64,000 nucleotides of DNA from Candidatus Latescibacterota bacterium (GTDB taxonomy: Bacteria; Latescibacterota; UBA2968; UBA8231). The translations under genes and the position numbers were made by a program. Of the stretch, positions 1 through 64,000 are shown piece after piece. Location of the stretch: assembly GCA_964291625.2 (NCBI GenBank), contig OZ220089.1:4704001-4768000 (forward strand), read 5' to 3'. Below the pieces are notes generated by a model that had not been told where the DNA came from, made no database searches, and saw only the letters and a list, made by a program, of their open reading frames with translations. Position 1 is the first letter of the stretch, and each line of letters begins with the position of its first letter.

Positions 1-611
1 GCCGCTACCAGGCGGCCGGGGCCCGCGTCTGCCTGGCCATGCCGCCCTTCGAGCGCAACCGCGTCCCCGACGACCCGGCCGGCGTCCTCGACCACCTGCA
101 CCTGATCTCCGAGCGCGTCCCCGGCCTGTGGCTGTTCCCGTACAACACCCAGGGCTGGAGCGTCGACTTCTTCGAGCGCCTCGCCGGCATCGACGCCGTG
201 ATCGGCGTCAAGGACCCGTGCGTCGACGACCATCCCCTGTTCCGGGCGATCCAGCGCCTCGGCGACCGCTTCGTCTGGATCGGCAACAAGCGCCACGACC
301 CGGGGGTCCTGCACCTGCGCTACCAGGCGGGGATCGAGGGGTTCACCGCCGGCTTCATCAACTTCCTGCCCGGGCCGGAGCTGGAGCTGGAGCGCCTGGC
401 GCGCGCGGGGGAGTGGGAGGGGATGGTGGAGATCCAGCGCCGGCTGGCGCCGCTGGAGAGGCTGCGGAACCGTTACGGGGAGGCCCTGATCAAGGCCGGC
501 CTCGACGCCGCGGGTCTGTGCGGTGGCCGGGTGCGGCCGCCGAGGGTCGATCTCGACGACGAGGGGAGAGAGGCGCTGCGGGCGGAGCTGTCGAAGTGGG
601 GGGTCGGTTGA
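1..611 (+). CDS. Dihydrodipicolinate synthase (DapA/NanA) family class I aldolase, 5'-truncated by the window edge
   Basis: Frame is open upstream of ATG 39. Motifs MPP, YNT, GVKD (Schiff-base Lys), 'IKAGLDAAGL..GRVRPP'. Confidence 0.75.
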   Translation, partial: RYQAAGARVCLAMPPFERNRVPDDPAGVLDHLHLISERVPGLWLFPYNTQGWSVDFFERLAGIDAVIGVKDPCVDDHPLFRAIQRLGDRFVWIGNKRHDPGVLHLRYQAGIEGFTAGFINFLPGPELELERLARAGEWEGMVEIQRRLAPLERLRNRYGEALIKAGLDAAGLCGGRVRPPRVDLDDEGREALRAELSKWGVG

Positions 612-621
612 GCCGGGGGCT

Positions 622-1758
622 TCAGCGCGACTCGATCACCTCGTCGACCTGCTCCCGGAGCCGGTCGAGGACCTCGTCGTAGCCGAAGCGGCCCACCAGC
701 TCGGGTCCGCGCTTCAGGTTGACGAAGGTCGGCGCGCACCACAGGCCGAGGTCGGCGTCGTCGGTCTCGCCCGGCCCGTTCACGCGGCACCCCATGACGG
801 CGATGGTGATGGAGTGCATCTTCGCGTACTCGGTGACCTCCCGGACCTTCTGGGCCAGCTCGATGAACGCCTCGTTCTCGACGCGCGAGCACGAGGGACA
901 GGAGATGATGTTCATCCCCTCGGGCCGGTACCGGGGCACCGACCGGAAGCGGCCGGCCTCGATGTCCTCGAGGATGCCGCGGCCGGTGGCGATCTCCTCG
1001 CCCTTGTCGTCGAAGGGCAGGGTGAGGGAGACGCGGATGGTGTCGCCGATGCCGTCGGAGAGGAGCTGCTCGAAGGCGATGCGGGTCTTGATGACGCCGT
1101 CGGGGGGCATGCCCGCCTCGGTGACGCCGAGATGGAGGGGGACGTCGGGACGCTGTTCGGCGAAGCGGCGGTTGGCGTCGATGACCTTGTTGGGATCGGA
1201 GTCCTTGAGGGAGACGCAGTAGCGCTCGAAGCCGATGGAGTCGAGCATCTCGCAGTGCTCGAGGGCGGAGGCGAGCATGGGACCGATCGAGTCGTCCTCG
1301 GGGAACTGGTCGACCTTGGCGGGATCGACGGAGCCGCAGTTCACGCCGACCCGGATGGCGCAGTCGTTGGCCTCGGCCACCTCGGCCAGGTACGCAACCT
1401 TGTCGCGCTCCGGGCGTCGGCGCTCGTGATGGTAGAGATGCCCCGGATTGTAGCGGATCTTCTGAACGTGGGGGGCCACGACCTCGGCCAGGCGGTAGTT
1501 CTCCTGCAGGTCGACGGAGAGGGGCCGCGTGGCGGACTCGGAGATCTCGGCCAGGGCGTCCGTGTCCTTACGGCTGTCCACGGCGATGCGGATGACGTCC
1601 GCCCCCGCCGCCTCGAGCAGCCGCACCTGCCGGAGGGTGGCCTCGATGTCCTGGGTGCGCGTGGCCGCCATGCTCTGCACGGCCACGGGGTGCCCGGCGC
1701 CGATGGACAGGTCGCCGATGCGCACCGAACGGGTGGGGTTTCTCGGACGCTGGCTCAC
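622..1758 (-). CDS. ispG: (E)-4-hydroxy-3-methylbut-2-enyl diphosphate synthase
   Basis: [45 protein letters not shown]...[12 protein letters not shown] start at 1758 chosen. Confidence 0.97.
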
Positions 1759-1765
1759 GAGGGCG

Positions 1766-1794
1766 AGTATAACCGCCCCTCCCGGAAACGACAA
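1766..1794 (-). promoter_or_regulatory. sigma70-type promoter for ispG, probably leaderless
   Basis: Minus strand TTGTCG-N17-TATACT, ending 7 nt before the GTG start. Confidence 0.55.
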
Positions 1795-1877
1795 GCGACG
1801 AGAGAGCGGACGACCGAGCCCCGGATCCCCTTCCGTTCGGGGCAGGGGACCGCCAGATCGCGGCCCTCGGGAGCCCC

Positions 1878-3029
1878 ATGAGCCCCGGACTCGACAAGGC
1901 CCCGGACCTGCGCAAGGCGCGTCCCCACCTGCCGGAGGAGGACCTGCCCGCCCTCCTGGGCGACTTCGAGGCGATCCTGCGCAGCGGCGTGCTCACCCAG
2001 GGGCCGTATCTCGAGCGCTTCGAGGCTGACTTCGCCCGGGCCGCCGGGGTCCGCCACGCCGTGGGGATGAGCTCCGGCACGGCGCCCCTGGAGGTGGCCC
2101 TGCGGTTCTGGGAGGTGGCCGGCGGCGAGGTGGTGATGACGACCAACACCTTCATGGCCACCGTCCACGCCGCGGTCCTCGCCGGCGCCACGCCGGTGCT
2201 CGCCGACATCGATCCGGGCTGCCTGTCGAGCCGCCTCGAGCAGATCCGCCCTCACGTGGGACCGCGCACCCGCGCCGTGGTGGTGGTGCACGTGGGCGGC
2301 CTCATCGTTCCCGACGCGGCGGAGATCGCCGCCTTCTGCGCCGAGCGCGGCCTGCCCCTGCTCGAGGACGCGGCCCACGCCCACGGCGCCCGCCTCCACG
2401 GCCGGCCGGCGGGGAGCCTGGGCACGGCCGGGTCCTTCTCGTTCTTCCCCACCAAGGTCATGACCACCGGCGAGGGGGGGATGCTGACCACCGACGACGA
2501 CGGCCTGGCGGAGTTCGCCCGCAGCTTCCGCTGCCACGGCATCGGCCCGGACCGGCTGCTGGTGCAACCGGGGGCCAACCACCGGCTTCCCGAGTTGAGC
2601 GCCGCCCTCGGCCTGCGCCAGCTCGCCCGCCTGGAGCAGACGCTGCTGGAACGGGACCTGCTGGCCCGGCGCTACGACGAGGGCGTCGACGCTCTGGGCG
2701 GCAAGGCCACCCGGTTCCCGTCGGCCGAGCCGCCCGCGAGCCGTCACGCCTGGTACAAGTATCCCGTCACCCTGGGTGAGGATCGGGAGCGGGTGACCGC
2801 CGCCCTGGGCGCCCGGGGCGTCCCCGTGGGCAGTCTCTACTGGCCTCCCTGCCACCTGCAGCCCTCCGCCCGCGATCGGCTCGGCACCGGCGAGGGCGAC
2901 TGCCCGGTGGCCGAGGACGTGCTGCGCCGCACCGTCACCCTGCCCCTCTACAACGGACTCACCGGCAGCCAGGTCGACTCGGTCGTGGCGGCTCTCGGCG
3001 AGACCCTGGGAGCGGGCGGCCTCCCCTGA
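1878..3029 (+). CDS. DegT/DnrJ/EryC1/StrS family sugar aminotransferase
   Basis: [28 protein letters not shown] (PLP Lys). Confidence 0.95.
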
Positions 3030-3718
3030 TGGCCCGGGTCCTGGCCGCCCACCAGCCGAACTACCTCCCCTGGCTCGGGGTCCTGGCCAGGGCCGTGCAG
3101 GCGGACGTCTTCGTCCTCGCCGACGACGTGCAGTTCTCCAAGCACGGGTACACCAACCGCAACCGCATCCGCACCGCGCAGGGGTGGCAGTGGCTGACGG
3201 TACCGGTGCGCACCCGCGGCCGGGCCGGCCAGAGGGTTGGCGACGTGGTTGTGGAAGAGGGCCGCAGATGGCCGCGCAAGCACATGGAGAGCCTGCGCTG
3301 GAACTACGGCCGCGCCCCCCATTTCGAGGAGCACGAGGAGGACCTGGCCGAGATCTACGGGCGCTCCCACCGGCGCCTGCTGGACTGGAACCTCGATCTG
3401 TTCCGGTTCCTGGCGGACCGGCTCGCCATCGGCACCGAAGTGCGGCTCTCCTCGCAACTGGGCTCCGGGGCCGAAGGGACCCGGCGGATCGCCGACATGG
3501 CGAAGGCCTGCGACTGCGACGTCTACCTGGCGGGGGACGGGGGCTCGCGCTCGTACCTGGACGAGGCGGTGATGCGCGAGGCTGGGGTGGAGGTGCGCCA
3601 TGCCTGCTTCGAGCATCCCCGGTACCCGCAGTGCTTCCCTGGCTTCGAGCCCGGCATGTGCGGACTGGACCTGCTCTTCAACTGCGGGCCCCGGTCGCCG
3701 GAGATCCTCCATCCATGA
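3029..3718 (+). CDS. WbqC family protein
   Basis: HQPNYLPWLG, DDVQF, NRNRI, WLTVPV, DLLFNCG. Confidence 0.92.
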   Translation: MARVLAAHQPNYLPWLGVLARAVQADVFVLADDVQFSKHGYTNRNRIRTAQGWQWLTVPVRTRGRAGQRVGDVVVEEGRRWPRKHMESLRWNYGRAPHFEEHEEDLAEIYGRSHRRLLDWNLDLFRFLADRLAIGTEVRLSSQLGSGAEGTRRIADMAKACDCDVYLAGDGGSRSYLDEAVMREAGVEVRHACFEHPRYPQCFPGFEPGMCGLDLLFNCGPRSPEILHP

Positions 3719-4881
3719 CCTCCCGCCTGCGGGTCTGCGTGCTCACCAGCGTCCACCACCCCTTCGATCAGCGCATCTTCTACAAGGAGGCCGTGAGCCT
3801 CGCCGAGGCGGGGTACGAGGTGACCGTCGTCGGGCCCGGACCCGCCTCCTGGGAGGGGGAGCACCGGGGCGTGCGGGTCCTGCCCCTGCCGGTTCCGGCC
3901 AGCGCCCGGAGCAGGGCCGCGCTGCAGGCCCGCCTGCTGGCGGCGGCGCTGCGCCTCGGCGCCGACATCCACCATCTCCACGACCCCGAGCTGCTGCCCC
4001 TGGGATGGGTGCTGAAGGCCCGCGGCCGGCGCGTGGTCTACGACGTCCACGAGGACTTCCCGGCGGCGGCCCTCACGCGGACCTGGGTTCCCCGCCGGGT
4101 GCGCAGGCCTCTGTCCCTCGCCGTCGACCGCGTCGAGCGGGTACTGGCCCGCCGCCTGGACGGCGTCGTCGGCGTCGTCGAGGAGCAGGGCGCCCGGTTC
4201 GGGAGGCGCCCCTTCGTCGCCGCCGGCAACTACCCGCGCCTGGAGTGGTTCCGCCCCCGGGCTCCGGGGGCGCCGGCGCCGGGAGCCGACCTCGTCCACG
4301 TGGGATCCCTGTCCCGCGAACGCGGTGCGCAGTTTCTTCTGGAGATCATGCGCCGGGTGCGGCGCAGCCACCCCCGGGTGAGGCTGAGCGCCCTCGGCCC
4401 CTTCCAGACCCGGGCCACCGAGGCCGAGTTCCGGGCCCTGCTGCGGGAGTACGAGTTGACGGACCACGTGGACTGCCGCACCGAGCGGCTGCCGTACGAC
4501 GAGCTCGGCGCCTTCATCGGCGGCCACCGCGTCGGGCTGATCCCCGGCCAGCGTTCGGCGGCGACCCTGACCCCCTTCTCGCCGACCAAGCTCTTCGAGT
4601 ATCTTGCGTGCGGTCTGCCCGTGGTGGCCAGCGCCCTGCCGTCGATCGAGAGCCTGCGGGAGCGTGGCGAGTGGGGTACTCTCGCCGACCCGGACGATCC
4701 CGGGGACCACGCAAGGGCGATCGCGCGGCTGCTCGACGACCCGCGGGAGGCGGAACGCATGGGCCGCGCCGGGCGTGAAATGGTTGAGTCGGAGTGCAAC
4801 TGGGAGAGGGAGTCCGGCAAGCTGCTGGCCCTGTACGACTCCGTGGTCGGCAGCGCCGGAAGGAGAGGAAGAAGCCCATGA
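3715..4881 (+). CDS. Glycosyltransferase family 4
   Basis: TSVHHPFDQRIFYKE, HDPELL, YDVHED, PTKLFEYLACGLPVV. ATG overlaps the upstream stop. Confidence 0.92.
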   Translation: MTSRLRVCVLTSVHHPFDQRIFYKEAVSLAEAGYEVTVVGPGPASWEGEHRGVRVLPLPVPASARSRAALQARLLAAALRLGADIHHLHDPELLPLGWVLKARGRRVVYDVHEDFPAAALTRTWVPRRVRRPLSLAVDRVERVLARRLDGVVGVVEEQGARFGRRPFVAAGNYPRLEWFRPRAPGAPAPGADLVHVGSLSRERGAQFLLEIMRRVRRSHPRVRLSALGPFQTRATEAEFRALLREYELTDHVDCRTERLPYDELGAFIGGHRVGLIPGQRSAATLTPFSPTKLFEYLACGLPVVASALPSIESLRERGEWGTLADPDDPGDHARAIARLLDDPREAERMGRAGREMVESECNWERESGKLLALYDSVVGSAGRRGRSP

Positions 4882-5714
4882 GAGCGACACTCGCCGCGGC
4901 CGCCGTGTGGACCCTCTGGGCCGCCGCGCCGCCGGCTCCGGCCGCCGCCGGCGCCTGGGCCCAGCCGGCCGGCGGCTACTACGCCAAGGCTTCCGGGATC
5001 CGCTACGGCGCCGAGGAGGTCTACAACGACATGGGCCGGCGCGCGACGATGGGCATGGACGGGGAGCGCTTCGACAGCGTCCAGTCCTTCCTCTACGTCG
5101 AGTACGGACTGCGGCCCCGGCTGACCGTGGTCTCGCAGTTCGGCGCCGGCCGGCTCACCAGCGAGAACCGCCGGGTGCGCCGGGAGCGGACGGCCACGGG
5201 CGATCTCGAGGTGTGGCTGAAGTACCAGACCCTCGACCATCCCGTGGTGGTCTCACCGATGATCGGGGTCAAGGCCCCCATCGGCTACGACGAGGGCGGA
5301 GACCCGCCCGTGGGTACGGGCGACTTCGACGCCGAGGCCCGGCTCCTGCTGGCCCGCTCCCTGTACCCGCTGCCCGCCTACGTCGGGCTCGAGGCCGGTT
5401 ACCGGGTGCGGCGGGGACCGTTCTCCAACCAGCTCTCCTGGAGCGCAGAGGTCGGCGCCACCCCCCGTCCCTGGTTGTTCGCCAAGCTCCTGGCGGGGGG
5501 CACCGACACCCGCACCTCGGGGCCCGGCGCGGATCTCGGCGTCGTCGGCGCTTCCACCCAGGTCTCCGAGGGAGACTTCACCAAGGTCGGCGGCAACGTG
5601 GCGGTGCGCGTCATTGAGGGCCTGTGGCTCGATCTGCTCCACGAGCGCACCGTCGGGGGCGAGAACATCGGGGCCGGAGCCTCCTGGGGGCTCGGCCTGT
5701 CGATCGGCGGCTGA
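4878..5714 (+). CDS. Exported, probable outer-membrane beta-barrel protein
   Basis: Ala-rich signal peptide, alternating beta-strand pattern (YVEYGL, GDLEVWLKY), terminal WGLGLSI. Confidence 0.6.
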   Translation: MRATLAAAAVWTLWAAAPPAPAAAGAWAQPAGGYYAKASGIRYGAEEVYNDMGRRATMGMDGERFDSVQSFLYVEYGLRPRLTVVSQFGAGRLTSENRRVRRERTATGDLEVWLKYQTLDHPVVVSPMIGVKAPIGYDEGGDPPVGTGDFDAEARLLLARSLYPLPAYVGLEAGYRVRRGPFSNQLSWSAEVGATPRPWLFAKLLAGGTDTRTSGPGADLGVVGASTQVSEGDFTKVGGNVAVRVIEGLWLDLLHERTVGGENIGAGASWGLGLSIGG

Positions 5715-5739
5715 CGGCAGAGAGAGGAGGCAAGAGTTG

Positions 5740-6882
5740 ATGAATCCAAGGCAGACGAGGCGGCGGTTCCTGCGCGCCGGCGGGCTGGCGGCGGTCTCGG
5801 CGGTGGTGCCCGCCCTCGGGTGCGACCGCTCCAAGGTGACCTTCCTCGAGGCGCCGACGGCGCCGGCGCCGATGCCGGTGGAGGTGCCGGAGGACGGCCT
5901 GCCCGCGGAACTGCCGGCGGCGCCGATCATCTCCAACGACCGGTTCTACCTGCAGTCGATCAACGGCAAGGACTACGACCCGCGGATCCAGGCTGGGAAC
6001 TGGTCCCTCGCCGTCGACGGGCTGGTGGAGCGTCCGGAGCAGGGGCTGCGCTACGAGGCGATCACCGCCATGCCCCTGGAACGGCAGGTGATGACCATGC
6101 AGTGCATCGGCAACTGGATCGGCGGCCCCCTGGTGGGCAACGCCGAGTGGGGGGGCACCCCCTTCCGCAACCTCCTCGATCAGGTCGGTGTCCGCCCCGA
6201 GGCGATCCGCGTGAAGTTCACCAGCGTCGACCGGTACACGACCTCGATACCCCTCGAGCGGGCCCTGCGCGAGGAGGTGCTGCTCGTCTGGGAGATGAAC
6301 GGCGAGACCCTGCCGTCGAAGCACGGCTACCCGGTGCGGCTGATCAATCCCGGACACTACGGCCAGAAGATGCCCAAGTGGATCACCCGCATCGAGCTGA
6401 TCGACGAGGAGTTCCTGGGCTATTGGGAGAGGCGGCCGGAGAACAAGCCCTTCAAGTGGTCGGACGCGGCCGTGGCCACGGTGAACTCGAGGATCGACGC
6501 CCCGGTGTCGCTCTGGGACGACGTGAAGGACCCGGCCAACGGCGGCGTCACCTACGTCTTCCAGACCCTTCGGGGGGAGGTGGGCAAGGAGTACGTCGTC
6601 CACGGCATCGCCATGGCCGGCGAGCGCACCGTCGAGCTTGTGGAGGTCAGCACCGACGGCGGCGCCACCTGGGAGGAGGCCACCCTCACCTCGCGCAGCG
6701 AGCCGAACGTGTGGTGCACCTGGTCCCACCCCTGGAGCCTGCCGGCCAGCGGCCGCCACGAGATCCTGGCGCGGGCTACCGATTCGGCCGGCGATTCCCA
6801 GCCGCGCAAGGACGAGGGACCGGATCTCTACGATGGCCGCACGGGCTGGCACAGCGTGCCCGTCGACGTCTCCACCACCTGA
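5740..6882 (+). CDS. Sulfite oxidase family molybdopterin oxidoreductase, Tat-exported lipoprotein
   Basis: TRRRFL Tat motif, ALGC lipobox, QCIGN (Mo-ligand Cys), HGYPVRL..PG.YG.K..KW, C-terminal dimerisation domain. Confidence 0.9.
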   Translation: MNPRQTRRRFLRAGGLAAVSAVVPALGCDRSKVTFLEAPTAPAPMPVEVPEDGLPAELPAAPIISNDRFYLQSINGKDYDPRIQAGNWSLAVDGLVERPEQGLRYEAITAMPLERQVMTMQCIGNWIGGPLVGNAEWGGTPFRNLLDQVGVRPEAIRVKFTSVDRYTTSIPLERALREEVLLVWEMNGETLPSKHGYPVRLINPGHYGQKMPKWITRIELIDEEFLGYWERRPENKPFKWSDAAVATVNSRIDAPVSLWDDVKDPANGGVTYVFQTLRGEVGKEYVVHGIAMAGERTVELVEVSTDGGATWEEATLTSRSEPNVWCTWSHPWSLPASGRHEILARATDSAGDSQPRKDEGPDLYDGRTGWHSVPVDVSTT

Positions 6883-6917
6883 GGAGAGAAGGGCGCCTCA
6901 CCGGCGCCCGGGGCGGG

Positions 6918-7979
6918 TCAGGAAGGCAGGGGCAGGTCCACCCGCCGATTGCCGGAGGTGTGGCTGGCGAGCATGGCGAGGATGATCTCCAGGGTCTTGC
7001 GGGCCTCGCGGCCGCTGGAGACGAGCTCGGTCTCGGGGTTCTCGATCTTCTCGATCAGCTCGTGGACCGCCGCCAGCTGGCGTTCGTAGAGGAAGCTGTC
7101 CACCCGGATCTCGGAACCCGTCCAGTCGAAGTGGGAGCCGCCGCGGATCACCCGGCCGCCGCGGTCGCTCACCTCGATGCGGCCCTCCTCGCAGGTGATC
7201 GTCACCTGCGATCCCGGGAACTCCGCCTTGTAGATGTTGACGAAGACGCGCACGTCGTCGGCGCACCGCAGGTAGGCCGAGACGCAGGGCTCCAGGTCGG
7301 GGTCGCGGCCGCCGTCGCCGGAGTACTCGGTGTAGTCGTCGAAGCCCTCCTCGAGGTCGGCCACCAGCCACTGCACGTCCTTCCCGGCGAAGAAGGGGAT
7401 CAGGTCGATCAGGTGGGTGCCGTTGCGGAAGAGCATGGCGCGGCGGCTGAACAGCTCCGCCGAGATCGTGCGCACCGGGCCCAGATCGCCGCTGCGCAGG
7501 ATGCGCCGGGCGGCGAGATGGCGGGGGTCCCACCGCCGCGTGTGCTCCACCGACAGGGGCACGCCGCGGGCCTCGCACGCGGCGATCATGCGGTCGGCGT
7601 CGGCGAGGGTGGTGGCGATCGGCTTCTCGCACAGGATCGCCCGGGCGCCGGCCTCGGCGGCCTGCACGCACAGGTCGGCGTGGGCGTGGTCGGAGGTGGC
7701 GATGCTGACGAGATCGGCCTCCTCCCGGGCGATCATCTCGCCGAAGTCGGTGTAGGTCCGCACCTCGGGCCAGACGTCGCCCCAGTCGGACAGGAACCCG
7801 TCGAGGGCCTCCTGCCGGAGGTCGCAGACAGCCACGAGATCGGTCTGCGGGTGGGCGTGGTAGGCGCCGGCGTGAGACCCGGGCATGGGCCGGTACACGG
7901 AGGAGCCGGAACTCTCGCGGGGCCGGCCGGCCCCGATGCCGGTCAGTCCCGCCAGGACGGCCCGGTAGGTCCTGCTCAA
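6918..7979 (-). CDS. Gfo/Idh/MocA family oxidoreductase
   Basis: C-terminal part of ORF 6918..11513. GLTGIG, CEKPIA, NGTHLID. TTG start overlaps the upstream stop. Confidence 0.88.
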   Translation of the reverse strand: MSRTYRAVLAGLTGIGAGRPRESSGSSVYRPMPGSHAGAYHAHPQTDLVAVCDLRQEALDGFLSDWGDVWPEVRTYTDFGEMIAREEADLVSIATSDHAHADLCVQAAEAGARAILCEKPIATTLADADRMIAACEARGVPLSVEHTRRWDPRHLAARRILRSGDLGPVRTISAELFSRRAMLFRNGTHLIDLIPFFAGKDVQWLVADLEEGFDDYTEYSGDGGRDPDLEPCVSAYLRCADDVRVFVNIYKAEFPGSQVTITCEEGRIEVSDRGGRVIRGGSHFDWTGSEIRVDSFLYERQLAAVHELIEKIENPETELVSSGREARKTLEIILAMLASHTSGNRRVDLPLPS

Positions 7980-8272
7980 GCGGGGTCCCCGTCGCCGAAC
8001 CAGCCCTCGATGCGGTCGCGCACGGCGCGGGCCTGGGCGGGGCTCGAGATCTCGAACTTGCTGCGCTGCTGGTAGGTCCCCTCGCGCTTCTGGTAGCGCC
8101 GGATGGAGACCTTCTGCTGGCCGTACTCGCCGGTCCTGCGGTCGAGGTCCTGGTAGAGGAACATGATCGTCGTCCAGGAGCCCTTGCTCAGGACCTCCTT
8201 GTCGACCTGCTTGCGCAGGACCTTGCCGTCTTCCTCGTAGTGGATGGTCAACTCGTCGATGGTCTCGGCCAT
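7976..8272 (-). CDS. Small conserved-looking hypothetical protein, possibly a PC4-like ssDNA-binding fold
   Basis: AGGAAG RBS, typical codon usage, 'KVSIRRYQK..G.Y...SKF.IS' pattern. Fold is inferred. Confidence 0.65.
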   Translation of the reverse strand: MAETIDELTIHYEEDGKVLRKQVDKEVLSKGSWTTIMFLYQDLDRRTGEYGQQKVSIRRYQKREGTYQQRSKFEISSPAQARAVRDRIEGWFGDGDPA

Positions 8273-8440
8273 GGGGGCTTCCTGGCGGGGCAGGGGAGGG
8301 CTGAGGTACGGAAGCGGGCAATGTACGGGGGCCGGCGCCGGGCCGGCAACCCGGAGCGGCCGCGCCAGCGCCCGGTGGCCGCGTCCCCGCGGGTCTGTCG
8401 AGCGGCTGCCCGCCAGGGGCGGGGAGGGTGGCGCGGCTCC

Positions 8441-8470
8441 TTGCCGGGAGAGATCCGCCGGATGTATACT
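8441..8470 (+). promoter_or_regulatory. Putative sigma70 promoter for the IOR gene
   Basis: TTGCCG-N18-TATACT about 50 nt upstream of GTG 8520. Confidence 0.45.
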
Positions 8471-8519
8471 CGCCTCCCTCAACCCTTGTAAAAACCGCAA
8501 CATAGATCAGACTTCGACC

Positions 8520-11500
8520 GTGCCTCCGGAGCTCTCCGACAAGTTCGAGAAGCTGGACGGCCCTCTCTTCCTCACGGGTATCGAGGCGATCGTCCGGCTG
8601 CTCCTGGACAAGCAGCGCCACGACCGCGACTCGGGGAGCCCGGTCAACCAGACCTGGATCAGCGGCTACGAAGGCTCGCCCCTCGGCGGGCTCGACCTGG
8701 CCGTGGTGGAGCAGCTCGACCGGCTCAACGAGCTGGGCCGCACCGTTCACCAGTTCGGCATCAACGAGAAGACGGCGGCCTCGGCCATGCTCGGCAGCCA
8801 GTACGCCCCCTCGGGCGATGTCGACGCCTTCTGGTACGGCAAGGCCCACGGCACCATGTGGATCCCCGACGAGACCTGGCTCGCCAACCTCACCGGTTCC
8901 TCGGGCCGCGGCTCCATGGTCCTGCTCTGCGGCGAGGACCACCGCTCCAAGAGTTCCGTCTCCCCCGGGGCGAGCGACTGGGCCCTGCGCTCGAGCTGGG
9001 TCCCCACCTTCTACCCCGCCGACGTGGAGGATGTCCTGCGTCTGGGGGCCCACGCCGTCGCCCTGAGCCGCTGGCTCGGCATGGTGACCGCCCTCAAGCT
9101 GGTGACCCCGGTCTGCGACGGCGCGAGCACCGTCCTCGGCGACGCGGCCCGCTTCGACCCGAGCCTGCCGGACCCCGGCTACGCCAAGCGCTTCCACCCC
9201 ATCGTCATGGCCCTGGGCGCGCTCCCCATGCAGCGGGAGCTGGTGGAGCGCAAGGCGCCCCTGGCCGAGGCCTACGTGGCTCGGAACCAGCTCAACCGCG
9301 TCCACTGGCCGCAGGCGGGCGGCCCTCTCGGTATCGTGGCCACGGGCAAGAGCTTCGTCGACGTGGCCCAGGCCCTCGATCTGCTCGGCGCCCGGGCCCC
9401 CACCCTGCAGCTGTCCGTCATCTGGCCCCTCGATCGGGAGGCCGTCCGCCGCTTCGCCGCCGAGAGCGGCGTGGAGCGGGTCCTGGTGGTGGAGGAGCCG
9501 GGCCCCTTCGTGGAGGAGGGGGTCAAGGCCGCCCTGTGGGGGACCGGGGTGCGCGAGGTCCTCGGCGAGCGCGACGGGTCGGGGCGGCCCCTGGTGCCCT
9601 CGTGGGGAGAGGTCGATCCGGAGCACCTGGCCGGCCTCCTGTCCCCCCTCCTCGGCCAGCCGTCGCCGCCGCCCGTCCTGGACCAGGTGCGGGCCATCGA
9701 GGAGCGCCGCATGCCGGCGGTCCCGAAGGTCGCCCCCATGTCCTGCGGGGGCTGTCCCTACAACAGCTTCCGCGCCCTGGAAGGGGAGAAGCCGGGAGGG
9801 GCCATCGGCTGCAGCTCGATCCGCGCCATGGAGGCCTACGACGAGGGCGTCCTCTACATCCCCACCATGGGCGCCGGCGGCTCGATCTACTCCGGCACGG
9901 CGGTCTTCAACGACAACCGCCACATCTTCCAGTACCTCGGCGACGGCAGCTACTTCCATTCCGGCCGGGGGGCCGTGCAGAGCTGCGTGCAGGGGGACGT
10001 GAACATCACCTTCCTGCTGCTCTTCAACGGCGTCGTGGCCCTCACCGGCGGCCAGCAGCCCGGCGGCGCCCGGTCGGTGGCCGAGGTCGCCGGGGAGCTG
10101 CTCGCCCTCGGGGTGCGGGAGGTCGGCATCGTCGGCGACGAGACGGCCGGGTACGGGGCCGTCGCCGGCGATCCGCGGGTGCGCCTCTTCCCCCTCCGCC
10201 GGCAGGCCGAGGCGATCGCCCACTTCCGCGAGGCTCCCGGGACGACGGTGATGATCCTCGACAAGGAGTGCGCCACCGAGAAGGGGCGCCGCCGCCGCCG
10301 GCAGGGAGGGGCGCCGGAACGCTACGTCTTCATCGACGAGGAGATCTGCGAGGGCTGCGGCGACTGCCTGCGCCAGTCCGAGGGCTGCGCCGCTCTGTAC
10401 ACCGTCGATACCGAGCTCGGCGACAAGAGGCAGGTGCAGCAGGCCAGCTGCATGCAGGACGAGCTCTGCCTCGACGGCGAGTGCCCCTCCTTCCTGACGG
10501 TGCAGGCGAAGGGGGATGCCCGCCTCGCGCGGCGCCGTCCGCCGGTCATCGACGAGATCCCCGAGCCGCAACGGCGGCGGCTGGAGGAGGGGGAGATCCT
10601 CACCCTCCACACCGTCGGCCGCGGCGGCACCGGGGTGGTCACCGTCTCCCATCTCATCGCCTGGGCGGCGCTGCTCGACGGGCTGCGGGTGTACCTGTCC
10701 AACAACACGGGCCTGGCCCAGAAGGGGGGTCCCGTGGAGGCGCCGATCCAGCTCGGCCGCTCCCGGCAGCCGGCCTTCCACCGCCTGGTGCCGGGCAGCG
10801 CCGACGTCTACATCGGCTTCGACCTGCTCAGGGCCGCCGAGCCGTCCAACCTGCGCTACGCCGACCCCGGCCGCACGACGGCGGTGGTGAGCACGACGCG
10901 GCTGCCCACGGCCGAGCTGAACCGCAACCCCGAGCGGCACCTCCCCGACCCCGAAGGCCTGGCGGAGACGATCGACGCCTGCACCCGCGGGGAGGACAAC
11001 GTCTACCTGGACACCTGCTGGCTCGCCGAGGGCCTCTTCGGCGACATCCTCTTCGCCAACGTGATCCTTCTCGGCGCCGCGTACCAGTCGGGTCAGCTGC
11101 CTCTGCGCGCGGAATCGCTGGAGGCGGTGATCCGGCTCAACGGCAAGGCCGTGGAGGACAACCTGCAGGCCTTCCGCTGGGGCCGGCTGGCGGTGGCCGA
11201 TCCGGACCGGGTGCGCGCCGCCGTGGGCAGCCCGCGCCCCGACGCCGCCTCCGTGGTCGCCCGCAGCCGAGAGCGGCTGAACCCCGATCCCGCCGGGCTG
11301 GCCGAGCACGACAGGGCCCTTCAGTCCCTCGGGCTGTCCGCCGAGGGGGAGCGCACCGTGAGCCACCGCCTCGCCCACCTCGTGGACTGGCAGGACAGCG
11401 CCTGGGCCCGGCGCTACGTCGCGGCCCTCGAACGGGTGCGCGAGGCCGAGAGAGCCGCCGGGGCGGCGGAGGGGGAGGAGAGGCTGACCCTGGCCGCGGC

Positions 11501-11978
11501 CCGGAGCCTGCACAAGCTCATGACCTACAAGGACGAGTACGAAGTCGCCCGGCTGATCGCCGAGGGGGAGAGCTCACGGCGCATCGAGGATCTCTTCGAC
11601 GGCCCGGTGCGCGTCTCCCGTCACCTGCACCCGCCGACGCTGCGGCCCTTCGGCGTCGGCAAGATCCGCCTCGGCCCGTGGATCCGGCCGCTCATGGGCC
11701 TGCTCTACCGCGTCCGCGGGCTTCGGGGAACGGCGCTCGACCCCTTCCGGCGCACCGCCTGCCGCCGCCTCGAGCGCGAGCTGATCCCATGGTACGAGGG
11801 CGTGCTCGACGAACTGCTGGAGTCCCTGGGGAGGGGCGCGCCCCTGGAGAAGGTCCTGAGTGCCGCCGAGGCGCCGGACCGCATCCGCGGCTTCGAGCAC
11901 GTCAAGGAGGCCTCGGCGCGGCGGGTGCGGGACCAGGTGCGCGTCGAGATCGAGGAGCTGCGGACGGTCAGAGCCTGA
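8520..11978 (+). CDS. Indolepyruvate ferredoxin oxidoreductase family protein (fused alpha/beta)
   Basis: SGYEGSPLGG, WYGK, CGGCPYN, GDGSYFHSG (TPP), CEGCGDC ferredoxin, GLAQKGG, YKDEYEVARL, IRGFEHVK. Confidence 0.93.
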   Translation: MPPELSDKFEKLDGPLFLTGIEAIVRLLLDKQRHDRDSGSPVNQTWISGYEGSPLGGLDLAVVEQLDRLNELGRTVHQFGINEKTAASAMLGSQYAPSGDVDAFWYGKAHGTMWIPDETWLANLTGSSGRGSMVLLCGEDHRSKSSVSPGASDWALRSSWVPTFYPADVEDVLRLGAHAVALSRWLGMVTALKLVTPVCDGASTVLGDAARFDPSLPDPGYAKRFHPIVMALGALPMQRELVERKAPLAEAYVARNQLNRVHWPQAGGPLGIVATGKSFVDVAQALDLLGARAPTLQLSVIWPLDREAVRRFAAESGVERVLVVEEPGPFVEEGVKAALWGTGVREVLGERDGSGRPLVPSWGEVDPEHLAGLLSPLLGQPSPPPVLDQVRAIEERRMPAVPKVAPMSCGGCPYNSFRALEGEKPGGAIGCSSIRAMEAYDEGVLYIPTMGAGGSIYSGTAVFNDNRHIFQYLGDGSYFHSGRGAVQSCVQGDVNITFLLLFNGVVALTGGQQPGGARSVAEVAGELLALGVREVGIVGDETAGYGAVAGDPRVRLFPLRRQAEAIAHFREAPGTTVMILDKECATEKGRRRRRQGGAPERYVFIDEEICEGCGDCLRQSEGCAALYTVDTELGDKRQVQQASCMQDELCLDGECPSFLTVQAKGDARLARRRPPVIDEIPEPQRRRLEEGEILTLHTVGRGGTGVVTVSHLIAWAALLDGLRVYLSNNTGLAQKGGPVEAPIQLGRSRQPAFHRLVPGSADVYIGFDLLRAAEPSNLRYADPGRTTAVVSTTRLPTAELNRNPERHLPDPEGLAETIDACTRGEDNVYLDTCWLAEGLFGDILFANVILLGAAYQSGQLPLRAESLEAVIRLNGKAVEDNLQAFRWGRLAVADPDRVRAAVGSPRPDAASVVARSRERLNPDPAGLAEHDRALQSLGLSAEGERTVSHRLAHLVDWQDSAWARRYVAALERVREAERAAGAAEGEERLTLAAARSLHKLMTYKDEYEVARLIAEGESSRRIEDLFDGPVRVSRHLHPPTLRPFGVGKIRLGPWIRPLMGLLYRVRGLRGTALDPFRRTACRRLERELIPWYEGVLDELLESLGRGAPLEKVLSAAEAPDRIRGFEHVKEASARRVRDQVRVEIEELRTVRA

Positions 11979-12804
11979 CCGGCTCCAGGCTCCCGCCGCG
12001 GGCGGCGCGGCGCAGGGCGGCGTGCACGGCCGCCCGGGTCCGGCGGCGGAGCGAGGACCGGCGAGGGCTCGCCAGGGCCTCGCCGATCCACCCGGCGTCG
12101 GGCCACGCCGGCGGGACCGGCAGGGAGCGCTCTCCCCGCGAGTCCCGCCGCTCGGCGGCCCCGGTGCCGTCGACTTGAACGAGTCCGCCCGTTCCCAGAA
12201 GCAACAGGTCCTGCCCCGGGTCCGGGGCCGGCGTCACCACCAGTTGGGCCGAGGCGCCGCTCTCGACGACGAGGGTGGCCGTGGCGTGGCAGCGGCCGCT
12301 CCGGGCCACGGCTCCCACCGACAACCGCGACATGCGACTGTCCAGCAGCTCCAGGGCCCCCTCCAGAGCCTCGAGCAGGGCCCACCAGGCGCCGAGGAGG
12401 CCGCCGTTGCCGCCGCCGATCACCTGTCGGATGTAGACGGGGCGGCCGAAGGCGGGCCTCTGCCTCACGCCGTCGACGCTGGACCAGCTGCGAGAGTGCC
12501 GCCAGCGTCCCGCCGCGTGCTCGGGGTCGTCGGCGCGGGCGGCGGCCGGTCCGGCCAGCACGGCCGGGATCCCCCGCTGCCGGCAGATCTCGAGGTCGCC
12601 GGCCAGGCCGCGGTAGGGGGTCAGCACGGCCACGGCGGAAGCCCGCTCCAGGCCCTCGGCGACGGACCCGAAGCGGGGCGCCTCGATGGCCGGGCGCCCC
12701 GGGCGGCCGATTCCGACCCATCCCGTCAGTCCGTGACTCGCGGCGATCGATTCCAGCGCCGGCGCCCGGTCGGCTCCGCAGACGACGACCAGTCCGTCCG
12801 CCAT
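11968..12804 (-). CDS. Hypothetical protein, degenerate Gfo/Idh/MocA-like
   Basis: ATG overlaps the stop of the upstream Gfo gene. Remnant C-terminal Gfo-like strands (ATLVVESGASAQL, LLGTGG), no EKP motif. Confidence 0.5.
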   Translation of the reverse strand: MADGLVVVCGADRAPALESIAASHGLTGWVGIGRPGRPAIEAPRFGSVAEGLERASAVAVLTPYRGLAGDLEICRQRGIPAVLAGPAAARADDPEHAAGRWRHSRSWSSVDGVRQRPAFGRPVYIRQVIGGGNGGLLGAWWALLEALEGALELLDSRMSRLSVGAVARSGRCHATATLVVESGASAQLVVTPAPDPGQDLLLLGTGGLVQVDGTGAAERRDSRGERSLPVPPAWPDAGWIGEALASPRRSSLRRRTRAAVHAALRRAARGGSLEPVRL

Positions 12805-13952
12805 CAGGCTCTTCCCCTGGCCAGCGGCAGGTCGACGACGGCGCCGCCCTCGCAGATCGACTGGTACCCGGCCAGCAGGATCTCCATGTTGTCGCGGGCC
12901 CGGGCCACGGGGTACGACGGCTCCCGGTCCTCGTCGAGGGCGCTCACCAGCTCGTCGAGGCCGGCGGCGAGACCGGCCGAGTCCGGCGACAGGGAAGGGT
13001 TGAGGACAGGGGGGCCGCTGGCCCACTGCATCCAGTCCTCGGGGTTCGGCTCGTAGCGGGTGGCGACGATCTCGGGACGCAGGAAGGCCTGCGCCGCGGG
13101 CCTCTTGGCGTCGATGGTGAGGGTGCCGCGGGAGCCGACGAGGAAGGCCCGCAAGGGGCCCCCGGCGGGATGGCTGGCGACGCCGATGCGGCCGCCGCAG
13201 ATCGTGGCGCTGCGGCCGGGGGCGTCGCTCATGGCGAGGGTGCCGAAGTCCTCGGTGCCGGTGCGGGCGTGCTCGGGGAAGAAGAAGGCGCCACCGTGGC
13301 CCACGACCCGGGCCACGGGCTGGTCGAGACAGGCCTGCACGAGGCCGACGGCGTAGGACCCCACGGTGAGCAGCTCGCGCTTGACCTCGTCGAACTTCCA
13401 CCGCCCCGCGGGACGGAAGGGGCGGCGGTCCTCGTCGGCGATCGGCCGGGGCCACCCCTTGGAGAACATGGCGTCCACGTGGACGCCGAGGAGCTCCCCC
13501 ACCGGATCGTTGCGCAGGGCCTGGAGGGCGTGGCTCACGAGGGAGCCGTAGTGGAAGCTGGGCACGAGGGCCCGCACCCCGGCGGCGGCCACGGCGTCGA
13601 CCACGGCGTCGCACTCGTCGACGGTGGCGCCCATGAACTTGTCGATCCAGAGGTGCTTGCCGGCGCCGGCGCCGCGCACGGCGAGGCCCGACCGGCGCTC
13701 GATCTCGTGGGCGATGCTGACGATCTCCACGTCGTCCCGCCGCAAGCCGTCCTCGACCGTGGGCAGGTAGGGCACGCCGAGGTCCCGGGCCCAGCGGCGG
13801 TTCACCTGCCGCAGGGGCTCGTCGATCTCGCCGTCCTCGTCGGCGACGGCGACGATTCGCGTCCGCGGGTGAGCCTGGTAGAGGGGGACGAAGCTGCTCT
13901 GGTGGCTGTGGCGGCTGAAGCTGACGAGGAGAACGCCGTAGGGGCGGGTCAT
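12804..13952 (-). CDS. Gfo/Idh/MocA family oxidoreductase
   Basis: GKHLWIDKFM (variant of EKP), GSRGTLTI, NMEILLAGYQS. Confidence 0.82.
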   Translation of the reverse strand: MTRPYGVLLVSFSRHSHQSSFVPLYQAHPRTRIVAVADEDGEIDEPLRQVNRRWARDLGVPYLPTVEDGLRRDDVEIVSIAHEIERRSGLAVRGAGAGKHLWIDKFMGATVDECDAVVDAVAAAGVRALVPSFHYGSLVSHALQALRNDPVGELLGVHVDAMFSKGWPRPIADEDRRPFRPAGRWKFDEVKRELLTVGSYAVGLVQACLDQPVARVVGHGGAFFFPEHARTGTEDFGTLAMSDAPGRSATICGGRIGVASHPAGGPLRAFLVGSRGTLTIDAKRPAAQAFLRPEIVATRYEPNPEDWMQWASGPPVLNPSLSPDSAGLAAGLDELVSALDEDREPSYPVARARDNMEILLAGYQSICEGGAVVDLPLARGRA

Positions 13953-14022
13953 GTCCGAAAGAAAGGCGCCCGGCGGGGGAGGCGCGACTCGCCGCCGCAG
14001 GGAGGCCCGATCCCCGTCCGGG

Positions 14023-14709
14023 TCAGGTGCCCCGGGTGTTGCCCCACAGCTCGATGTGCAGGCGGCCGGTGAAGCGGAAGCCCTCGTCCCGGCAGATCTC
14101 GGCCACCACCCGGCTGCGCTCCATCAGGACCTCGCGGCTCACCCCCTCGGGCATGAGGTAGACGAGGTTGCGCGGGATCCGCCAGCGCTCCACGTGCTCG
14201 AGGATCTCCGGAAGATCCCCGGGCCCCTGGACGACGTACTTCACCTGCACCCGGCATCCGGCGTCGAGGAAGCGCGGGATCAGGTCGTGGCGGTTGTTGC
14301 CGTCGTGGAGCCGCTGCTCGGAGGGGTGCCCGGCGCCGGGCCGGCTGTTGGCCAGCTTCGGCGAGAGGCTGAAGAGGTGGGGGCGCAGCCCCTCGATGAA
14401 GCGGGTCGCCGCGGTCTCGATGGTGACCAGTTGGCCGCGCTCGCTCAACCCCTCGACCAGGCGCGGCAGGTCGGGCTGCAGCATCGGCTCGCCCCCGGTG
14501 ACGACGGCGTGCTCCACGTCGCGCCAGACCTCGGTCTCGGCGAGGACGCTCTCCACGTCGACCTTCCGGCCTTCGCTGTGCCAGGAGGTGTAGGGGGTGT
14601 CGCACCAGGTGCAGCGCAGGTTGCAGCCCGAGGTGCGGACGAAGAGGCTGGGATGGCCGGCGTAGCGGCCCTCGCCCTGGAGGCTGGTGAAGATCTCCGA
14701 GAGCTGCAA
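14023..14709 (-). CDS. queE: 7-carboxy-7-deazaguanine synthase (radical SAM)
   Basis: EIFTSLQGEG, GCNLRCTWCDT, TGGEPMLQ, SLSPKL, RLHIELWG. Confidence 0.93.
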   Translation of the reverse strand: MQLSEIFTSLQGEGRYAGHPSLFVRTSGCNLRCTWCDTPYTSWHSEGRKVDVESVLAETEVWRDVEHAVVTGGEPMLQPDLPRLVEGLSERGQLVTIETAATRFIEGLRPHLFSLSPKLANSRPGAGHPSEQRLHDGNNRHDLIPRFLDAGCRVQVKYVVQGPGDLPEILEHVERWRIPRNLVYLMPEGVSREVLMERSRVVAEICRDEGFRFTGRLHIELWGNTRGT

Positions 14710-14721
14710 GGCGCGGCCGGC

Positions 14722-15054
14722 TCAGTCCGTGAGCCGGCTGATCTTGGCGGCGCAGATGAAGTCGTTCTCGGAGAGGCCGTCGATGGCGTGGGTCCAGAGC
14801 TTCACCGTGCACTCCCGGAACCCGACCTCCATCACCGGGTGGTGGTTCTCCTGGTTGGCCACCCAGGCCACGGCGTTCACGAAGGAGATCGTCTTGTAGT
14901 AGTTGCCGAAGCGGAAGCTGCGCTCCAGGTGTCCGTCGGACACGGCCCAGCCCTCCACCTTCGGCAGCAGGGCCTCGATCTCCGCCTCCGTCATCGGCGG
15001 GACCCCCCCCTCGCAGGGCTTGCAGGTCCGGGCCGTCAGATCGAATGTTGTCAT
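14722..15054 (-). CDS. Pterin-4-alpha-carbinolamine dehydratase
   Basis: CKPCEGG, NHHP, WTHAIDGLSENDFICAAKI. Confidence 0.93.
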   Translation of the reverse strand: MTTFDLTARTCKPCEGGVPPMTEAEIEALLPKVEGWAVSDGHLERSFRFGNYYKTISFVNAVAWVANQENHHPVMEVGFRECTVKLWTHAIDGLSENDFICAAKISRLTD

Positions 15055-15179
15055 GAACGGGCTCCGCGTGCTGTGCATCGGGTGCCGCCGGGTACGCCGG
15101 CGCCGCTCGGACAGCGAAGATACGGCCGCCGCCAGGCCGGTCAACGCGGCGCCGGGGCGGCCATGGGAGCGGGAGGAAG

Positions 15180-15719
15180 ATGGAGGAACACTACCGGCGA
15201 TTGATCGAGGCGGTGGGGGAGGACCCGGACCGCCAGGGACTCGCCGGCACCCCCCGGAGGGCCGCCCGGGCCCTCGAGTTCATGACCAGTGGGTACGGAG
15301 GGAGTCCGGCCGAGGTCGTCGGCTCGGCGGTGTTCGCGAGCCCCCGGGACGACATGGTCATCATCCGCGACATCGAGGTCTACTCCCTCTGCGAGCATCA
15401 CCTGCTGCCCTTCTTCGGTCGCTGTCACGTGGGGTATCTGCCCAAGGGGAGGATCATCGGCGTCTCCAAGGTGGCGCGCCTCGTCGACCTCTTCGCCCGC
15501 CGCCTGCAGATCCAGGAGAACCTGACGGCCCAGATCGCCGAGTCGCTCATGGACCTCGTCGAGCCCCGCGGAGCCGGCGTCGTCATCGAGGCCAGCCACC
15601 TGTGCATGATGATGCGCGGCGTGGAGAAGCAGAACTCGCGCATGACGACCTCCTGCATGCTCGGCGCCTTCCGCGGCAACAGCGAGACCCGGGCGGAGTT
15701 CCTCCGGTTGATCGACTAG
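15180..15719 (+). CDS. folE: GTP cyclohydrolase I
   Basis: [31 protein letters not shown]. Confidence 0.96.
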
Positions 15720-15774
15720 CGGCCGTGGGCTTGCCGCGCGGCCACCGCCGGCCGGCCGTCACGGCCGCCCTCCC

Positions 15775-18700
15775 ATGAGCGGGCCTCTCCCTTCGCGGCG
15801 GTGGCGCCGGGGAGGCCGAGCCGCCCTTGCCGCCGCCGCCCTGGCGGCGGCCGCCCTGCCGTCCCTGCTGCCCGCCGCCTCGGCGCCGGCGCCGCAGCTC
15901 ACCCCCGGCGAGGTGCTGGTCCGCTGGCGCGCCGCCGCGGCGCGGCCTCTCGGACCGGGGCCGGCGGCGCAGCTCGACTCCCTCCACGAGGCCCTGGGCC
16001 TGCGCTCGCAGACGCCGCTCCTGCCCATGCCCGCCGCCGTGGGCCGCCGGGCCGCCGCGGCGCCGGCCGAGGCCGCCCTCGCCCGCTGGTCGGTGCTGCG
16101 TTTCGACGGCGGCCGGCCCGCGGCCGAGCTCGCCGAGCGCTACGGCCGGGTCTCCGCCGTCGAGGCGGCGCAGCCCAACTACCTGCGGAAGACCGCCGAC
16201 TTCGGCACCGACGACCCCCTCCTCCACGAGCAGTGGGGGCTGGAGGCGATCGGCTGGCGCGCCGGCGATCCGGGCTCGGCCGAGGGGGTGCTGATCGCCG
16301 TCGTCGACTCGGGGATCGACGCCGGCCATCCCGACCTGCGGGACCGGATCTGGCGCAACCCCGCCGAGGTCCTGGGCGAGGCGGGTGTCGACGACGACGG
16401 CAACGGCTACGTCGACGACGTGGGCGGCTGGGACTTCACCGACGCCCCGGGGCTTCCGGGCTCCGGCGACTACCTCGAGCGCGACGCCGACCCGGCCGAC
16501 GACTCCGGGCACGGAACCCACGTGGCCGGGGTCGCCGCCGCCGCCGCCGGCAACGGCGAGGGCATCGCCGGGGTGGCTCCCGGGGTCCGGGTGATGCCCT
16601 TGAGGGCGGGACTGGTCATCGGCGAGGCCGGGTACCTGCAGGACGACGACATCGCCGCCGCCATCGTCTACGCGGTGCGCAACGGGGCCGACGTGCTCAA
16701 CCTGAGCTTCGGAGATCCGGCCTACTCGCCGCTGATCGACGACGCCGTCCGCTTCGCCCTCGGGCGGGGGGTGGTGGTGGTAGCCGCCGCCGGCAACGAG
16801 GCCTCCTCCGAGGTCTTCTATCCGGCGCGTCTGCCGGGCACGATCGCCGTCGCCGCCGTCGGCCGCGGCGGCGCCGCCGCGGCGTTCTCCAACTTCGGTG
16901 CGAGCATCGATCTGGCGGCGCCGGGGGTCGCCATCCACAGCACCGGTCCGGGGGGCGGCTACAGCTCCCTGTCGGGCACCTCCCTGGCCGCTCCCCACGT
17001 GGCGGGCGCCGCCGCCCTCGTCCTCGCCCGCCACCCCGGGTACACGCCGCTGCAGGTCCTCGGCGTCCTCGCGGCGGCCGCCCGCGACGCGGGCTCGGCG
17101 CCCGGGTGGGACGCGGCCACCGGCCACGGCCTGCTGCAGATCCCCCCGGCCGTCACCGACCCCCCCCTGGCCGTCGCCTTCCGGGCGCCGTCGCCCCCGC
17201 GGCCGGTCGGCCATCCCGCCGCCGCGGTGGAGCTGGAGGTGGCCGGCGCCCCGGGCCTGGAGCTGCTCGTGGAATGGGGGTCCGGCGAGGATCCGGATCG
17301 CTGGCACCCCGTGGACGCCCGCATCTGGGAGGGCCCCCACGACTCGGACGTGCGCTGGTCGACGGCCGACCTGGCCCCGGGGAGCTATACCCTGCGGGCC
17401 ACGGTGCGGGAGGGGCCGCGGCAGCACTCCCGGCGGCTGGCGGTGCGCCTGGCGGCGCGGGGAGCCCGGGTCCTGCGCTGGTCCCTGGTGCGAGCCCTCC
17501 AGGGCCCCCGGTGGCGCGACCTGGTCTCCTGGAGCACCGATCGACCGTCGGCGGGTGCCCTCGACCTGCTCTCGGCCGGGGAACGGGTCCTGCGGCTCCT
17601 GGCCCCGCCCGGCCGCCTCGATCAGACCCTCACCCTGCCTGCCGACCTGCCCCCCGGCGCCTACGAGATGCGGATCTCCACCGACGGCCAGGGGGTGCAG
17701 GCCGGCGACAGCCTGATCGTGCGGCCGGGAGCGGTGGACCGCTCCAACCCGCGCTCCGGCCCCGACCTTCCGGCAGGCTACCTGATGCCCGGGCTCACCG
17801 ACTTCGACGGCGACGGCCGCCGCGAGGTGGTGGCCATGGTCCACGCCGGGGACGGGAGCTATGCCCCCACCGCCTTCTTCGAGGGGGGCGATCCGGCGCC
17901 CGCGCACTCGACGGCGAGCCGGTTCATCCCCTGGGGCCGGCACGACCTCGACGGCGACGGTCTCCTGGAGCTCATGGCGGTCGACGCCCGCCGGGTCCGC
18001 CTCTTCGAGCAGCGGGCGCCCGGCCAGTACCCCGGGCGCAGGGCCTGGGCCGTCCGCGAGGTCTGGGGCGGGGAGGTCCTCGACGCCGACGCCGACGGCC
18101 GCCCGGAGATGTTCCTGCGCTCGGCCACGGCCGAGCTGTTCCGGGTCTTCGAGGGCCGCGGCGACGACGACTACGCCGAGACCGCGGCCCTGGTCAACGA
18201 CACCCCGGGGGGGAACGAGTTCGGCCCGCGGCAGGTGGCGGCCGACCTCGATGGCGACGGACGCGGGGAGCTGCTGGCCGGGGACAGCGACGGAGATCTG
18301 CTGGTCTTCGAGGCCGGGGCCGACGACGCCTACCGCCGAACCTGGCGTTTCCTGGAGCAGGAGGAGTCGGTCGACGGCCGGCTGGTGGGCGGCGGCGCCG
18401 ACCTCGACGGGGACGGGGAGGCGGAGTTCGTCGTCGGCCGACTGCGCCGCGATCCCTTCGACGTCGAGGGCCGCCGCTGGCGGCTGTCGGTGTACGGGGC
18501 CGCCGGCGACGACGACTACCGGAAGGAGTGGGAAGGGGAGGTGCTGGCCGCGTCCTCCCAGGGAGCGGGCATCGCCGTGGCCGACCTCGACGGCGACGGG
18601 CAGGTGGAGTGGATCGCCGTCCTGGTGCCCCACCTGTACGTGTTCCGGGCCGCCGGCGACGGCGGCTTCGAGGTGGTGTGGCACGCCGAGGCGGGGGAGA

Positions 18701-19926
18701 CCTGGAGGCCGGCTGCGGGAGATGCCGACGGCGACGGCGGCAGCGAGCTGTACTTCAACGCCCTGGACGGGGCGATCCGCCGCCTCTCGTGGACAGCGGG
18801 GCTCCGGCGGCTCGGGGCGCCGCCGGGGTGGCAGGTCCTGGCCCTGGGGCGGGACCGCGTGGAGCTGATGTGGGAGGAGGTCCCCGGGGCCGCCCGCTAC
18901 GAGGCGACCCGGGACGACTCCGTCGTGGCCAGGGTGGAAGCCGGGCCCCGGCGCTTCGCCCACGTCGATTCGGGACTGGCCCCCGGCCGGGCCCATGCGT
19001 ACCAGATCGCCGCCATCGACTCGGCGGGACTCCGCGGCGAGAGCTCCCGGGTGCTGATGGCGGAACCTCGCCCGGGTCCGGTCATCGTCGATCTCCTGCA
19101 CACCGCCCCCCGCCAGCTGGAGGTCCGGTTCGACCAGGCCATGGCTCCGGAGGCGGCCCAGGCCCACCGCTGGCGGCTGATCCCCGAGGCCGCCCGGCCG
19201 CGGGAGGGTCTGCTCGACCAGGGCGCCAGGCGGCTCATCCTCTTCCTCGACCGGGCCCTGCCCGACAGCGGCACGGTGCGCCTCGAAGCTGCGGGGGTGC
19301 GTTCGGCGCGGGGTGGGCTCGTGGGTCTCCGGGGGCCGCCGACGGCCTCCCTGCGTCTGGCCCCGGTGGACCCCGCGGCGCGGCTGGTGGAGGCGGTCCT
19401 GGCGGGTCCGGCGACGATCCGCCTGCGCTTCGACAGCCCCCTCTCGGCGCCGGGTGAGGCCCGGGCCGTGGTCGACGGCCGTCTCCCGGTCGAGAGGATC
19501 GAGCCGGGGGAGGACGACCGCACGGTGCGGCTGGTCCTGCCCGAGGGGACGCGCCTGCCGGCGCGGGGCCGCGCCTGGGAGGTCGAGGTGTGGGGGCTGC
19601 GGGACGGTCTCGGGCGGCCGTTGCGGGTGCGGACCCTGGTGCGGGTCGCGGTCGACCGCCTCGAGGAGGTCCGGGCCTACCCCAACCCCTTCGATCCCGC
19701 CGCCGGCGAGCTGACCCTCGCGGGCCTGCCCCGGGAGTCGGAGGTGCAGGTCTTCACCTTCGCGGGGGAGCTCGTCTGGGAGGGCCGGGAGGAGGACGGC
19801 GACGGCGGGCTCGACTGGAGCGGCCTCAACCCTTCCGGAGCCAGGGTCGCCGCCGGAATCTACCTCGTGCGCGTGGAGCACGAGGACCGCGTGCGGCGCC
19901 TGAAGATCGCCGTCGTGCCCCGCTGA
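15775..19926 (+). CDS. Secreted S8 (subtilisin) peptidase with FG-GAP repeats, FN3/Ig-like domains and a C-terminal YPNPF/FlgD-like domain
   Basis: Catalytic triad VDSGID / HGTHVAG / GTSLAAPHVAG, multiple DxDGDG repeats, C-terminal AYPNPF...GIYLV. Confidence 0.9.
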   Translation: MSGPLPSRRWRRGGRAALAAAALAAAALPSLLPAASAPAPQLTPGEVLVRWRAAAARPLGPGPAAQLDSLHEALGLRSQTPLLPMPAAVGRRAAAAPAEAALARWSVLRFDGGRPAAELAERYGRVSAVEAAQPNYLRKTADFGTDDPLLHEQWGLEAIGWRAGDPGSAEGVLIAVVDSGIDAGHPDLRDRIWRNPAEVLGEAGVDDDGNGYVDDVGGWDFTDAPGLPGSGDYLERDADPADDSGHGTHVAGVAAAAAGNGEGIAGVAPGVRVMPLRAGLVIGEAGYLQDDDIAAAIVYAVRNGADVLNLSFGDPAYSPLIDDAVRFALGRGVVVVAAAGNEASSEVFYPARLPGTIAVAAVGRGGAAAAFSNFGASIDLAAPGVAIHSTGPGGGYSSLSGTSLAAPHVAGAAALVLARHPGYTPLQVLGVLAAAARDAGSAPGWDAATGHGLLQIPPAVTDPPLAVAFRAPSPPRPVGHPAAAVELEVAGAPGLELLVEWGSGEDPDRWHPVDARIWEGPHDSDVRWSTADLAPGSYTLRATVREGPRQHSRRLAVRLAARGARVLRWSLVRALQGPRWRDLVSWSTDRPSAGALDLLSAGERVLRLLAPPGRLDQTLTLPADLPPGAYEMRISTDGQGVQAGDSLIVRPGAVDRSNPRSGPDLPAGYLMPGLTDFDGDGRREVVAMVHAGDGSYAPTAFFEGGDPAPAHSTASRFIPWGRHDLDGDGLLELMAVDARRVRLFEQRAPGQYPGRRAWAVREVWGGEVLDADADGRPEMFLRSATAELFRVFEGRGDDDYAETAALVNDTPGGNEFGPRQVAADLDGDGRGELLAGDSDGDLLVFEAGADDAYRRTWRFLEQEESVDGRLVGGGADLDGDGEAEFVVGRLRRDPFDVEGRRWRLSVYGAAGDDDYRKEWEGEVLAASSQGAGIAVADLDGDGQVEWIAVLVPHLYVFRAAGDGGFEVVWHAEAGETWRPAAGDADGDGGSELYFNALDGAIRRLSWTAGLRRLGAPPGWQVLALGRDRVELMWEEVPGAARYEATRDDSVVARVEAGPRRFAHVDSGLAPGRAHAYQIAAIDSAGLRGESSRVLMAEPRPGPVIVDLLHTAPRQLEVRFDQAMAPEAAQAHRWRLIPEAARPREGLLDQGARRLILFLDRALPDSGTVRLEAAGVRSARGGLVGLRGPPTASLRLAPVDPAARLVEAVLAGPATIRLRFDSPLSAPGEARAVVDGRLPVERIEPGEDDRTVRLVLPEGTRLPARGRAWEVEVWGLRDGLGRPLRVRTLVRVAVDRLEEVRAYPNPFDPAAGELTLAGLPRESEVQVFTFAGELVWEGREEDGDGGLDWSGLNPSGARVAAGIYLVRVEHEDRVRRLKIAVVPR

Positions 19927-19967
19927 CGCCGATGTCCTATCGTAGCCGCCCCAACGGGAGAGACTCC

Positions 19968-20978
19968 ATGGTACGCATCGGCATCGTCGGCATCGGTTTC
20001 ATGGGCACCACCCACTACAAGGCGATCGCCCGGGTGAAGGGGGCGAAGGTGACCGCCATCTGCACGCGGGACCCCAAAAAGCTGAAGGGCGACTGGCGCG
20101 GCGTGCAGGGGAACTTCGGCGACGACGGCGGCGTGCACGACCTGCGGGGGGTGGCGGCGTACGAGCGCATCGAGGACCTGCTCGCGGACGACCGCGTCGA
20201 CCTGGTGGACATCTGCCTGCCCACGACCCTGCACTACGACTGGACCCTGGCGGCCCTGGCGGCGGGCAAGCACGTCTTCCTCGAGAAGCCGATCGCCCTC
20301 GACCTGCGGCGGGCGGACCGCATGGTGGCGGAGGCTCGGAAGCGCGGCCTGCGGCTGATGGTGGCGCACGTCCTGCGGTTCTTCCCGGAGTTCCGGCTGG
20401 TCAAGGCGCTGATGGACGGAGGGGAGCACGGCCGCGTGCTGGCGGCGGACTTCAAGCGCGTCATCTCCATGCCGGCGTGGTGGGACCCGAAGGACCTGGA
20501 CCGCACCGGCGGCCCGGCCATCGACCTGCACATCCACGACGCCGACTTCGTGCAGTTCCTCTTCGGCATGCCCGAGGCGGTGACCTCGGCGGGGGTGATC
20601 CGCAAGGGCGGCGTGGTGGAGCACATCGACACCCACTACCACTTCGAGGGCGGGCCCCAGGTGACCGCCAGCGGCGGCTGGCTCTCCCAGCAGGGCTGCC
20701 CCTTCGAGCACGGCTACGACGTGTTCTTCGAGCGGGCCACCCTCAAGTACAACAGCTCGTGGGGTCAGCCGCCGGCGCTGCTCACCGCCGACGGCAGGAG
20801 CCGCCGGCCGCGGCTGCCGCGCAGGGACGGCTTCGTCGGCGAGCTGCAGGAGGCGGTGCGGGCCGTCGCCGCCGGCGAGGACTCCGGGGAGCTGTCGGGG
20901 GTGAGCGCCCGCGACAGCCTGCGCCTGTGTCTCAAGGAGATCGAGTCGGTCAAGCGCGGGCGCCGCGTGCGCGTGTAA
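19968..20978 (+). CDS. Gfo/Idh/MocA family oxidoreductase
   Basis: GIVGIGFMG, HVFLEKPIA, DLHIHD. Confidence 0.92.
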   Translation: MVRIGIVGIGFMGTTHYKAIARVKGAKVTAICTRDPKKLKGDWRGVQGNFGDDGGVHDLRGVAAYERIEDLLADDRVDLVDICLPTTLHYDWTLAALAAGKHVFLEKPIALDLRRADRMVAEARKRGLRLMVAHVLRFFPEFRLVKALMDGGEHGRVLAADFKRVISMPAWWDPKDLDRTGGPAIDLHIHDADFVQFLFGMPEAVTSAGVIRKGGVVEHIDTHYHFEGGPQVTASGGWLSQQGCPFEHGYDVFFERATLKYNSSWGQPPALLTADGRSRRPRLPRRDGFVGELQEAVRAVAAGEDSGELSGVSARDSLRLCLKEIESVKRGRRVRV

Positions 20979-21014
20979 GACCTCCCGCCCGGCGGGGCCT
21001 GCCGGGACTCGCTC

Positions 21015-22142
21015 TCAGGCCGACAGCAGGGCCCGCAGGCGTTCGGCGATGATCTCGGCCTCGCCCGCCTGCAGCGTCTGGGGCGCCACGGATATCGAGT
21101 CCTCCGAGCCGCCCACGAGGATCGCCGGCTCTCCCTGCTCGAGGGCGGCGGCCACCTCCCGGCTGGCGGCCGGCGCGTGGCCGGCGAAGCGCAGGCGCAC
21201 GATGGGGCTGGCCGGCGGAAAGCGGTTGGCGAAGGGGGGATCGCACTCGGCGGTGATCCCGTCGATCCCCTCGGCCGCCGCCGCCACCACCCGGCAGCGG
21301 CGCTCCCACTCGGCGATCACACCCTCCTCATCGGCCTCCAGGAAGAGTTCCACCGCCCGCAGCAGGCCCACCACCTCCTCCTTGCCGACCTTCATCCCCC
21401 GTCCCACCCCCGAGTGCGGATTGCTGTTCATGGAGGCCGCCTTCACGAGGTCGGCGCGGCCGAGGATCAGCCCGCTCGACTGCGGCCCGAAGAGGCCCTT
21501 GCCGCCGCTGTAGACGGCCAGGTCGGCGCCGATCTCCGTGGTCAGATCGGTCAGGTTCGAGCGCGGCGGCAGCTGCGCCGCGGCGTCGACGATGACCGGA
21601 ACGCCGCGCCGCCGGGCGATGGGGACGATCTCGCGCAGCTGCTCCAGGGGCTGGCTCCCGAGGAAGAACACGACGGCGGCGGTGCGCTCGTCGAGGGCGG
21701 CCTCGTAGTCGGCCGCCGAGACCGACTCCCGGGACCCGACCCGGATCAGCTCGCCGCCGCAGACCCGGAACCCCTGGTGAACGTAGAAGTGGCTGTCCAC
21801 GAGGCTGATGACGAAGCGGTTCGGGCGGCCGCCGGTGTCGGGCAGGGATGCGATCGCCCCGGGGTCGGTGCCGGTGAGACAGGCGGCGCCGGCCAGCAGC
21901 ATGCCGCTGGCGGCGCCGGCGCAGACGAAGGCGGCCTCGGTCCCGGTGAGGCCGGCGATGCGCTCGCCCACCCGGTCGTGCAGCTCCTCCAGGCGGACGA
22001 AGCTCAGGGAGGCCTCGGCCATGGCGGCCACGACCTCGGGCGGCATGATCGACCCGCCGAGGGTGGTGATCGTGCCGCGGGCGTTGATGAAGGTGCGCAG
22101 GCCCAGGCGGGAGTAGATGGAGACGGGGGGGGTGCCGGTCAT
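21015..22142 (-). CDS. SelA-like PLP-dependent enzyme (DgaE-like)
   Basis: INARGTITTLGGS, VDAAAQ, YSGGKGL.GPQSSG, GRGMKVGKEE. Confidence 0.85.
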   Translation of the reverse strand: MTGTPPVSIYSRLGLRTFINARGTITTLGGSIMPPEVVAAMAEASLSFVRLEELHDRVGERIAGLTGTEAAFVCAGAASGMLLAGAACLTGTDPGAIASLPDTGGRPNRFVISLVDSHFYVHQGFRVCGGELIRVGSRESVSAADYEAALDERTAAVVFFLGSQPLEQLREIVPIARRRGVPVIVDAAAQLPPRSNLTDLTTEIGADLAVYSGGKGLFGPQSSGLILGRADLVKAASMNSNPHSGVGRGMKVGKEEVVGLLRAVELFLEADEEGVIAEWERRCRVVAAAAEGIDGITAECDPPFANRFPPASPIVRLRFAGHAPAASREVAAALEQGEPAILVGGSEDSISVAPQTLQAGEAEIIAERLRALLSA

Positions 22143-22224
22143 GTCGGTCCGATCCTGTCGCGGGTGGGTGGGTTGTGCCGCGGCAGAACGGTATGCGGGC
22201 CGGGGCCGCGCTCAAGGGCGGGCC

Positions 22225-22260
22225 AAAGAGAAAGGGCGGGAACCTCTCGGCACCCGCCCT
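22225..22260 (-). terminator. Intrinsic terminator downstream of groEL
   Basis: AGGGCGGG/CCCGCCCT stem (22233-22240 / 22253-22260) followed on the minus strand by TTCTCTTT. Confidence 0.7.
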
Positions 22261-22314
22261 CTCCGCCTTCGTCTGCCGTGAACCGGCGGCGGCGCGTGGC
22301 CGCCCCGGATGCGT

Positions 22315-24254
<1,940 letters not shown>

Positions 24255-24329
24255 GATGCGCTCCTTGTTTGGAGAGAGGGAGGCCGGAATCGACCTCCCG
24301 GGGAATGGGACATCAGCGCCGGGACAACA

Positions 24330-24346
24330 TGCAAGAGCTGTGCCAA
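24330..24346 (-). promoter_or_regulatory. sigma54 (-24/-12) promoter of groESL
   Basis: Minus strand TTGGCACAGCTCTTGCA matches TGGCAC-N5-TTGCA, about 75 nt upstream of groES. AT-rich region upstream. Confidence 0.8.
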
Positions 24347-24665
24347 TACAGGGTATCCTCCTCCATGAATTGGCAATTCGTTGTAGAACAGAGAGTTATG
24401 TACACGGCCTCACTATTCAGGTAAATCATGCATATTGTCCATTTTGAGAGAGGGAGAGCCGCATCCTTTCCTCAGGACACATCCTAACCCCATGCCGGAA
24501 AGCAAGATAATGATCATTCCCGATTTGACAACGAGGATCGAGCGGATATTTGCCATATCGAGAACAGACCACCTCCAGGGAAGTCCGCAGGACTCCTTCC
24601 CGGGCCGTCCGGCGCCGGGATCGGCCGGGACCGGCTCCTCCCGGCCCCCGCCCGGAGCTGACCCC

Positions 24666-25451
24666 ATGGGCCGCGACTACCGCGACGCCGTGGTGGTGGT
24701 CACCGGAGCCGGCGGCGGCATCGGCCGCGCCCTCTCCGTGGCCCTGACCTCGAAGGGGGCCCGCCTGGCGCTGGTTGGGCGCCGCCCCGGCCCCCTGGAG
24801 GAGACGGCGGGCCTGGCCGGCGCGCAGCCGCTGGTCCTGCCCTGCGACGTATCCGACGCCGGGGCGGTGGCCGGACTCTGCGAGCGCGTCGAGGCCGAGC
24901 TGGGGGAGATCGAGGTGCTGGTGAACAACGCCGGCCGGGGGGCGTACGGCCCCTTCGAGGAGGTCCCCCTCGCCGATCACCGGGCCGTGGTCGAGACCAA
25001 CCTGATGGGGGTGATCCACACCACCCACCGGGTGCTGCCGTCGATGCTGCGCCGGAAACGGGGTCAGCTGGTCTTCGTCTCCAGCGTCCTCGGCGAGCTG
25101 CCGTCGCCGGACCACGCCGTGTACGGGGCGACGAAGTTCGCCGTCACCGGGCTCGGCGAGAGCCTGGCCCACGAGTTGCGGGGCACGGGGGTCTCGGTCA
25201 CCGTCGTCGAGCCCGGACTCGTGCACTCGGGGTTCCACGAGGTCTCCCGGACCCCCATGAAGCGCTTCGGACAGGTGCCGTCGAAGAGCTCCGAAGAGGC
25301 GGCGGCCGAGGTCCTGGGCGCCATGGAGCGGCAGCGCCGCCTGTACGTGGCCGACCGCTGGGTCGGCCTGGCCATCCGGATGCGCAGGCTCGCGCCGAGG
25401 AGCTTCGGTTGGGTCTTCGGGGTGGTCTGGGGGCGGATGCGGCGGCGGTAG
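24666..25451 (+). CDS. SDR family oxidoreductase
   Basis: TGAGGGIG, NNAG, YGATK. Confidence 0.9.
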   Translation: MGRDYRDAVVVVTGAGGGIGRALSVALTSKGARLALVGRRPGPLEETAGLAGAQPLVLPCDVSDAGAVAGLCERVEAELGEIEVLVNNAGRGAYGPFEEVPLADHRAVVETNLMGVIHTTHRVLPSMLRRKRGQLVFVSSVLGELPSPDHAVYGATKFAVTGLGESLAHELRGTGVSVTVVEPGLVHSGFHEVSRTPMKRFGQVPSKSSEEAAAEVLGAMERQRRLYVADRWVGLAIRMRRLAPRSFGWVFGVVWGRMRRR

Positions 25452-25469
25452 CGGGCGCCCCGCCGGGGG

Positions 25470-26291
25470 TCAGATCGAACGGGGTCCGGCGAAGGGGCGC
25501 TGGCCCGCCACTTCCAGGGCCAGACCGTACACCGAACCGGTCGCCGCCTCGGCGACGAAGAGCCGGTCGTAGTCGAGGCCGCCGAAGGTCATGGCCGCCA
25601 CCTCGGCGCCGGGGATCTCGATCAGGCCCTGGCGGCGGCCCTCCGGATCGATGACGACGATGCCGGCGCCGGGGACGCTCGCGTAGAGCTGCCCGCGGGC
25701 GTCGAAGAGCAGGTCCTCGGCGCCCGGGTCCTCGCCGAACTCGATGAAGACCTGCTGGTTCTGTGGCTGGCCCTCGTCGTCCATCTCCAGGGAGAGGATG
25801 CGCCGGCTCCCCCGCTCCGAGACGTAGAGGACGGCCGCGTCTTCCGAGAGCAACATCCCCGCCGGAGACGACAACCCGCTGATGACCTCGGTCACCTCGC
25901 CGTCGAGATCGGCGCGGTACACCGAGCCGCCGCCGTCCTCGCCGTGCCCCGGGTCGCTGAAGAGAATGTCGCCGGTGGGCTCGAAGCAGAGCTGCCGGGG
26001 GCTGATGAAGCGCCGGCCCCTGCAGCTGTGGGCGTAGATCTCCAGCGCTTCGTCCGGGGAGATGAGGATCAGGTGATGGCGCCCGCTCTCGGCCACGAAG
26101 AGATCGCCCGAGTCGTCGAAGGCGATGCCCAGCGGCCGCGGGCCGGTCTGGGCGAAGAGCTGGGCCTGGCCGTCCACGATGCGGAGGATGCGGTTGGCGG
26201 CGGACTCGGAGACGAAGAGGACGTCGTCGGCGTCGAAGGCGATCCCGTACGGCGACCGCAAATCGCTGACGACGATCTCAGGTTGGGCCAC
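25470..26291 (-). CDS. SMP-30/gluconolactonase/LRE family beta-propeller
   Basis: Repeated P.GIAFD, FSDP, LYVSE, FGG...LFV blades. Confidence 0.82.
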   Translation of the reverse strand: MAQPEIVVSDLRSPYGIAFDADDVLFVSESAANRILRIVDGQAQLFAQTGPRPLGIAFDDSGDLFVAESGRHHLILISPDEALEIYAHSCRGRRFISPRQLCFEPTGDILFSDPGHGEDGGGSVYRADLDGEVTEVISGLSSPAGMLLSEDAAVLYVSERGSRRILSLEMDDEGQPQNQQVFIEFGEDPGAEDLLFDARGQLYASVPGAGIVVIDPEGRRQGLIEIPGAEVAAMTFGGLDYDRLFVAEAATGSVYGLALEVAGQRPFAGPRSI

Positions 26292-26403
26292 GGGGTCCTG
26301 GGTGCGGTGTCAGGAGTTTTGAAACGGCGGCCGCCGGGTTCGGGCCGCGGCCGATGCCAGGGGGTGGGCTGCGAAATATAGCGCCCGGCCCCTGCATGGC
26401 AAC

Positions 26404-27180
26404 CTACTGGGCGGTGTAGCCTCCGTCGACGACGAGGGCCGCCCCGGTGGTGAAGGACGAGGCGGGGGAGGCGAAGTAGAGGACGGCCGTGGCCAACTCG
26501 GCGGGATCGCCCCAGCGGCCCAGGGGGACCTTGTCCCGCATCGCCCGCGCCGCCTCGGGATCGTCGAGGAGAGGCTTGTTGAGGGGCGTGGCGAAGGGCC
26601 CCGGACAGATGCAGTTGGCCGTCACCCCCGTCCCGGCCCACTCCAGGGCCAGGGTGCGCGTCAGCTGCAGGATGCCGCCCTTGCTCGAGGCGTACGGCGT
26701 GCGGTGGGGGATGGAGATGGAGGACAAGGTCGAGCCGATGTTGATGACCCGGCCGTAGCCGCGCTCGACCATGTGCCGTCCGGCGGCGCGGCAGTAGTAG
26801 AAAGGCCCGGTGAGGTTGATGCCGAGGACGGTCTCCCAGGTCTCGTCCTCCATCTCCAGGATCGGGGCCCGCAGGTTGACGCCGGCGTTGTTCACGAGGA
26901 TGTCGAGATGGCCGAAGCGCTCGACGACCTCTCTCACCGAGCCTTCGGCCTGGCCGCGGTCCGCGGCATCGGCCTGGAGGGGGACCACCCGGCCGCCGCT
27001 CCCGGCGGCGATCGTCTCGGCCGCGGAACGGGCCTCGTCGAGGTGGCGGCTGGTGATGGCCACGTCGGCGCCGGCGCCGGACAGTGCGGCAGCCATGGCC
27101 TCGCCCAGGCCCTTGCTGCCCCCGGTGACCAGGGCCGTCCGCCCCTCGAGGCAGAACAGGCCGGGGGAGCCGCCTACCAC
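26404..27180 (-). CDS. SDR family oxidoreductase (gluconate 5-dehydrogenase-like)
   Basis: TGGSKGLG, NNAG, YASSKGG, CPGPF.T, VDGG. Confidence 0.92.
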   Translation of the reverse strand: MVGGSPGLFCLEGRTALVTGGSKGLGEAMAAALSGAGADVAITSRHLDEARSAAETIAAGSGGRVVPLQADAADRGQAEGSVREVVERFGHLDILVNNAGVNLRAPILEMEDETWETVLGINLTGPFYYCRAAGRHMVERGYGRVINIGSTLSSISIPHRTPYASSKGGILQLTRTLALEWAGTGVTANCICPGPFATPLNKPLLDDPEAARAMRDKVPLGRWGDPAELATAVLYFASPASSFTTGAALVVDGGYTAQ

Positions 27181-27410
27181 TGCTCCTCCTCCACCATTTC
27201 GCGGGCGAGGGTGCCCAGCTCCTCGGCGAGCTCCTCCTTCTCGCCCTGACGCGCCTTGCTGGTGATCTGCATGGTGAGGGCGATCAGGCCCAGGCCGAAG
27301 ATGCGCTGCAGGCTCTGGGGCCGCTCCGGGTCCAGATCGGGGATCAGCTCGCCCAGGCGGTCGAGGAGGCGGCGGTGCTTCTCGGACAGCTCGATGACTT
27401 CGAGAGACAT
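27174..27410 (-). CDS. Small hypothetical protein
   Basis: Overlaps the downstream SDR start. TATACT -10 box 8 nt before the ATG. Plausible codon usage. Confidence 0.55.
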   Translation of the reverse strand: MSLEVIELSEKHRRLLDRLGELIPDLDPERPQSLQRIFGLGLIALTMQITSKARQGEKEELAEELGTLAREMVEEEQW

Positions 27411-27464
27411 GGAGCAGCAGTATAGTCGGTGCCGCCGGAGGCCGCTATCGGCGCGCCGGACGCC

Positions 27465-28316
27465 TCAGCCCTCGAGGGCCGCGGCGCGGTACTCCCCCCG
27501 CTCGCCGCGGACCAGGCGGCTGAAGGGACCGTGGGGGTCGTGGTCCCAGGCGAGGACGCAGCCCTCCTCGTGGACCCGGCGGACCAGGGCCTGCTTCGCT
27601 CGCAGGGTATCGTGGGGGAACATGTCGTAGGCCATGATCCAGTAGGGGCTCAGGTGGTGGCGCGACGGCAGCACGTCGCCGGGGAAGACCAGGCGCCGGT
27701 GGTCCCCGTGCACCCAGACGGCCTGGTGGTGACCGGTGTGGCCTCCCGTGGCCTGCACCGAGATTTGCGGCAGGATCGAGCCGTCGCCCTCGACGAGTTC
27801 CCAGCGCAGGCCGGCCAGGGCCTCCAGGTCGCCGGGCGCATAGCTGGAGCGCATGATGGAGACGCCCTCGCGGGCGTCCTCCCACTCGCCGCGCTGCACC
27901 ACGTGCACGGCCTCGGGGAAGAGGGGGCGGAGGCCGCCGTCGCCCAGGATCAGGGCGCCGGCGGCGTGGTCGAAGTGCAGGTGGGTGAGCACCACGTGGG
28001 TGATCTCGCCCGGGGCGACGCCGGCTTCGCGCAGCGCCCCCGGGAGGGTGACCTCCGGGTCGACGGCGAAGATCTCCCGGGAGCGCTCGTCGAAGCGGTC
28101 GCCGCAGCCGGTGTCGACCAGGGCCAGGGCGCCGCGGCAGCGCACCAGCAGGCAGCGGCAGGGGTTGTCGATGCGGTGGCGGTCGTCGGGAGGGCAGGCG
28201 CGTTCCCACAGGGGCCGGGGCACGACGCCGAACATGGCGCCGCCGTCGAGGCGCATGCGCCCGCCGAGGAGGGGCCGGACCTCGACGCCCCCGAGATCGA
28301 GGGCTGCCCCCGTCAC
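27465..28316 (-). CDS. MBL-fold metallo-hydrolase (YtnP-like)
   Basis: LDGGAMFGVVP, THLHFDHAAG, GHTGHH, AYD, HDP. GTG start overlaps the upstream stop. Confidence 0.9.
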   Translation of the reverse strand: MTGAALDLGGVEVRPLLGGRMRLDGGAMFGVVPRPLWERACPPDDRHRIDNPCRCLLVRCRGALALVDTGCGDRFDERSREIFAVDPEVTLPGALREAGVAPGEITHVVLTHLHFDHAAGALILGDGGLRPLFPEAVHVVQRGEWEDAREGVSIMRSSYAPGDLEALAGLRWELVEGDGSILPQISVQATGGHTGHHQAVWVHGDHRRLVFPGDVLPSRHHLSPYWIMAYDMFPHDTLRAKQALVRRVHEEGCVLAWDHDPHGPFSRLVRGERGEYRAAALEG

Positions 28317-28978
28317 TCGAGGCCGCCCCGCCGGCGGGCCTCGTCCCAGGCGGTCTTGAACTCGTCGATGGTCTCCACCGTGCGCGGGTGGTGGGCCATG
28401 GCCGGCAGGAACCGGTAGGGGGTGGTGACGATGTGGGCCCCGGCGAGGAAGGAGCGCTGGATGTCGCCCACGGAGCGCATGCTGCCGGCGATGATGCGGG
28501 CCTCGAAGCCGCCGTGCTCGATGAACCGGGCGGTCTCGGCGATGGCGGCGTCGGCGTCGTTGCCGAGGTCGGTGATGCGGCCGATGAAGAGGCTCACGTA
28601 GCTGGCTCCCGCCATCATCGCCAGGGCCGCCTGGCTGGAGTTCATCATGCAGGTCACGTTCACCCGCACGTCGCGGTCGGCCTCGAGGACGTGCACCGCC
28701 CGCAGGCCCTCCATCGACATGGGGATCTTGACGACCACGCGCGGGTCCCAGGCGGCGTACTCCGCGGCCTCGGCGAGCATGCCCTCGACGCTCTCGGCCA
28801 CGACCTCGACGCTCACGGGGCCGTCGATGCAGGCGAGGATCTCCTCCACGCGCCGGCGCATGCTGCCGGGCTCGGCGGCGGCGGCCAGCTTGGGGTTGGT
28901 CGTGCACCCGGAGATCACCCCCAGGGCGGCGGCCTGGCGGACCTCCTCCAGGTCGGCGCTGTCGATGAAGAGCTCCAT
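28313..28978 (-). CDS. Transaldolase (short FSA-like subfamily)
   Basis: FIDSA, TTNP, VSVEV, VKIP (Schiff-base Lys), YVSLFIGR. The Glu/Phe pair indicates transaldolase rather than FSA. Confidence 0.88.
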   Translation of the reverse strand: MELFIDSADLEEVRQAAALGVISGCTTNPKLAAAAEPGSMRRRVEEILACIDGPVSVEVVAESVEGMLAEAAEYAAWDPRVVVKIPMSMEGLRAVHVLEADRDVRVNVTCMMNSSQAALAMMAGASYVSLFIGRITDLGNDADAAIAETARFIEHGGFEARIIAGSMRSVGDIQRSFLAGAHIVTTPYRFLPAMAHHPRTVETIDEFKTAWDEARRRGGLE

Positions 28979-28991
28979 GCTGTCTCCGTGA

Positions 28992-29591
28992 TCAGGCGGC
29001 GGCGATGCGCTGCCGCAGGCGGTCGCAGATGAGGTGCTGCAGGGCGAGGTGGAAGGACTCCACCTGCGGCGTGGAGTCGACGGGCACGACGATGCAGACG
29101 TCGGCGAGCCGCTTCAGGGCGCCGCCGTCGAAGCCGCTGAGCCCCAGGGTGCGGGCGCCGCGGTCCCGGGCGACCTGGAGGGCCTTCAGCAGATTCCCGG
29201 ACCAGGCGCCGGCGTTGCCCTGCCCGGAGCCGCCGTGGACGCTGATCAGCACCAGCACGTCGCCCTCGCCGATCCAGGCCTCGACCTGCCTGGCGTAGAC
29301 CGAGTCCGGGCCCTCGTCGTTCATCAGGGCGCTGAAGAGGGGCATGTTGTCGGTCAGGGCCAGGACGCGGAAGCGGGGCTTGCCCTCGCACAGGGTCCAC
29401 TTGGCGAGGTCGCAGGCGAAGTGGCTCGCCGTCGACGCCGAGCCGCCGTTGCCGGCCAGGTAGACCGCCTTCCCCGAGCCCCAGGCCTCGAAGAGGAGGT
29501 CGATGGCGGCGTCGATCTGCGGCCGCGGCAGGTCGTCGAGGACGGCGCCCATGCGCGCGAGGTAGGCGTCGATGTAGTCCCGGTTGCTCAT
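28992..29591 (-). CDS. gmhA: Sedoheptulose-7-phosphate isomerase (SIS domain)
   Basis: GNGGSASTASHF..D, ND, LSGFDGG, QVES.HL...H. Confidence 0.85.
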   Translation of the reverse strand: MSNRDYIDAYLARMGAVLDDLPRPQIDAAIDLLFEAWGSGKAVYLAGNGGSASTASHFACDLAKWTLCEGKPRFRVLALTDNMPLFSALMNDEGPDSVYARQVEAWIGEGDVLVLISVHGGSGQGNAGAWSGNLLKALQVARDRGARTLGLSGFDGGALKRLADVCIVVPVDSTPQVESFHLALQHLICDRLRQRIAAA

Positions 29592-29592
29592 C

Positions 29593-30585
29593 TCACCCGG
29601 TGTTGGTCAGCACCTTGGCGCCCTCGGTGTCGAAGCGGAAGCCCATCTCGCGCAGGCCCTTCTGCCGCATCCGCTGCAGCAGGGCCTCGCGGGCGCCGGG
29701 GGGAGTATAGAACATCAGGAAGCCGCCGCCGCCGGCCCCCATCAGCTTGCCCCCGAGGGCGCCGGCGCGCCTCGCCTCGTCGTACCACCGGTCGATCTCG
29801 GGGTTGGACATCTTCGAGGAGCGCCTCTTCTTGGTCTCCCAGTGGGTGTGCAGCAGGTCGCCGAAGCGGTCGAGGTCGCCGGCCTCGAGGGCGTCGCGGA
29901 TGGCCAGGCCGAGGGACTTGATCTCGTGCAGGCCGTCGACGACGGAGGCCTTGCCGGCGCGCGTCTCCTCCTCCTGCTGCGAGAGGATGTCGAAGCTCTC
30001 GCGCTGGATGCCGGTGTAGAGCAGGACGAGGCGGCGGCCAAGCTCGTCCAGGGTCTCGCCGGAGACGCGGGGGCCGCTCACCGACACGCGGCCCCCGGAG
30101 TCGATGTCGAGGCAGGTGAGGCCCCCGAAGGCGGCCAGGTAGTGGTCGTGCTTGCCCGCCGGCTGGCCGGCGCGCGCCGTCTCCACGTGGTGGGCCTCGT
30201 CGGCCAGGTGGGCCCGCGGCAGGGGCCGGCCCGCGAACTCGCGCAGGGCGGCCAGGAGGGCCACGGTGAAGGCCCCGGAGGAGCCCAGGCCGGTGCGCCC
30301 CGGTACGTCGGCCATGGCGCCGATCTCGAGGCCGCCCTCGATGCCCAGGTGGAGGAGGGACTCGCGCAGCAGCGGGTGCTCCAGGTCGGCGGCGTGGTCG
30401 ACGCGCTCGGTGCGGGAGTACTTGACGCGCACGAAGTCCTCCACCTGGAGGGCGTTGAGCTGGATGTAGACGTACTTGTCGATGGCGGCGGAGAGGATGA
30501 AGCCGCCGTGGCGGCCGGCATAGGAGGGCAGGTCGGTGCCGCCCCCGCCGAGGGGGATCCTCAGGGGCGCCCGGGTGGTGATCAC
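29593..30585 (-). CDS. hddA: GHMP kinase, D-glycero-alpha-D-manno-heptose-7-phosphate kinase-like
   Basis: TRAPLRI.LGGGGTD, GLGSSG, GK.D.Y.AAFGG, GGKLMGAGGGGF. GTG start at 30585. Confidence 0.85.
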   Translation of the reverse strand: MITTRAPLRIPLGGGGTDLPSYAGRHGGFILSAAIDKYVYIQLNALQVEDFVRVKYSRTERVDHAADLEHPLLRESLLHLGIEGGLEIGAMADVPGRTGLGSSGAFTVALLAALREFAGRPLPRAHLADEAHHVETARAGQPAGKHDHYLAAFGGLTCLDIDSGGRVSVSGPRVSGETLDELGRRLVLLYTGIQRESFDILSQQEEETRAGKASVVDGLHEIKSLGLAIRDALEAGDLDRFGDLLHTHWETKKRRSSKMSNPEIDRWYDEARRAGALGGKLMGAGGGGFLMFYTPPGAREALLQRMRQKGLREMGFRFDTEGAKVLTNTG

Positions 30586-31724
30586 GCCGCCCGCTCCGCC
30601 CCGGAGGCGGCGGCCCGGCGGATGACGCCGGCGGCGCGCATGGTCCTGCGGCTGCGGGCGTAGAACTCGCCCAGGTCCGGCTGCTCCCGCACCCATTCCA
30701 CGTAGTCGCCCAGGAACTCCTCCGGCGCCGCTCCCGGGCGCCAGCCGAGGCCGCCCAGGCGCTCCCCGGAGGAGACGGTGTGGCGGGCGTCGCCCAGGCG
30801 GTACTCGCCGGTGATCTCGGGCTCGAGGCCCTCCCGGCCGCAGATGGCCGAGAGCATCCGCGCCACCTCGACCACGCTGGTGGCGCCGCGGCCGGGCACG
30901 TTCAGGTTCGTGAAGTCGGTGCGGTCGTCCTCGAGGGCGAGGACGTTGGCGCGGGCCACGTCCTCCACGTGGACGTAGTCCCGCCGCTGGCGGCCGTCCT
31001 CGTAGATCACCGGGGCGCGGCCGTGGAGCAGCTGCAGGGTGAAGATCCGGGCGACGCCGCTGTAGGCGTTGTAGAAGGAGTTGCGCCTCCCCTGCACGAT
31101 GGAGTAGCGCATGTTGGTCACCGGGATGGCGTAGCGCCGGCCCAGGTTCAGGGCCGCCATCTCCAGGGAGTACTTGGAGATGCCGTACGCCGTGTGGGGG
31201 TGGAGGGGCAGGTCCTCGGTCAGGGGCAGGGGCTCGGCGGGGCCCCCGCAGGAGGGGCAGCGGACCTCCCAGTCGCCCCGCGAGAGCTGCTCCCGCGACC
31301 GCGCCGGGGGGTGGACGGTCCCGCAGCCGGCGCAGCGGTAGCTGCCCTCTCCGTACACGGCCTGGGAGGAGGCCAGCACGATCTTGCGCAGCGGCAGACG
31401 CAGGGAGACGGCGATCTCGAAGAGCAGGGCCGTGCCCACCGTGTTGACGGCGAAGTAGGTGCTGAAGTCCGGCATGTAGTCCTGGTAGGCCGCCAGGTGG
31501 ACGACGCCGTCGACCCCCTCCAGGGCCCGCCGGAGACCGCCGGCGTCGCGCACGTCGCCGCGGACGCGGTCGATCCCCGCCGGCAGGTAGTCCGGCCAGC
31601 CGTCGGGATGGACGCGCTCCTGCAGGGCGTCGTAGACGCGCACCTCGTAGCCGCGCTCGAGGAGCAGGTCGACGGTGTGGGAGCCGATGAAGCCGGCGCC
31701 TCCGGTGACCAGGATTCTCTCCAT
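30582..31724 (-). CDS. NAD-dependent epimerase/dehydratase with a CxxC...CxxC insert
   Basis: TGGAGFIGSH, ASS.AVYG, YGISK, RDYVHVEDV. Confidence 0.92.
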   Translation of the reverse strand: MERILVTGGAGFIGSHTVDLLLERGYEVRVYDALQERVHPDGWPDYLPAGIDRVRGDVRDAGGLRRALEGVDGVVHLAAYQDYMPDFSTYFAVNTVGTALLFEIAVSLRLPLRKIVLASSQAVYGEGSYRCAGCGTVHPPARSREQLSRGDWEVRCPSCGGPAEPLPLTEDLPLHPHTAYGISKYSLEMAALNLGRRYAIPVTNMRYSIVQGRRNSFYNAYSGVARIFTLQLLHGRAPVIYEDGRQRRDYVHVEDVARANVLALEDDRTDFTNLNVPGRGATSVVEVARMLSAICGREGLEPEITGEYRLGDARHTVSSGERLGGLGWRPGAAPEEFLGDYVEWVREQPDLGEFYARSRRTMRAAGVIRRAAASGAERAA

Positions 31725-31770
31725 GTTCCGGCTTTCGGGGGGATCCAGGGGGTTCTTGCGAAAGGCTCCA

Positions 31771-31799
31771 AATGTAGGCCGGACTTAAGGTTACGGCAA
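31771..31799 (-). promoter_or_regulatory. sigma70-type promoter for the heptose operon
   Basis: Minus strand TTGCCG-N17-TACATT. Confidence 0.5.
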
Positions 31800-31807
31800 A
31801 TCCCGCA

Positions 31808-31836
31808 TTGACCTGTCCGGCCCCCGGGGATAGCTT
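31808..31836 (+). promoter_or_regulatory. sigma70-type promoter for the YfhO operon
   Basis: TTGACC-N17-TAGCTT, back-to-back with the divergent promoter. Confidence 0.55.
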
Positions 31837-31877
31837 GGGAGGCCCCTCCACCCGACGCGGCGAGCCTCGGAAGAGCG

Positions 31878-34379
31878 ATGCGCCACATGGCCTCCCGGAC
31901 GCTTCCCATCCCCGCTGACCGGCTCGCCGGCCCCGCCTGCCTGGCGGGTCTCGCCCTGGCCGTGGCCTCCCTCTTCCCCGGCGTCCTGCAGGGCGGGGTG
32001 TTCTTCGTGCAGGACGTGATGGTGCAGAACGTCCCCTGGCGCCACTTCCTGCACGAGGCCCTCGCCGAGGGCCGGCTGCCGCTGTGGGAGCCGAGCGTCA
32101 GCTGCGGGTTCCCGCTCTTCGCCGAGGGCCAGGTGGGGGCCCTGTACCCGCCCAACTGGCTGCTGGCCCCGCTGCCGCCGGCGGCCGCCGTGACCTGGTC
32201 GGTCCTCGGCCACCTCTGGCTGGCCGCCGCCGCCACCTGGGGCTTCCTGCGCGCCCTCGGCTGCGGCCGTCTGGCGGCGCTCACCGGGGGGCTGACCTAC
32301 GGCCTCGGCGGCTACCTCGTGGTGCGCGCCATGTCCCCCAACTTCGTCGCCGCCGCCGCCCTGCTGCCGGTGCTGTTCTGGCTCCTGGAGACCGGCCTCG
32401 CCCGCGGGCGGCCGGTGCGCGTCGTCCTGGCCGGAGGGGCGGCGGCCCTGCTGCTGCTGGCCGGCCACCCGCAGGCGGCCCTCTACGGCGCCGCGGCGGC
32501 CTCCGCCTACGGGGCGCTGCGGGCCTGGCAGCTCGGGCGGCGGCAGGCGGTCCTGGCGGCGCTGCTGGCCGTGCCGGGGGCCGCGATCGCGGCCGTGCAG
32601 TTGCTGCCGACCTGGGAGCTGGCCGCCGAGTCCGGCCGCGGCGGCGGCCTCGGGTACGAGCAGTTCGTCAACATGTCCCTGCCGCCCGAGCGTCTCCTCG
32701 GCCTGCTGCTCCCCGGCTTCTTCGGCAACTCGGCGACGGGGTCGTACTGGGGCCGGGAGGCGGGGTTCTTCATCCAGCTCTGCCCCTACATCGGCGTCAC
32801 CGGCCTGGTGCTGGCCCTGGTCGGCGCCCGCGAGGCGGAGTCGCCGGCCCGGGGCTTCTTCGCCCTCCTCGCCGTCCTCGGCCTGACCCTCTCCCTGGGC
32901 CACTACTCGGGCCTGTTCCACGCCCTCCACGAGGTCCCCTTCCTGCGCCAGCTGCGCATCCCCACCCGCTTCCTGCTGTGGTGGGCCTTCGGCGGTGCCG
33001 TCCTGGCCGGCCTCGGCGTCCACCGCCTCGCCGACGGCCGGCCGTTGCGGACCTCGTGGGTGCGGGTCTGCGTCCTCCTCGCCCTCGCTGCAGGGCTCGC
33101 GGCCCTGGTCAACCGCGCCGTCCTCTGGGGCGGGGCGGCCCTCCCCCCCGGCAGCGAGCTCCTGGTCGAGCGCTACCGCGCCGACCTGGCCGCCGATCTG
33201 TGGCGCCTGGGCCCGGTCCTGCTCGCCATGGCCCTGCTCACCTGCGGCCCGGTCCGGCGCCGCCTCGGCCCGCGGTTGCCGGCGGCGGCCATCGTCGTCC
33301 TCTGCGCGCTGGAGCTGAACGACTTCGGACGGCCCTTCAACGGGGTCCTGCCGCCGGAGGTCTACGAGCGGGTCCCGCCGGCGGCGCAGGCGATCCTGGC
33401 CGACGCCGGCCGCTGGCGGCCGGGGTCCGGACCCGGCGTGCCCACGGCCGGGCTGGTGCGCGTGGCCAGCCTCGTGTCGGAGCGCAACTCCCCCTACGAC
33501 TGGCACGGCGGCTGGGCCCACGACCTCTCCTCGTACGAGCGCTACCCGGGGACCCTGCGCATGTACTCGGCGGGCCTCTTCGGCCTGGCCAACACCCTGC
33601 CGGGGTGGAGCCCCCTGCACCCGCGCCGCCACTGGGAGCTGGTCAGGGCCTATCCGGTTCGGCTGGACCTGGCCAACGCCGGGTACGTGGTCAGCCACCG
33701 GGCCCTGTCGTGGCCGGGTCTGGAGTTGGTGCACGAGGGAGAGGAGCGGGTCTACCGCAACCGGGAGGCCCTGCCCAGGGCCTGGGTCGCGCCCGAGGCC
33801 CTGGTCGAGCCCGACCCCCGCCGGCGCCTGGCGCGGCTGCGCTCCCCCGGGTTCGATGCGGGGCGGCAGGTCCTCCTCGACCGGCCTCCGGGGTCGGCCC
33901 CAGGTCCGGGAGCCGGGTACGCTCCGGCGCGCATCACCCGCTACGAGGCGACGGGCGTCGAGGTGGAGCTGCCCGGCCGGGACGGGTTCCTGGTGCTGGC
34001 CGACAGCTACGCGCCGGGGTGGGAGGCGCGGGTCGACGGCCGCGAGCGGGAGATCCTGCGGGCGAACCACGTCTTCCGGGCGGTGCCGGTGACGGCGGCG
34101 GACCTCCGCGTCTCCTTCCGCTACCGGCCGGCCTCGCTGGCGCGGGGCGCGGCCATCGCCACGGCAGCGGCCCTCCTGTGGACAGCCGCCCTGTGGCGGG
34201 CCCGGCGCTGGCGCTGGCCGCCGCCGGCGGAGGGGTCGGAGGTCCGGGGCGCCATGCCGCCGGTGCACGCGGCCGTGCAGGTGGCGGCCGTGGTCGTGCT
34301 CCACGGCATCGCCCGGGAGACGGCCCTGTGGGCGCAGAGCCTGGAGCGCATGCGGCTGCTGGCGGTGCTGGCCGGGTAG
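31878..34379 (+). CDS. YfhO family multi-pass membrane protein (GT-C-like)
   Basis: LPLWEP...GFPLFA....GALYP, GHPQ, QLLPT.E, C-terminal LVLADSY.PGW.ARVDG...ANHVFRAV. Confidence 0.85.
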   Translation: MRHMASRTLPIPADRLAGPACLAGLALAVASLFPGVLQGGVFFVQDVMVQNVPWRHFLHEALAEGRLPLWEPSVSCGFPLFAEGQVGALYPPNWLLAPLPPAAAVTWSVLGHLWLAAAATWGFLRALGCGRLAALTGGLTYGLGGYLVVRAMSPNFVAAAALLPVLFWLLETGLARGRPVRVVLAGGAAALLLLAGHPQAALYGAAAASAYGALRAWQLGRRQAVLAALLAVPGAAIAAVQLLPTWELAAESGRGGGLGYEQFVNMSLPPERLLGLLLPGFFGNSATGSYWGREAGFFIQLCPYIGVTGLVLALVGAREAESPARGFFALLAVLGLTLSLGHYSGLFHALHEVPFLRQLRIPTRFLLWWAFGGAVLAGLGVHRLADGRPLRTSWVRVCVLLALAAGLAALVNRAVLWGGAALPPGSELLVERYRADLAADLWRLGPVLLAMALLTCGPVRRRLGPRLPAAAIVVLCALELNDFGRPFNGVLPPEVYERVPPAAQAILADAGRWRPGSGPGVPTAGLVRVASLVSERNSPYDWHGGWAHDLSSYERYPGTLRMYSAGLFGLANTLPGWSPLHPRRHWELVRAYPVRLDLANAGYVVSHRALSWPGLELVHEGEERVYRNREALPRAWVAPEALVEPDPRRRLARLRSPGFDAGRQVLLDRPPGSAPGPGAGYAPARITRYEATGVEVELPGRDGFLVLADSYAPGWEARVDGREREILRANHVFRAVPVTAADLRVSFRYRPASLARGAAIATAAALLWTAALWRARRWRWPPPAEGSEVRGAMPPVHAAVQVAAVVVLHGIARETALWAQSLERMRLLAVLAG

Positions 34380-34383
34380 CGCC

Positions 34384-36255
34384 GTGGACCGGACCCGCCT
34401 GGCCGCCGCCGCCGTCTTCGGCCTCGCCGCGATCAGCTACCTGCTGACCCTCTGCCCCTCGGTCTACGTCGAGGGCTCGGGGGAGCTGATCGGGGCCGTC
34501 TGGGGCCTGGGCACGCCGCACCCGACCGGGTATCCCCTGTACGTGCTTCTGGCGAAGGTGCTCTCCTGGCTCGATCCGGGGGTTTCGCCGGCGCGGGCGG
34601 TGAACGCCGCCACCTGCCTGATGGCGGCGGCCGCCGCCGGCTCCCTGGCCCTCTTCCTCCAGGGCCGCGGGTGCGGCCCGGCGGCGGCCGCGGCGGCGGG
34701 GCTGGCCCTGGCCTGGAGCCGCACGTTCTGGAGCCAGGCGGTGATCTCCGAGGTCTACGGCCTCTTCGTCCTGGCCGCGGTGGCGCTCCTCGGCGCCGGG
34801 CTCCGGGCGCGGTCCTGCGGTCCCGCCGACCGCCCCCGGTGGCTGCTGCTGACCGGGTACGCCGCCGGCCTCGCCGCCACCTGCCACCTGCAGGCGGTCC
34901 TGCTGGTGCCGCCGGTGCTGGTGGCGGCCCTCGGGCCGGCGCGGCGTACGCCCGTCGAGGGGGGACGGCGGCTGCGCGAAGCGGGATGGATGGCGGCGGG
35001 CGGGGCCGCCGGCCTGAGCCCGTGGATCTACCTGCCGGTGCGCAACGGCGTCGGCGCCGGTTTCCACTGGGGCCCCCTGGACTCGATCCCGGCCCTGTGG
35101 GAGCACCTCACCGGGGCCACCTACCGCGGCTCCTTCTTCAGCCTGCCCTGGGGGGCCGCGGCGATCAACGCCCGGCGCCTGGGCGAGCAACTGGCGGGGG
35201 AGTGGACGCCCCTGTTCCTGCCCCTGATCGCCTGGGGGGCGGCGGCGGCCTTGCGGCGCGACCCGGTCCTGGCGCGGGTGCTGCTGGCGGCGGCGGTCCT
35301 CAACCTGGTCACGGCCCTGGGCTACCACCGCAACCCGCAGGGACTGGACGTGTTCTTCCTGCTGGCGGTGCTGTGCGCCGCCGCCCTGGCCGGGTTCGGC
35401 CTCGACGACTTGGCGCGGCGGCTGCGGGGCCGGCTCCGCCGGCTGGCGCCGGCGGCGGTCCTCGCCTGCGCCGCCATCCCCCTCGCCGCCAACCTCGGGG
35501 AGGCCGACCGGAGCGGCGCCTGGTTCCCGGACCTCTACGGGCGCCGGCTGCTGGACGAGCTGCCCCCCCGGGCGGTGCTGATCACCGAGGGGGACGACGC
35601 CAGCTTCCTCGTGGACTACCTGCAGCGGGTGGAGGGGGTGCGCCCGGACGTGACCATCGCCAACCGCCTGGGCCGCGGCGATCCCACCGCCGCCGCCGGC
35701 CCGGAGGGGGCGCCGCGGCGCCGGCGCCGGGAGCGGGCCTGGATGAACTCCGAGCGTCCCGTTCACTTCCTGGTGGCGCGGCGCCCGCCCGAGGGGTTCG
35801 GCTTCGAGCCCCGGGGGCTGAGCTATCTCGCCGTCCGCGGGCGCCAGGGCGGCGGCCCGGACAGGTCCGCCGATCCCGCGGACTGGCTGGAAGGGGCGGA
35901 TCCCGCCCTCCTGGAGTCGCCGGACCCGTGGGTGCGCAAGCTGGTGGCCAACGGCTGGTTCATGTCGGGGGAACGCCACCGCCACGCCGGGGACCTTCAG
36001 GAGGCCGCGGCGGCGTACCGGCGCGCGGCGGCGGCCGCTCCGGGATCTCAGTCGACGAATTACAACGTGAGCCTCATGTTGTTCCGCATGAACGAGTTGG
36101 GAGAGTCACTCAGGTACGCTCTTCGAGCCCTGGAGATCGATCCCGTGCGCACCGGACCGTACCGGCTGGCGGCGCAGGTCCTGTCGCGGATGGGCCGGGC
36201 GGGGGAGGCGGAGGCGCTGCAGGCGAGAGCCCGGGAATGGGCCCGGGCGCGGTGA
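34384..36255 (+). CDS. DUF2723 (TMEM260-like) membrane glycosyltransferase with C-terminal TPR
   Basis: SGEL.....LG.PHPTGYPLY, WSQAVISEVY, IYLPVR, GDD.SF..YLQ.VEG.RPDV, TPR-like helices. Confidence 0.85.
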   Translation: MDRTRLAAAAVFGLAAISYLLTLCPSVYVEGSGELIGAVWGLGTPHPTGYPLYVLLAKVLSWLDPGVSPARAVNAATCLMAAAAAGSLALFLQGRGCGPAAAAAAGLALAWSRTFWSQAVISEVYGLFVLAAVALLGAGLRARSCGPADRPRWLLLTGYAAGLAATCHLQAVLLVPPVLVAALGPARRTPVEGGRRLREAGWMAAGGAAGLSPWIYLPVRNGVGAGFHWGPLDSIPALWEHLTGATYRGSFFSLPWGAAAINARRLGEQLAGEWTPLFLPLIAWGAAAALRRDPVLARVLLAAAVLNLVTALGYHRNPQGLDVFFLLAVLCAAALAGFGLDDLARRLRGRLRRLAPAAVLACAAIPLAANLGEADRSGAWFPDLYGRRLLDELPPRAVLITEGDDASFLVDYLQRVEGVRPDVTIANRLGRGDPTAAAGPEGAPRRRRRERAWMNSERPVHFLVARRPPEGFGFEPRGLSYLAVRGRQGGGPDRSADPADWLEGADPALLESPDPWVRKLVANGWFMSGERHRHAGDLQEAAAAYRRAAAAAPGSQSTNYNVSLMLFRMNELGESLRYALRALEIDPVRTGPYRLAAQVLSRMGRAGEAEALQARAREWARAR

Positions 36256-38360
36256 TGCCGCCGGGGACGCCGGCGGGCTCCTGGAGCGGCGAGGTGGCCG
36301 CGGCCATCGCCGCCCCGGCGGCCGGCCCGGTGTGGATCGACCTGCCCCAGGGGCCGGCCGCCGCCGGCGCCCTGGTCCGCCAGCGGCTGGCCGCGCTCCT
36401 CGACCAGGGAGTGAGCGGCGACGAGCTGCTGGTCCTGGTCCCGCAGCGCCCCCGCCGGCGGCTGGAGCCCGCCGGGGGACAGGGCCGCGGACGGGCGGCG
36501 GTCGCTCCCGAGATCCACACCTTCTACGGCCTGGCGGCGCGCATGGTGCGACTGTTCTGGCCGCGGATCGCCACCGGGGCCGGCTTCGGATCGCCCCTCG
36601 ACCCGCCGGTCCTGCTGACCTACGAGACCGCCCAGTACGTGATGAAGCAGATCGTCGACCCCCGCCTCGCCGAGGGCGCCTTCGACGGCCTCTCCCTGCG
36701 GCCCCAGAGACTGCTCTCGCAGCTGCTCGACAACCTCAACAAGGCCGGCGTCAACGGTTACGACATCGCCGAGGTCGGCCCCCGGCTGCGGGACTCGTGG
36801 ACGGCCCACAGGGAGGGCCGGGAGGTCTGGTTCGACCAGGCCCAGGGCTGCATCGAGGCCTACCGCGCCCACTGCCTGGAGCACAATCTGGTCGACGTCT
36901 CCCTCGTCCTCCACCTCTTCCGCCGGCACCTGCTGCCCTCCGACGAGTTCCGGCGCTACCTGGAGGGGCGCTTCCGGCACCTGCTGGTGGAGGCGGTGGA
37001 GGAGACGGTGCCCCTGGCCCAGGACTTCATCCGGCAGCGGCTGGAGGCCGTCGACTCGGCCTGGCTGGTGGCCCGGCGGGACGGGGGGTTCCGCGTCTTC
37101 CTCGGGGTCGATCCCGAGGGCGCCTGGTCCCTGCGGGAGGTCTGCGCCCGGCGCCTGCGGGTGCCCGATGAGCCGGTGCGGCCGACGGTCACCCTCGGGC
37201 GGGAGCTGTCCGCCGGCTTCGAGCCGCCCCGGGCCCCCGGCGAGACGCCCGACGAGGCCGCCGCCGGGGCCCTGCGCCTGCTCTCGGCGCGCCACCGCGG
37301 ACCGATGGTCGCCGAGGTCGCCGCCGAAGTCGTGCGCCTCGTCGAAGCGGGCGCCGCCGAGCCGGGGGAGATCGCCGTCGTCGCCCCCCACGCCGACGGC
37401 GTCCTGCGGTTCCTGGTGAGCGAGGCCCTCCGGGAGGCGCAGATCCCCTGCGCCGTGGTCCGCCGCTTCGAGAGCCTGCGCGAGGAGCCCGAGACGAGGG
37501 TCGCCCTGGCCCTGGCGGCGCTGGCCTACCCGGCCTGGGAGCACGCCCCCCACGCCAGCGACGTCGCCGAGGCGCTGCAGGCGGCCCTGAGCCTGGACCC
37601 GGTGCGCGCAAGGCTGCTGACGCGGGCGGCGTACGACGCCGGCTCCGGCGCCCTGCGCGAGCTGGGCGAGGGGGACCCGCGGCTCCGGGAGCGGCTGCCC
37701 CCGGGGGCCCTGGAGGCCTTCGAGACCCTGCGCCGCTGGCTGCGGGCGCGCCGGCAGGGCGAGCCCCAGCCCCTCGACCTCTTCCTCCGGCAGCTCTTCG
37801 GAGAGGTGCTGTCGCGGCCCGATCTCGACCCGGGGAGGGCGGCCATGTACGCGCGCCTGATCTCCTCGGCCTCCTGGTTCCGGCGCTCCGCCCCCTCCCT
37901 GGGCACCGGCCCCGACCCCGGGGGCACGGCCGAGGGCTACGCCCGCATGGTGGAGGAGGGGGTGGTGGCCGCCTCTCACCCTGCGGGCGCACAGCCGGCG
38001 GCGGCCGCCGTCCTCGTGGTGGCGCCGGTCTACACCTACCTGCTGGAGGAGCGGTTCGACCGCTACCAGTTCTGGCTCGACGCCGGATCGATCAGCTGGT
38101 GGGAGCCGCCGCACCAGCCGCTGACCAACCCCCACGTTCTGTCCCGCCGCTGGCGCCGGGACGCCCGCTGGACCGAGGCCGTCGACCACGAGACCCGCAA
38201 CCGCACCCTCGGCCGCCTGGTGCGGGGGTTGTGCAGCCGCGCCGGCGAGGCCGTCTACCTGTGCTGGAGCGAGACCGAGGCGGGCGGGCCCCCCGAGGAG
38301 GACAGTCCCCTGCTGCGGGCGGCGGCGCGGGTCGCCGGACCGGTGGAGCGGGCGGCGTGA
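36255..38360 (+). CDS. Degenerate UvrD/AddB-like helicase-fold protein (no Walker A)
   Basis: Remnant SF1 motifs LLVLVPQR, IHTFYGLA, HLLVEAVEE, EIAVVAP, LCSRAGEAVYL. No GKT. Coupled to the downstream helicase. Confidence 0.7.
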   Translation: MPPGTPAGSWSGEVAAAIAAPAAGPVWIDLPQGPAAAGALVRQRLAALLDQGVSGDELLVLVPQRPRRRLEPAGGQGRGRAAVAPEIHTFYGLAARMVRLFWPRIATGAGFGSPLDPPVLLTYETAQYVMKQIVDPRLAEGAFDGLSLRPQRLLSQLLDNLNKAGVNGYDIAEVGPRLRDSWTAHREGREVWFDQAQGCIEAYRAHCLEHNLVDVSLVLHLFRRHLLPSDEFRRYLEGRFRHLLVEAVEETVPLAQDFIRQRLEAVDSAWLVARRDGGFRVFLGVDPEGAWSLREVCARRLRVPDEPVRPTVTLGRELSAGFEPPRAPGETPDEAAAGALRLLSARHRGPMVAEVAAEVVRLVEAGAAEPGEIAVVAPHADGVLRFLVSEALREAQIPCAVVRRFESLREEPETRVALALAALAYPAWEHAPHASDVAEALQAALSLDPVRARLLTRAAYDAGSGALRELGEGDPRLRERLPPGALEAFETLRRWLRARRQGEPQPLDLFLRQLFGEVLSRPDLDPGRAAMYARLISSASWFRRSAPSLGTGPDPGGTAEGYARMVEEGVVAASHPAGAQPAAAAVLVVAPVYTYLLEERFDRYQFWLDAGSISWWEPPHQPLTNPHVLSRRWRRDARWTEAVDHETRNRTLGRLVRGLCSRAGEAVYLCWSETEAGGPPEEDSPLLRAAARVAGPVERAA

Positions 38361-40588
38361 ACGCCTCCGACATCTTCCGCCCCCGGGAAGGGCAGAAGCA
38401 GATCCTCGAGTACGAGGGCGGCCTCATGGGGGTGGCGGCGGTCCCCGGCAGCGGCAAGACCACCACCATCGCCCATCTCGCCGCGGAGCTGCTGGACCGC
38501 CGCAGCCGGGGAGAGGGCCCCCTGTCCGAGACCGGTCGGGTCCTGGTGGTCACCTACCAGGCCGCCGCCGCCGACGCCCTGCGGGGGCGCATCGCCCGGG
38601 CCCTCGCCAGCCGCCGGCTGGTCTCCGCGGGGTACGAGGTGCGCACCCTCCACAGCCTGGCCTTCGGCATCGTCCAGACCTGGCCGGGCCACGCCGGCAC
38701 CGACTCGGAGCTGCGGGTCCTCGACGAGCGCTCCCAGATGGAGCTCGTCGACCGCGCCCTGCGCGAGTGGAGCGTGGAGAACCGGCACCGCTGGGAACCC
38801 CTGTCGCCCGGAGAGGGGCGGCCCGACGCGGGCTGGGAGGAGAGGTGGGCGCGCATCGGCCTCGACATGGGGCGCACGGTGATCGCCGCCGCCAAGAACC
38901 ACCGCCTGGACGCCGACGCGCTCCTCGGGCTGCTGGCCGGCGCCGGGGACCGCGGCGAGGAGGGCGAAGACCTGTCCCGGCGGCTCCTGCGCATCGGGGC
39001 CGAGCTGTACTCCCGCTACCAGCTCCTCGTCGAGAGCTGGGGCGGCATCGACTTCAACGACATGGTGCGCCTCGCCGTCGACCTCCTCGCCTCCCACGAG
39101 GACGTGGCCGAACGCCTCGCCGGGCGCTGGCCCGTGGTGCTCGAGGACGAGGCCCAGGACAGCGTCCCCCTCCAGGAGGAGCTCCTCGGAAGGCTGACCG
39201 CCCGCTCCGGCCACTGGATCCGCGTGGGCGACCCGAACCAGTCGATCACCAGCACCTTCACCTCCGCCGATCCCCGGTTCCTGCGCCGCTTCCTCGAGCG
39301 CGGCGAGGTACGCACCGTCGAGATGTCCGTCTCGGGCCGCTGCTCGCCGCGGATCATGGAGCTGGCCAACGGCCTGGTGGCCTGGACCTGCCGGGAGTAC
39401 CCGGTCCTCGAGGTGCGCGACGAGGCCTTCCGCCGCCAGCGCATGGAGCGATCGGGCGCCGGGGACCCGCAGCCGAACCCGGACGACGGCGACAGCGCCA
39501 TCGCCCTGCGCTCCTTCGAGGGCCGGGACGAGGAGCTGGCGTACGTGGCCCGGCGGGCCCTCGGCTTCGCCCGGGGGCGGCCGGACTGCACCCTCGCCGT
39601 CCTCGTGCCCACCAACCGTCTCGGCTTCGAGATGGCCGAGGTCCTGCGCGAGATGGACGTCTCCTTCGACGAGCGCCTCACCACCTCGCGCCGCTCCCGG
39701 GCGGTGATCGACCGCCTCGCCCGGGTCCTCACCTTCGTCGCCGACCCCCTCTCCCCGGCCGCCCTCGAGGGGGTCTTCCGCGTCACCTCGGGCGAGGAGG
39801 AGGAGGACCTGCGGCCCCTGGTGCGCAGCTGCTACCGCCCGGAGAGCCTCCTCTACCCGGCGCCGGGGGTGGCGGTGGCCGACGCCTTCCCGCCGGTGGC
39901 GCGCCTCCAGGGCGACCTGCAGCCCCTCGGCGCCCTGGCCCGCCGGGCCCGCCGCTGGCTGGAGGCGGGGCGATTCCCCGTGGACCAGCTGGCCCTGGCC
40001 GTGGCCGCCGAGCTCTTCGAGGGCGACGACCTGGCGCGGGCCCAGCGCGTCGCCGGACACCTGCGCCGGCGGGCCGACCAGCACCCGGCCTGGCGCCTCC
40101 CCGAGCTGGCTGCCGATCTGAAGCGGCCCGAGGCGGCGCGGGAGATCCTGGCGGGCGAGGAGGAGGCGGCGTACGAGCCCCGGCCCGGACAGCTCACCCT
40201 GACGACGATGCACAAGTCCAAGGGCATGGAGTGGGACCTCGTCTACCTCGTGGGCGTCGACGGCATCGAGTTCCCCGGCACCCCGGAGGACTACTTCCGC
40301 GGCCACGAGCCCCACCTCGGGGGCAACCCGGCGGAGATGGCGAGGGCCCGCCTGACGGCGCTTCTGGAGGCCGGCCCGAGGCCCTCGGCGGCGCCGACCG
40401 GCCAGCTGGAGTACATCTGCGAGCGGCTGCGCCTGCTCTACGTCGCCATCACCCGGGCGCGGCGCTTCCTGTCGGTCAGCTACAGCCGCACCATCCCCAG
40501 CGGACAGCGCACCCGCCCGGCGCCGGAGTCCCTCCTCTTCGCGCGCCTGGGGGCGCTCCTCGACGACAAGGGGGGAGGTCCCGCATGA
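38357..40588 (+). CDS. UvrD/Rep (SF1A) ATP-dependent helicase
   Basis: AVPGSGKT, TLHSLA, LEDEAQD, VGDPNQSI, TMHKSKGMEWD, LLYVAITRA. Confidence 0.92.
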   Translation: MNASDIFRPREGQKQILEYEGGLMGVAAVPGSGKTTTIAHLAAELLDRRSRGEGPLSETGRVLVVTYQAAAADALRGRIARALASRRLVSAGYEVRTLHSLAFGIVQTWPGHAGTDSELRVLDERSQMELVDRALREWSVENRHRWEPLSPGEGRPDAGWEERWARIGLDMGRTVIAAAKNHRLDADALLGLLAGAGDRGEEGEDLSRRLLRIGAELYSRYQLLVESWGGIDFNDMVRLAVDLLASHEDVAERLAGRWPVVLEDEAQDSVPLQEELLGRLTARSGHWIRVGDPNQSITSTFTSADPRFLRRFLERGEVRTVEMSVSGRCSPRIMELANGLVAWTCREYPVLEVRDEAFRRQRMERSGAGDPQPNPDDGDSAIALRSFEGRDEELAYVARRALGFARGRPDCTLAVLVPTNRLGFEMAEVLREMDVSFDERLTTSRRSRAVIDRLARVLTFVADPLSPAALEGVFRVTSGEEEEDLRPLVRSCYRPESLLYPAPGVAVADAFPPVARLQGDLQPLGALARRARRWLEAGRFPVDQLALAVAAELFEGDDLARAQRVAGHLRRRADQHPAWRLPELAADLKRPEAAREILAGEEEAAYEPRPGQLTLTTMHKSKGMEWDLVYLVGVDGIEFPGTPEDYFRGHEPHLGGNPAEMARARLTALLEAGPRPSAAPTGQLEYICERLRLLYVAITRARRFLSVSYSRTIPSGQRTRPAPESLLFARLGALLDDKGGGPA

Positions 40589-41424
40589 ACCCGCCGCCCC
40601 TGAGCCAGAGCGCCCTCTCCGCCTTCGAGCGCTGCGAGCGCCGGTTCTATCTGCGCTTCGTGCGGCGCCTCGAGTGGCCGGCGCCGCTCACCGGATCCGA
40701 GCAGGAGTGGGAGCGCTCCCGCCGCCGGGGGGAGCGGTTCCACCTGCTCGTGCAGCAGCACGCCCTCGGCCTGCCGGCGGACCGGATCGCGCACGCCTCC
40801 GGGGACGAGGAGCTCACCGCCTGGTGGGAGCGTTTCCGGCGGCACCCGCCTCCGGCCCCCGAGGGGCCGAGTCTCCGCGTCCACACGGAGTTGGAGCTGG
40901 AGGTGGTGCTGGCCGGCGGCCAGTCCCTGGTGGCTCGCTTCGACCGCCTCGAGGTCAGCGGCGGACCCGGCGGCCTGCGCCTCGACATCGTCGACTGGAA
41001 GACCGGCGCCCCGTCGAGCCGGGAGCACCTCGAGCGCAGCTGGCAGACGGCGGTGTACCGCTTCGTCGCCCTCGAGGGGGCCGGCTCCCTGGCGCCGGGG
41101 CCGGTGGCCGCCGAAGGGATCCGCTTCGTCTACTGGCAGAGCGCCCTTCCCGAGGAGCCGGTGGTGCTGCACTACGACGCCGGGCAGCACGAACAGGCGC
41201 GGCAGCGGATCGAGGCGGCGGCGGCGGTGATCGAGGAGCGGCTCGTGGAGGGGGAGGAGGGATTCCCCCGGACCGAGGACATCGGGGTCTGCCGTTACTG
41301 TCCGTACCGGTCCTACTGCGACCGCGGGCGCGAGGCCGGGCCGGGTGTGGACTTCGAGTCGGACGAGGAGGAAGGCGAGGCCGACGGTTGGCTGGCGCCG
41401 CCCGGGGACCCGGAGCCGGGGTAG
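40585..41424 (+). CDS. PD-(D/E)XK nuclease with a four-Cys Fe-S staple (AddB/Cas4-like)
   Basis: SQS.L..FERC.RRF, E, RFDRL, IVDWKTG, Q...Y, CRYCPYRSYC. Confidence 0.88.
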   Translation: MNPPPLSQSALSAFERCERRFYLRFVRRLEWPAPLTGSEQEWERSRRRGERFHLLVQQHALGLPADRIAHASGDEELTAWWERFRRHPPPAPEGPSLRVHTELELEVVLAGGQSLVARFDRLEVSGGPGGLRLDIVDWKTGAPSSREHLERSWQTAVYRFVALEGAGSLAPGPVAAEGIRFVYWQSALPEEPVVLHYDAGQHEQARQRIEAAAAVIEERLVEGEEGFPRTEDIGVCRYCPYRSYCDRGREAGPGVDFESDEEEGEADGWLAPPGDPEPG

Positions 41425-42587
41425 CCGGGTCCTTCTTGGAGGCAATCTACTATGGGCGTGATCGTCTCGATGAGTTCCCGCAGCACGGTGGCCATCTTGT
41501 GAGCCAACTCCTCATTTAGCGCACCGGTCCCAAGGTCAGCCGAGATGTCCCGGTCGTTTACGATCTGCCACTCCTGGTGGGTCCCGATGCCTCTAAGGAT
41601 GTCCTCAAGCTCAAAGGCCACTTCACCAGTGCTCCTCCGAGCATGCCTGAAGAGGACACTAGCCTTCCATCTCTTCACTTCGTCTTCCACATCCACTGGA
41701 GTCAGTAGAATCTGGTAGTATGTACCATAGCCGCTGCTCTGCTGGATCCAAGGCGCTCTCAAGTACCTCAGATTGTACCAGCGTGAGTCATAGTAGCTGC
41801 CTGCCCACCTGCTCGCCTTGTCCGGACTCATCTCGGCCGGAAGCCCATCCATCGCCAGTTCTTCGACCCTTCGCACAAAGTGTGTAACGCCATCGTCAGC
41901 GTTCGGATTCCTGCCACTGGCCGCCGGCTGGCCCTTGCCGATTCTCACCACATCTATCCCGGGTACCGGGATGATGGTCGATGCTTGCAGGTACAATGAA
42001 TCGGCTCTTGCGTCCCGATACGGGGTCAGTTGTACGCAGGTGATTAGGTTCTCGTTAGTGGCCTTCTCATTCAGCCACAAGACGGCGGTTGTCACTTCCG
42101 GCGCGAACCGGTGGCTTGCCAGAATGAGGCGCTGGTCGTGATTCAGCCTAGCATTGAGGTCTTCGACACTCTCGACATTGAGATGTTTCAAGAGGTCGGT
42201 CTCGGCATCTGACTCGGAGATTCCCCTGTAGCGGGCAAAGATGCCGACGACTTGGTCAGCCTTGGCATGGGAGAAATAGCTCGCGTACCTGATGGCTTGC
42301 CAATGAACATCCGCCCCTGAGTCATCGCGTTTGAGCTCGATGACAACCAGTTTCCCATCCGTTTCCACTGCCAGCAGATCCGGCCGCTCTCGTGCCCCTT
42401 CAAAGTCACTGAACTCCTTGCCGACCAAGAGTAAGTCGTCCCCCAAAATGCCGGGATTGTTGGATATCCACTCCTGAAGGTCCGCTCGCTCCCTCAATCC
42501 CAATTCAGCCAAGTCCACTTCCGTCAGCTCGTTGCTCTCCTGGCTCTTGGGGTCGATGCGGAGAATCTGTGGCCCGCTGTCCATCAA
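41313..42587 (-). CDS. NucS/DUF91-like (RecB-type) endonuclease domain protein
   Basis: ERADLQEWI..NP..LG, RPDLLAV..DGKLVVIELKR, QAIRY. The 3' end runs 112 bp antisense into the neighbouring gene. Confidence 0.8.
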   Translation of the reverse strand: MMDSGPQILRIDPKSQESNELTEVDLAELGLRERADLQEWISNNPGILGDDLLLVGKEFSDFEGARERPDLLAVETDGKLVVIELKRDDSGADVHWQAIRYASYFSHAKADQVVGIFARYRGISESDAETDLLKHLNVESVEDLNARLNHDQRLILASHRFAPEVTTAVLWLNEKATNENLITCVQLTPYRDARADSLYLQASTIIPVPGIDVVRIGKGQPAASGRNPNADDGVTHFVRRVEELAMDGLPAEMSPDKASRWAGSYYDSRWYNLRYLRAPWIQQSSGYGTYYQILLTPVDVEDEVKRWKASVLFRHARRSTGEVAFELEDILRGIGTHQEWQIVNDRDISADLGTGALNEELAHKMATVLRELIETITPIVDCLQEGPGYPGSGSPGGASQPSASPSSSSDSKSTPGPASRPRSQ

Positions 42588-42661
42588 GAGACTCCCGACT
42601 TAGGCATCACTTTGAAATGCAAGGGCTGTAGAATCATTAAGACACCAAATCCAGGTCCCCG

Positions 42662-43654
42662 TCACCTACTTCGAGGGGGGTTGACCTTGCCTTCCCTCAC
42701 CTCCCGACGGGTGAGCCTCAGAGGCAGCCTCTTGCCTTTCCTAGCTTTCGTGAAAACCGAATTCATCCAAAGGACCTCTGTCCGTGGATAGTCCCTTCCC
42801 GTGGTGTCCCGCGTGGTAGTATCGATGTCAACCCTCTCCCACCCGCGAGTGGCCGTCAAAATCTCGGCATACAGCTCGTTCTCATAGCCACTAACAAGCA
42901 GCATACAACGTGCCTTGACGCACTTCTTCAATAGCTCCTGGTGGAAGGTCTCATCCCGCGCATCGATCATGTATCCATGCTCTCTCCTTGTAAAGTACGG
43001 AGGATCCAAGTACATCAAGGTAGCCGGACGATCAACAAACATCTCCACCAGCTCCCGTGCATCCCGATTCTCAATCCTAATCCCACGTAGCCTATCCACC
43101 ACCCTTCCGAGCCTATCTGGCAGATTGCACCAGCGATTGACCCGTGCCTCCCTCCCCTCACGTGCATAGGACTGAGAGTATGACCACCCCGCCCTCATGC
43201 CTATGCTGCCATTCACTGTCATCATCGCCGCTACCAGAAATCTTCGAGCCTGCTCCAGGGGATCCAACTCGGGCTGCCCACCCCCCACCTCTCGATCCTC
43301 TCCACCCCCTGTCCCAGTCACCCACTCCCGGGCACGTTCGAACTCCCCCCGAGCGTAAGGAGTGAGCTCAACTGCTCGGCAGAGCCCTTCCGCATTGTCT
43401 CTCAGCTGAGTGAACAGGTTGACGATTTGCCCATCCTTGTCATTAATCACCTCGATGGGAACCGGTGGCTTGGAGAGAGTTAGAGCGGCGGATCCACAGA
43501 ATCCCTCGACCCATGCATTGTGCGGAGGAAGGATCTCAATGATTCTGCGCGCAATCGACTGCTTCGCTCCGTAGTATCCGAAGGGCGACCTGGCCGGATC
43601 TGCCACTAGTGACTGTGCATCGTGAGTCTGCGACACGTACGACCTAGCAGTCAT
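42662..43654 (-). CDS. D12-class N6-adenine DNA methyltransferase (Dam-like)
   Basis: YYGAK, VEGFCGS, EVIND, IENRDA, YLDPPY, LVSGY, EVLWMN. Confidence 0.9.
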   Translation of the reverse strand: MTARSYVSQTHDAQSLVADPARSPFGYYGAKQSIARRIIEILPPHNAWVEGFCGSAALTLSKPPVPIEVINDKDGQIVNLFTQLRDNAEGLCRAVELTPYARGEFERAREWVTGTGGGEDREVGGGQPELDPLEQARRFLVAAMMTVNGSIGMRAGWSYSQSYAREGREARVNRWCNLPDRLGRVVDRLRGIRIENRDARELVEMFVDRPATLMYLDPPYFTRREHGYMIDARDETFHQELLKKCVKARCMLLVSGYENELYAEILTATRGWERVDIDTTTRDTTGRDYPRTEVLWMNSVFTKARKGKRLPLRLTRREVREGKVNPPRSR

Positions 43655-44624
43655 CAAGCGTACCTGAACCCGGTTGATGACGCTTCCTGCACTGCACTCC
43701 ATCTGCCTCAACTTCCCAATTTGCGCTCGACCCAAGAACCGCCGTGGTAGGGGTCGGAATAATTGCCAGCTCTTCTAGGACGAACCGCCCGTCCCGGGAT
43801 ACCGGCAAAAGGTATAGGTAGTACCAATCCCCGTATCTCCGCGATGCCTCGATCTCGTTGCGTGTCCAGAAGAATCTCAGTGACCGTCTCTCCACGGCCT
43901 TGACCTCAATTAACCTCGGTGCTGCCCTGCCCCTCTCTAGGGTGAGACTCCGTACATCATACCCCGCCGCCGCATTCACCAAGGCCACATGCTGTACCGA
44001 ATCCTGATACATCTCACCTAGCCTGCTTCTTTCGTAATTCACAATCGTACTCTCCGCTGCAGTCCCAAAGGACTCTCTCTCCGCCTGTACGAGAGCTCTC
44101 CTGGCGGGTGTCTGTCTTGCCCCTGCCCAATCCTGGGCTGCCAAGTAGAGATCGAGTTGAGAATCTCTGACAAAATAGAAATCACCGTCGACACTGTGGG
44201 CAATCACTCCGAGATCAATCAGGAAGTTACGTACATTACTCTCGTAGTGTCGGTAGGGCCTCCTAGGACGGTGTCTTGGGGCACCTCCCTCGATGCTGTA
44301 AGCCTGAAGATAGGAATACAGCGCCCTACGGTAGCTATTGTCCGACCCGAGCAAGCTGTCCACAATCCACCTTCGGACCCAATCCTCATCAATGTCGGAT
44401 GGCACCTCAATCTCTATCGTACCTACTCCCGCCGTCTTGCTCCCAGCAACTTCGGTCAAGAAGGCGTGGGTCTCTTCGAAGTTTTCAGCCTGCTCCAGAT
44501 ACAACCGCTTGATGTGGCCAAGATCCCGCAGCTGCGCCCCCTGCAACACGGAGACCAACTCTCGGATCTGACTCCAGCGAAGCCCCCGAAATCGATCGTC
44601 ATCCTCCAATGAAAAGTCTCTCAT
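43644..44624 (-). CDS. DUF3883 (NO VEIN-type PD-(D/E)XK nuclease) domain protein
   Basis: G..AE..IV.YE..RL, AGYDVRS, IEVKA, FFWTRNE, YYLY. Confidence 0.82.
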   Translation of the reverse strand: MRDFSLEDDDRFRGLRWSQIRELVSVLQGAQLRDLGHIKRLYLEQAENFEETHAFLTEVAGSKTAGVGTIEIEVPSDIDEDWVRRWIVDSLLGSDNSYRRALYSYLQAYSIEGGAPRHRPRRPYRHYESNVRNFLIDLGVIAHSVDGDFYFVRDSQLDLYLAAQDWAGARQTPARRALVQAERESFGTAAESTIVNYERSRLGEMYQDSVQHVALVNAAAGYDVRSLTLERGRAAPRLIEVKAVERRSLRFFWTRNEIEASRRYGDWYYLYLLPVSRDGRFVLEELAIIPTPTTAVLGSSANWEVEADGVQCRKRHQPGSGTLDDC

Positions 44625-46491
44625 ATGCGTCCAGTTCCTCATCTTCACTGAACATATCCAGTGAGTAGATTGGATAGTCGTGATCGATGATGGCACCCAT
44701 GCGCTCTGCTTTCTCCTGTACTGTTCTCAAAATGTCGGAATCTATTGTGTCCTCATATTGAAGGAAGTAGTAGTGGGCTGGTCTCTGCTCCGACCCTCCG
44801 ATCCGATGTATTCGATCGAGTGACTGCACGTACTGGGCACAATTGTAGGACAAGTCATAGTAAATGGCCGTGGAGCAGCTCTTGTGTAGCGATACGGACT
44901 CAGCACATGCCCCGGGATTTGCCAACAGTATGTCGATCCCACTATTGGGGTCCAAGAACTCCTGAACGATCTCATGCCTAGTGAGTTCATCCGTCACACC
45001 AGAACGCTCCACCGGAGTCGCACCATAGATGAGTCTCGAGCCCGCTAGAGGTCGAAGCTTCCCGTGCAGCATCTCCAGGGTTCGGACGAAGTTGGCCCAA
45101 ATGACCACCTTCTCCTGGCCTCGCCGTAACTCCTCCACCAGCTCTAGGAGATGATGTACCTTGTTTGGTTCCTCCAGTCCATCGTAGTGTTCGATTACTT
45201 CGCCGAGCGGACCAACTGCGTCAGCAAGGTTTTCACTGTAGGCTGGAACTCCACTTGCCAGCATGGCAGAGTAGGATAGGCACTGGCGAAGCCTCATCAT
45301 ACGCCCCTTTCTCAGCCCCACCAATAAATCCAGGTCCTTCATGTAGTCCGAGGAGGAAACGTCGACGATTCTGCCAACAATCAGATCATAGATCTGCCGC
45401 TCGTATGGCTTCATCTGGATCTGAATCGGCGAATGAAAAACCTGAGGTGCAAGATCCAAGTCGTACTTTCGGACCCGATAGAATAGGGGTCCTATAGCGT
45501 CGCTCAGACACTCCCTAGCCGCCTCGAATTCCCGCTTCTGTGAGTACAGCTCGATTCGATGCCGGGACTCCTCCGGGATGGGAGAGCACTCCGGCCAGAG
45601 TACATCGAAGAGGTTGAAGGCATCTGAAAAACTCTGAGGAAAGGGTGTTCCGGTGAGAACTGCACGGCGAGACGCACAGCGGGCCACATTGACCACTGCG
45701 GTCGCCCATACGCCTCCTGGCTGCTTTACGTAATGGGCCTCATCAACGATGAAGTAGAAGTCAACCCCCTGTCGCTCAAAGAGGATCTTAACCTGTGTCC
45801 AGTCTCGCTGGAGGGTTTGGAACGTGGTCAAATACAGGTCTGCTACAGATTCCTGGTTGACCAAGTACTCTGTTCGTCGAGCCTCAATGTTGCCACCCGC
45901 GAGGATCACACACTTGGGAGCTATCCCAAGGACCTCTTGGTATTCGGTCTTCCACGGTCCGAAGCAGGAAGGAGGACCAACGACGAACAGGGAATGGAGC
46001 TTACCTTGCTGTCGTAATCTCTCGAAGACCGTCAGGATGACGGTGGTCTTGCCACTCCCTGGCACGGAGAAGTTGGCGCCGTTCACGGCCGCCAAAAGAT
46101 GTAAGGCCGCTTTGCACTGATGGTCCTTGAGGGTACGTGGTATGCTGTTCTCTAGGAATTGAAGGAACCGAGCTACCTCCTCCTCATCCAGGTTGCCTTC
46201 TTTAAGGACTCCAGCCTTCTCTCTTGCACTACGGTATAACGACTCGGCGTCCTCCTGTTCCCTGAGGCGGTCCTTCATGGTGGTTCCCAGTTCAACAGGG
46301 AAGGAGCCTCGTTCGAAGTAGTCGCTCACTTTCTTGGCCAGCTCCGTGGTATCTCCTGAAGGCCCCACGTATCGGCCATCCTTGCCGAATGAGAAGCCCC
46401 AAAACATCAGCTGGCTGGTGTGATGTGGTGCAAGATCACTTTGCTCACAGTCGAGCACCAACCTGTCTTGCTCGGCAAGAATCCGTATCAC
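44599..46491 (-). CDS. SNF2-like (SF2) helicase/translocase
   Basis: FSVPGSGKT, VDEAH, LTGTP, KVVIW, ESVSLH, QSLDRIHRIG. Confidence 0.9.
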   Translation of the reverse strand: MIRILAEQDRLVLDCEQSDLAPHHTSQLMFWGFSFGKDGRYVGPSGDTTELAKKVSDYFERGSFPVELGTTMKDRLREQEDAESLYRSAREKAGVLKEGNLDEEEVARFLQFLENSIPRTLKDHQCKAALHLLAAVNGANFSVPGSGKTTVILTVFERLRQQGKLHSLFVVGPPSCFGPWKTEYQEVLGIAPKCVILAGGNIEARRTEYLVNQESVADLYLTTFQTLQRDWTQVKILFERQGVDFYFIVDEAHYVKQPGGVWATAVVNVARCASRRAVLTGTPFPQSFSDAFNLFDVLWPECSPIPEESRHRIELYSQKREFEAARECLSDAIGPLFYRVRKYDLDLAPQVFHSPIQIQMKPYERQIYDLIVGRIVDVSSSDYMKDLDLLVGLRKGRMMRLRQCLSYSAMLASGVPAYSENLADAVGPLGEVIEHYDGLEEPNKVHHLLELVEELRRGQEKVVIWANFVRTLEMLHGKLRPLAGSRLIYGATPVERSGVTDELTRHEIVQEFLDPNSGIDILLANPGACAESVSLHKSCSTAIYYDLSYNCAQYVQSLDRIHRIGGSEQRPAHYYFLQYEDTIDSDILRTVQEKAERMGAIIDHDYPIYSLDMFSEDEELDAYERLFIGG

Positions 46492-46495
46492 ATCA

Positions 46496-47896
46496 TCACC
46501 TCTTGTTGGAGAGTCTCTTCATGTTTTTCGTGTATTGAAAAATGTCGGACTCCAACGTCTTTCCGGCTCTGATGATTCTTCCAATGATCTCGCGCGCCCT
46601 TCTTAAGTCCCTATTGTCGATAGCGCTAAGGTCCATATTGTCGTGCGTTAGTTTTCTGTGGGCTTCTTCCAGGAGTTCTATCGGCGTCTCCTTTTCCTTC
46701 AAGTGCTGATGGCTTTGAGAAGCCTTCTTGAGGTTGTATATGATTGGGCGGCGATACTTGGCCTCCCACTTCGCATCGATTTCCTCTATGCTGAGTTCTT
46801 CTCCCTCCTCATCAACGCACTCCTCTGGTGGAAGAACCGGAGCCACCTCGGCCACAATTCTCTTAATCGCCTGTTTTCCTTCTTCTGTACGGCACAACTT
46901 GCTGTAATCTCGCATGATCTTGTGGACTTTGGGCATATCAGGGACTGTTCTTAGGCGAATGATGTCGAAGGCAGCTGCCTCCAGTTCGCCAATCTCCTCT
47001 TCTTTAATCCCTATCTCCATTCGTCGCTTGGGATTGCTGAAGTAGCGAGTGAATGTGGCGCTATAGTCGGCAAAGGCCTGCCAACGGCCTTCCGAGTCTG
47101 CGATACCTCGTGAGACGGTCCGGTATAGGCCATCCCGGGCGAACTGCCTCAGGTATCGATCGATACAGGCAAGAGGATCGAGGTAGTCCTTTTGGTACCG
47201 ATCGACTACGCGCTTCAACTGCGCGTTTGTGGTGCCTGCATAGGTCGGGTCGTCCGCCACTTGTTCCTCAAGGGTAAAGCCGAGATCCACTTTGCGCTTT
47301 ATCGACAAGGCGCGATCGAAGCTGTAGTACTCGGCCCTTCCGTCACTTTGGAGCTGGTAGCGATTCTCGATTTTCTCGATTTCAACAAGGGTAGGTGGGC
47401 CGCCCTCCTCGTCTCTTCCTGGGAGGATGACAGCCTGCATGTACCTGAGGTTCTCATCGCTTGGGGACTCCTTCAGGAGACGCTCCATCGCCATCTTCCG
47501 CCGATTCCCATTGATGAGAAAGCCGTCACAGGTAATTATGACCGGTTGCTGCTGTCCCGCATGGAGAATCGACTTGACGAGAACCTCGGTGCGTTCCGGG
47601 TCCTTTCCCTCAAGGAACTCCCGGATCTTGGCTTGGTCGCCCTCATCGTTCTCGTCTAACGGGGCAACAGTCTGTTCGTAGTCCAGGACATCTGACGCGA
47701 TCCGGCCATTGTCCTTGCGATATCTCAGTAGATCGATGGGCACCCGCCATACCGGTCGCTCTGTACCGCGAACTTGGTCGTCCCGGAAATTGATAACTTC
47801 CTGCGACGGCTTGGCGGTGTCAGTTTTTCGTCTTTGGATCTCCTTGGCGAAGTCCTCGACTATCTCCCTCGGTGCCTCAGCCGTAATGCGTGCCAT
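46496..47896 (-). CDS. ParB/Srx-like N-terminal domain protein
   Basis: GQQQPVIITCDGFLINGNRR (ParB/Srx arginine motif). Strong GGAGGGAG RBS. Confidence 0.75.
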   Translation of the reverse strand: MARITAEAPREIVEDFAKEIQRRKTDTAKPSQEVINFRDDQVRGTERPVWRVPIDLLRYRKDNGRIASDVLDYEQTVAPLDENDEGDQAKIREFLEGKDPERTEVLVKSILHAGQQQPVIITCDGFLINGNRRKMAMERLLKESPSDENLRYMQAVILPGRDEEGGPPTLVEIEKIENRYQLQSDGRAEYYSFDRALSIKRKVDLGFTLEEQVADDPTYAGTTNAQLKRVVDRYQKDYLDPLACIDRYLRQFARDGLYRTVSRGIADSEGRWQAFADYSATFTRYFSNPKRRMEIGIKEEEIGELEAAAFDIIRLRTVPDMPKVHKIMRDYSKLCRTEEGKQAIKRIVAEVAPVLPPEECVDEEGEELSIEEIDAKWEAKYRRPIIYNLKKASQSHQHLKEKETPIELLEEAHRKLTHDNMDLSAIDNRDLRRAREIIGRIIRAGKTLESDIFQYTKNMKRLSNKR

Positions 47897-47946
47897 TGTC
47901 CTAAACTCCCTCCAGAGAGAGTGTTTGACTCAAGATGCCGTTTCGC

Positions 47947-47979
47947 CTAACGGACCTCGCCGTCCAGCAGACGGCCGTA
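47947..47979 (-). pseudogene. Displaced original 3' end of miaB (YGRLLDGEVR*)
   Basis: Removing the IS and one GTA copy restores in-frame ...TSHTLYGRLLDGEVR-TAG. Confidence 0.8.
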
Positions 47980-48140
47980 GGAAGTGTACCCCGTCAACTG
48001 GACAGGAATTGGGCTTGTGCAAGCGAGCGTCTCGAGATGTGATGGAGCGGTACGGCGCCCCGGGGCCCGGATCGAAGCCCGGCCTCCCGGACTTGCACCC
48101 AGGCCGGGCCCCCGGGGCCGTGAGGAGAGCCCCCCCGCGC

Positions 48141-48968
48141 TCAGGCCGCCCGGTGGTAGACATCGCTGGGGGTCTCGTAGTCGAAGGCCTGGTGCGGCCG
48201 CTCGAGGTTGTAGAAGCGGAAGTAGGCCGCCACGCCCTCGATCAACTCGGGGACGGTGTCGTAGGCCTTCAGGTAGATGTCCTCGTACTTCAGGGAGCGC
48301 CACAGCCGCTCGATGAAGATGTTGTCCAGCACCCGGCCGCGGCCGTCCATGCTCACCCGCGCCCCGGCGGCCTCGACCCGCTCGGTGAAGGCGGTGCTGG
48401 TGAACTGGGCCCCCTGGTCGGTGTTGAAGATCTCCGGCCGCCCCTGGCTCAGAGCCTCCTCCAAAGCCTCCAGGCAGAAGGCCGCGTCGAGGGTGTTGGA
48501 GACCCGCCAAGCCAGCACGTAGCGGCTGAACCAGTCCATGACCGCCACCAGGTAGACGAAGCCGGAAGGCATCGGCAGATAGGTGATGTCGCTGCACCAC
48601 ACCTGGTCCGGCCGGTCCACGGTCATCCCTCGCAGCAGATACGGATAGACCCGGTGCTGAGGGTTGGGAGTGGTCGGTCGCGGGCGAGGATAGATCGCCT
48701 GCAGGCCCATGACCTTCATCAGGCGATGCACGCGCTTGAGATTGACCGGGTGCCCCTGCCGCCTCAGAGCCGCGCAGATCCGGCGCACGCCGTAGACCGG
48801 GCGCTTGGTGTAGATCCGGTCGATGACGTTCATCAGGTCGAGGGTGAGCGGGTCTGGCCCCTCCGGGTGGTAGTAGAAACTGGATCGGGCCAGCCCGAGC
48901 AGCTCGCACTGCCGGTGCACGCTCAGCTGGGCGTGGCGCGGCTCGATGAGAGCGCGGCGCTCAGCCAC
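48141..48968 (-). CDS. IS3 transposase OrfB (DDE integrase core)
   Basis: [32 protein letters not shown]. Confidence 0.95.
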
Positions 48969-49250
48969 CGACAGCCTCGTGTTTTTTTTGAAGCCACTCC
49001 AGCTCCATCTGCAGGCGACCGATCTGCTCGTAGAGCTCGGGCACCGAGGCGGCCTCCTCGTCCGGCCGCCGGCCCCCGGGGCCCTGGAAGGCCTCGGGCA
49101 ACCGCTCCAGCAACTGCTTCTTCCAGCCGTGGATCTGGCTGGGGTGGACGGAGAACTTGCGGGCCAGCTCGTTGACCGTCTGCCGCTCGCGCAGGGCCTC
49201 CAGAGCCACCTTGGCCTTAAACTGAGCCGAGTGCGTCTTGCGTTTCCTCG

Positions 49251-49254
<4 letters not shown>
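48961..49254 (-). CDS. IS3 transposase OrfA (HTH)
   Basis: [43 protein letters not shown]8 run at 48982-48989 is the candidate -1 frameshift site. Confidence 0.93.
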
Positions 49255-50716
<1,462 letters not shown>

Positions 50717-50720
<4 letters not shown>

Positions 50721-52069
50721 ACCAGCTCTCCGAAGGTCTCGCTCTCGCGGGCCCGGGTGAGGGCCACCTCGACGAAGGAGTTCGCCCGGACGGGGGTGCC
50801 GGCGGTCTCGAAGCGGACGCGGATGTAGTTGTCGGTGAGCCCGGAGGCCAGGCCGTCCCCGCCGGCATCCTCCACCAGGACGCGCACCCTGCGGCCGAGG
50901 TGGCGGCGGTGGAAGTCCAGCCGCTTGCCCTCGCCGAGGGCGATCAGCTCGCGCACCCGGCGGCTCTTCACCGGGCCGCTGCAGTGGCCGCCGAGGCGCT
51001 GCGCCGGCGTCTCCTGGCGCTCGGAGTAGGGGAAGACGTGCAGGTAGGTGACGGGCAGGCGCTCCAGGAGGCGGCGCGTAGAGGCGAAGTGTTCCTCGCC
51101 CTCCCCCGGGAAGCCGGCCATGACGTCGGCGCCGATGGCGCACCCGGGCAGCCGGTCGGCGATGCGGGTGATGCGCTCGGCGTAGCGCGCCGCCGTGCAG
51201 CGCCGGCCCATGCGCCGCAGCACGCGGTCGTCGCCGCTCTGCAGGGGCACGTGGAAGTGGCGGCAGACGCTCTCCGTGTCGGCGGCGATGTCGATGAGCC
51301 CGTCGCTCACGTACCCGGGCTCGATCGAGTTGAGGCGGATGCGCTCCAGCCCCTCGACGGCGGCGAGCTGCCGCACCAGGTCGGCGAAGTCGTCGGACTC
51401 GTCGGACTCGTCCAGATCGCGGCCGTAGGAGCCGGTGTGGACGCCGGTCAGGGCCAGCTCGCGGTAGCCGGCCTCGACCATCTTGCGGGCCTGGGCCAGG
51501 ACCTCGGCCGGCGGCCGGCTGGCCCCGGGGCCGCGGACGCTGGGGATGATGCAGAAGGTGCAGTGCTCGTCGCAGCCGTCCTGGATCTGCAGGGTGCCGC
51601 GGGTGCGGCCCTCGGCGACGGCGCCGTCGATCTGCAGGAAGCGCGTGGTGGGGGGCCGCCTTCCCGGGGCGGGGCCCGGCGCCGGGGCCTCCGGGGATCC
51701 CTGGTGGACGGCCGCCCCGGGGGGGCCGCCGAGGTGCTCCCGCACCCTGTCGACGAGACCGGCCTTGTCGGTGTTCGGGACCACCAGGCCGGCGCCGGCG
51801 CCGCGCAGCTCCTCGGGCCGGCGCTGGGCGTAGCAGCCGGTGGCCACCACCAGGGCCTCCGGGTTGCTCCGGCGGGCGCGGCGCACGGCGCGGCGCGAGT
51901 CGGCGTCGCCGGAGCCGGTGACCGTGCAGGTGTTGACCACGTACACGTCGGCCTCCTCGGCGAAGGGGACCACGCGCCAGCCGCTGCCGCCGAACCCGGC
52001 CTTGAGGGCCTCGGCCTCGTACTGGTTCAGCTTGCAGCCGAGATGATGGACGGCGACGCGCGGGGACAC
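50717..52069 (-). CDS. mtaB: tRNA t6A37 methylthiotransferase MtaB
   Basis: LGCKLNQYE, NTCTVT, IQDGCDEHCTFCIIP..RG, LTGVH.GSYG, HVFPYS.R. Confidence 0.92.
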
Positions 52070-52124
52070 CGGCGGAAGACCTTGTGGGAGAAGGAGTAGC
52101 AGAGAACCGCGAGAGCTGCCAGGG

Positions 52125-52153
52125 AAGGTACGCCGGAGGCCGGAGGGGCGCAA
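52125..52153 (-). promoter_or_regulatory. Putative sigma70 promoter for mtaB-miaB
   Basis: Minus strand TTGCGC-N17-TACCTT. Confidence 0.45.
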
Positions 52154-52163
52154 CGGCGAGGCT

Positions 52164-52192
52164 TTGACGGGGAGAGCGGGCGCCGGTAGCCT
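52164..52192 (+). promoter_or_regulatory. Putative sigma70 promoter for the DUF362 gene
   Basis: TTGACG-N17-TAGCCT. Confidence 0.55.
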
Positions 52193-52239
52193 ATGAGGGA
52201 AAGCTCTGCCGCCGGGAAACCCTATCGAAGGCATCGCTC

Positions 52240-54417
52240 ATGTCACGAGCCCCCCGCCCCCTGCCGCGCTGGACCCGCGCCGTCCTCACCGCCGCCGTCC
52301 TCGCCGCCCTCGTCGCCCTGGACCTGCGCTTCAACCTCGCCCGCACTCTGTTCGTCGGGCCCGCCGAATCGCAGGCCGCCTCCGAGGAGCCGCTGCAGGT
52401 GCAGGGGCTGCCGATCCTGCGCCCCGGCACCCTGACCCTGGGGGAGGGGAACCCGACGGTTGCGGTGGCGGCCTCCATCGACGCGGAGCTGGCCGACCCG
52501 GCCCCCATCGACCAGGACCTGAGCTACGCGCAGGTCGACGCCATCGTCCGCCGGGCTCTCGACCTCGACCGCTCCGGCGCCTCGATCCGCGACGTCATCG
52601 AGCCCGGCGACGAGGTGCTCGTCAAGGTGAACTCGGTGACCAACCGCGGGCGCCTCGACCAGAAACAGAGCGGCACCGGGTACTTTCACGCCGGCTTCGA
52701 GCACCCCGGGCAGATCACGGACCTGCGGGTCGTCAAGAGCCTCATCGCCTACCTCATCGAGCACGTCGGCCCGCGGCGCATCCTCATCGCCGAGGGCGGG
52801 GCCGAGTCCCCCCGCCGCGGCGAGCCCGGGTTCCCGTCGGGCCTGGAGGACGACTCCTGGTCGGTGACCTACCCCGAGTTCGACGGCCTCTCCTACGTGG
52901 GCATCGTCGAGGAGTTCCGGGCCCTGGGCGTGGAGACCGCGGTCGACACCTCCGACCTCAACTACGCGCCGTACCGGCGCCAGCCGGTCCCCGGAGGCGC
53001 CCTGCAGCGTCTCGGGGTCACCCGCCTGAGGTACCCCGGCGCCCAGTTCGGCTTCCACGTGGAGGGCACCGGCTCCTTCCGCGCCGACGGCTACTACATG
53101 CCCGAGCCGATCCTCGACGCCGACAAGGTGATCTCCGTGCCGGCCATGAAGACGACGATCTACGGCACCACCCTGGCGCTGAAGAACTACGTCGGCACCC
53201 TGGCCTCGGCCGCCTACGGCGACGGCACCTCCAAGCGCGAGCACTACCAGAACAACCCCGAGCACGGCTACGTCGACCTCTTCGCCTACAACCCGCCCGT
53301 CTACTCGGTGATCGAGGGGTTCTGGGGCACCGAGGGCCACGGGCCCCAGTGGGGGCACAACGTGCAGCACAACGTCGTCGTCGCCGGCTCCGACCCGCTG
53401 GCCGCGGAGGCGATCGCCAACGTCACCATGGGCTTCGACGCCCTCGACCTGGAGGCCCTCTACCTGGCGGCGGCCAAGGGCTACGGCACCATCGATCGGC
53501 GGCGGATCCGGGTCGTCGGGCGCGAGCCCGAGAGCGTGCGGCGCGACTTCGTCAAGTCGGGGGGCGGCTCGGGGCAGGGGTTCTTCTACGGCCGCGGCAT
53601 CCGCCGCTGGCTGGCGGCCGGCCCCTTCGAGGGCCGCGACGTGGACGAGGCCCACCTGCCGGGCGAGGCCGACCTGCGGCCCCTGGAGGGCGAGACCGCC
53701 GGCGCCGGCAGCTGGGTCCGCGCCGAGCACCTCGGGTACAGCGCCGAGATCCTCGACCTCGGCGAGATCGCCGGCGGCGAGGGCAACTCGACGAGCTACG
53801 CCTTCACCCTCGTCCACTCGCCCGGCGATCAGGAGGGCTTCCTGTGGCTGGGCTTCCAGGAGCATCTGAAGGTCTGGCTCAACGGCGAGGAGGTCTTCTC
53901 GCGGACCTCGCCCGCCTCCTTCGCCCTGGCGGCGGAGAAGGTCCCGGTGCGGCTGCGGGCCGGGGAGAACCGCCTGCTCTTCAAGGCGGCCAGCTACTCG
54001 GGCGAGACGAGGCTCGCCGCCCACGTGGTCGACGAGGACGGCGACCGGCTTCCCGGCATCCGCTTCGCGCTGCCGGGGGAGATGCCCACGGCCGTGGCCG
54101 CAACGGAGGCCGGGGCGGTCCCCGGGAGCCACGCCCTGCTGGGCAACTACCCGAACCCCTTCAACGCCTCCACCCACCTGCGCTTCGCCCTGGCCGCCGA
54201 GGCCGACGTGCGCATCGCCGTGCACAACCTGGCGGGGCAGCGGATACGCCAGCTCGTGGAAGGGCCGGCGCCGGCCGGGGTCCACGAGGTGGTCTGGGAC
54301 GGCCGCGACGACGGCGGCGCCAGCGCCGCCAGCGGGGTCTACGTGGCGGTGATGGAAGCCCGCGGCAGCGGCGGGTCCGCCTTCCGGCAGAGCCGGTCGA
54401 TGGCGCTGCTGCGGTAG
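52240..54417 (+). CDS. Exported DUF362-domain protein with a jelly-roll domain and a C-terminal NYPNPFN/FlgD Ig-like domain
   Basis: GDEVLVKVN, IAEG, ISVPAMKT, TLALKN..G, AGSDPLA, VWLNG...GENRLL.K, NYPNPFN...WDGRDD.G..AASGVY. Confidence 0.8.
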   Translation: MSRAPRPLPRWTRAVLTAAVLAALVALDLRFNLARTLFVGPAESQAASEEPLQVQGLPILRPGTLTLGEGNPTVAVAASIDAELADPAPIDQDLSYAQVDAIVRRALDLDRSGASIRDVIEPGDEVLVKVNSVTNRGRLDQKQSGTGYFHAGFEHPGQITDLRVVKSLIAYLIEHVGPRRILIAEGGAESPRRGEPGFPSGLEDDSWSVTYPEFDGLSYVGIVEEFRALGVETAVDTSDLNYAPYRRQPVPGGALQRLGVTRLRYPGAQFGFHVEGTGSFRADGYYMPEPILDADKVISVPAMKTTIYGTTLALKNYVGTLASAAYGDGTSKREHYQNNPEHGYVDLFAYNPPVYSVIEGFWGTEGHGPQWGHNVQHNVVVAGSDPLAAEAIANVTMGFDALDLEALYLAAAKGYGTIDRRRIRVVGREPESVRRDFVKSGGGSGQGFFYGRGIRRWLAAGPFEGRDVDEAHLPGEADLRPLEGETAGAGSWVRAEHLGYSAEILDLGEIAGGEGNSTSYAFTLVHSPGDQEGFLWLGFQEHLKVWLNGEEVFSRTSPASFALAAEKVPVRLRAGENRLLFKAASYSGETRLAAHVVDEDGDRLPGIRFALPGEMPTAVAATEAGAVPGSHALLGNYPNPFNASTHLRFALAAEADVRIAVHNLAGQRIRQLVEGPAPAGVHEVVWDGRDDGGASAASGVYVAVMEARGSGGSAFRQSRSMALLR

Positions 54418-54674
54418 AGCGGGCCTGCGCCAGAGCCTTCAGCCGGCCCCTGCTTGATCTCCGAAGGCCGGTCGCAATGGAGTCTTGGCCGACCGGCTCG
54501 CCGCCCACGCTGGCGGGGCCAGCTCGGAGTCGGCATAGCCGCCCGTAGGTCGGAGGTTCGCGGACGGATGTAGCTGGCGAGGATCTCCAAGTCGAGCCGC
54601 CTGCTAGTTCATCCTCAAGCTCTCCTGCCGCCCTCGAGACAATACCAAAGTCCGGGGAAGAAGAGTGTCTCGGT

Positions 54675-55358
54675 CTATAGCAATTGGCACGTAGGGTGCG
54701 GAACCGTCCGGATCAATCGGATGAATCGCTCTCTTCCTGAAAGCTCCTCAGTTCCCGATTTACGGTTCCACCAAGGGCTACTAGCATGCTGAGTCGCTCC
54801 TACCTTGACGTCTTGTTGGGCGATTGATTCCTGAAATACCCGTGCAGCTTTCATGCTGATGAAAAAGGCATGTCCGGGACTGAGTATTTCCATGACTTGT
54901 CGAATCACTTCGCCTGATTCTACGATGTCCAGATCTGTTTCCCCTATGCTCTCTCCTGTAGTAGCTGGGCGTTGAAACGCGTTCATGAAACAGTACCTCT
55001 GCATTATTGAGCAATCGTACTCCTGCCCCGTTGCGTCGCACAACGCCTGTACTATGTTTGGTAGAAAAGGGGCCTTCCCCCCTCTCACATGAGAATCAAC
55101 TATTGCTCTGGTATCTGTCCAACCCTTTTCACAACTATTGAGACGATTGGCATCCCCTTCGTACCACTGCGTAGCGTCAAGGTGAATGGTACTCTTCTCG
55201 GGGAGATAGTGACTCTCACCCAATAGAAGTATGCCCCCCCTTCGGTAGTTCTTACCGACGAACGGCATCATTTGACGATATCGCCGGTAATGCTCAATTT
55301 TCCGAAATCCCTTATCGTAACTGTTTGTGTAGTAGTAGGTGTTGTTTTCTTCGCTCAC
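54675..55358 (-). CDS. Low-GC hypothetical protein, uracil-DNA glycosylase superfamily-like
   Basis: PFVGKNY...ILLLGESHY, F.N..Q, L.P...F, HASS. AAGGAG RBS before GTG. Confidence 0.6.
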   Translation of the reverse strand: MSEENNTYYYTNSYDKGFRKIEHYRRYRQMMPFVGKNYRRGGILLLGESHYLPEKSTIHLDATQWYEGDANRLNSCEKGWTDTRAIVDSHVRGGKAPFLPNIVQALCDATGQEYDCSIMQRYCFMNAFQRPATTGESIGETDLDIVESGEVIRQVMEILSPGHAFFISMKAARVFQESIAQQDVKVGATQHASSPWWNRKSGTEELSGRERFIRLIRTVPHPTCQLL

Positions 55359-55410
55359 TTCACTCTCCTTACGAATCTACGGGCTCAATGCATAGTGCAA
55401 GAGCGGGGCG

Positions 55411-57714
55411 CTAGGCCGGCTGCAGCCCGGCGTAGGCGGCCATGACCCGCTTGGTGGTGCCGCCGAAGCGGATCGACAGCTTGGTCTTCTCGCCCTGGCC
55501 CTCGCGCTCGACGATCCTCCCGCGGCCCCAATCGGGATGGACGACCCAGCGGCCCACGGCCAGGGGGTCGCCGTCGGCGTCGAACTCCTCCCCGGCGGGG
55601 GAGTCCTCGTCCGGCACGTAGTGAACGCCCTTCGGCTTCGGGTCGGCGGCGGGGCGCTGACGCGCCGGCGGCGGCGGCGCCTCGGACCGCTGGCGCTTGC
55701 GGCGGCCGGCGCCGGGGGGGGATCCCCAGGCGAGCTGGGCCTCGACCTCCTCCTGCTCCACCAGTTCCTCGGGGATCTCGGCGAGGAACCGCGAAGGCAG
55801 CATCTCCCGCGCCTGGCCGAAGAGGTAGCGCCAGCGCGCCCAGGTGAGCAGCAGGTGCCGGCGGGCCCGGGTGATGCCCACGTAGCACAGCCGCCGCTCC
55901 TCCTCGATGGCGCCGGCGTCGGTGCGCGAGGCCTCGATGGCGCGCATCGTCGGGAACAGTTCCTCCTCGAGGCCGCAGATGGCGATCACCGGGTACTCCA
56001 GACCCTTGGCGCCGTGGAGGGTCATCAGCGTCAGGGTGCCCTGGTCGCCGGCGGCCAGACCGGCCTCGTCCTCGGAGGTCATGAGGGCGACCTGCTCCAG
56101 GAACTCGCTCAGACCGGCCTCCTCGTCCTCGTGCTCGGCGGCGAACTCGGCCATGCCGTTGACGAGCTCGTCGAGGTTCTCCCGGCGGGCCTGGGCGTCG
56201 GGCGTGTCCTGCGCCTCCAGGGCGTCGAGGTAGCCGGTGCGCTCCATGACCTCCCGGGCCAGCTCCGGGAGGGTGAGACCGCCGCCGCCGGCGGCCTGGG
56301 CCAGGGACTCCATCACCGCGGCGAACTCCTGCACCGCCCTGGCCGACCGCCCCCCGAGACCGGGGACCTCCGCGGCGTGGAGGGCGGCCTGGATGAGGTT
56401 GGTGTGGCTGCTGGCGGCGTGGGCGGCCAGCCGCTCCACCGTGCGGTCGCCGATGCCGCGCCGGGGCGTGTTGATCACCCGCAGCAGGCTGATGTCGTCG
56501 GCCGGGTTCACCAGCAGCCGCAGGTAGGCGAGGACGTCCTTCACCTCCCGGCGCTCGTAGAACCGGATGCCGCCCACCAGGACATAGGGGATCCCCCGGC
56601 GGCGCAGCTCCTCCTCGAGGACGCGGGACTGGGCGTTGGCGCGGTAGAGGATCGCCGCGTCGGAGAGGGTCAGCCCCTCCTCGCGGCAGCGGCCGCCCAC
56701 GGCTTCGACGAGGTGGCGCGCTTCGGCGCGGTCGTCGCCGCACTCGGCCAGCCGGATCGCCGGCCCCTCCTCGCCCCGGGTCCACAGGCTCTTGCCCTTG
56801 CGCGCCAGGTTGTGGCCGATGACGGCGTTGGCGGCGGCCAGGATGCGGCTGGTGGAGCGGTAGTTCTGCTCCAGGCGCACGACCACGGCCTCGGGGTAGT
56901 CCGCCTCGAAGTCGAGGATGTTGCGGATGTCGGCGCCGCGGAACTGGTAGATCGACTGGTCGTCGTCGCCGACGACGCAGAGGTTGCGGTGCTCGGCGGC
57001 CAGCAGCCGGGTGAGCAGGTACTGGGGGCGGTTGGTGTCCTGGTACTCGTCGACGAGGATGTGCCGCCAGCGCTCCCGCCACTTCTCCAGGACCTCCTCG
57101 TGGCGCTGCAGCCGGCGCACCGGCTCGACGATGAGGTCGTCGAAGTCGAAGGCGTTGTTGGCCCGCAGCCCCTCTTCGTACGCGGAGTAGACCTCGGCCA
57201 GGCGCCGCCGGCGCGGGTTGCCGTCGGCCCCGCGGGTGAACTCCTCGACGCCGATCATGGCGTTCTTGGCGCGGCTGATCTCGCCGTGGACCTGCCGTGG
57301 GGGGAAGTCCTGCTCGGCCAGGTCGAGGCCGTCGAGGACGCGGCGCACGAGGGTGCGGGAGTCCTCGGCGTCGTAGATGGTGAAGTCGCCGTGGAGGCCG
57401 AAGGCGTCGGCCTCGTAGCGCAGCAGGCGCGCGCAGATCGAATGGAAGGTGCCGATCCACAGCCTGCCCGCGCAGTCCTGGCCCACCAGGCGCTCGATGC
57501 GTTCCCGCATCTCGCCGGCGGCCTTGTTGGTGAAGGTGACGGCGAGGATGTGCCAGGGCGCCACCCCGGCCTCGTCGACGAGGTGGGCGATGCGGTGGGT
57601 GAGGACCCGGGTCTTGCCCGAGCCGGCGCCGGCCAGCACCAGCAGCGGGCCCGAGGTCTTCTCGACGGCGCGGCGCTGTTCCGGGTTGAGCCCGGCGAGG
57701 TGGCCGGCCTCCAT
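55411..57714 (-). CDS. pcrA: ATP-dependent DNA helicase PcrA/UvrD
   Basis: LNPEQ, AGAGSGKT, DEYQD, VGDDDQSIY.FRGA, LEQNYRST, TLHGAKGLE, EERRL.YVGITRA, C-terminal Tudor-like domain. Confidence 0.96.
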   Translation of the reverse strand: MEAGHLAGLNPEQRRAVEKTSGPLLVLAGAGSGKTRVLTHRIAHLVDEAGVAPWHILAVTFTNKAAGEMRERIERLVGQDCAGRLWIGTFHSICARLLRYEADAFGLHGDFTIYDAEDSRTLVRRVLDGLDLAEQDFPPRQVHGEISRAKNAMIGVEEFTRGADGNPRRRRLAEVYSAYEEGLRANNAFDFDDLIVEPVRRLQRHEEVLEKWRERWRHILVDEYQDTNRPQYLLTRLLAAEHRNLCVVGDDDQSIYQFRGADIRNILDFEADYPEAVVVRLEQNYRSTSRILAAANAVIGHNLARKGKSLWTRGEEGPAIRLAECGDDRAEARHLVEAVGGRCREEGLTLSDAAILYRANAQSRVLEEELRRRGIPYVLVGGIRFYERREVKDVLAYLRLLVNPADDISLLRVINTPRRGIGDRTVERLAAHAASSHTNLIQAALHAAEVPGLGGRSARAVQEFAAVMESLAQAAGGGGLTLPELAREVMERTGYLDALEAQDTPDAQARRENLDELVNGMAEFAAEHEDEEAGLSEFLEQVALMTSEDEAGLAAGDQGTLTLMTLHGAKGLEYPVIAICGLEEELFPTMRAIEASRTDAGAIEEERRLCYVGITRARRHLLLTWARWRYLFGQAREMLPSRFLAEIPEELVEQEEVEAQLAWGSPPGAGRRKRQRSEAPPPPARQRPAADPKPKGVHYVPDEDSPAGEEFDADGDPLAVGRWVVHPDWGRGRIVEREGQGEKTKLSIRFGGTTKRVMAAYAGLQPA

Positions 57715-58757
57715 CAGTTGAGCCCCGCAGCCCCGGCGGCGCGGGCGGCGGCGCGCGCCTGGCGCCGGATCTGGCGCTTGGCGGCCTCGTGCTCGCGGTT
57801 GGTGCGGCTGAACTCGTGGGTGCCGTCGCCGCGGGCCACGAAGAAGAAGTACTCGGTCTCGGGCGGGTGCAGGGCCGCCTCGAGGGAGGCGCGACCGGGG
57901 CTGCAGATCGGCCCCGGCGGCAGGCCGGCGTGGCGGTAGGTGTTGTAGGGGGAGACGACCTCCAGGTCCTCGTTGGTGAGGGGCTCCCGCTTCTGCACCC
58001 CGAGGGCGAACTCGACGGTGGCGCACGACTCGAGGCGGCGGTCGAGGTTCAGGCGGCGGTGGAAGATGGCGGCGATGACGGGCCGCTCCTCGGCGGCCAT
58101 GGCCTCGCCCTCGACGATGGAGGCCAGGGTGACGGCCTCGTGCAGGGAGACGCCCAGCTCCGGCAGTCGCGCCGCCAGGGAGTCGTCGAAGACGCGGAAG
58201 AACTCGGCCACCATGTGGCGGACGATCTCCTCCTCGTCGGCGTCCGGCGGCAGGAAGTAGGTCTCGGGGAAGAGGTAGCCCTCCAGGGTCCCGGCCTCGA
58301 CGCCGAGTTCCGAGAGCAGCCGCAGGGACTCGGTGGCGGCCACGAAGCGCGCCGAGTCGGCCAGGCCCGCCGCCCGCAGCCGCCCCGCCGTCTGGTGGCG
58401 CGTGAGCCCCTCGGGGATCGTGACCCGCACCATCTCCAGCGGGGCTTCGAGCAAGTCGTCGAGGAGCTGGCTCGGCGAGCGCGAGCCGTCGAGGCGGTAG
58501 CGCCCCGCCTCCAGGCGGTTGGCCAGCCCCCGCCAGCGCGCCGCGGCCTCGAAGTACCGGGCGCTGCGCACGAGCCCGAGGGCCTCGAGGCGGACGCCGA
58601 TGGCGCGGGCGCTCATGCCCTCGTCGATGGAGACGGCCAGCGCCGGGCCCCCCGTGGGCTGGCCCAGGTACCACAGGAGGGCCGCGCCAGCGCCGGCCCC
58701 GGCGGCGGCGAGGACCGCGGCCAGTGCGAGCCAGCGTCGGATGGAGGGAAGGGGCAA
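57714..58757 (-). CDS. mltG: Endolytic transglycosylase MltG
   Basis: N-terminal TM helix, VTIPEG, LEGYLFPETY, LASIVE.E, SPYNTY...GLPPGPI.SPG. Confidence 0.95.
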   Translation of the reverse strand: MPLPSIRRWLALAAVLAAAGAGAGAALLWYLGQPTGGPALAVSIDEGMSARAIGVRLEALGLVRSARYFEAAARWRGLANRLEAGRYRLDGSRSPSQLLDDLLEAPLEMVRVTIPEGLTRHQTAGRLRAAGLADSARFVAATESLRLLSELGVEAGTLEGYLFPETYFLPPDADEEEIVRHMVAEFFRVFDDSLAARLPELGVSLHEAVTLASIVEGEAMAAEERPVIAAIFHRRLNLDRRLESCATVEFALGVQKREPLTNEDLEVVSPYNTYRHAGLPPGPICSPGRASLEAALHPPETEYFFFVARGDGTHEFSRTNREHEAAKRQIRRQARAAARAAGAAGLN

Positions 58758-58879
58758 GAGGATCGGCGGTCCCGGCGAGTCGGTGGAGGCCGGGGGTCCC
58801 TGCCGGTCCCGCGGCCGTCGAGGACGGGTCGGTCGAAGAAGCGGATCGTGCGTGAGCCCGGGGAGGACGCTCGGCGGGG

Positions 58880-58908
58880 ATTCTACCCGGGGTCCCCCGG
58901 AATGTCAA
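58880..58908 (-). promoter_or_regulatory. Near-consensus sigma70 promoter for mltG-pcrA
   Basis: Minus strand TTGACA-N17-TAGAAT. Confidence 0.75.
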
Positions 58909-59065
58909 GCAGGTCCCGGAGCCCTGCCGGCGGGCCCGGAGAGACCGCTGCTCGACCTCTCGGCCGCGGCCCTTCCGAGCCGGTCCTCTTGCCCGGGGTC
59001 ACCCCATCCGCCTGAGTTCTGCGCCCGGGTCCGCCATACCCGCCACGTCCCGGTCAGGCCCGCCG

Positions 59066-60562
59066 ATGATCCTCGCCATCGCCCGCAAGGAGTTCCTCCA
59101 GGCCCTGCTGACCCTGCGCTTCGCCGTGGGGCTGATCCTGTGCGTCGTCGCCGTGGCCGCCGGCACCCTGGCCATGATCGAGGACTACGACTCGCGCCGG
59201 GAGGCCTGGCTGCAGCAGGTCGGGGAGTACGACGCCGAGGTGCTGGAGAAGGAGGGGCCGTACGCCCGGCTGGTCTGGGATCTCAAGGCCTTCCGCGAGC
59301 CCCGGCAGCTGGCCGTGTTCAGCGTCGGCTCCGACCGCTGGCAGGGCAACCAGGTCCGGGTCACCCACCACGAGGTGCCGGTGCGGTCGCAGTGGCTGGG
59401 CGTCTCCAACCCCTACATGGTCCTCTTCCGCACCGTCGACCTGTCCCTCATCGTGCAGATCATCCTCGGCCTGCTGGCCCTGCTCTTCGCCCACGACGCG
59501 GTCTGCGGCGAGCGCGAGCGGGGGACCTTGCGGCTCATGCTGGCCAACCCCGTGGCCCGGGACCAGGTCCTGCTCGGCAAGGCGGCCGGACACCTGGGCC
59601 TGCTCATGGTGCTGCTGGCCGTGACCTACGTGGTGGGCCTGCTCTTCGTGCAGATCTCGCCCGCCCTCCACCTCGGGGCCGGCGAGGTCGGCCGGGTGGC
59701 CCTCATGCTCGCCGCCTCCGGCCTCTACGTGGCGGCCATGTACGCGGCCGGCCTGCTGCTGTCGATCTGCACGCGGCGCTCGGCCACGGCCCTCGTCCTG
59801 GCCGTCTTCGGGTGGCTCCTGGGCGCCGCCGTCTATCCCAACGTCGTCGGCTTCGGCGTCGACGCCTGGGCCCGTGCGCGCCTGTCGGTGGAGTCGGCCG
59901 AGGACCTGCAAGGCCAGCTGCACGAGAGCTTCGGCGAGTGGATCGGCCGGCGCGGCGAGCGCGAGGGTCTGGTCAGCGAATGGGGGGTGGTGAACTTCGG
60001 ATCGTCGGTCTCGACCGGCGGCTGGGACGAGCCCCGGGGCTACGCGGTGGGCTCGCTCCCCCAGGACGCGGAGGCGGCCGAGGTCGAGGCCAGGGTGCGG
60101 CAGCTGACCTCCCTGTTCGCCGACGTCGAGCAGCAGCGCACCGCCTACGCGGACCGGGTGTGGCGGGAGGCCTGGGAGCCGCTGGAGAGAGGGATGAAGG
60201 ACCTCCACGCGGTGGCCGCGGGGCTGTCCCTGCTCTCCCCGGCGGGCGCCCACGGCCGGGCCACGGCGGCCCTGGCCCGCACCGACCGCGGCGACTACTG
60301 GCGCTTCCTGGAGTCGGCGCGGGGCTACCGGGGCCAGTTGATCGCCTTCTACGAGCAGCAGGGCTGGTTCGGGTCCCGGGAGTGGTGGGACCAGACGATG
60401 GAGGCCACCCTCGAGCACCTGCCGCGCTACCGCGAGCCGGGCGGTTCCCTCGCCGGGAGCCTGGCCCGCGCCTCGGGGCCGCTGCTGGTCCTGGCCGGCT
60501 TCGCCGCCGCCGCCTTCCTGGCCGCGTACTGGCGGTTCCGGCGCTACGACCTGGCGGCCTGA
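59066..60562 (+). CDS. ABC-2 type transporter permease
   Basis: IARKEF, DAVCGERERGTLRLML.NPV.R..LLGK, multiple TM segments. Confidence 0.88.
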   Translation: MILAIARKEFLQALLTLRFAVGLILCVVAVAAGTLAMIEDYDSRREAWLQQVGEYDAEVLEKEGPYARLVWDLKAFREPRQLAVFSVGSDRWQGNQVRVTHHEVPVRSQWLGVSNPYMVLFRTVDLSLIVQIILGLLALLFAHDAVCGERERGTLRLMLANPVARDQVLLGKAAGHLGLLMVLLAVTYVVGLLFVQISPALHLGAGEVGRVALMLAASGLYVAAMYAAGLLLSICTRRSATALVLAVFGWLLGAAVYPNVVGFGVDAWARARLSVESAEDLQGQLHESFGEWIGRRGEREGLVSEWGVVNFGSSVSTGGWDEPRGYAVGSLPQDAEAAEVEARVRQLTSLFADVEQQRTAYADRVWREAWEPLERGMKDLHAVAAGLSLLSPAGAHGRATAALARTDRGDYWRFLESARGYRGQLIAFYEQQGWFGSREWWDQTMEATLEHLPRYREPGGSLAGSLARASGPLLVLAGFAAAAFLAAYWRFRRYDLAA

Positions 60563-60609
60563 GGAGTGTCGATGAGTCACCGGAAGGTCCGAAGCCTGGA
60601 GGAGCGGCC

Positions 60610-62046
60610 GTGATCGCGGCGATCCTGCGCCGCGAGCTGGCCGACCACCTCACCAGCCTGCGCTTCGCCCTGACCCTGCTGATCACGGCGGCCCTCATGG
60701 CGGTGAACGGCGTCGTCTTCAGCGGCTCCGGCCGCGACCGGGCCCAGGAGCGGTACCAGGACCAGCTGAACTCCGCCGAGGACCGGCTCGAAGGGCTCGC
60801 CGGCACTCTCGGCGAGCTGGCGGTCAAGGGACCCGGGGCGCTGGCCAAGCGGCCGAGCCCCCTCTCCTTCGTCGCCTTCGGCCGCGAGGACTTCCTGCCC
60901 GCCACGATCACGGCGCAGACGACCAGCACCTACGGCGGCAACTGGGGCTTCATGATCGACATGCCGTGGAGCCTGGACTACCAGGAGCCGGCCGCCCCTC
61001 CCGCCGCCGGCGTCGTCCCCGACTTCGTCGAGGTCGACTGGGTCTTCATCGTCGGCTTCTGCCTCAGCCTCATGGCCCTGCTGCTCACCTACGACGGCGT
61101 CTGCGGCGAGCGCCGGGAGGGCACCCTCATGCTCGCCCTCTCGGGGCCGGTGCCGCGCTCCAGCCTGCTGCTGGGCAAGTTCGCCGCCGCCTGGATCGTC
61201 CTCGCCGCGGCCCTCACCGTGGGGGTCGTCCTCAACCTGCTCGTCCTCGGCCTGGCCGGCCCCGTCGAGTTGGGCACCGACCTCTTCCTGCGCCTCGCCC
61301 CCGTCCATCTCGCCTGCCTGCTCTACCTCGCCTGCTTCGTCGGCCTCGGGCTGCTGGTCTCCTGCCTGAGCGAGCGGCCCTCCTCGGCCCTGGTGGTGCT
61401 GCTGCTGGTGTGGACGGTGCTGCTCGTGCTGCTGCCGAACACGGTCTCCGGGGCGGTGAGCTACTTCCAGGAGCCGCGGATGGACTGGCGCAGCCACCAC
61501 TCGCAGCGGCAGGCCCTGGTCGAGGAGCATCAGCTCTGGCGCAAGACCAGCCCCGTCGAGCCGGGCGAGCGTCCTCCCGCCGAGTTCGTGGCCGAGTTCA
61601 GCGACTTCCTGCGCCAGCGCCTGCAGCTGGACCGGGGGTTCTCCGAGGAGCAGCTGCGGCGTCAGCTCGAGCCGGTCGAGGCGGGCGCCCTCGTCAACCG
61701 CGTCAGCCCCTACGGCATCCTCCAGTACGCCCTGGAGTCGCTGGCCGGGACGGGCCTGCCCCGGCACCTGGGCTTCATCGAGGCCGCGCGCCGCCATGCC
61801 CTGGACTTCCGCCGCTTCACCCAGGAGCGCGACCAGGCCGACCCGGACAGCTACCACCTCTTCGGGCTCGCCCCGGGCCTGTCGGAGCGGCCCGTGCCGG
61901 TGGAGGCGATCCCCCGCTTCGGAGAGCCGCTCTCGGCTGGAGCGGTGCTGGCCGCCGCCTCGACCGACCTGGCGCTGCTGGCCCTGTTCGCGCTGCTGGC
62001 CTTCATGGCGGCCAACATCGCCTTCCTGCGTTCGGAGATCGACTGA
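60610..62046 (+). CDS. ABC-2 type transporter permease (paralogue)
   Basis: ILRREL, YDGVCGERREGTL.L.LS.PV.R..LLGK. GTG start after GGAGG. Confidence 0.88.
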   Translation: MIAAILRRELADHLTSLRFALTLLITAALMAVNGVVFSGSGRDRAQERYQDQLNSAEDRLEGLAGTLGELAVKGPGALAKRPSPLSFVAFGREDFLPATITAQTTSTYGGNWGFMIDMPWSLDYQEPAAPPAAGVVPDFVEVDWVFIVGFCLSLMALLLTYDGVCGERREGTLMLALSGPVPRSSLLLGKFAAAWIVLAAALTVGVVLNLLVLGLAGPVELGTDLFLRLAPVHLACLLYLACFVGLGLLVSCLSERPSSALVVLLLVWTVLLVLLPNTVSGAVSYFQEPRMDWRSHHSQRQALVEEHQLWRKTSPVEPGERPPAEFVAEFSDFLRQRLQLDRGFSEEQLRRQLEPVEAGALVNRVSPYGILQYALESLAGTGLPRHLGFIEAARRHALDFRRFTQERDQADPDSYHLFGLAPGLSERPVPVEAIPRFGEPLSAGAVLAAASTDLALLALFALLAFMAANIAFLRSEID

Positions 62047-62048
62047 GG
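61949..62048 (+). repeat. 100-bp direct repeat, copy 1 (3' end of the permease gene)
   Basis: Identical to 62736-62835. Imperfect similarity extends about 25 bp further upstream. Confidence 0.92.
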
Positions 62049-62094
62049 CGGGTTGAATCCCGGGAGGGGCGGGGTGTCGGTCGCGGGGCACCGG

Positions 62095-62400
62095 TCATGC
62101 CGGCTGGTACCGCTGAACATCGATCTCGTCGGCCCGTGCCCGCATTTGCGTCGCGTCGTGCCAGGCCTGCATCCGCAGCAGCAGGTCCATGCTGAGGTCG
62201 AACGCCTTCTCGACTCGCAAGGCCATTTCGGGCGACAGCGAGGCGTTCCCGTTCACCAGGTCGGAGAGCGTCGCACGACGCACGCCGAGAATCCGCGCCG
62301 CCGCCGACACGCTCAACCCCAACTCCTCAAGGGCCTCGATCCGGATGAAGGTGCCGGGATGCGGGGGAGTCATCCCCATCTTGATGCCGCTGCTGGTCAT
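62095..62400 (-). CDS. higA: HigA family antitoxin (HTH)
   Basis: PPHPG.FIR, LSVSAAA..LGV.R.TLS.LVNG...LSPEMALR..KAF. Confidence 0.92.
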   Translation of the reverse strand: MTSSGIKMGMTPPHPGTFIRIEALEELGLSVSAAARILGVRRATLSDLVNGNASLSPEMALRVEKAFDLSMDLLLRMQAWHDATQMRARADEIDVQRYQPA

Positions 62401-62441
62401 CAGTGGTAATCCTCCAGGTTCACGCGCTCGATGCCGTCGTC
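62400..62441 (-). pseudogene. 3' remnant of a HigB (RelE-like) toxin
   Basis: ...DDGIERVNLEDYH* with TGATG overlap to higA. The upstream in-frame sequence is not HigB-like. Confidence 0.7.
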
Positions 62442-62735
62442 ATGACGTGTATGTGTACCGGCATAGCCGTGCATAGGGCAAGCGGCCGGATGGGCGCAGC
62501 CTGAGCCGGGCATCCCGCCCTGGGGGTGTACGTCTGTCGCCGGGAGTCGGCAGCACCGTGACAGGTGGCCTGCCGTGCGCCTCGCCGCGCGGCGACCGCC
62601 GGCCATGGCCTGGCAATGACCTCGTGCGCAGCACTCAGTTACGGGAGCCCGAGCGGCGCTTTGAGCGAACCAGTTCGAACGCTTCCGAACCCCGAAAACC
62701 GGTGAGCGTCGAGCCGCTCTCGGCCGGCTCGGCGG

Positions 62736-62835
62736 TGGCCGCCGCCTCGACCGACCTGGCGCTGCTGGCCCTGTTCGCGCTGCTGGCCTTCATGGCGGCC
62801 AACATCGCCTTCCTGCGTTCGGAGATCGACTGAGG
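62736..62835 (+). repeat. 100-bp direct repeat, copy 2 (orphan permease 3' end)
   Basis: Identical to 61949-62048. Confidence 0.92.
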
Positions 62836-63068
62836 GCGGACGCGCCTCCGGCCGCCGGCTTCGGGCCGAAGCGGCCTGGGATGCGCTCGGCGAGCCTGCC
62901 GGCCAGGAGCGGGTGGATTCGGAAGGACGCCCGGGGTACCTTCCTGTCACCCCCCGCGGCGGCGGTCCGGCCCCTTCCGGCCGCAGCCGACACGCTCCCG
63001 TTCACCCCGGGAGCCCTCCCCCGAACTCGCCCCATCCCCCGCCCCCACGCCGAGAGGCGGCTGTACCC

Positions 63069-64000
63069 ATGCGTGTTCCGCAGACCCTTCCCCCCGGGCC
63101 GGCCTTGGCCGGCGCCCTCGGCCTCCTGATACTCGCCGCGGTCGCCCCGGCCTCGGCGCAGACCCTGCCGGCCGAGACCCATCCGAGCCTGCTCTTCACC
63201 TCCGCCGACGTTGCCGAGCTCCGCGAGCGCATCGGCCGGGAGCCGTACGCGACCTGGTGGCGAACCGTGCGCGAGCGGGCGGACTCCGTGCCGTCGAGCC
63301 TCTCCGAGGAGCGGCAGAAGGTCCGTTATGCCAAGAGCGCCGCCTTCGCCTGGCAGATCACCGGCGACGAGGGCTACGGGCGGCAGGCGGTGGATCTGCT
63401 CCTCGACGTCCGCTTCCCGCCCCGGGGAGGGGACCTGGGGGAGGCCCACGCCGAGGGCGAGGTGGCGGCCCAGTACGCCGCCGCCTACGACATGATCCAC
63501 GAGTACGCCGCCGGCGACCCCGCCGAGCTCGAGGAGGTCCGGGCGATCCTGGCGGAGGAGGCCCAGCGCATCTTCGAGGGCATCGTGGTCAGGGAGGTGA
63601 ACCTCGGGCTGGTGACCCTCAAGATCCGCCTCCACGACACCCCGGACCCGCGCAATCCGCTGAGGCTGATCCTGAACAACTGGCACGTGCGCGCCTACGC
63701 CGGCCTCGGACTGGCGGCCATGGCCCTGTCCGACCACCCCGGCGGGGAGAACACCCCCCAGGAGTGGGCGGACCACGCCTTCGACCTGGTGACCCGCACC
63801 CTGTGGCAGCAGATCGACGACGAGGACGGGAGCTGGGCCGAGGGGCCCTTCTACAGCCGCTACGCCGCCGACGTCTACCTGCCCTGGATGTACGCCCTGC
63901 GCAACCTCACGGGGGTCGACCTCTTCGCCGACCCGCAGGTCGAAGCGATGCACCGGTGGTCCCTCAACCTGCGCCTGCCCAGCGGCCGCCGCCCCAACAT
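63069..64000 (+). CDS. Secreted heparinase II/III / alginate lyase-like protein, runs off the window
   Basis: Manual translation: signal peptide, HPSLLFT.ADV.ELR.RI, YDMI, NNW, DGSWAEGP.Y..Y. Confidence 0.75.
   Translation, partial: MRVPQTLPPGPALAGALGLLILAAVAPASAQTLPAETHPSLLFTSADVAELRERIGREPYATWWRTVRERADSVPSSLSEERQKVRYAKSAAFAWQITGDEGYGRQAVDLLLDVRFPPRGGDLGEAHAEGEVAAQYAAAYDMIHEYAAGDPAELEEVRAILAEEAQRIFEGIVVREVNLGLVTLKIRLHDTPDPRNPLRLILNNWHVRAYAGLGLAAMALSDHPGGENTPQEWADHAFDLVTRTLWQQIDDEDGSWAEGPFYSRYAADVYLPWMYALRNLTGVDLFADPQVEAMHRWSLNLRLPSGRRPN

Follow-up and report, generated by a model that had tools for sequence, protein, structure and literature searches.

We describe a four-gene cassette in a 64,000-nucleotide window of contig OZ220089.1 from a Candidatus Latescibacterota bacterium. 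The cassette encodes a ParB-like protein, an SNF2-family ATPase, a NOV_C nuclease and a DNA methyltransferase. It is probably a self-contained, restriction-modification (RM)-like system that would most likely restrict phages and other incoming DNA. From its architecture and by analogy, we infer a role in defence and regard the cassette as an unnamed variant of an AbiR-like, RM-like class.

The four genes and their island

The preliminary description reported four co-oriented, tightly linked genes. The ORF coordinates confirm this: intact genes for the ParB-like protein, the SNF2 protein, the NOV_C nuclease and the methyltransferase lie tightly coupled on the minus strand at positions 42662-47896 (Table 1). 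The ParB-like and SNF2 genes are separated by 4 nt. The longest ORFs of the nuclease and methyltransferase genes cover 43644-44696 (350 aa) and 42662-43735 (357 aa), and the 26-nt and 11-nt overlaps that had been quoted hold if translation starts at Met25 (44624) of the nuclease and Met28 (43654) of the methyltransferase. Met25 is kept in aligned homologues whose ORF likewise extends upstream, and alignments with homologues of the methylase mostly start at residues 26-50. In most related loci the ParB-like and SNF2 genes overlap by 4 nt and all four genes are translationally coupled.

Table 1. Genes of the cassette and of the surrounding island (positions in the window)
Feature	Position	Strand	Remarks
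ParB/Srx-fold protein, first cassette gene	46496..47896	-	466 aa; fold from AF2 model, Foldseek and VIA-align
SNF2-family dsDNA translocase, no fused nuclease	44599..46491	-	630 aa; PF00176, Helicase_C
wHTH + NOV_C (DUF3883) PD-(D/E)XK nuclease	43644..44624	-	326 aa from Met25; PF13020
D12-class (Dam-like) N6-adenine DNA methyltransferase	42662..43654	-	330 aa from Met28; PF02086; DPPY motif
NucS-like gene, low GC, in the inserted island	41313-42587		PADLOC PDC-S11 1e-63; overlooked in the preliminary description
IS3-type transposase, in the inserted island	48141-48968		overlooked in the preliminary description

The cassette is horizontally acquired, a recent insertion, and mobile and sporadic in its distribution. 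GC content is 0.52-0.58 over positions 41500-47999 and 0.74-0.78 in the flanks, in agreement with the lower GC noted earlier. The cassette lies within a 7.9-kb insertion. In three of four same-genus genomes that were checked, the two genes bordering the island lie within 76-192 bp of each other, and these empty sites fix the island borders. Three of 41 related genomes, the source genome included, encode the ParB-like protein, and it is found in none of nine other genomes of the genus. No tRNA genes were found in 36000-56000, nor any convincing direct or inverted repeats in the island flanks. Promoter and terminator scans are uninformative, with fewer sites than in shuffled sequence. The NucS-like gene of the island was ruled out as a fifth component, as it is present in none of 80 related loci.

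Protein folds, catalytic motifs and a predicted contact

The 466-aa protein has a fold of the ParB/Srx superfamily with a conserved arginine motif. A ParB-type NTP-binding-like domain at the N-terminus (about residues 38-187) is followed by a helical middle domain (about 189-336) and long C-terminal helices (337-466). The top Foldseek matches of the AF2 model (pLDDT 84.5) are all ParB, Noc, KorB or Spo0J. In VIA-align comparisons the top structural match was 5k5d_B (Z 8.6, rmsd 4.3, 204 aligned), followed by PadC (Z 8.3, rmsd 2.3, 95 aligned), KorB (Z 8.2, rmsd 2.4, 93 aligned) and sulfiredoxin (Z 7.9, rmsd 2.9, 85 aligned); the six best matches are ParB, PadC, KorB, Srx, Spo0J and SerK, with Z between 6.7 and 8.6. 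G130-N131-R132-R133 and E177-N178-R179-Y180-Q181 are invariant in the family alignment, the GNRR motif across 25 sequences. The earlier assignment of the first gene as ParB/Srx-like is thus borne out by model, structural matches and motif. At the sequence level, Pfam (E <=0.01), PADLOC (even at E up to 10) and NCBIfam gave no match, and neither single-sequence nor family-profile searches found a PDB chain. The PHROG family 'ParB-like partition protein' matches at 5e-5, and PF18763 (ddrB-ParB) gives weak matches to 4 of the 25 family members (best E 0.0058). Pfam, PADLOC and NCBIfam all lack a model for this key protein, so that defence annotation relying on them would miss the cassette. A PADLOC run, which had been suggested in the preliminary description, gave no model for this protein or for the whole system, and Pfam and NCBIfam likewise have none for the system; the missing model for the ParB-like protein counts against a defence reading.

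The SNF2 protein matches PF00176 (SNF2-rel_dom, 3.2e-14) and Helicase_C (1.6e-07), and its family profile finds the structures of ISWI, DDM1, Ino80 and SsoRad54 at 1e-24 to 1e-21. The motifs GxGKT (Walker A), DEAH, TGTP and QSLDRIHR do not vary across 30 sequences. The N-terminal domain (about residues 1-110) is specific to the family and has no nuclease match. The nuclease matches NOV_C (formerly DUF3883; PF13020, 3.4e-13) and PADLOC PD-T4-1 (3.9e-11), and its residues E191, E198, D223, E240 and K242 are identical in all 30 sequences compared. In its AF2 model (pLDDT 88.6) the nuclease domain (residues 178-323) resembles I-Ssp6803I (Z 9.0, rmsd 3.8, 112 aligned), Hjc (Z 8.7, rmsd 2.9, 102 aligned) and NhoI (Z 8.2, rmsd 4.8, 113 aligned). 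A wHTH domain at about 77-173 resembles SmtB (Z 7.2, rmsd 4.2, 86 aligned) and HypR (Z 6.8, rmsd 2.5, 68 aligned). Judged by the alignments, the SNF2 ATPase and the PD-(D/E)XK nuclease keep every catalytic motif. The methyltransferase matches MethyltransfD12 (PF02086, 6.5e-13) and PADLOC MTase_II PDLC03244 (5.1e-53), and its nearest solved structure by sequence is DpnM (1.6e-4). All motifs quoted in the preliminary description (NGNRR; GSGKT, DEAH and QSLDRIHRIG; AGYD...IEVK; DPPY) were found in the ORF translations.

Modelling of a ParB/SNF2/DUF3883 complex had also been proposed. The ParB-like protein (residues 1-370) and the SNF2 protein gave a predicted complex with an ipSAE of 0.61, compared to 0.38 for the best of three controls. 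Of 157 solved complexes 116 reach this mark, as do 2 of 215 mismatched pairs, a calibration that is rough here since our own alignments were used. The runs share at least 95% of contacts, and the pLDDT of the partners is at least 74. The predicted interface falls on invariant or near-invariant residues, namely Q27, K54 and Y58 of the SNF2 protein and Q251, K290, E294, G303, E306 and F310 of the ParB-like protein. The ParB-like protein is predicted to dock on the family-specific N-terminal domain of the SNF2 ATPase. Within the order of events proposed earlier, this contact is the one part with computational support.

Related loci and the exchange of components

The preliminary description had suggested searching for homologues of the 466-aa protein and testing whether their neighbourhoods are conserved. 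Profile searching with this protein identified relatives in 118 species genomes; 80 loci were retrieved. The strongly conserved family spans more than 20 phyla, with 58-86% identity among the top 120 relatives. An SNF2 gene lies downstream of the ParB-like gene in 76 of the 80 loci, and the remaining four contigs stop within 1.7 kb. Loci with at least 5.4 kb downstream were taken as complete (62 loci). All 62 carry a DNA methyltransferase together with the ParB-like and SNF2 genes (46 D12-class, 16 PF01555), and 56 carry a NOV_C nuclease; no further conserved gene was found among them. The four genes thus form one conserved, self-contained unit.

On the gene content of these loci, the methyltransferase appears to be an obligatory partner that can nevertheless be exchanged, in keeping with a role in marking self. 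Where a D12 homologue is missing, the fourth gene is a PF01555 N6_N4_Mtase (16 of 16 tested), and in four loci the methylase lies upstream or on the opposite strand. A tree of the 62 ParB-like proteins requires at least six changes of methylase family (none of 500 shuffles was as low) and at least four of the effector. Among the six loci without NOV_C, two have HNH genes, together with a weak HNH match on an extended N-terminus of the ParB-like protein, one has a PNP_UDP_1 nucleosidase and three have an uncharacterised protein of about 300 aa. There is a weak trend, given no weight here, for nuclease and methylase to be swapped together, with 4 changes on the NOV_C tree compared to 7 on the ParB-like and 5 on the SNF2 tree (48 loci). 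The constant core of the system is probably the ParB-like protein bound to the SNF2 DNA translocase.

The same constancy of the pair, with effector and methylase being exchanged around it, could also be read as two units. In that case the wHTH-NOV_C protein and the methyltransferase would make up an ordinary type II RM pair, which these two could form alone, the nuclease having its own predicted wHTH DNA-binding domain. The ParB-like and SNF2 proteins would be an accessory module that joins various RM systems to boost them or back them up. On plasmids of Lactococcus and Lactiplantibacillus, distant homologues of the pair do follow immediately after type III Mod and Res genes (loci L081 and L083; ParB-like 27-30% identity, SNF2 E 1e-46). 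However, all six complete loci without NOV_C still have a methylase beside the pair, which ties the methylase to the ParB-like/SNF2 pair and not to the nuclease alone. In addition, the pair occurs without a methylase in none of the 62 loci with enough room, and the translational coupling seen in most loci joins all four genes. NOV_C nuclease and methylase were never seen without the pair in the examined loci, all of which were found via the ParB-like protein. We consider the two-unit reading unlikely.

Some matches point towards phages. The strongest family match of the SNF2 protein overall is phrog_62 'DNA helicase', a long phage family (6.6e-62), and this is much nearer than any defence SNF2, of which ZorD is the best (4e-26, partial). 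The methylase matches the phage family phrog_56 at 7.5e-53. Both observations count against a defence reading, as do the mostly housekeeping neighbours of the cassette: of 127 flanking ORFs, some 14 are of defence type and some 11 belong to mobile elements, raw counts without a baseline. The two phage-family matches also favour a role in counter-defence, in which a split DarB-like methylase-SNF2 dyad and a DdrB-like ParB domain would methylate the DNA of an incoming mobile element and so protect it from host restriction. The weak ddrB-ParB matches and the presence of distant relatives on conjugative and mobilizable plasmids agree with this. Such dyads, together with ParB domains, are known from polyvalent anti-restriction proteins of phages and conjugative elements, as described in the excerpted text of PMC5512222, and the domain set (adenine methylase, SNF2, ParB superfamily) is shared with the cassette, a precedent that also counts against a defence reading. 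The DarB/DdrB-like proteins are, however, giant fusions delivered with the invading DNA, whereas the cassette consists of four separate chromosomal genes. Its nuclease, with intact catalytic residues, is conserved in 56 of the 62 complete loci, and its methylase gene stands apart, is swapped and sometimes inverted, and is not fused to SNF2. Furthermore, viral contigs gave 38 pattern matches, of which none codes for a relative, and the flanks, mostly housekeeping genes of the chromosome, hold a single conjugation gene (TrbI) among the 127 ORFs. We regard a counter-defence function as very improbable.

Proposed mechanism and relation to known systems

In the RM-like reading that we prefer, the D12-class methyltransferase would place an m6A mark on host DNA. 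The ParB/Srx-fold protein probably acts as a DNA-binding switch or clamp gated by NTP. It would sit with its helical middle domain on the N-terminal domain of the SNF2 ATPase and may license or load this motor on unmarked DNA. The SNF2 ATPase would then move along double-stranded DNA, and the wHTH and PD-(D/E)XK parts of the NOV_C protein would bind and cut. The fast-evolving wHTH of the nuclease is the best candidate for the reader of the site or its methylation state. The preliminary description had proposed a similar RM-like scheme. Its unit and its obligatory methyltransferase stand; that ParB loads SNF2 and that the DUF3883 protein cuts is still something we infer.

Dpd (DpdE) and DISARM (DrmD) also employ SNF2 ATPases, and Dpd has a ParB-like ATPase (DpdB). 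The hallmark genes of DISARM, BREX, Dnd and type I/III RM had been reported missing, and this holds within the 7.9-kb insertion. For DISARM, DrmA, DrmB (DUF1998) and DrmC (PLD) are absent from it, and the DrmD NCBIfam model gives 46.5 bits where the cut-off is 610. The Dpd transglycosylase DpdA is likewise absent from the insertion, and the DpdE models match partially. There are no ZorA/ZorB genes of Zorya; ZorD reaches 24.9 bits in NCBIfam against a cut-off of 1500, and its PADLOC match is partial.

Hma, also called Type-1 BREX-related (BR), is read as RM-like in the part of PMC12839542 used here and consists of HmaA (SNF2-DUF3883), HmaB (DUF1156 methylase) and HmaC (DUF499 ATPase). HmaA, the SNF2-DUF3883 fusion, defends against phage T4 (PMC11232893, in part). 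Like the cassette, Hma combines an SNF2 motor and a DUF3883/NOV_C nuclease with an adenine methylase and with a third component resembling an NTPase. The motor and nuclease are fused in HmaA, whereas they are separate genes in the cassette. The third component of Hma is a STAND/ORC-type ATPase, whereas the cassette has a ParB-fold protein, and the N6 methylase of Hma is DUF1156, whereas that of the cassette is D12 (PF02086) and those of its family are D12 or PF01555. None of the five island genes encodes a DUF499 ATPase. The PADLOC HmaA model covers the C-terminal helicase lobe alone (residues 458-596, 7.8e-09). With hallmarks lacking and scores below threshold, membership in DISARM, Zorya, Dpd, BREX or Hma was rejected.

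AbiR from Lactococcus lactis plasmid pKR223 shares the functional layout of the cassette. According to the excerpted text of a review (PMC13064643), AbiR comprises AbiRa/b/c with the LlaKR2I methylase, AbiRb being ParB-like and AbiRc a nuclease-SNF2 protein. Compared by description, both systems thus combine a ParB-like protein, SNF2, a nuclease and a linked methyltransferase. PDB 5K5D, the top structural match of our ParB-like protein, is also the structure on which AbiRii was superimposed in that text. The AbiR nuclease has a different, PLD-like fold and is fused to the SNF2 N-terminus, whereas the cassette nuclease is a separate wHTH and PD-(D/E)XK protein. A further AbiR component, AbiRa, is sigma70-like, and no such domain occurs in the four cassette genes. 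The AbiR methylase comes from a neighbouring type II RM system, whereas the adenine methylase of the cassette lies inside the operon. A Lactiplantibacillus plasmid locus (L082) with a C5 methylase, a ParB-like protein and a PLD-type-nuclease-SNF2 fusion, AbiR-like by architecture only, encodes homologues of the cassette proteins (ParB-like E 1e-20, SNF2 E 9e-39). A tblastn search of its SNF2 fusion against plasmids gave 89 records, none of them annotated as AbiR.

AbiR is described in the same excerpt as an abortive infection system that lowers phage DNA replication, depends on its methylase and is toxic when the methylase is missing (PMC13064643). The mobile and sporadic cassette could by this precedent be an abortive-infection or addiction module, in which a toxin of ParB-like, SNF2 and nuclease proteins is restrained by methylation and triggered by infection or loss of the element. 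On the other hand, an obligatory methyltransferase of exchangeable family is a signature of self/non-self marking. RM systems also act as addiction modules, and the data fit both modes. We regard the abortive-infection reading as quite improbable and retain RM-like restriction.

The cassette had been called undescribed. In the literature no named system of ParB, SNF2, DUF3883 and methylase was found, although DefenseFinder models or paper supplements could hold a name. It is not without precedent, since AbiR has the same functional layout (PMC13064643, excerpt) and Hma is anti-phage (PMC11232893, in part). More tentatively, and with slightly less than even confidence, we propose that ParB-fold and SNF2 proteins define a distinct, widespread, methylation-guarded immune class, with AbiR as the only member so far put to the test. 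Here a nucleotide-gated clamp or switch of ParB type, and not a specificity subunit, would set where the motor and an exchangeable effector (NOV_C, HNH, PLD nuclease, type III Res or even a nucleosidase) attack DNA. ParB proteins are CTP-gated clamps in chromosome segregation, so the ParB fold would take on a new role in partnering a restriction motor. If this is true, a ParB-type nucleotide switch would join the known controls of restriction-like systems, and the cassette would offer a compact, mechanism-ready model for AbiR, which has been known for decades yet is poorly understood.

Organization of the cassette and its island

The four genes of the cassette are co-oriented and tightly coupled, as the preliminary description had reported, with ORFs 1 and 2 spaced by 4 nt. 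The 26-nt and 11-nt overlaps described for the other junctions are reproduced if gene 3 starts at Met25 (44624) and gene 4 at Met28 (43654). Met25 of gene 3 is kept in homologues whose ORF likewise extends upstream, and the simplest explanation for the apparent conservation upstream of it is that the conserved C-terminus of SNF2 is encoded there in another reading frame. Every motif quoted earlier (NGNRR; GSGKT/DEAH/QSLDRIHRIG; YD...IEVK; DPPY) was found in the translations, and Pfam matches bear out the SNF2, DUF3883 and methyltransferase identities of genes 2, 3 and 4. The lower GC content noted for this DNA was also recovered, with values of 0.52-0.58 across 41500-47999 compared to 0.74-0.78 on both sides.

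Coordinates of the features in the window and in related loci
Feature	Location	Strand	Remarks
Left flank gene	ends 41424		PD-(D/E)XK/Cas4-like C-terminal domain with Cys cluster
NucS_C-like nuclease-fold protein	41313-42587	minus	424 aa; PADLOC PDC-S11 9.7e-64, residues 10-219
Gene 4, methyltransferase	42662-43735	minus	357 aa as longest ORF; Pfam MethyltransfD12
Gene 3, nuclease	43644-44696	minus	350 aa as longest ORF; Pfam NOV_C (formerly DUF3883)
Gene 2, SNF2 ATPase	44599-46491	minus	630 aa ORF; Pfam SNF2-rel_dom, ResIII, Helicase_C
Gene 1, ParB-like	46496-47896	minus	466 aa ORF
IS3-type transposase	48141-48968	minus	rve, HTH_21, rve_3; right edge of island
Possible orfA of IS3-type element	48961-49305	minus	
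Right flank gene	49357-50868		MiaB-like radical-SAM gene
HNH-like N-terminal extension of ParB-like protein	L062, L065 7506-8000		
PNP_UDP_1 nucleosidase	L075 7176-7997		
~300-aa upstream protein	L068 6919-7824; L071 6924-7838; L076 3125-4045		
D12 methyltransferase fusion	L076 7593-8909		
Decayed copy, SNF2 gene apparently interrupted	L015 9400-12929		inserted ORF 10269-11822
Plasmid loci with type III Mod, Res	L081 (NZ_CP087603.1) 2002-10016; L083 (NZ_CP076826.1) 2062-10169		

The genes flanking the island lie 7.9 kb apart in the window, and distances of 76, 192 and 147 bp separate their homologues in the same-genus genomes G002, G006 and G009. Thus, 41425-49356 is an insertion, which comprises the NucS-like PDC-S11 gene together with the cassette and an IS3-type element. 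The site is empty in three of the four same-genus genomes checked; in the fourth, G007, the flanking homologues are far apart. The ParB-like protein occurs in 3 of 41 related genomes including the source and was not found in nine other genomes of the same genus, a wording chosen over 'absent' because the genomes scanned are 76-96% complete. Insertion of the cassette into the source genome is recent. The IS3-type transposase, which lies at intermediate GC content (0.66-0.67), may have helped this insertion; neither a tRNA gene nor clear flanking repeats were found. A second sharp GC dip at 54000-56000, reaching 0.54 at 54500-55499 compared to about 0.74 in the surrounding DNA, suggests that a further small insert of foreign origin lies there.

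The NucS-like gene is the fifth low-GC gene of the island. It was rejected as a component of the cassette since none of the 80 related loci carries one; it is therefore a neighbour, and probably a separate defence candidate. In other genomes, the cassette has a mixed set of immediate neighbours: most of these 127 genes have housekeeping roles (RecA, UvrA, SRP54, MutL and others), which fits a self-contained mobile module. About 14 are of defence type (four AbiEii, RloB, two HEPN, KwaB, HsdR, two McrBC-like and others) and about 11 are integrase, transposase or conjugation genes; both are raw counts without a baseline, and no enrichment is claimed.

Predicted structures and interactions of the components

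Gene 1 has no match in Pfam, PADLOC (E up to 10) or NCBIfam. The protein belongs to a highly conserved family. Among 8000 candidates scored, 1486 proteins were found at E ≤0.001, and a profile search of 1.84 billion representatives gave 1379 clusters at E ≤0.001 and 125 at ≤1e-30. The best 120 relatives are about 467 aa long and 58-86% identical; none of these 120 has a recorded Pfam domain, and those named by their source are called 'hypothetical protein'. In an AlphaFold2 model (pLDDT 84.5, 25-sequence alignment), the best Foldseek matches were all ParB, Noc, KorB or Spo0J (E ~1e-3, probability 1.00). The structural Z values are middling on the alignment tool's own scale, and the assignment to the ParB/Srx fold is based on the top rows being uniformly of one family rather than on the height of Z. 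The ParB/Srx-like identity proposed for the 466-aa protein thus agrees with its predicted fold. Sequence support is weak but consistent: the PHROG 'ParB-like partition protein' matches residues 100-142 at 5e-5, and PF18763 ddrB-ParB matches 4 of 25 family members.

Structural alignments of the predicted models (VIA-align for the ParB-like model)
Model	Match	Z	rmsd	Aligned
ParB-like	pNOB8 ParB-N, 5k5d_B	8.6	4.3	204
ParB-like	PadC	8.3	2.3	95
ParB-like	KorB	8.2	2.4	93
ParB-like	sulfiredoxin	7.9	2.9	85
ParB-like	Spo0J	7.0	4.3	168
ParB-like	serine kinase SerK	6.7	3.6	85
Gene 3, C-terminal PD-(D/E)XK nuclease domain	I-Ssp6803I	9.0	3.8	112
Gene 3, C-terminal PD-(D/E)XK nuclease domain	Hjc	8.7	2.9	102
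Gene 3, C-terminal PD-(D/E)XK nuclease domain	NhoI	8.2	4.8	113
Gene 3, winged-helix domain, N-terminal to nuclease domain	SmtB	7.2	4.2	86
Gene 3, winged-helix domain, N-terminal to nuclease domain	HypR	6.8	2.5	68

The GERR arginine box and the ENLQR box of ParB bind and hydrolyse CTP. The invariant residues of the ParB-like family, G130-N131-R132-R133 and E177-N178-R179-Y180-Q181, resemble these two boxes. The ParB-type fold therefore suggests that the protein is a switch gated by a nucleotide.

Judged by its sequence, gene 2 encodes a genuine translocase of the Snf2 family. A profile built from 30 sequences matches the structures of ISWI, DDM1, Ino80 and SsoRad54 at 1e-24 to 1e-21, and Walker A, DEAH, TGTP and QSLDRIHR are invariant across the family alignment, whose members are 43-69% identical to the window copy. 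The N-terminal domain of about 110 aa is family-specific, and the protein carries no nuclease domain. To examine its predicted binding to the ParB-like protein, the full 630 aa of SNF2 were folded with ParB-like residues 1-370, using our own alignments of the two families. The pair gave an ipSAE of 0.61 (runs 0.56, 0.61 and 0.61) compared to 0.38 for the best of three controls. It thereby passes a mark that 116 of 157 solved complexes attain, as do 2 of 215 mismatched pairs; these counts are approximate here since our own alignments were used. The runs share at least 95% of contacts, with a partner pLDDT of at least 74. In the predicted interface, SNF2 residues 21-30, 54, 58, 61 and 307-315 face ParB-like residues 247-251 and 286-310, including the invariant or nearly invariant Q27, K54 and Y58 of SNF2 and Q251, K290, E294, G303, E306 and F310 of the ParB-like protein. 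The model supports binding between the two proteins, which is the ParB-like/SNF2 part of the complex whose modelling had been proposed. To our knowledge, there is no solved structure of such a pair.

Gene 3 (model pLDDT 88.6) is predicted to carry an extra N-terminal helical unit in addition to its winged-helix and nuclease domains. E191, E198, D223, E240 and K242 are invariant in 30 sequences, and with 24-40% identity to the window copy it is the fastest-evolving component. Gene 4 encodes an adenine methyltransferase of the D12 class that contains DPPY and matches PADLOC MTase_II at 5.1e-53. The nearest solved structure by sequence is DpnM at only 1.6e-4, too distant to indicate a target site.

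Conservation and exchange of the genes

A profile scan of species genomes found relatives of the ParB-like protein in 118 genomes, and 80 loci were retained. According to record titles they span more than 20 phyla, including Latescibacterota, Planctomycetota, Verrucomicrobiota, Acidobacteriota, Chloroflexota, Bacteroidota, Nitrospirota, Omnitrophota, Patescibacteria, Pseudomonadota and Actinomycetota. The neighbourhood of the 466-aa protein, whose conservation had been named as a check, is indeed kept. SNF2 follows the ParB-like gene in 76 of the 80 loci, mostly with 4-nt overlaps (longest-ORF starts), and the remaining four contigs stop within 1.7 kb. All 62 complete loci, defined by at least 5.4 kb of downstream sequence, encode a DNA methyltransferase: a D12 homologue in 46 and a PF01555 N6_N4 methylase in 16. 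Pfam confirmed PF01555 for every one of the 16 fourth genes submitted to it, of which 13 lie in complete loci; the methylases of L073 and L079 were assigned by tblastn only and that of L061 by Pfam. At L076, the D12 methyltransferase carries two DUF1508 repeats (1e-29) as a C-terminal fusion.

The NOV_C nuclease is present in 56 of the 62 complete loci, and the six others are all from Bacteroidota. Two of these have HNH genes; here the ParB-like protein is extended at its N-terminus by 160 aa, which give a weak HNH_2 match (E 0.002-0.003) that falls short of the curated cut-off. In the others, the gene upstream of the ParB-like gene encodes a PNP_UDP_1 nucleosidase (one locus) or a protein of about 300 aa without a Pfam match (three loci). 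Degenerate copies of the cassette include L015, L018, L029, L073 and L079; in L015, an insert containing an ORF of about 1.5 kb apparently interrupts the SNF2 gene. In G017, a genome of the same family, the ParB-like gene is in two pieces with an in-frame TAA (L086/L087).

Exchange was followed on a tree of 62 ParB-like proteins, built with a quick maximum-likelihood method (LG+G4), which omits ParB-like ORFs below 440 aa and loci without a label. The methylase family changed at least six times, as also forced by well-supported branches, and none of 500 shuffles gave a count as low; the effector changed at least four times. Co-swapping of nuclease and methylase is a weak trend, with 4 changes on the NOV_C tree compared to 7 on the ParB-like and 5 on the SNF2 tree (48 loci). 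The constant core is therefore ParB-like, SNF2 and 'some DNA methylase', with an exchangeable effector, a pattern expected if methylation shields the host from the rest.

Linkage of the ParB-like, SNF2 and methylase genes is obligatory, the ATPase and nuclease motifs are intact, and methylase and effector are recurrently exchanged. It seems fairly likely that the cassette is a restriction-modification-like defence system. The methylase would mark self DNA. The ParB-like protein would act as a DNA-binding switch or clamp gated by a nucleotide and would license or load the SNF2 translocase on unmarked DNA, and the wHTH-NOV_C nuclease would cut. The divergent wHTH part of the nuclease would be the most likely reader of the site or its methylation. 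Action of the same genes in an abortive-infection or addiction mode is quite improbable.

Comparison with known systems

Some evidence runs against a role in defence. The SNF2 ATPase matches no family more strongly than phrog_62 (6.6e-62), a family of long phage proteins annotated 'DNA helicase', and gene 4 matches phrog_56 at 7.5e-53. DarB methylase-SNF2 dyads and DdrB-like ParB domains are described as the components with an anti-restriction role in polyvalent proteins of phages and plasmids (PMC5512222). On the other hand, the nuclease is conserved, the contexts are chromosomal, and none of 38 pattern matches on viral contigs was confirmed as a relative. We consider a DarB-like counter-defence module very unlikely.

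Distant homologues of the ParB-like/SNF2 pair are carried by 23 plasmids, which come mainly from lactic acid bacteria and enterococci. On two conjugative plasmids, from Lactococcus and Lactiplantibacillus (L081 and L083), a distant ParB-like and SNF2 (about 620 aa) pair immediately follows the type III genes Mod and Res, all in a single gene string. The SNF2 homologue is found on 89 plasmids, 52 of them from Enterococcus. The arrangement with Mod and Res supports the reading that the pair is an accessory module joining RM systems that are independent of it; against this, the methylase stays where the nuclease is replaced, and we regard such a module as unlikely.

Full-text searches of the literature found no named system that combines DUF3883 and a methylase with a ParB-like protein and an SNF2 ATPase. 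The closest system in layout is AbiR of lactococci. According to a 2026 review (PMC13064643), AbiRb resembles ParB and was superimposed on 5K5D, while AbiRc joins a restriction-endonuclease-like domain at its N-terminus (superimposed on 7CLG) to a Snf2 ATPase at its C-terminus; AbiRa resembles sigma70, and a complex of the three is predicted. AbiR requires the LlaKR2I methylase and is toxic without it (PMC13064643). On a Lactiplantibacillus plasmid, locus L082 combines a C5 methylase with homologues of the window's pair: a ParB-like protein (BLASTP E 1e-20) and an SNF2 protein (E 9e-39) with an N-terminal PbeA/PLD_Helicase-like domain. This is the AbiR layout as the review describes it, a likeness in architecture.

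Second closest is Hma, also named the Type-1 BREX-related system. Two papers (PMC11232893; PMC12839542) describe HmaA as an SNF2-DUF3883 fusion with demonstrated anti-T4 activity, HmaB as a DUF1156 methylase and HmaC as a DUF499 ATPase. The cassette has both enzymatic activities in common with Hma, but none of its defining proteins. The system had been proposed as undescribed. None of the searched libraries contains a model for the family, and the searchable literature gives it no name; the logic of a methylase-guarded SNF2 motor with a nuclease and the ParB-like and SNF2 pair have precedents in Hma and AbiR. The cassette is of interest as it is widespread, compact, highly conserved and testable, and it could explain AbiR.
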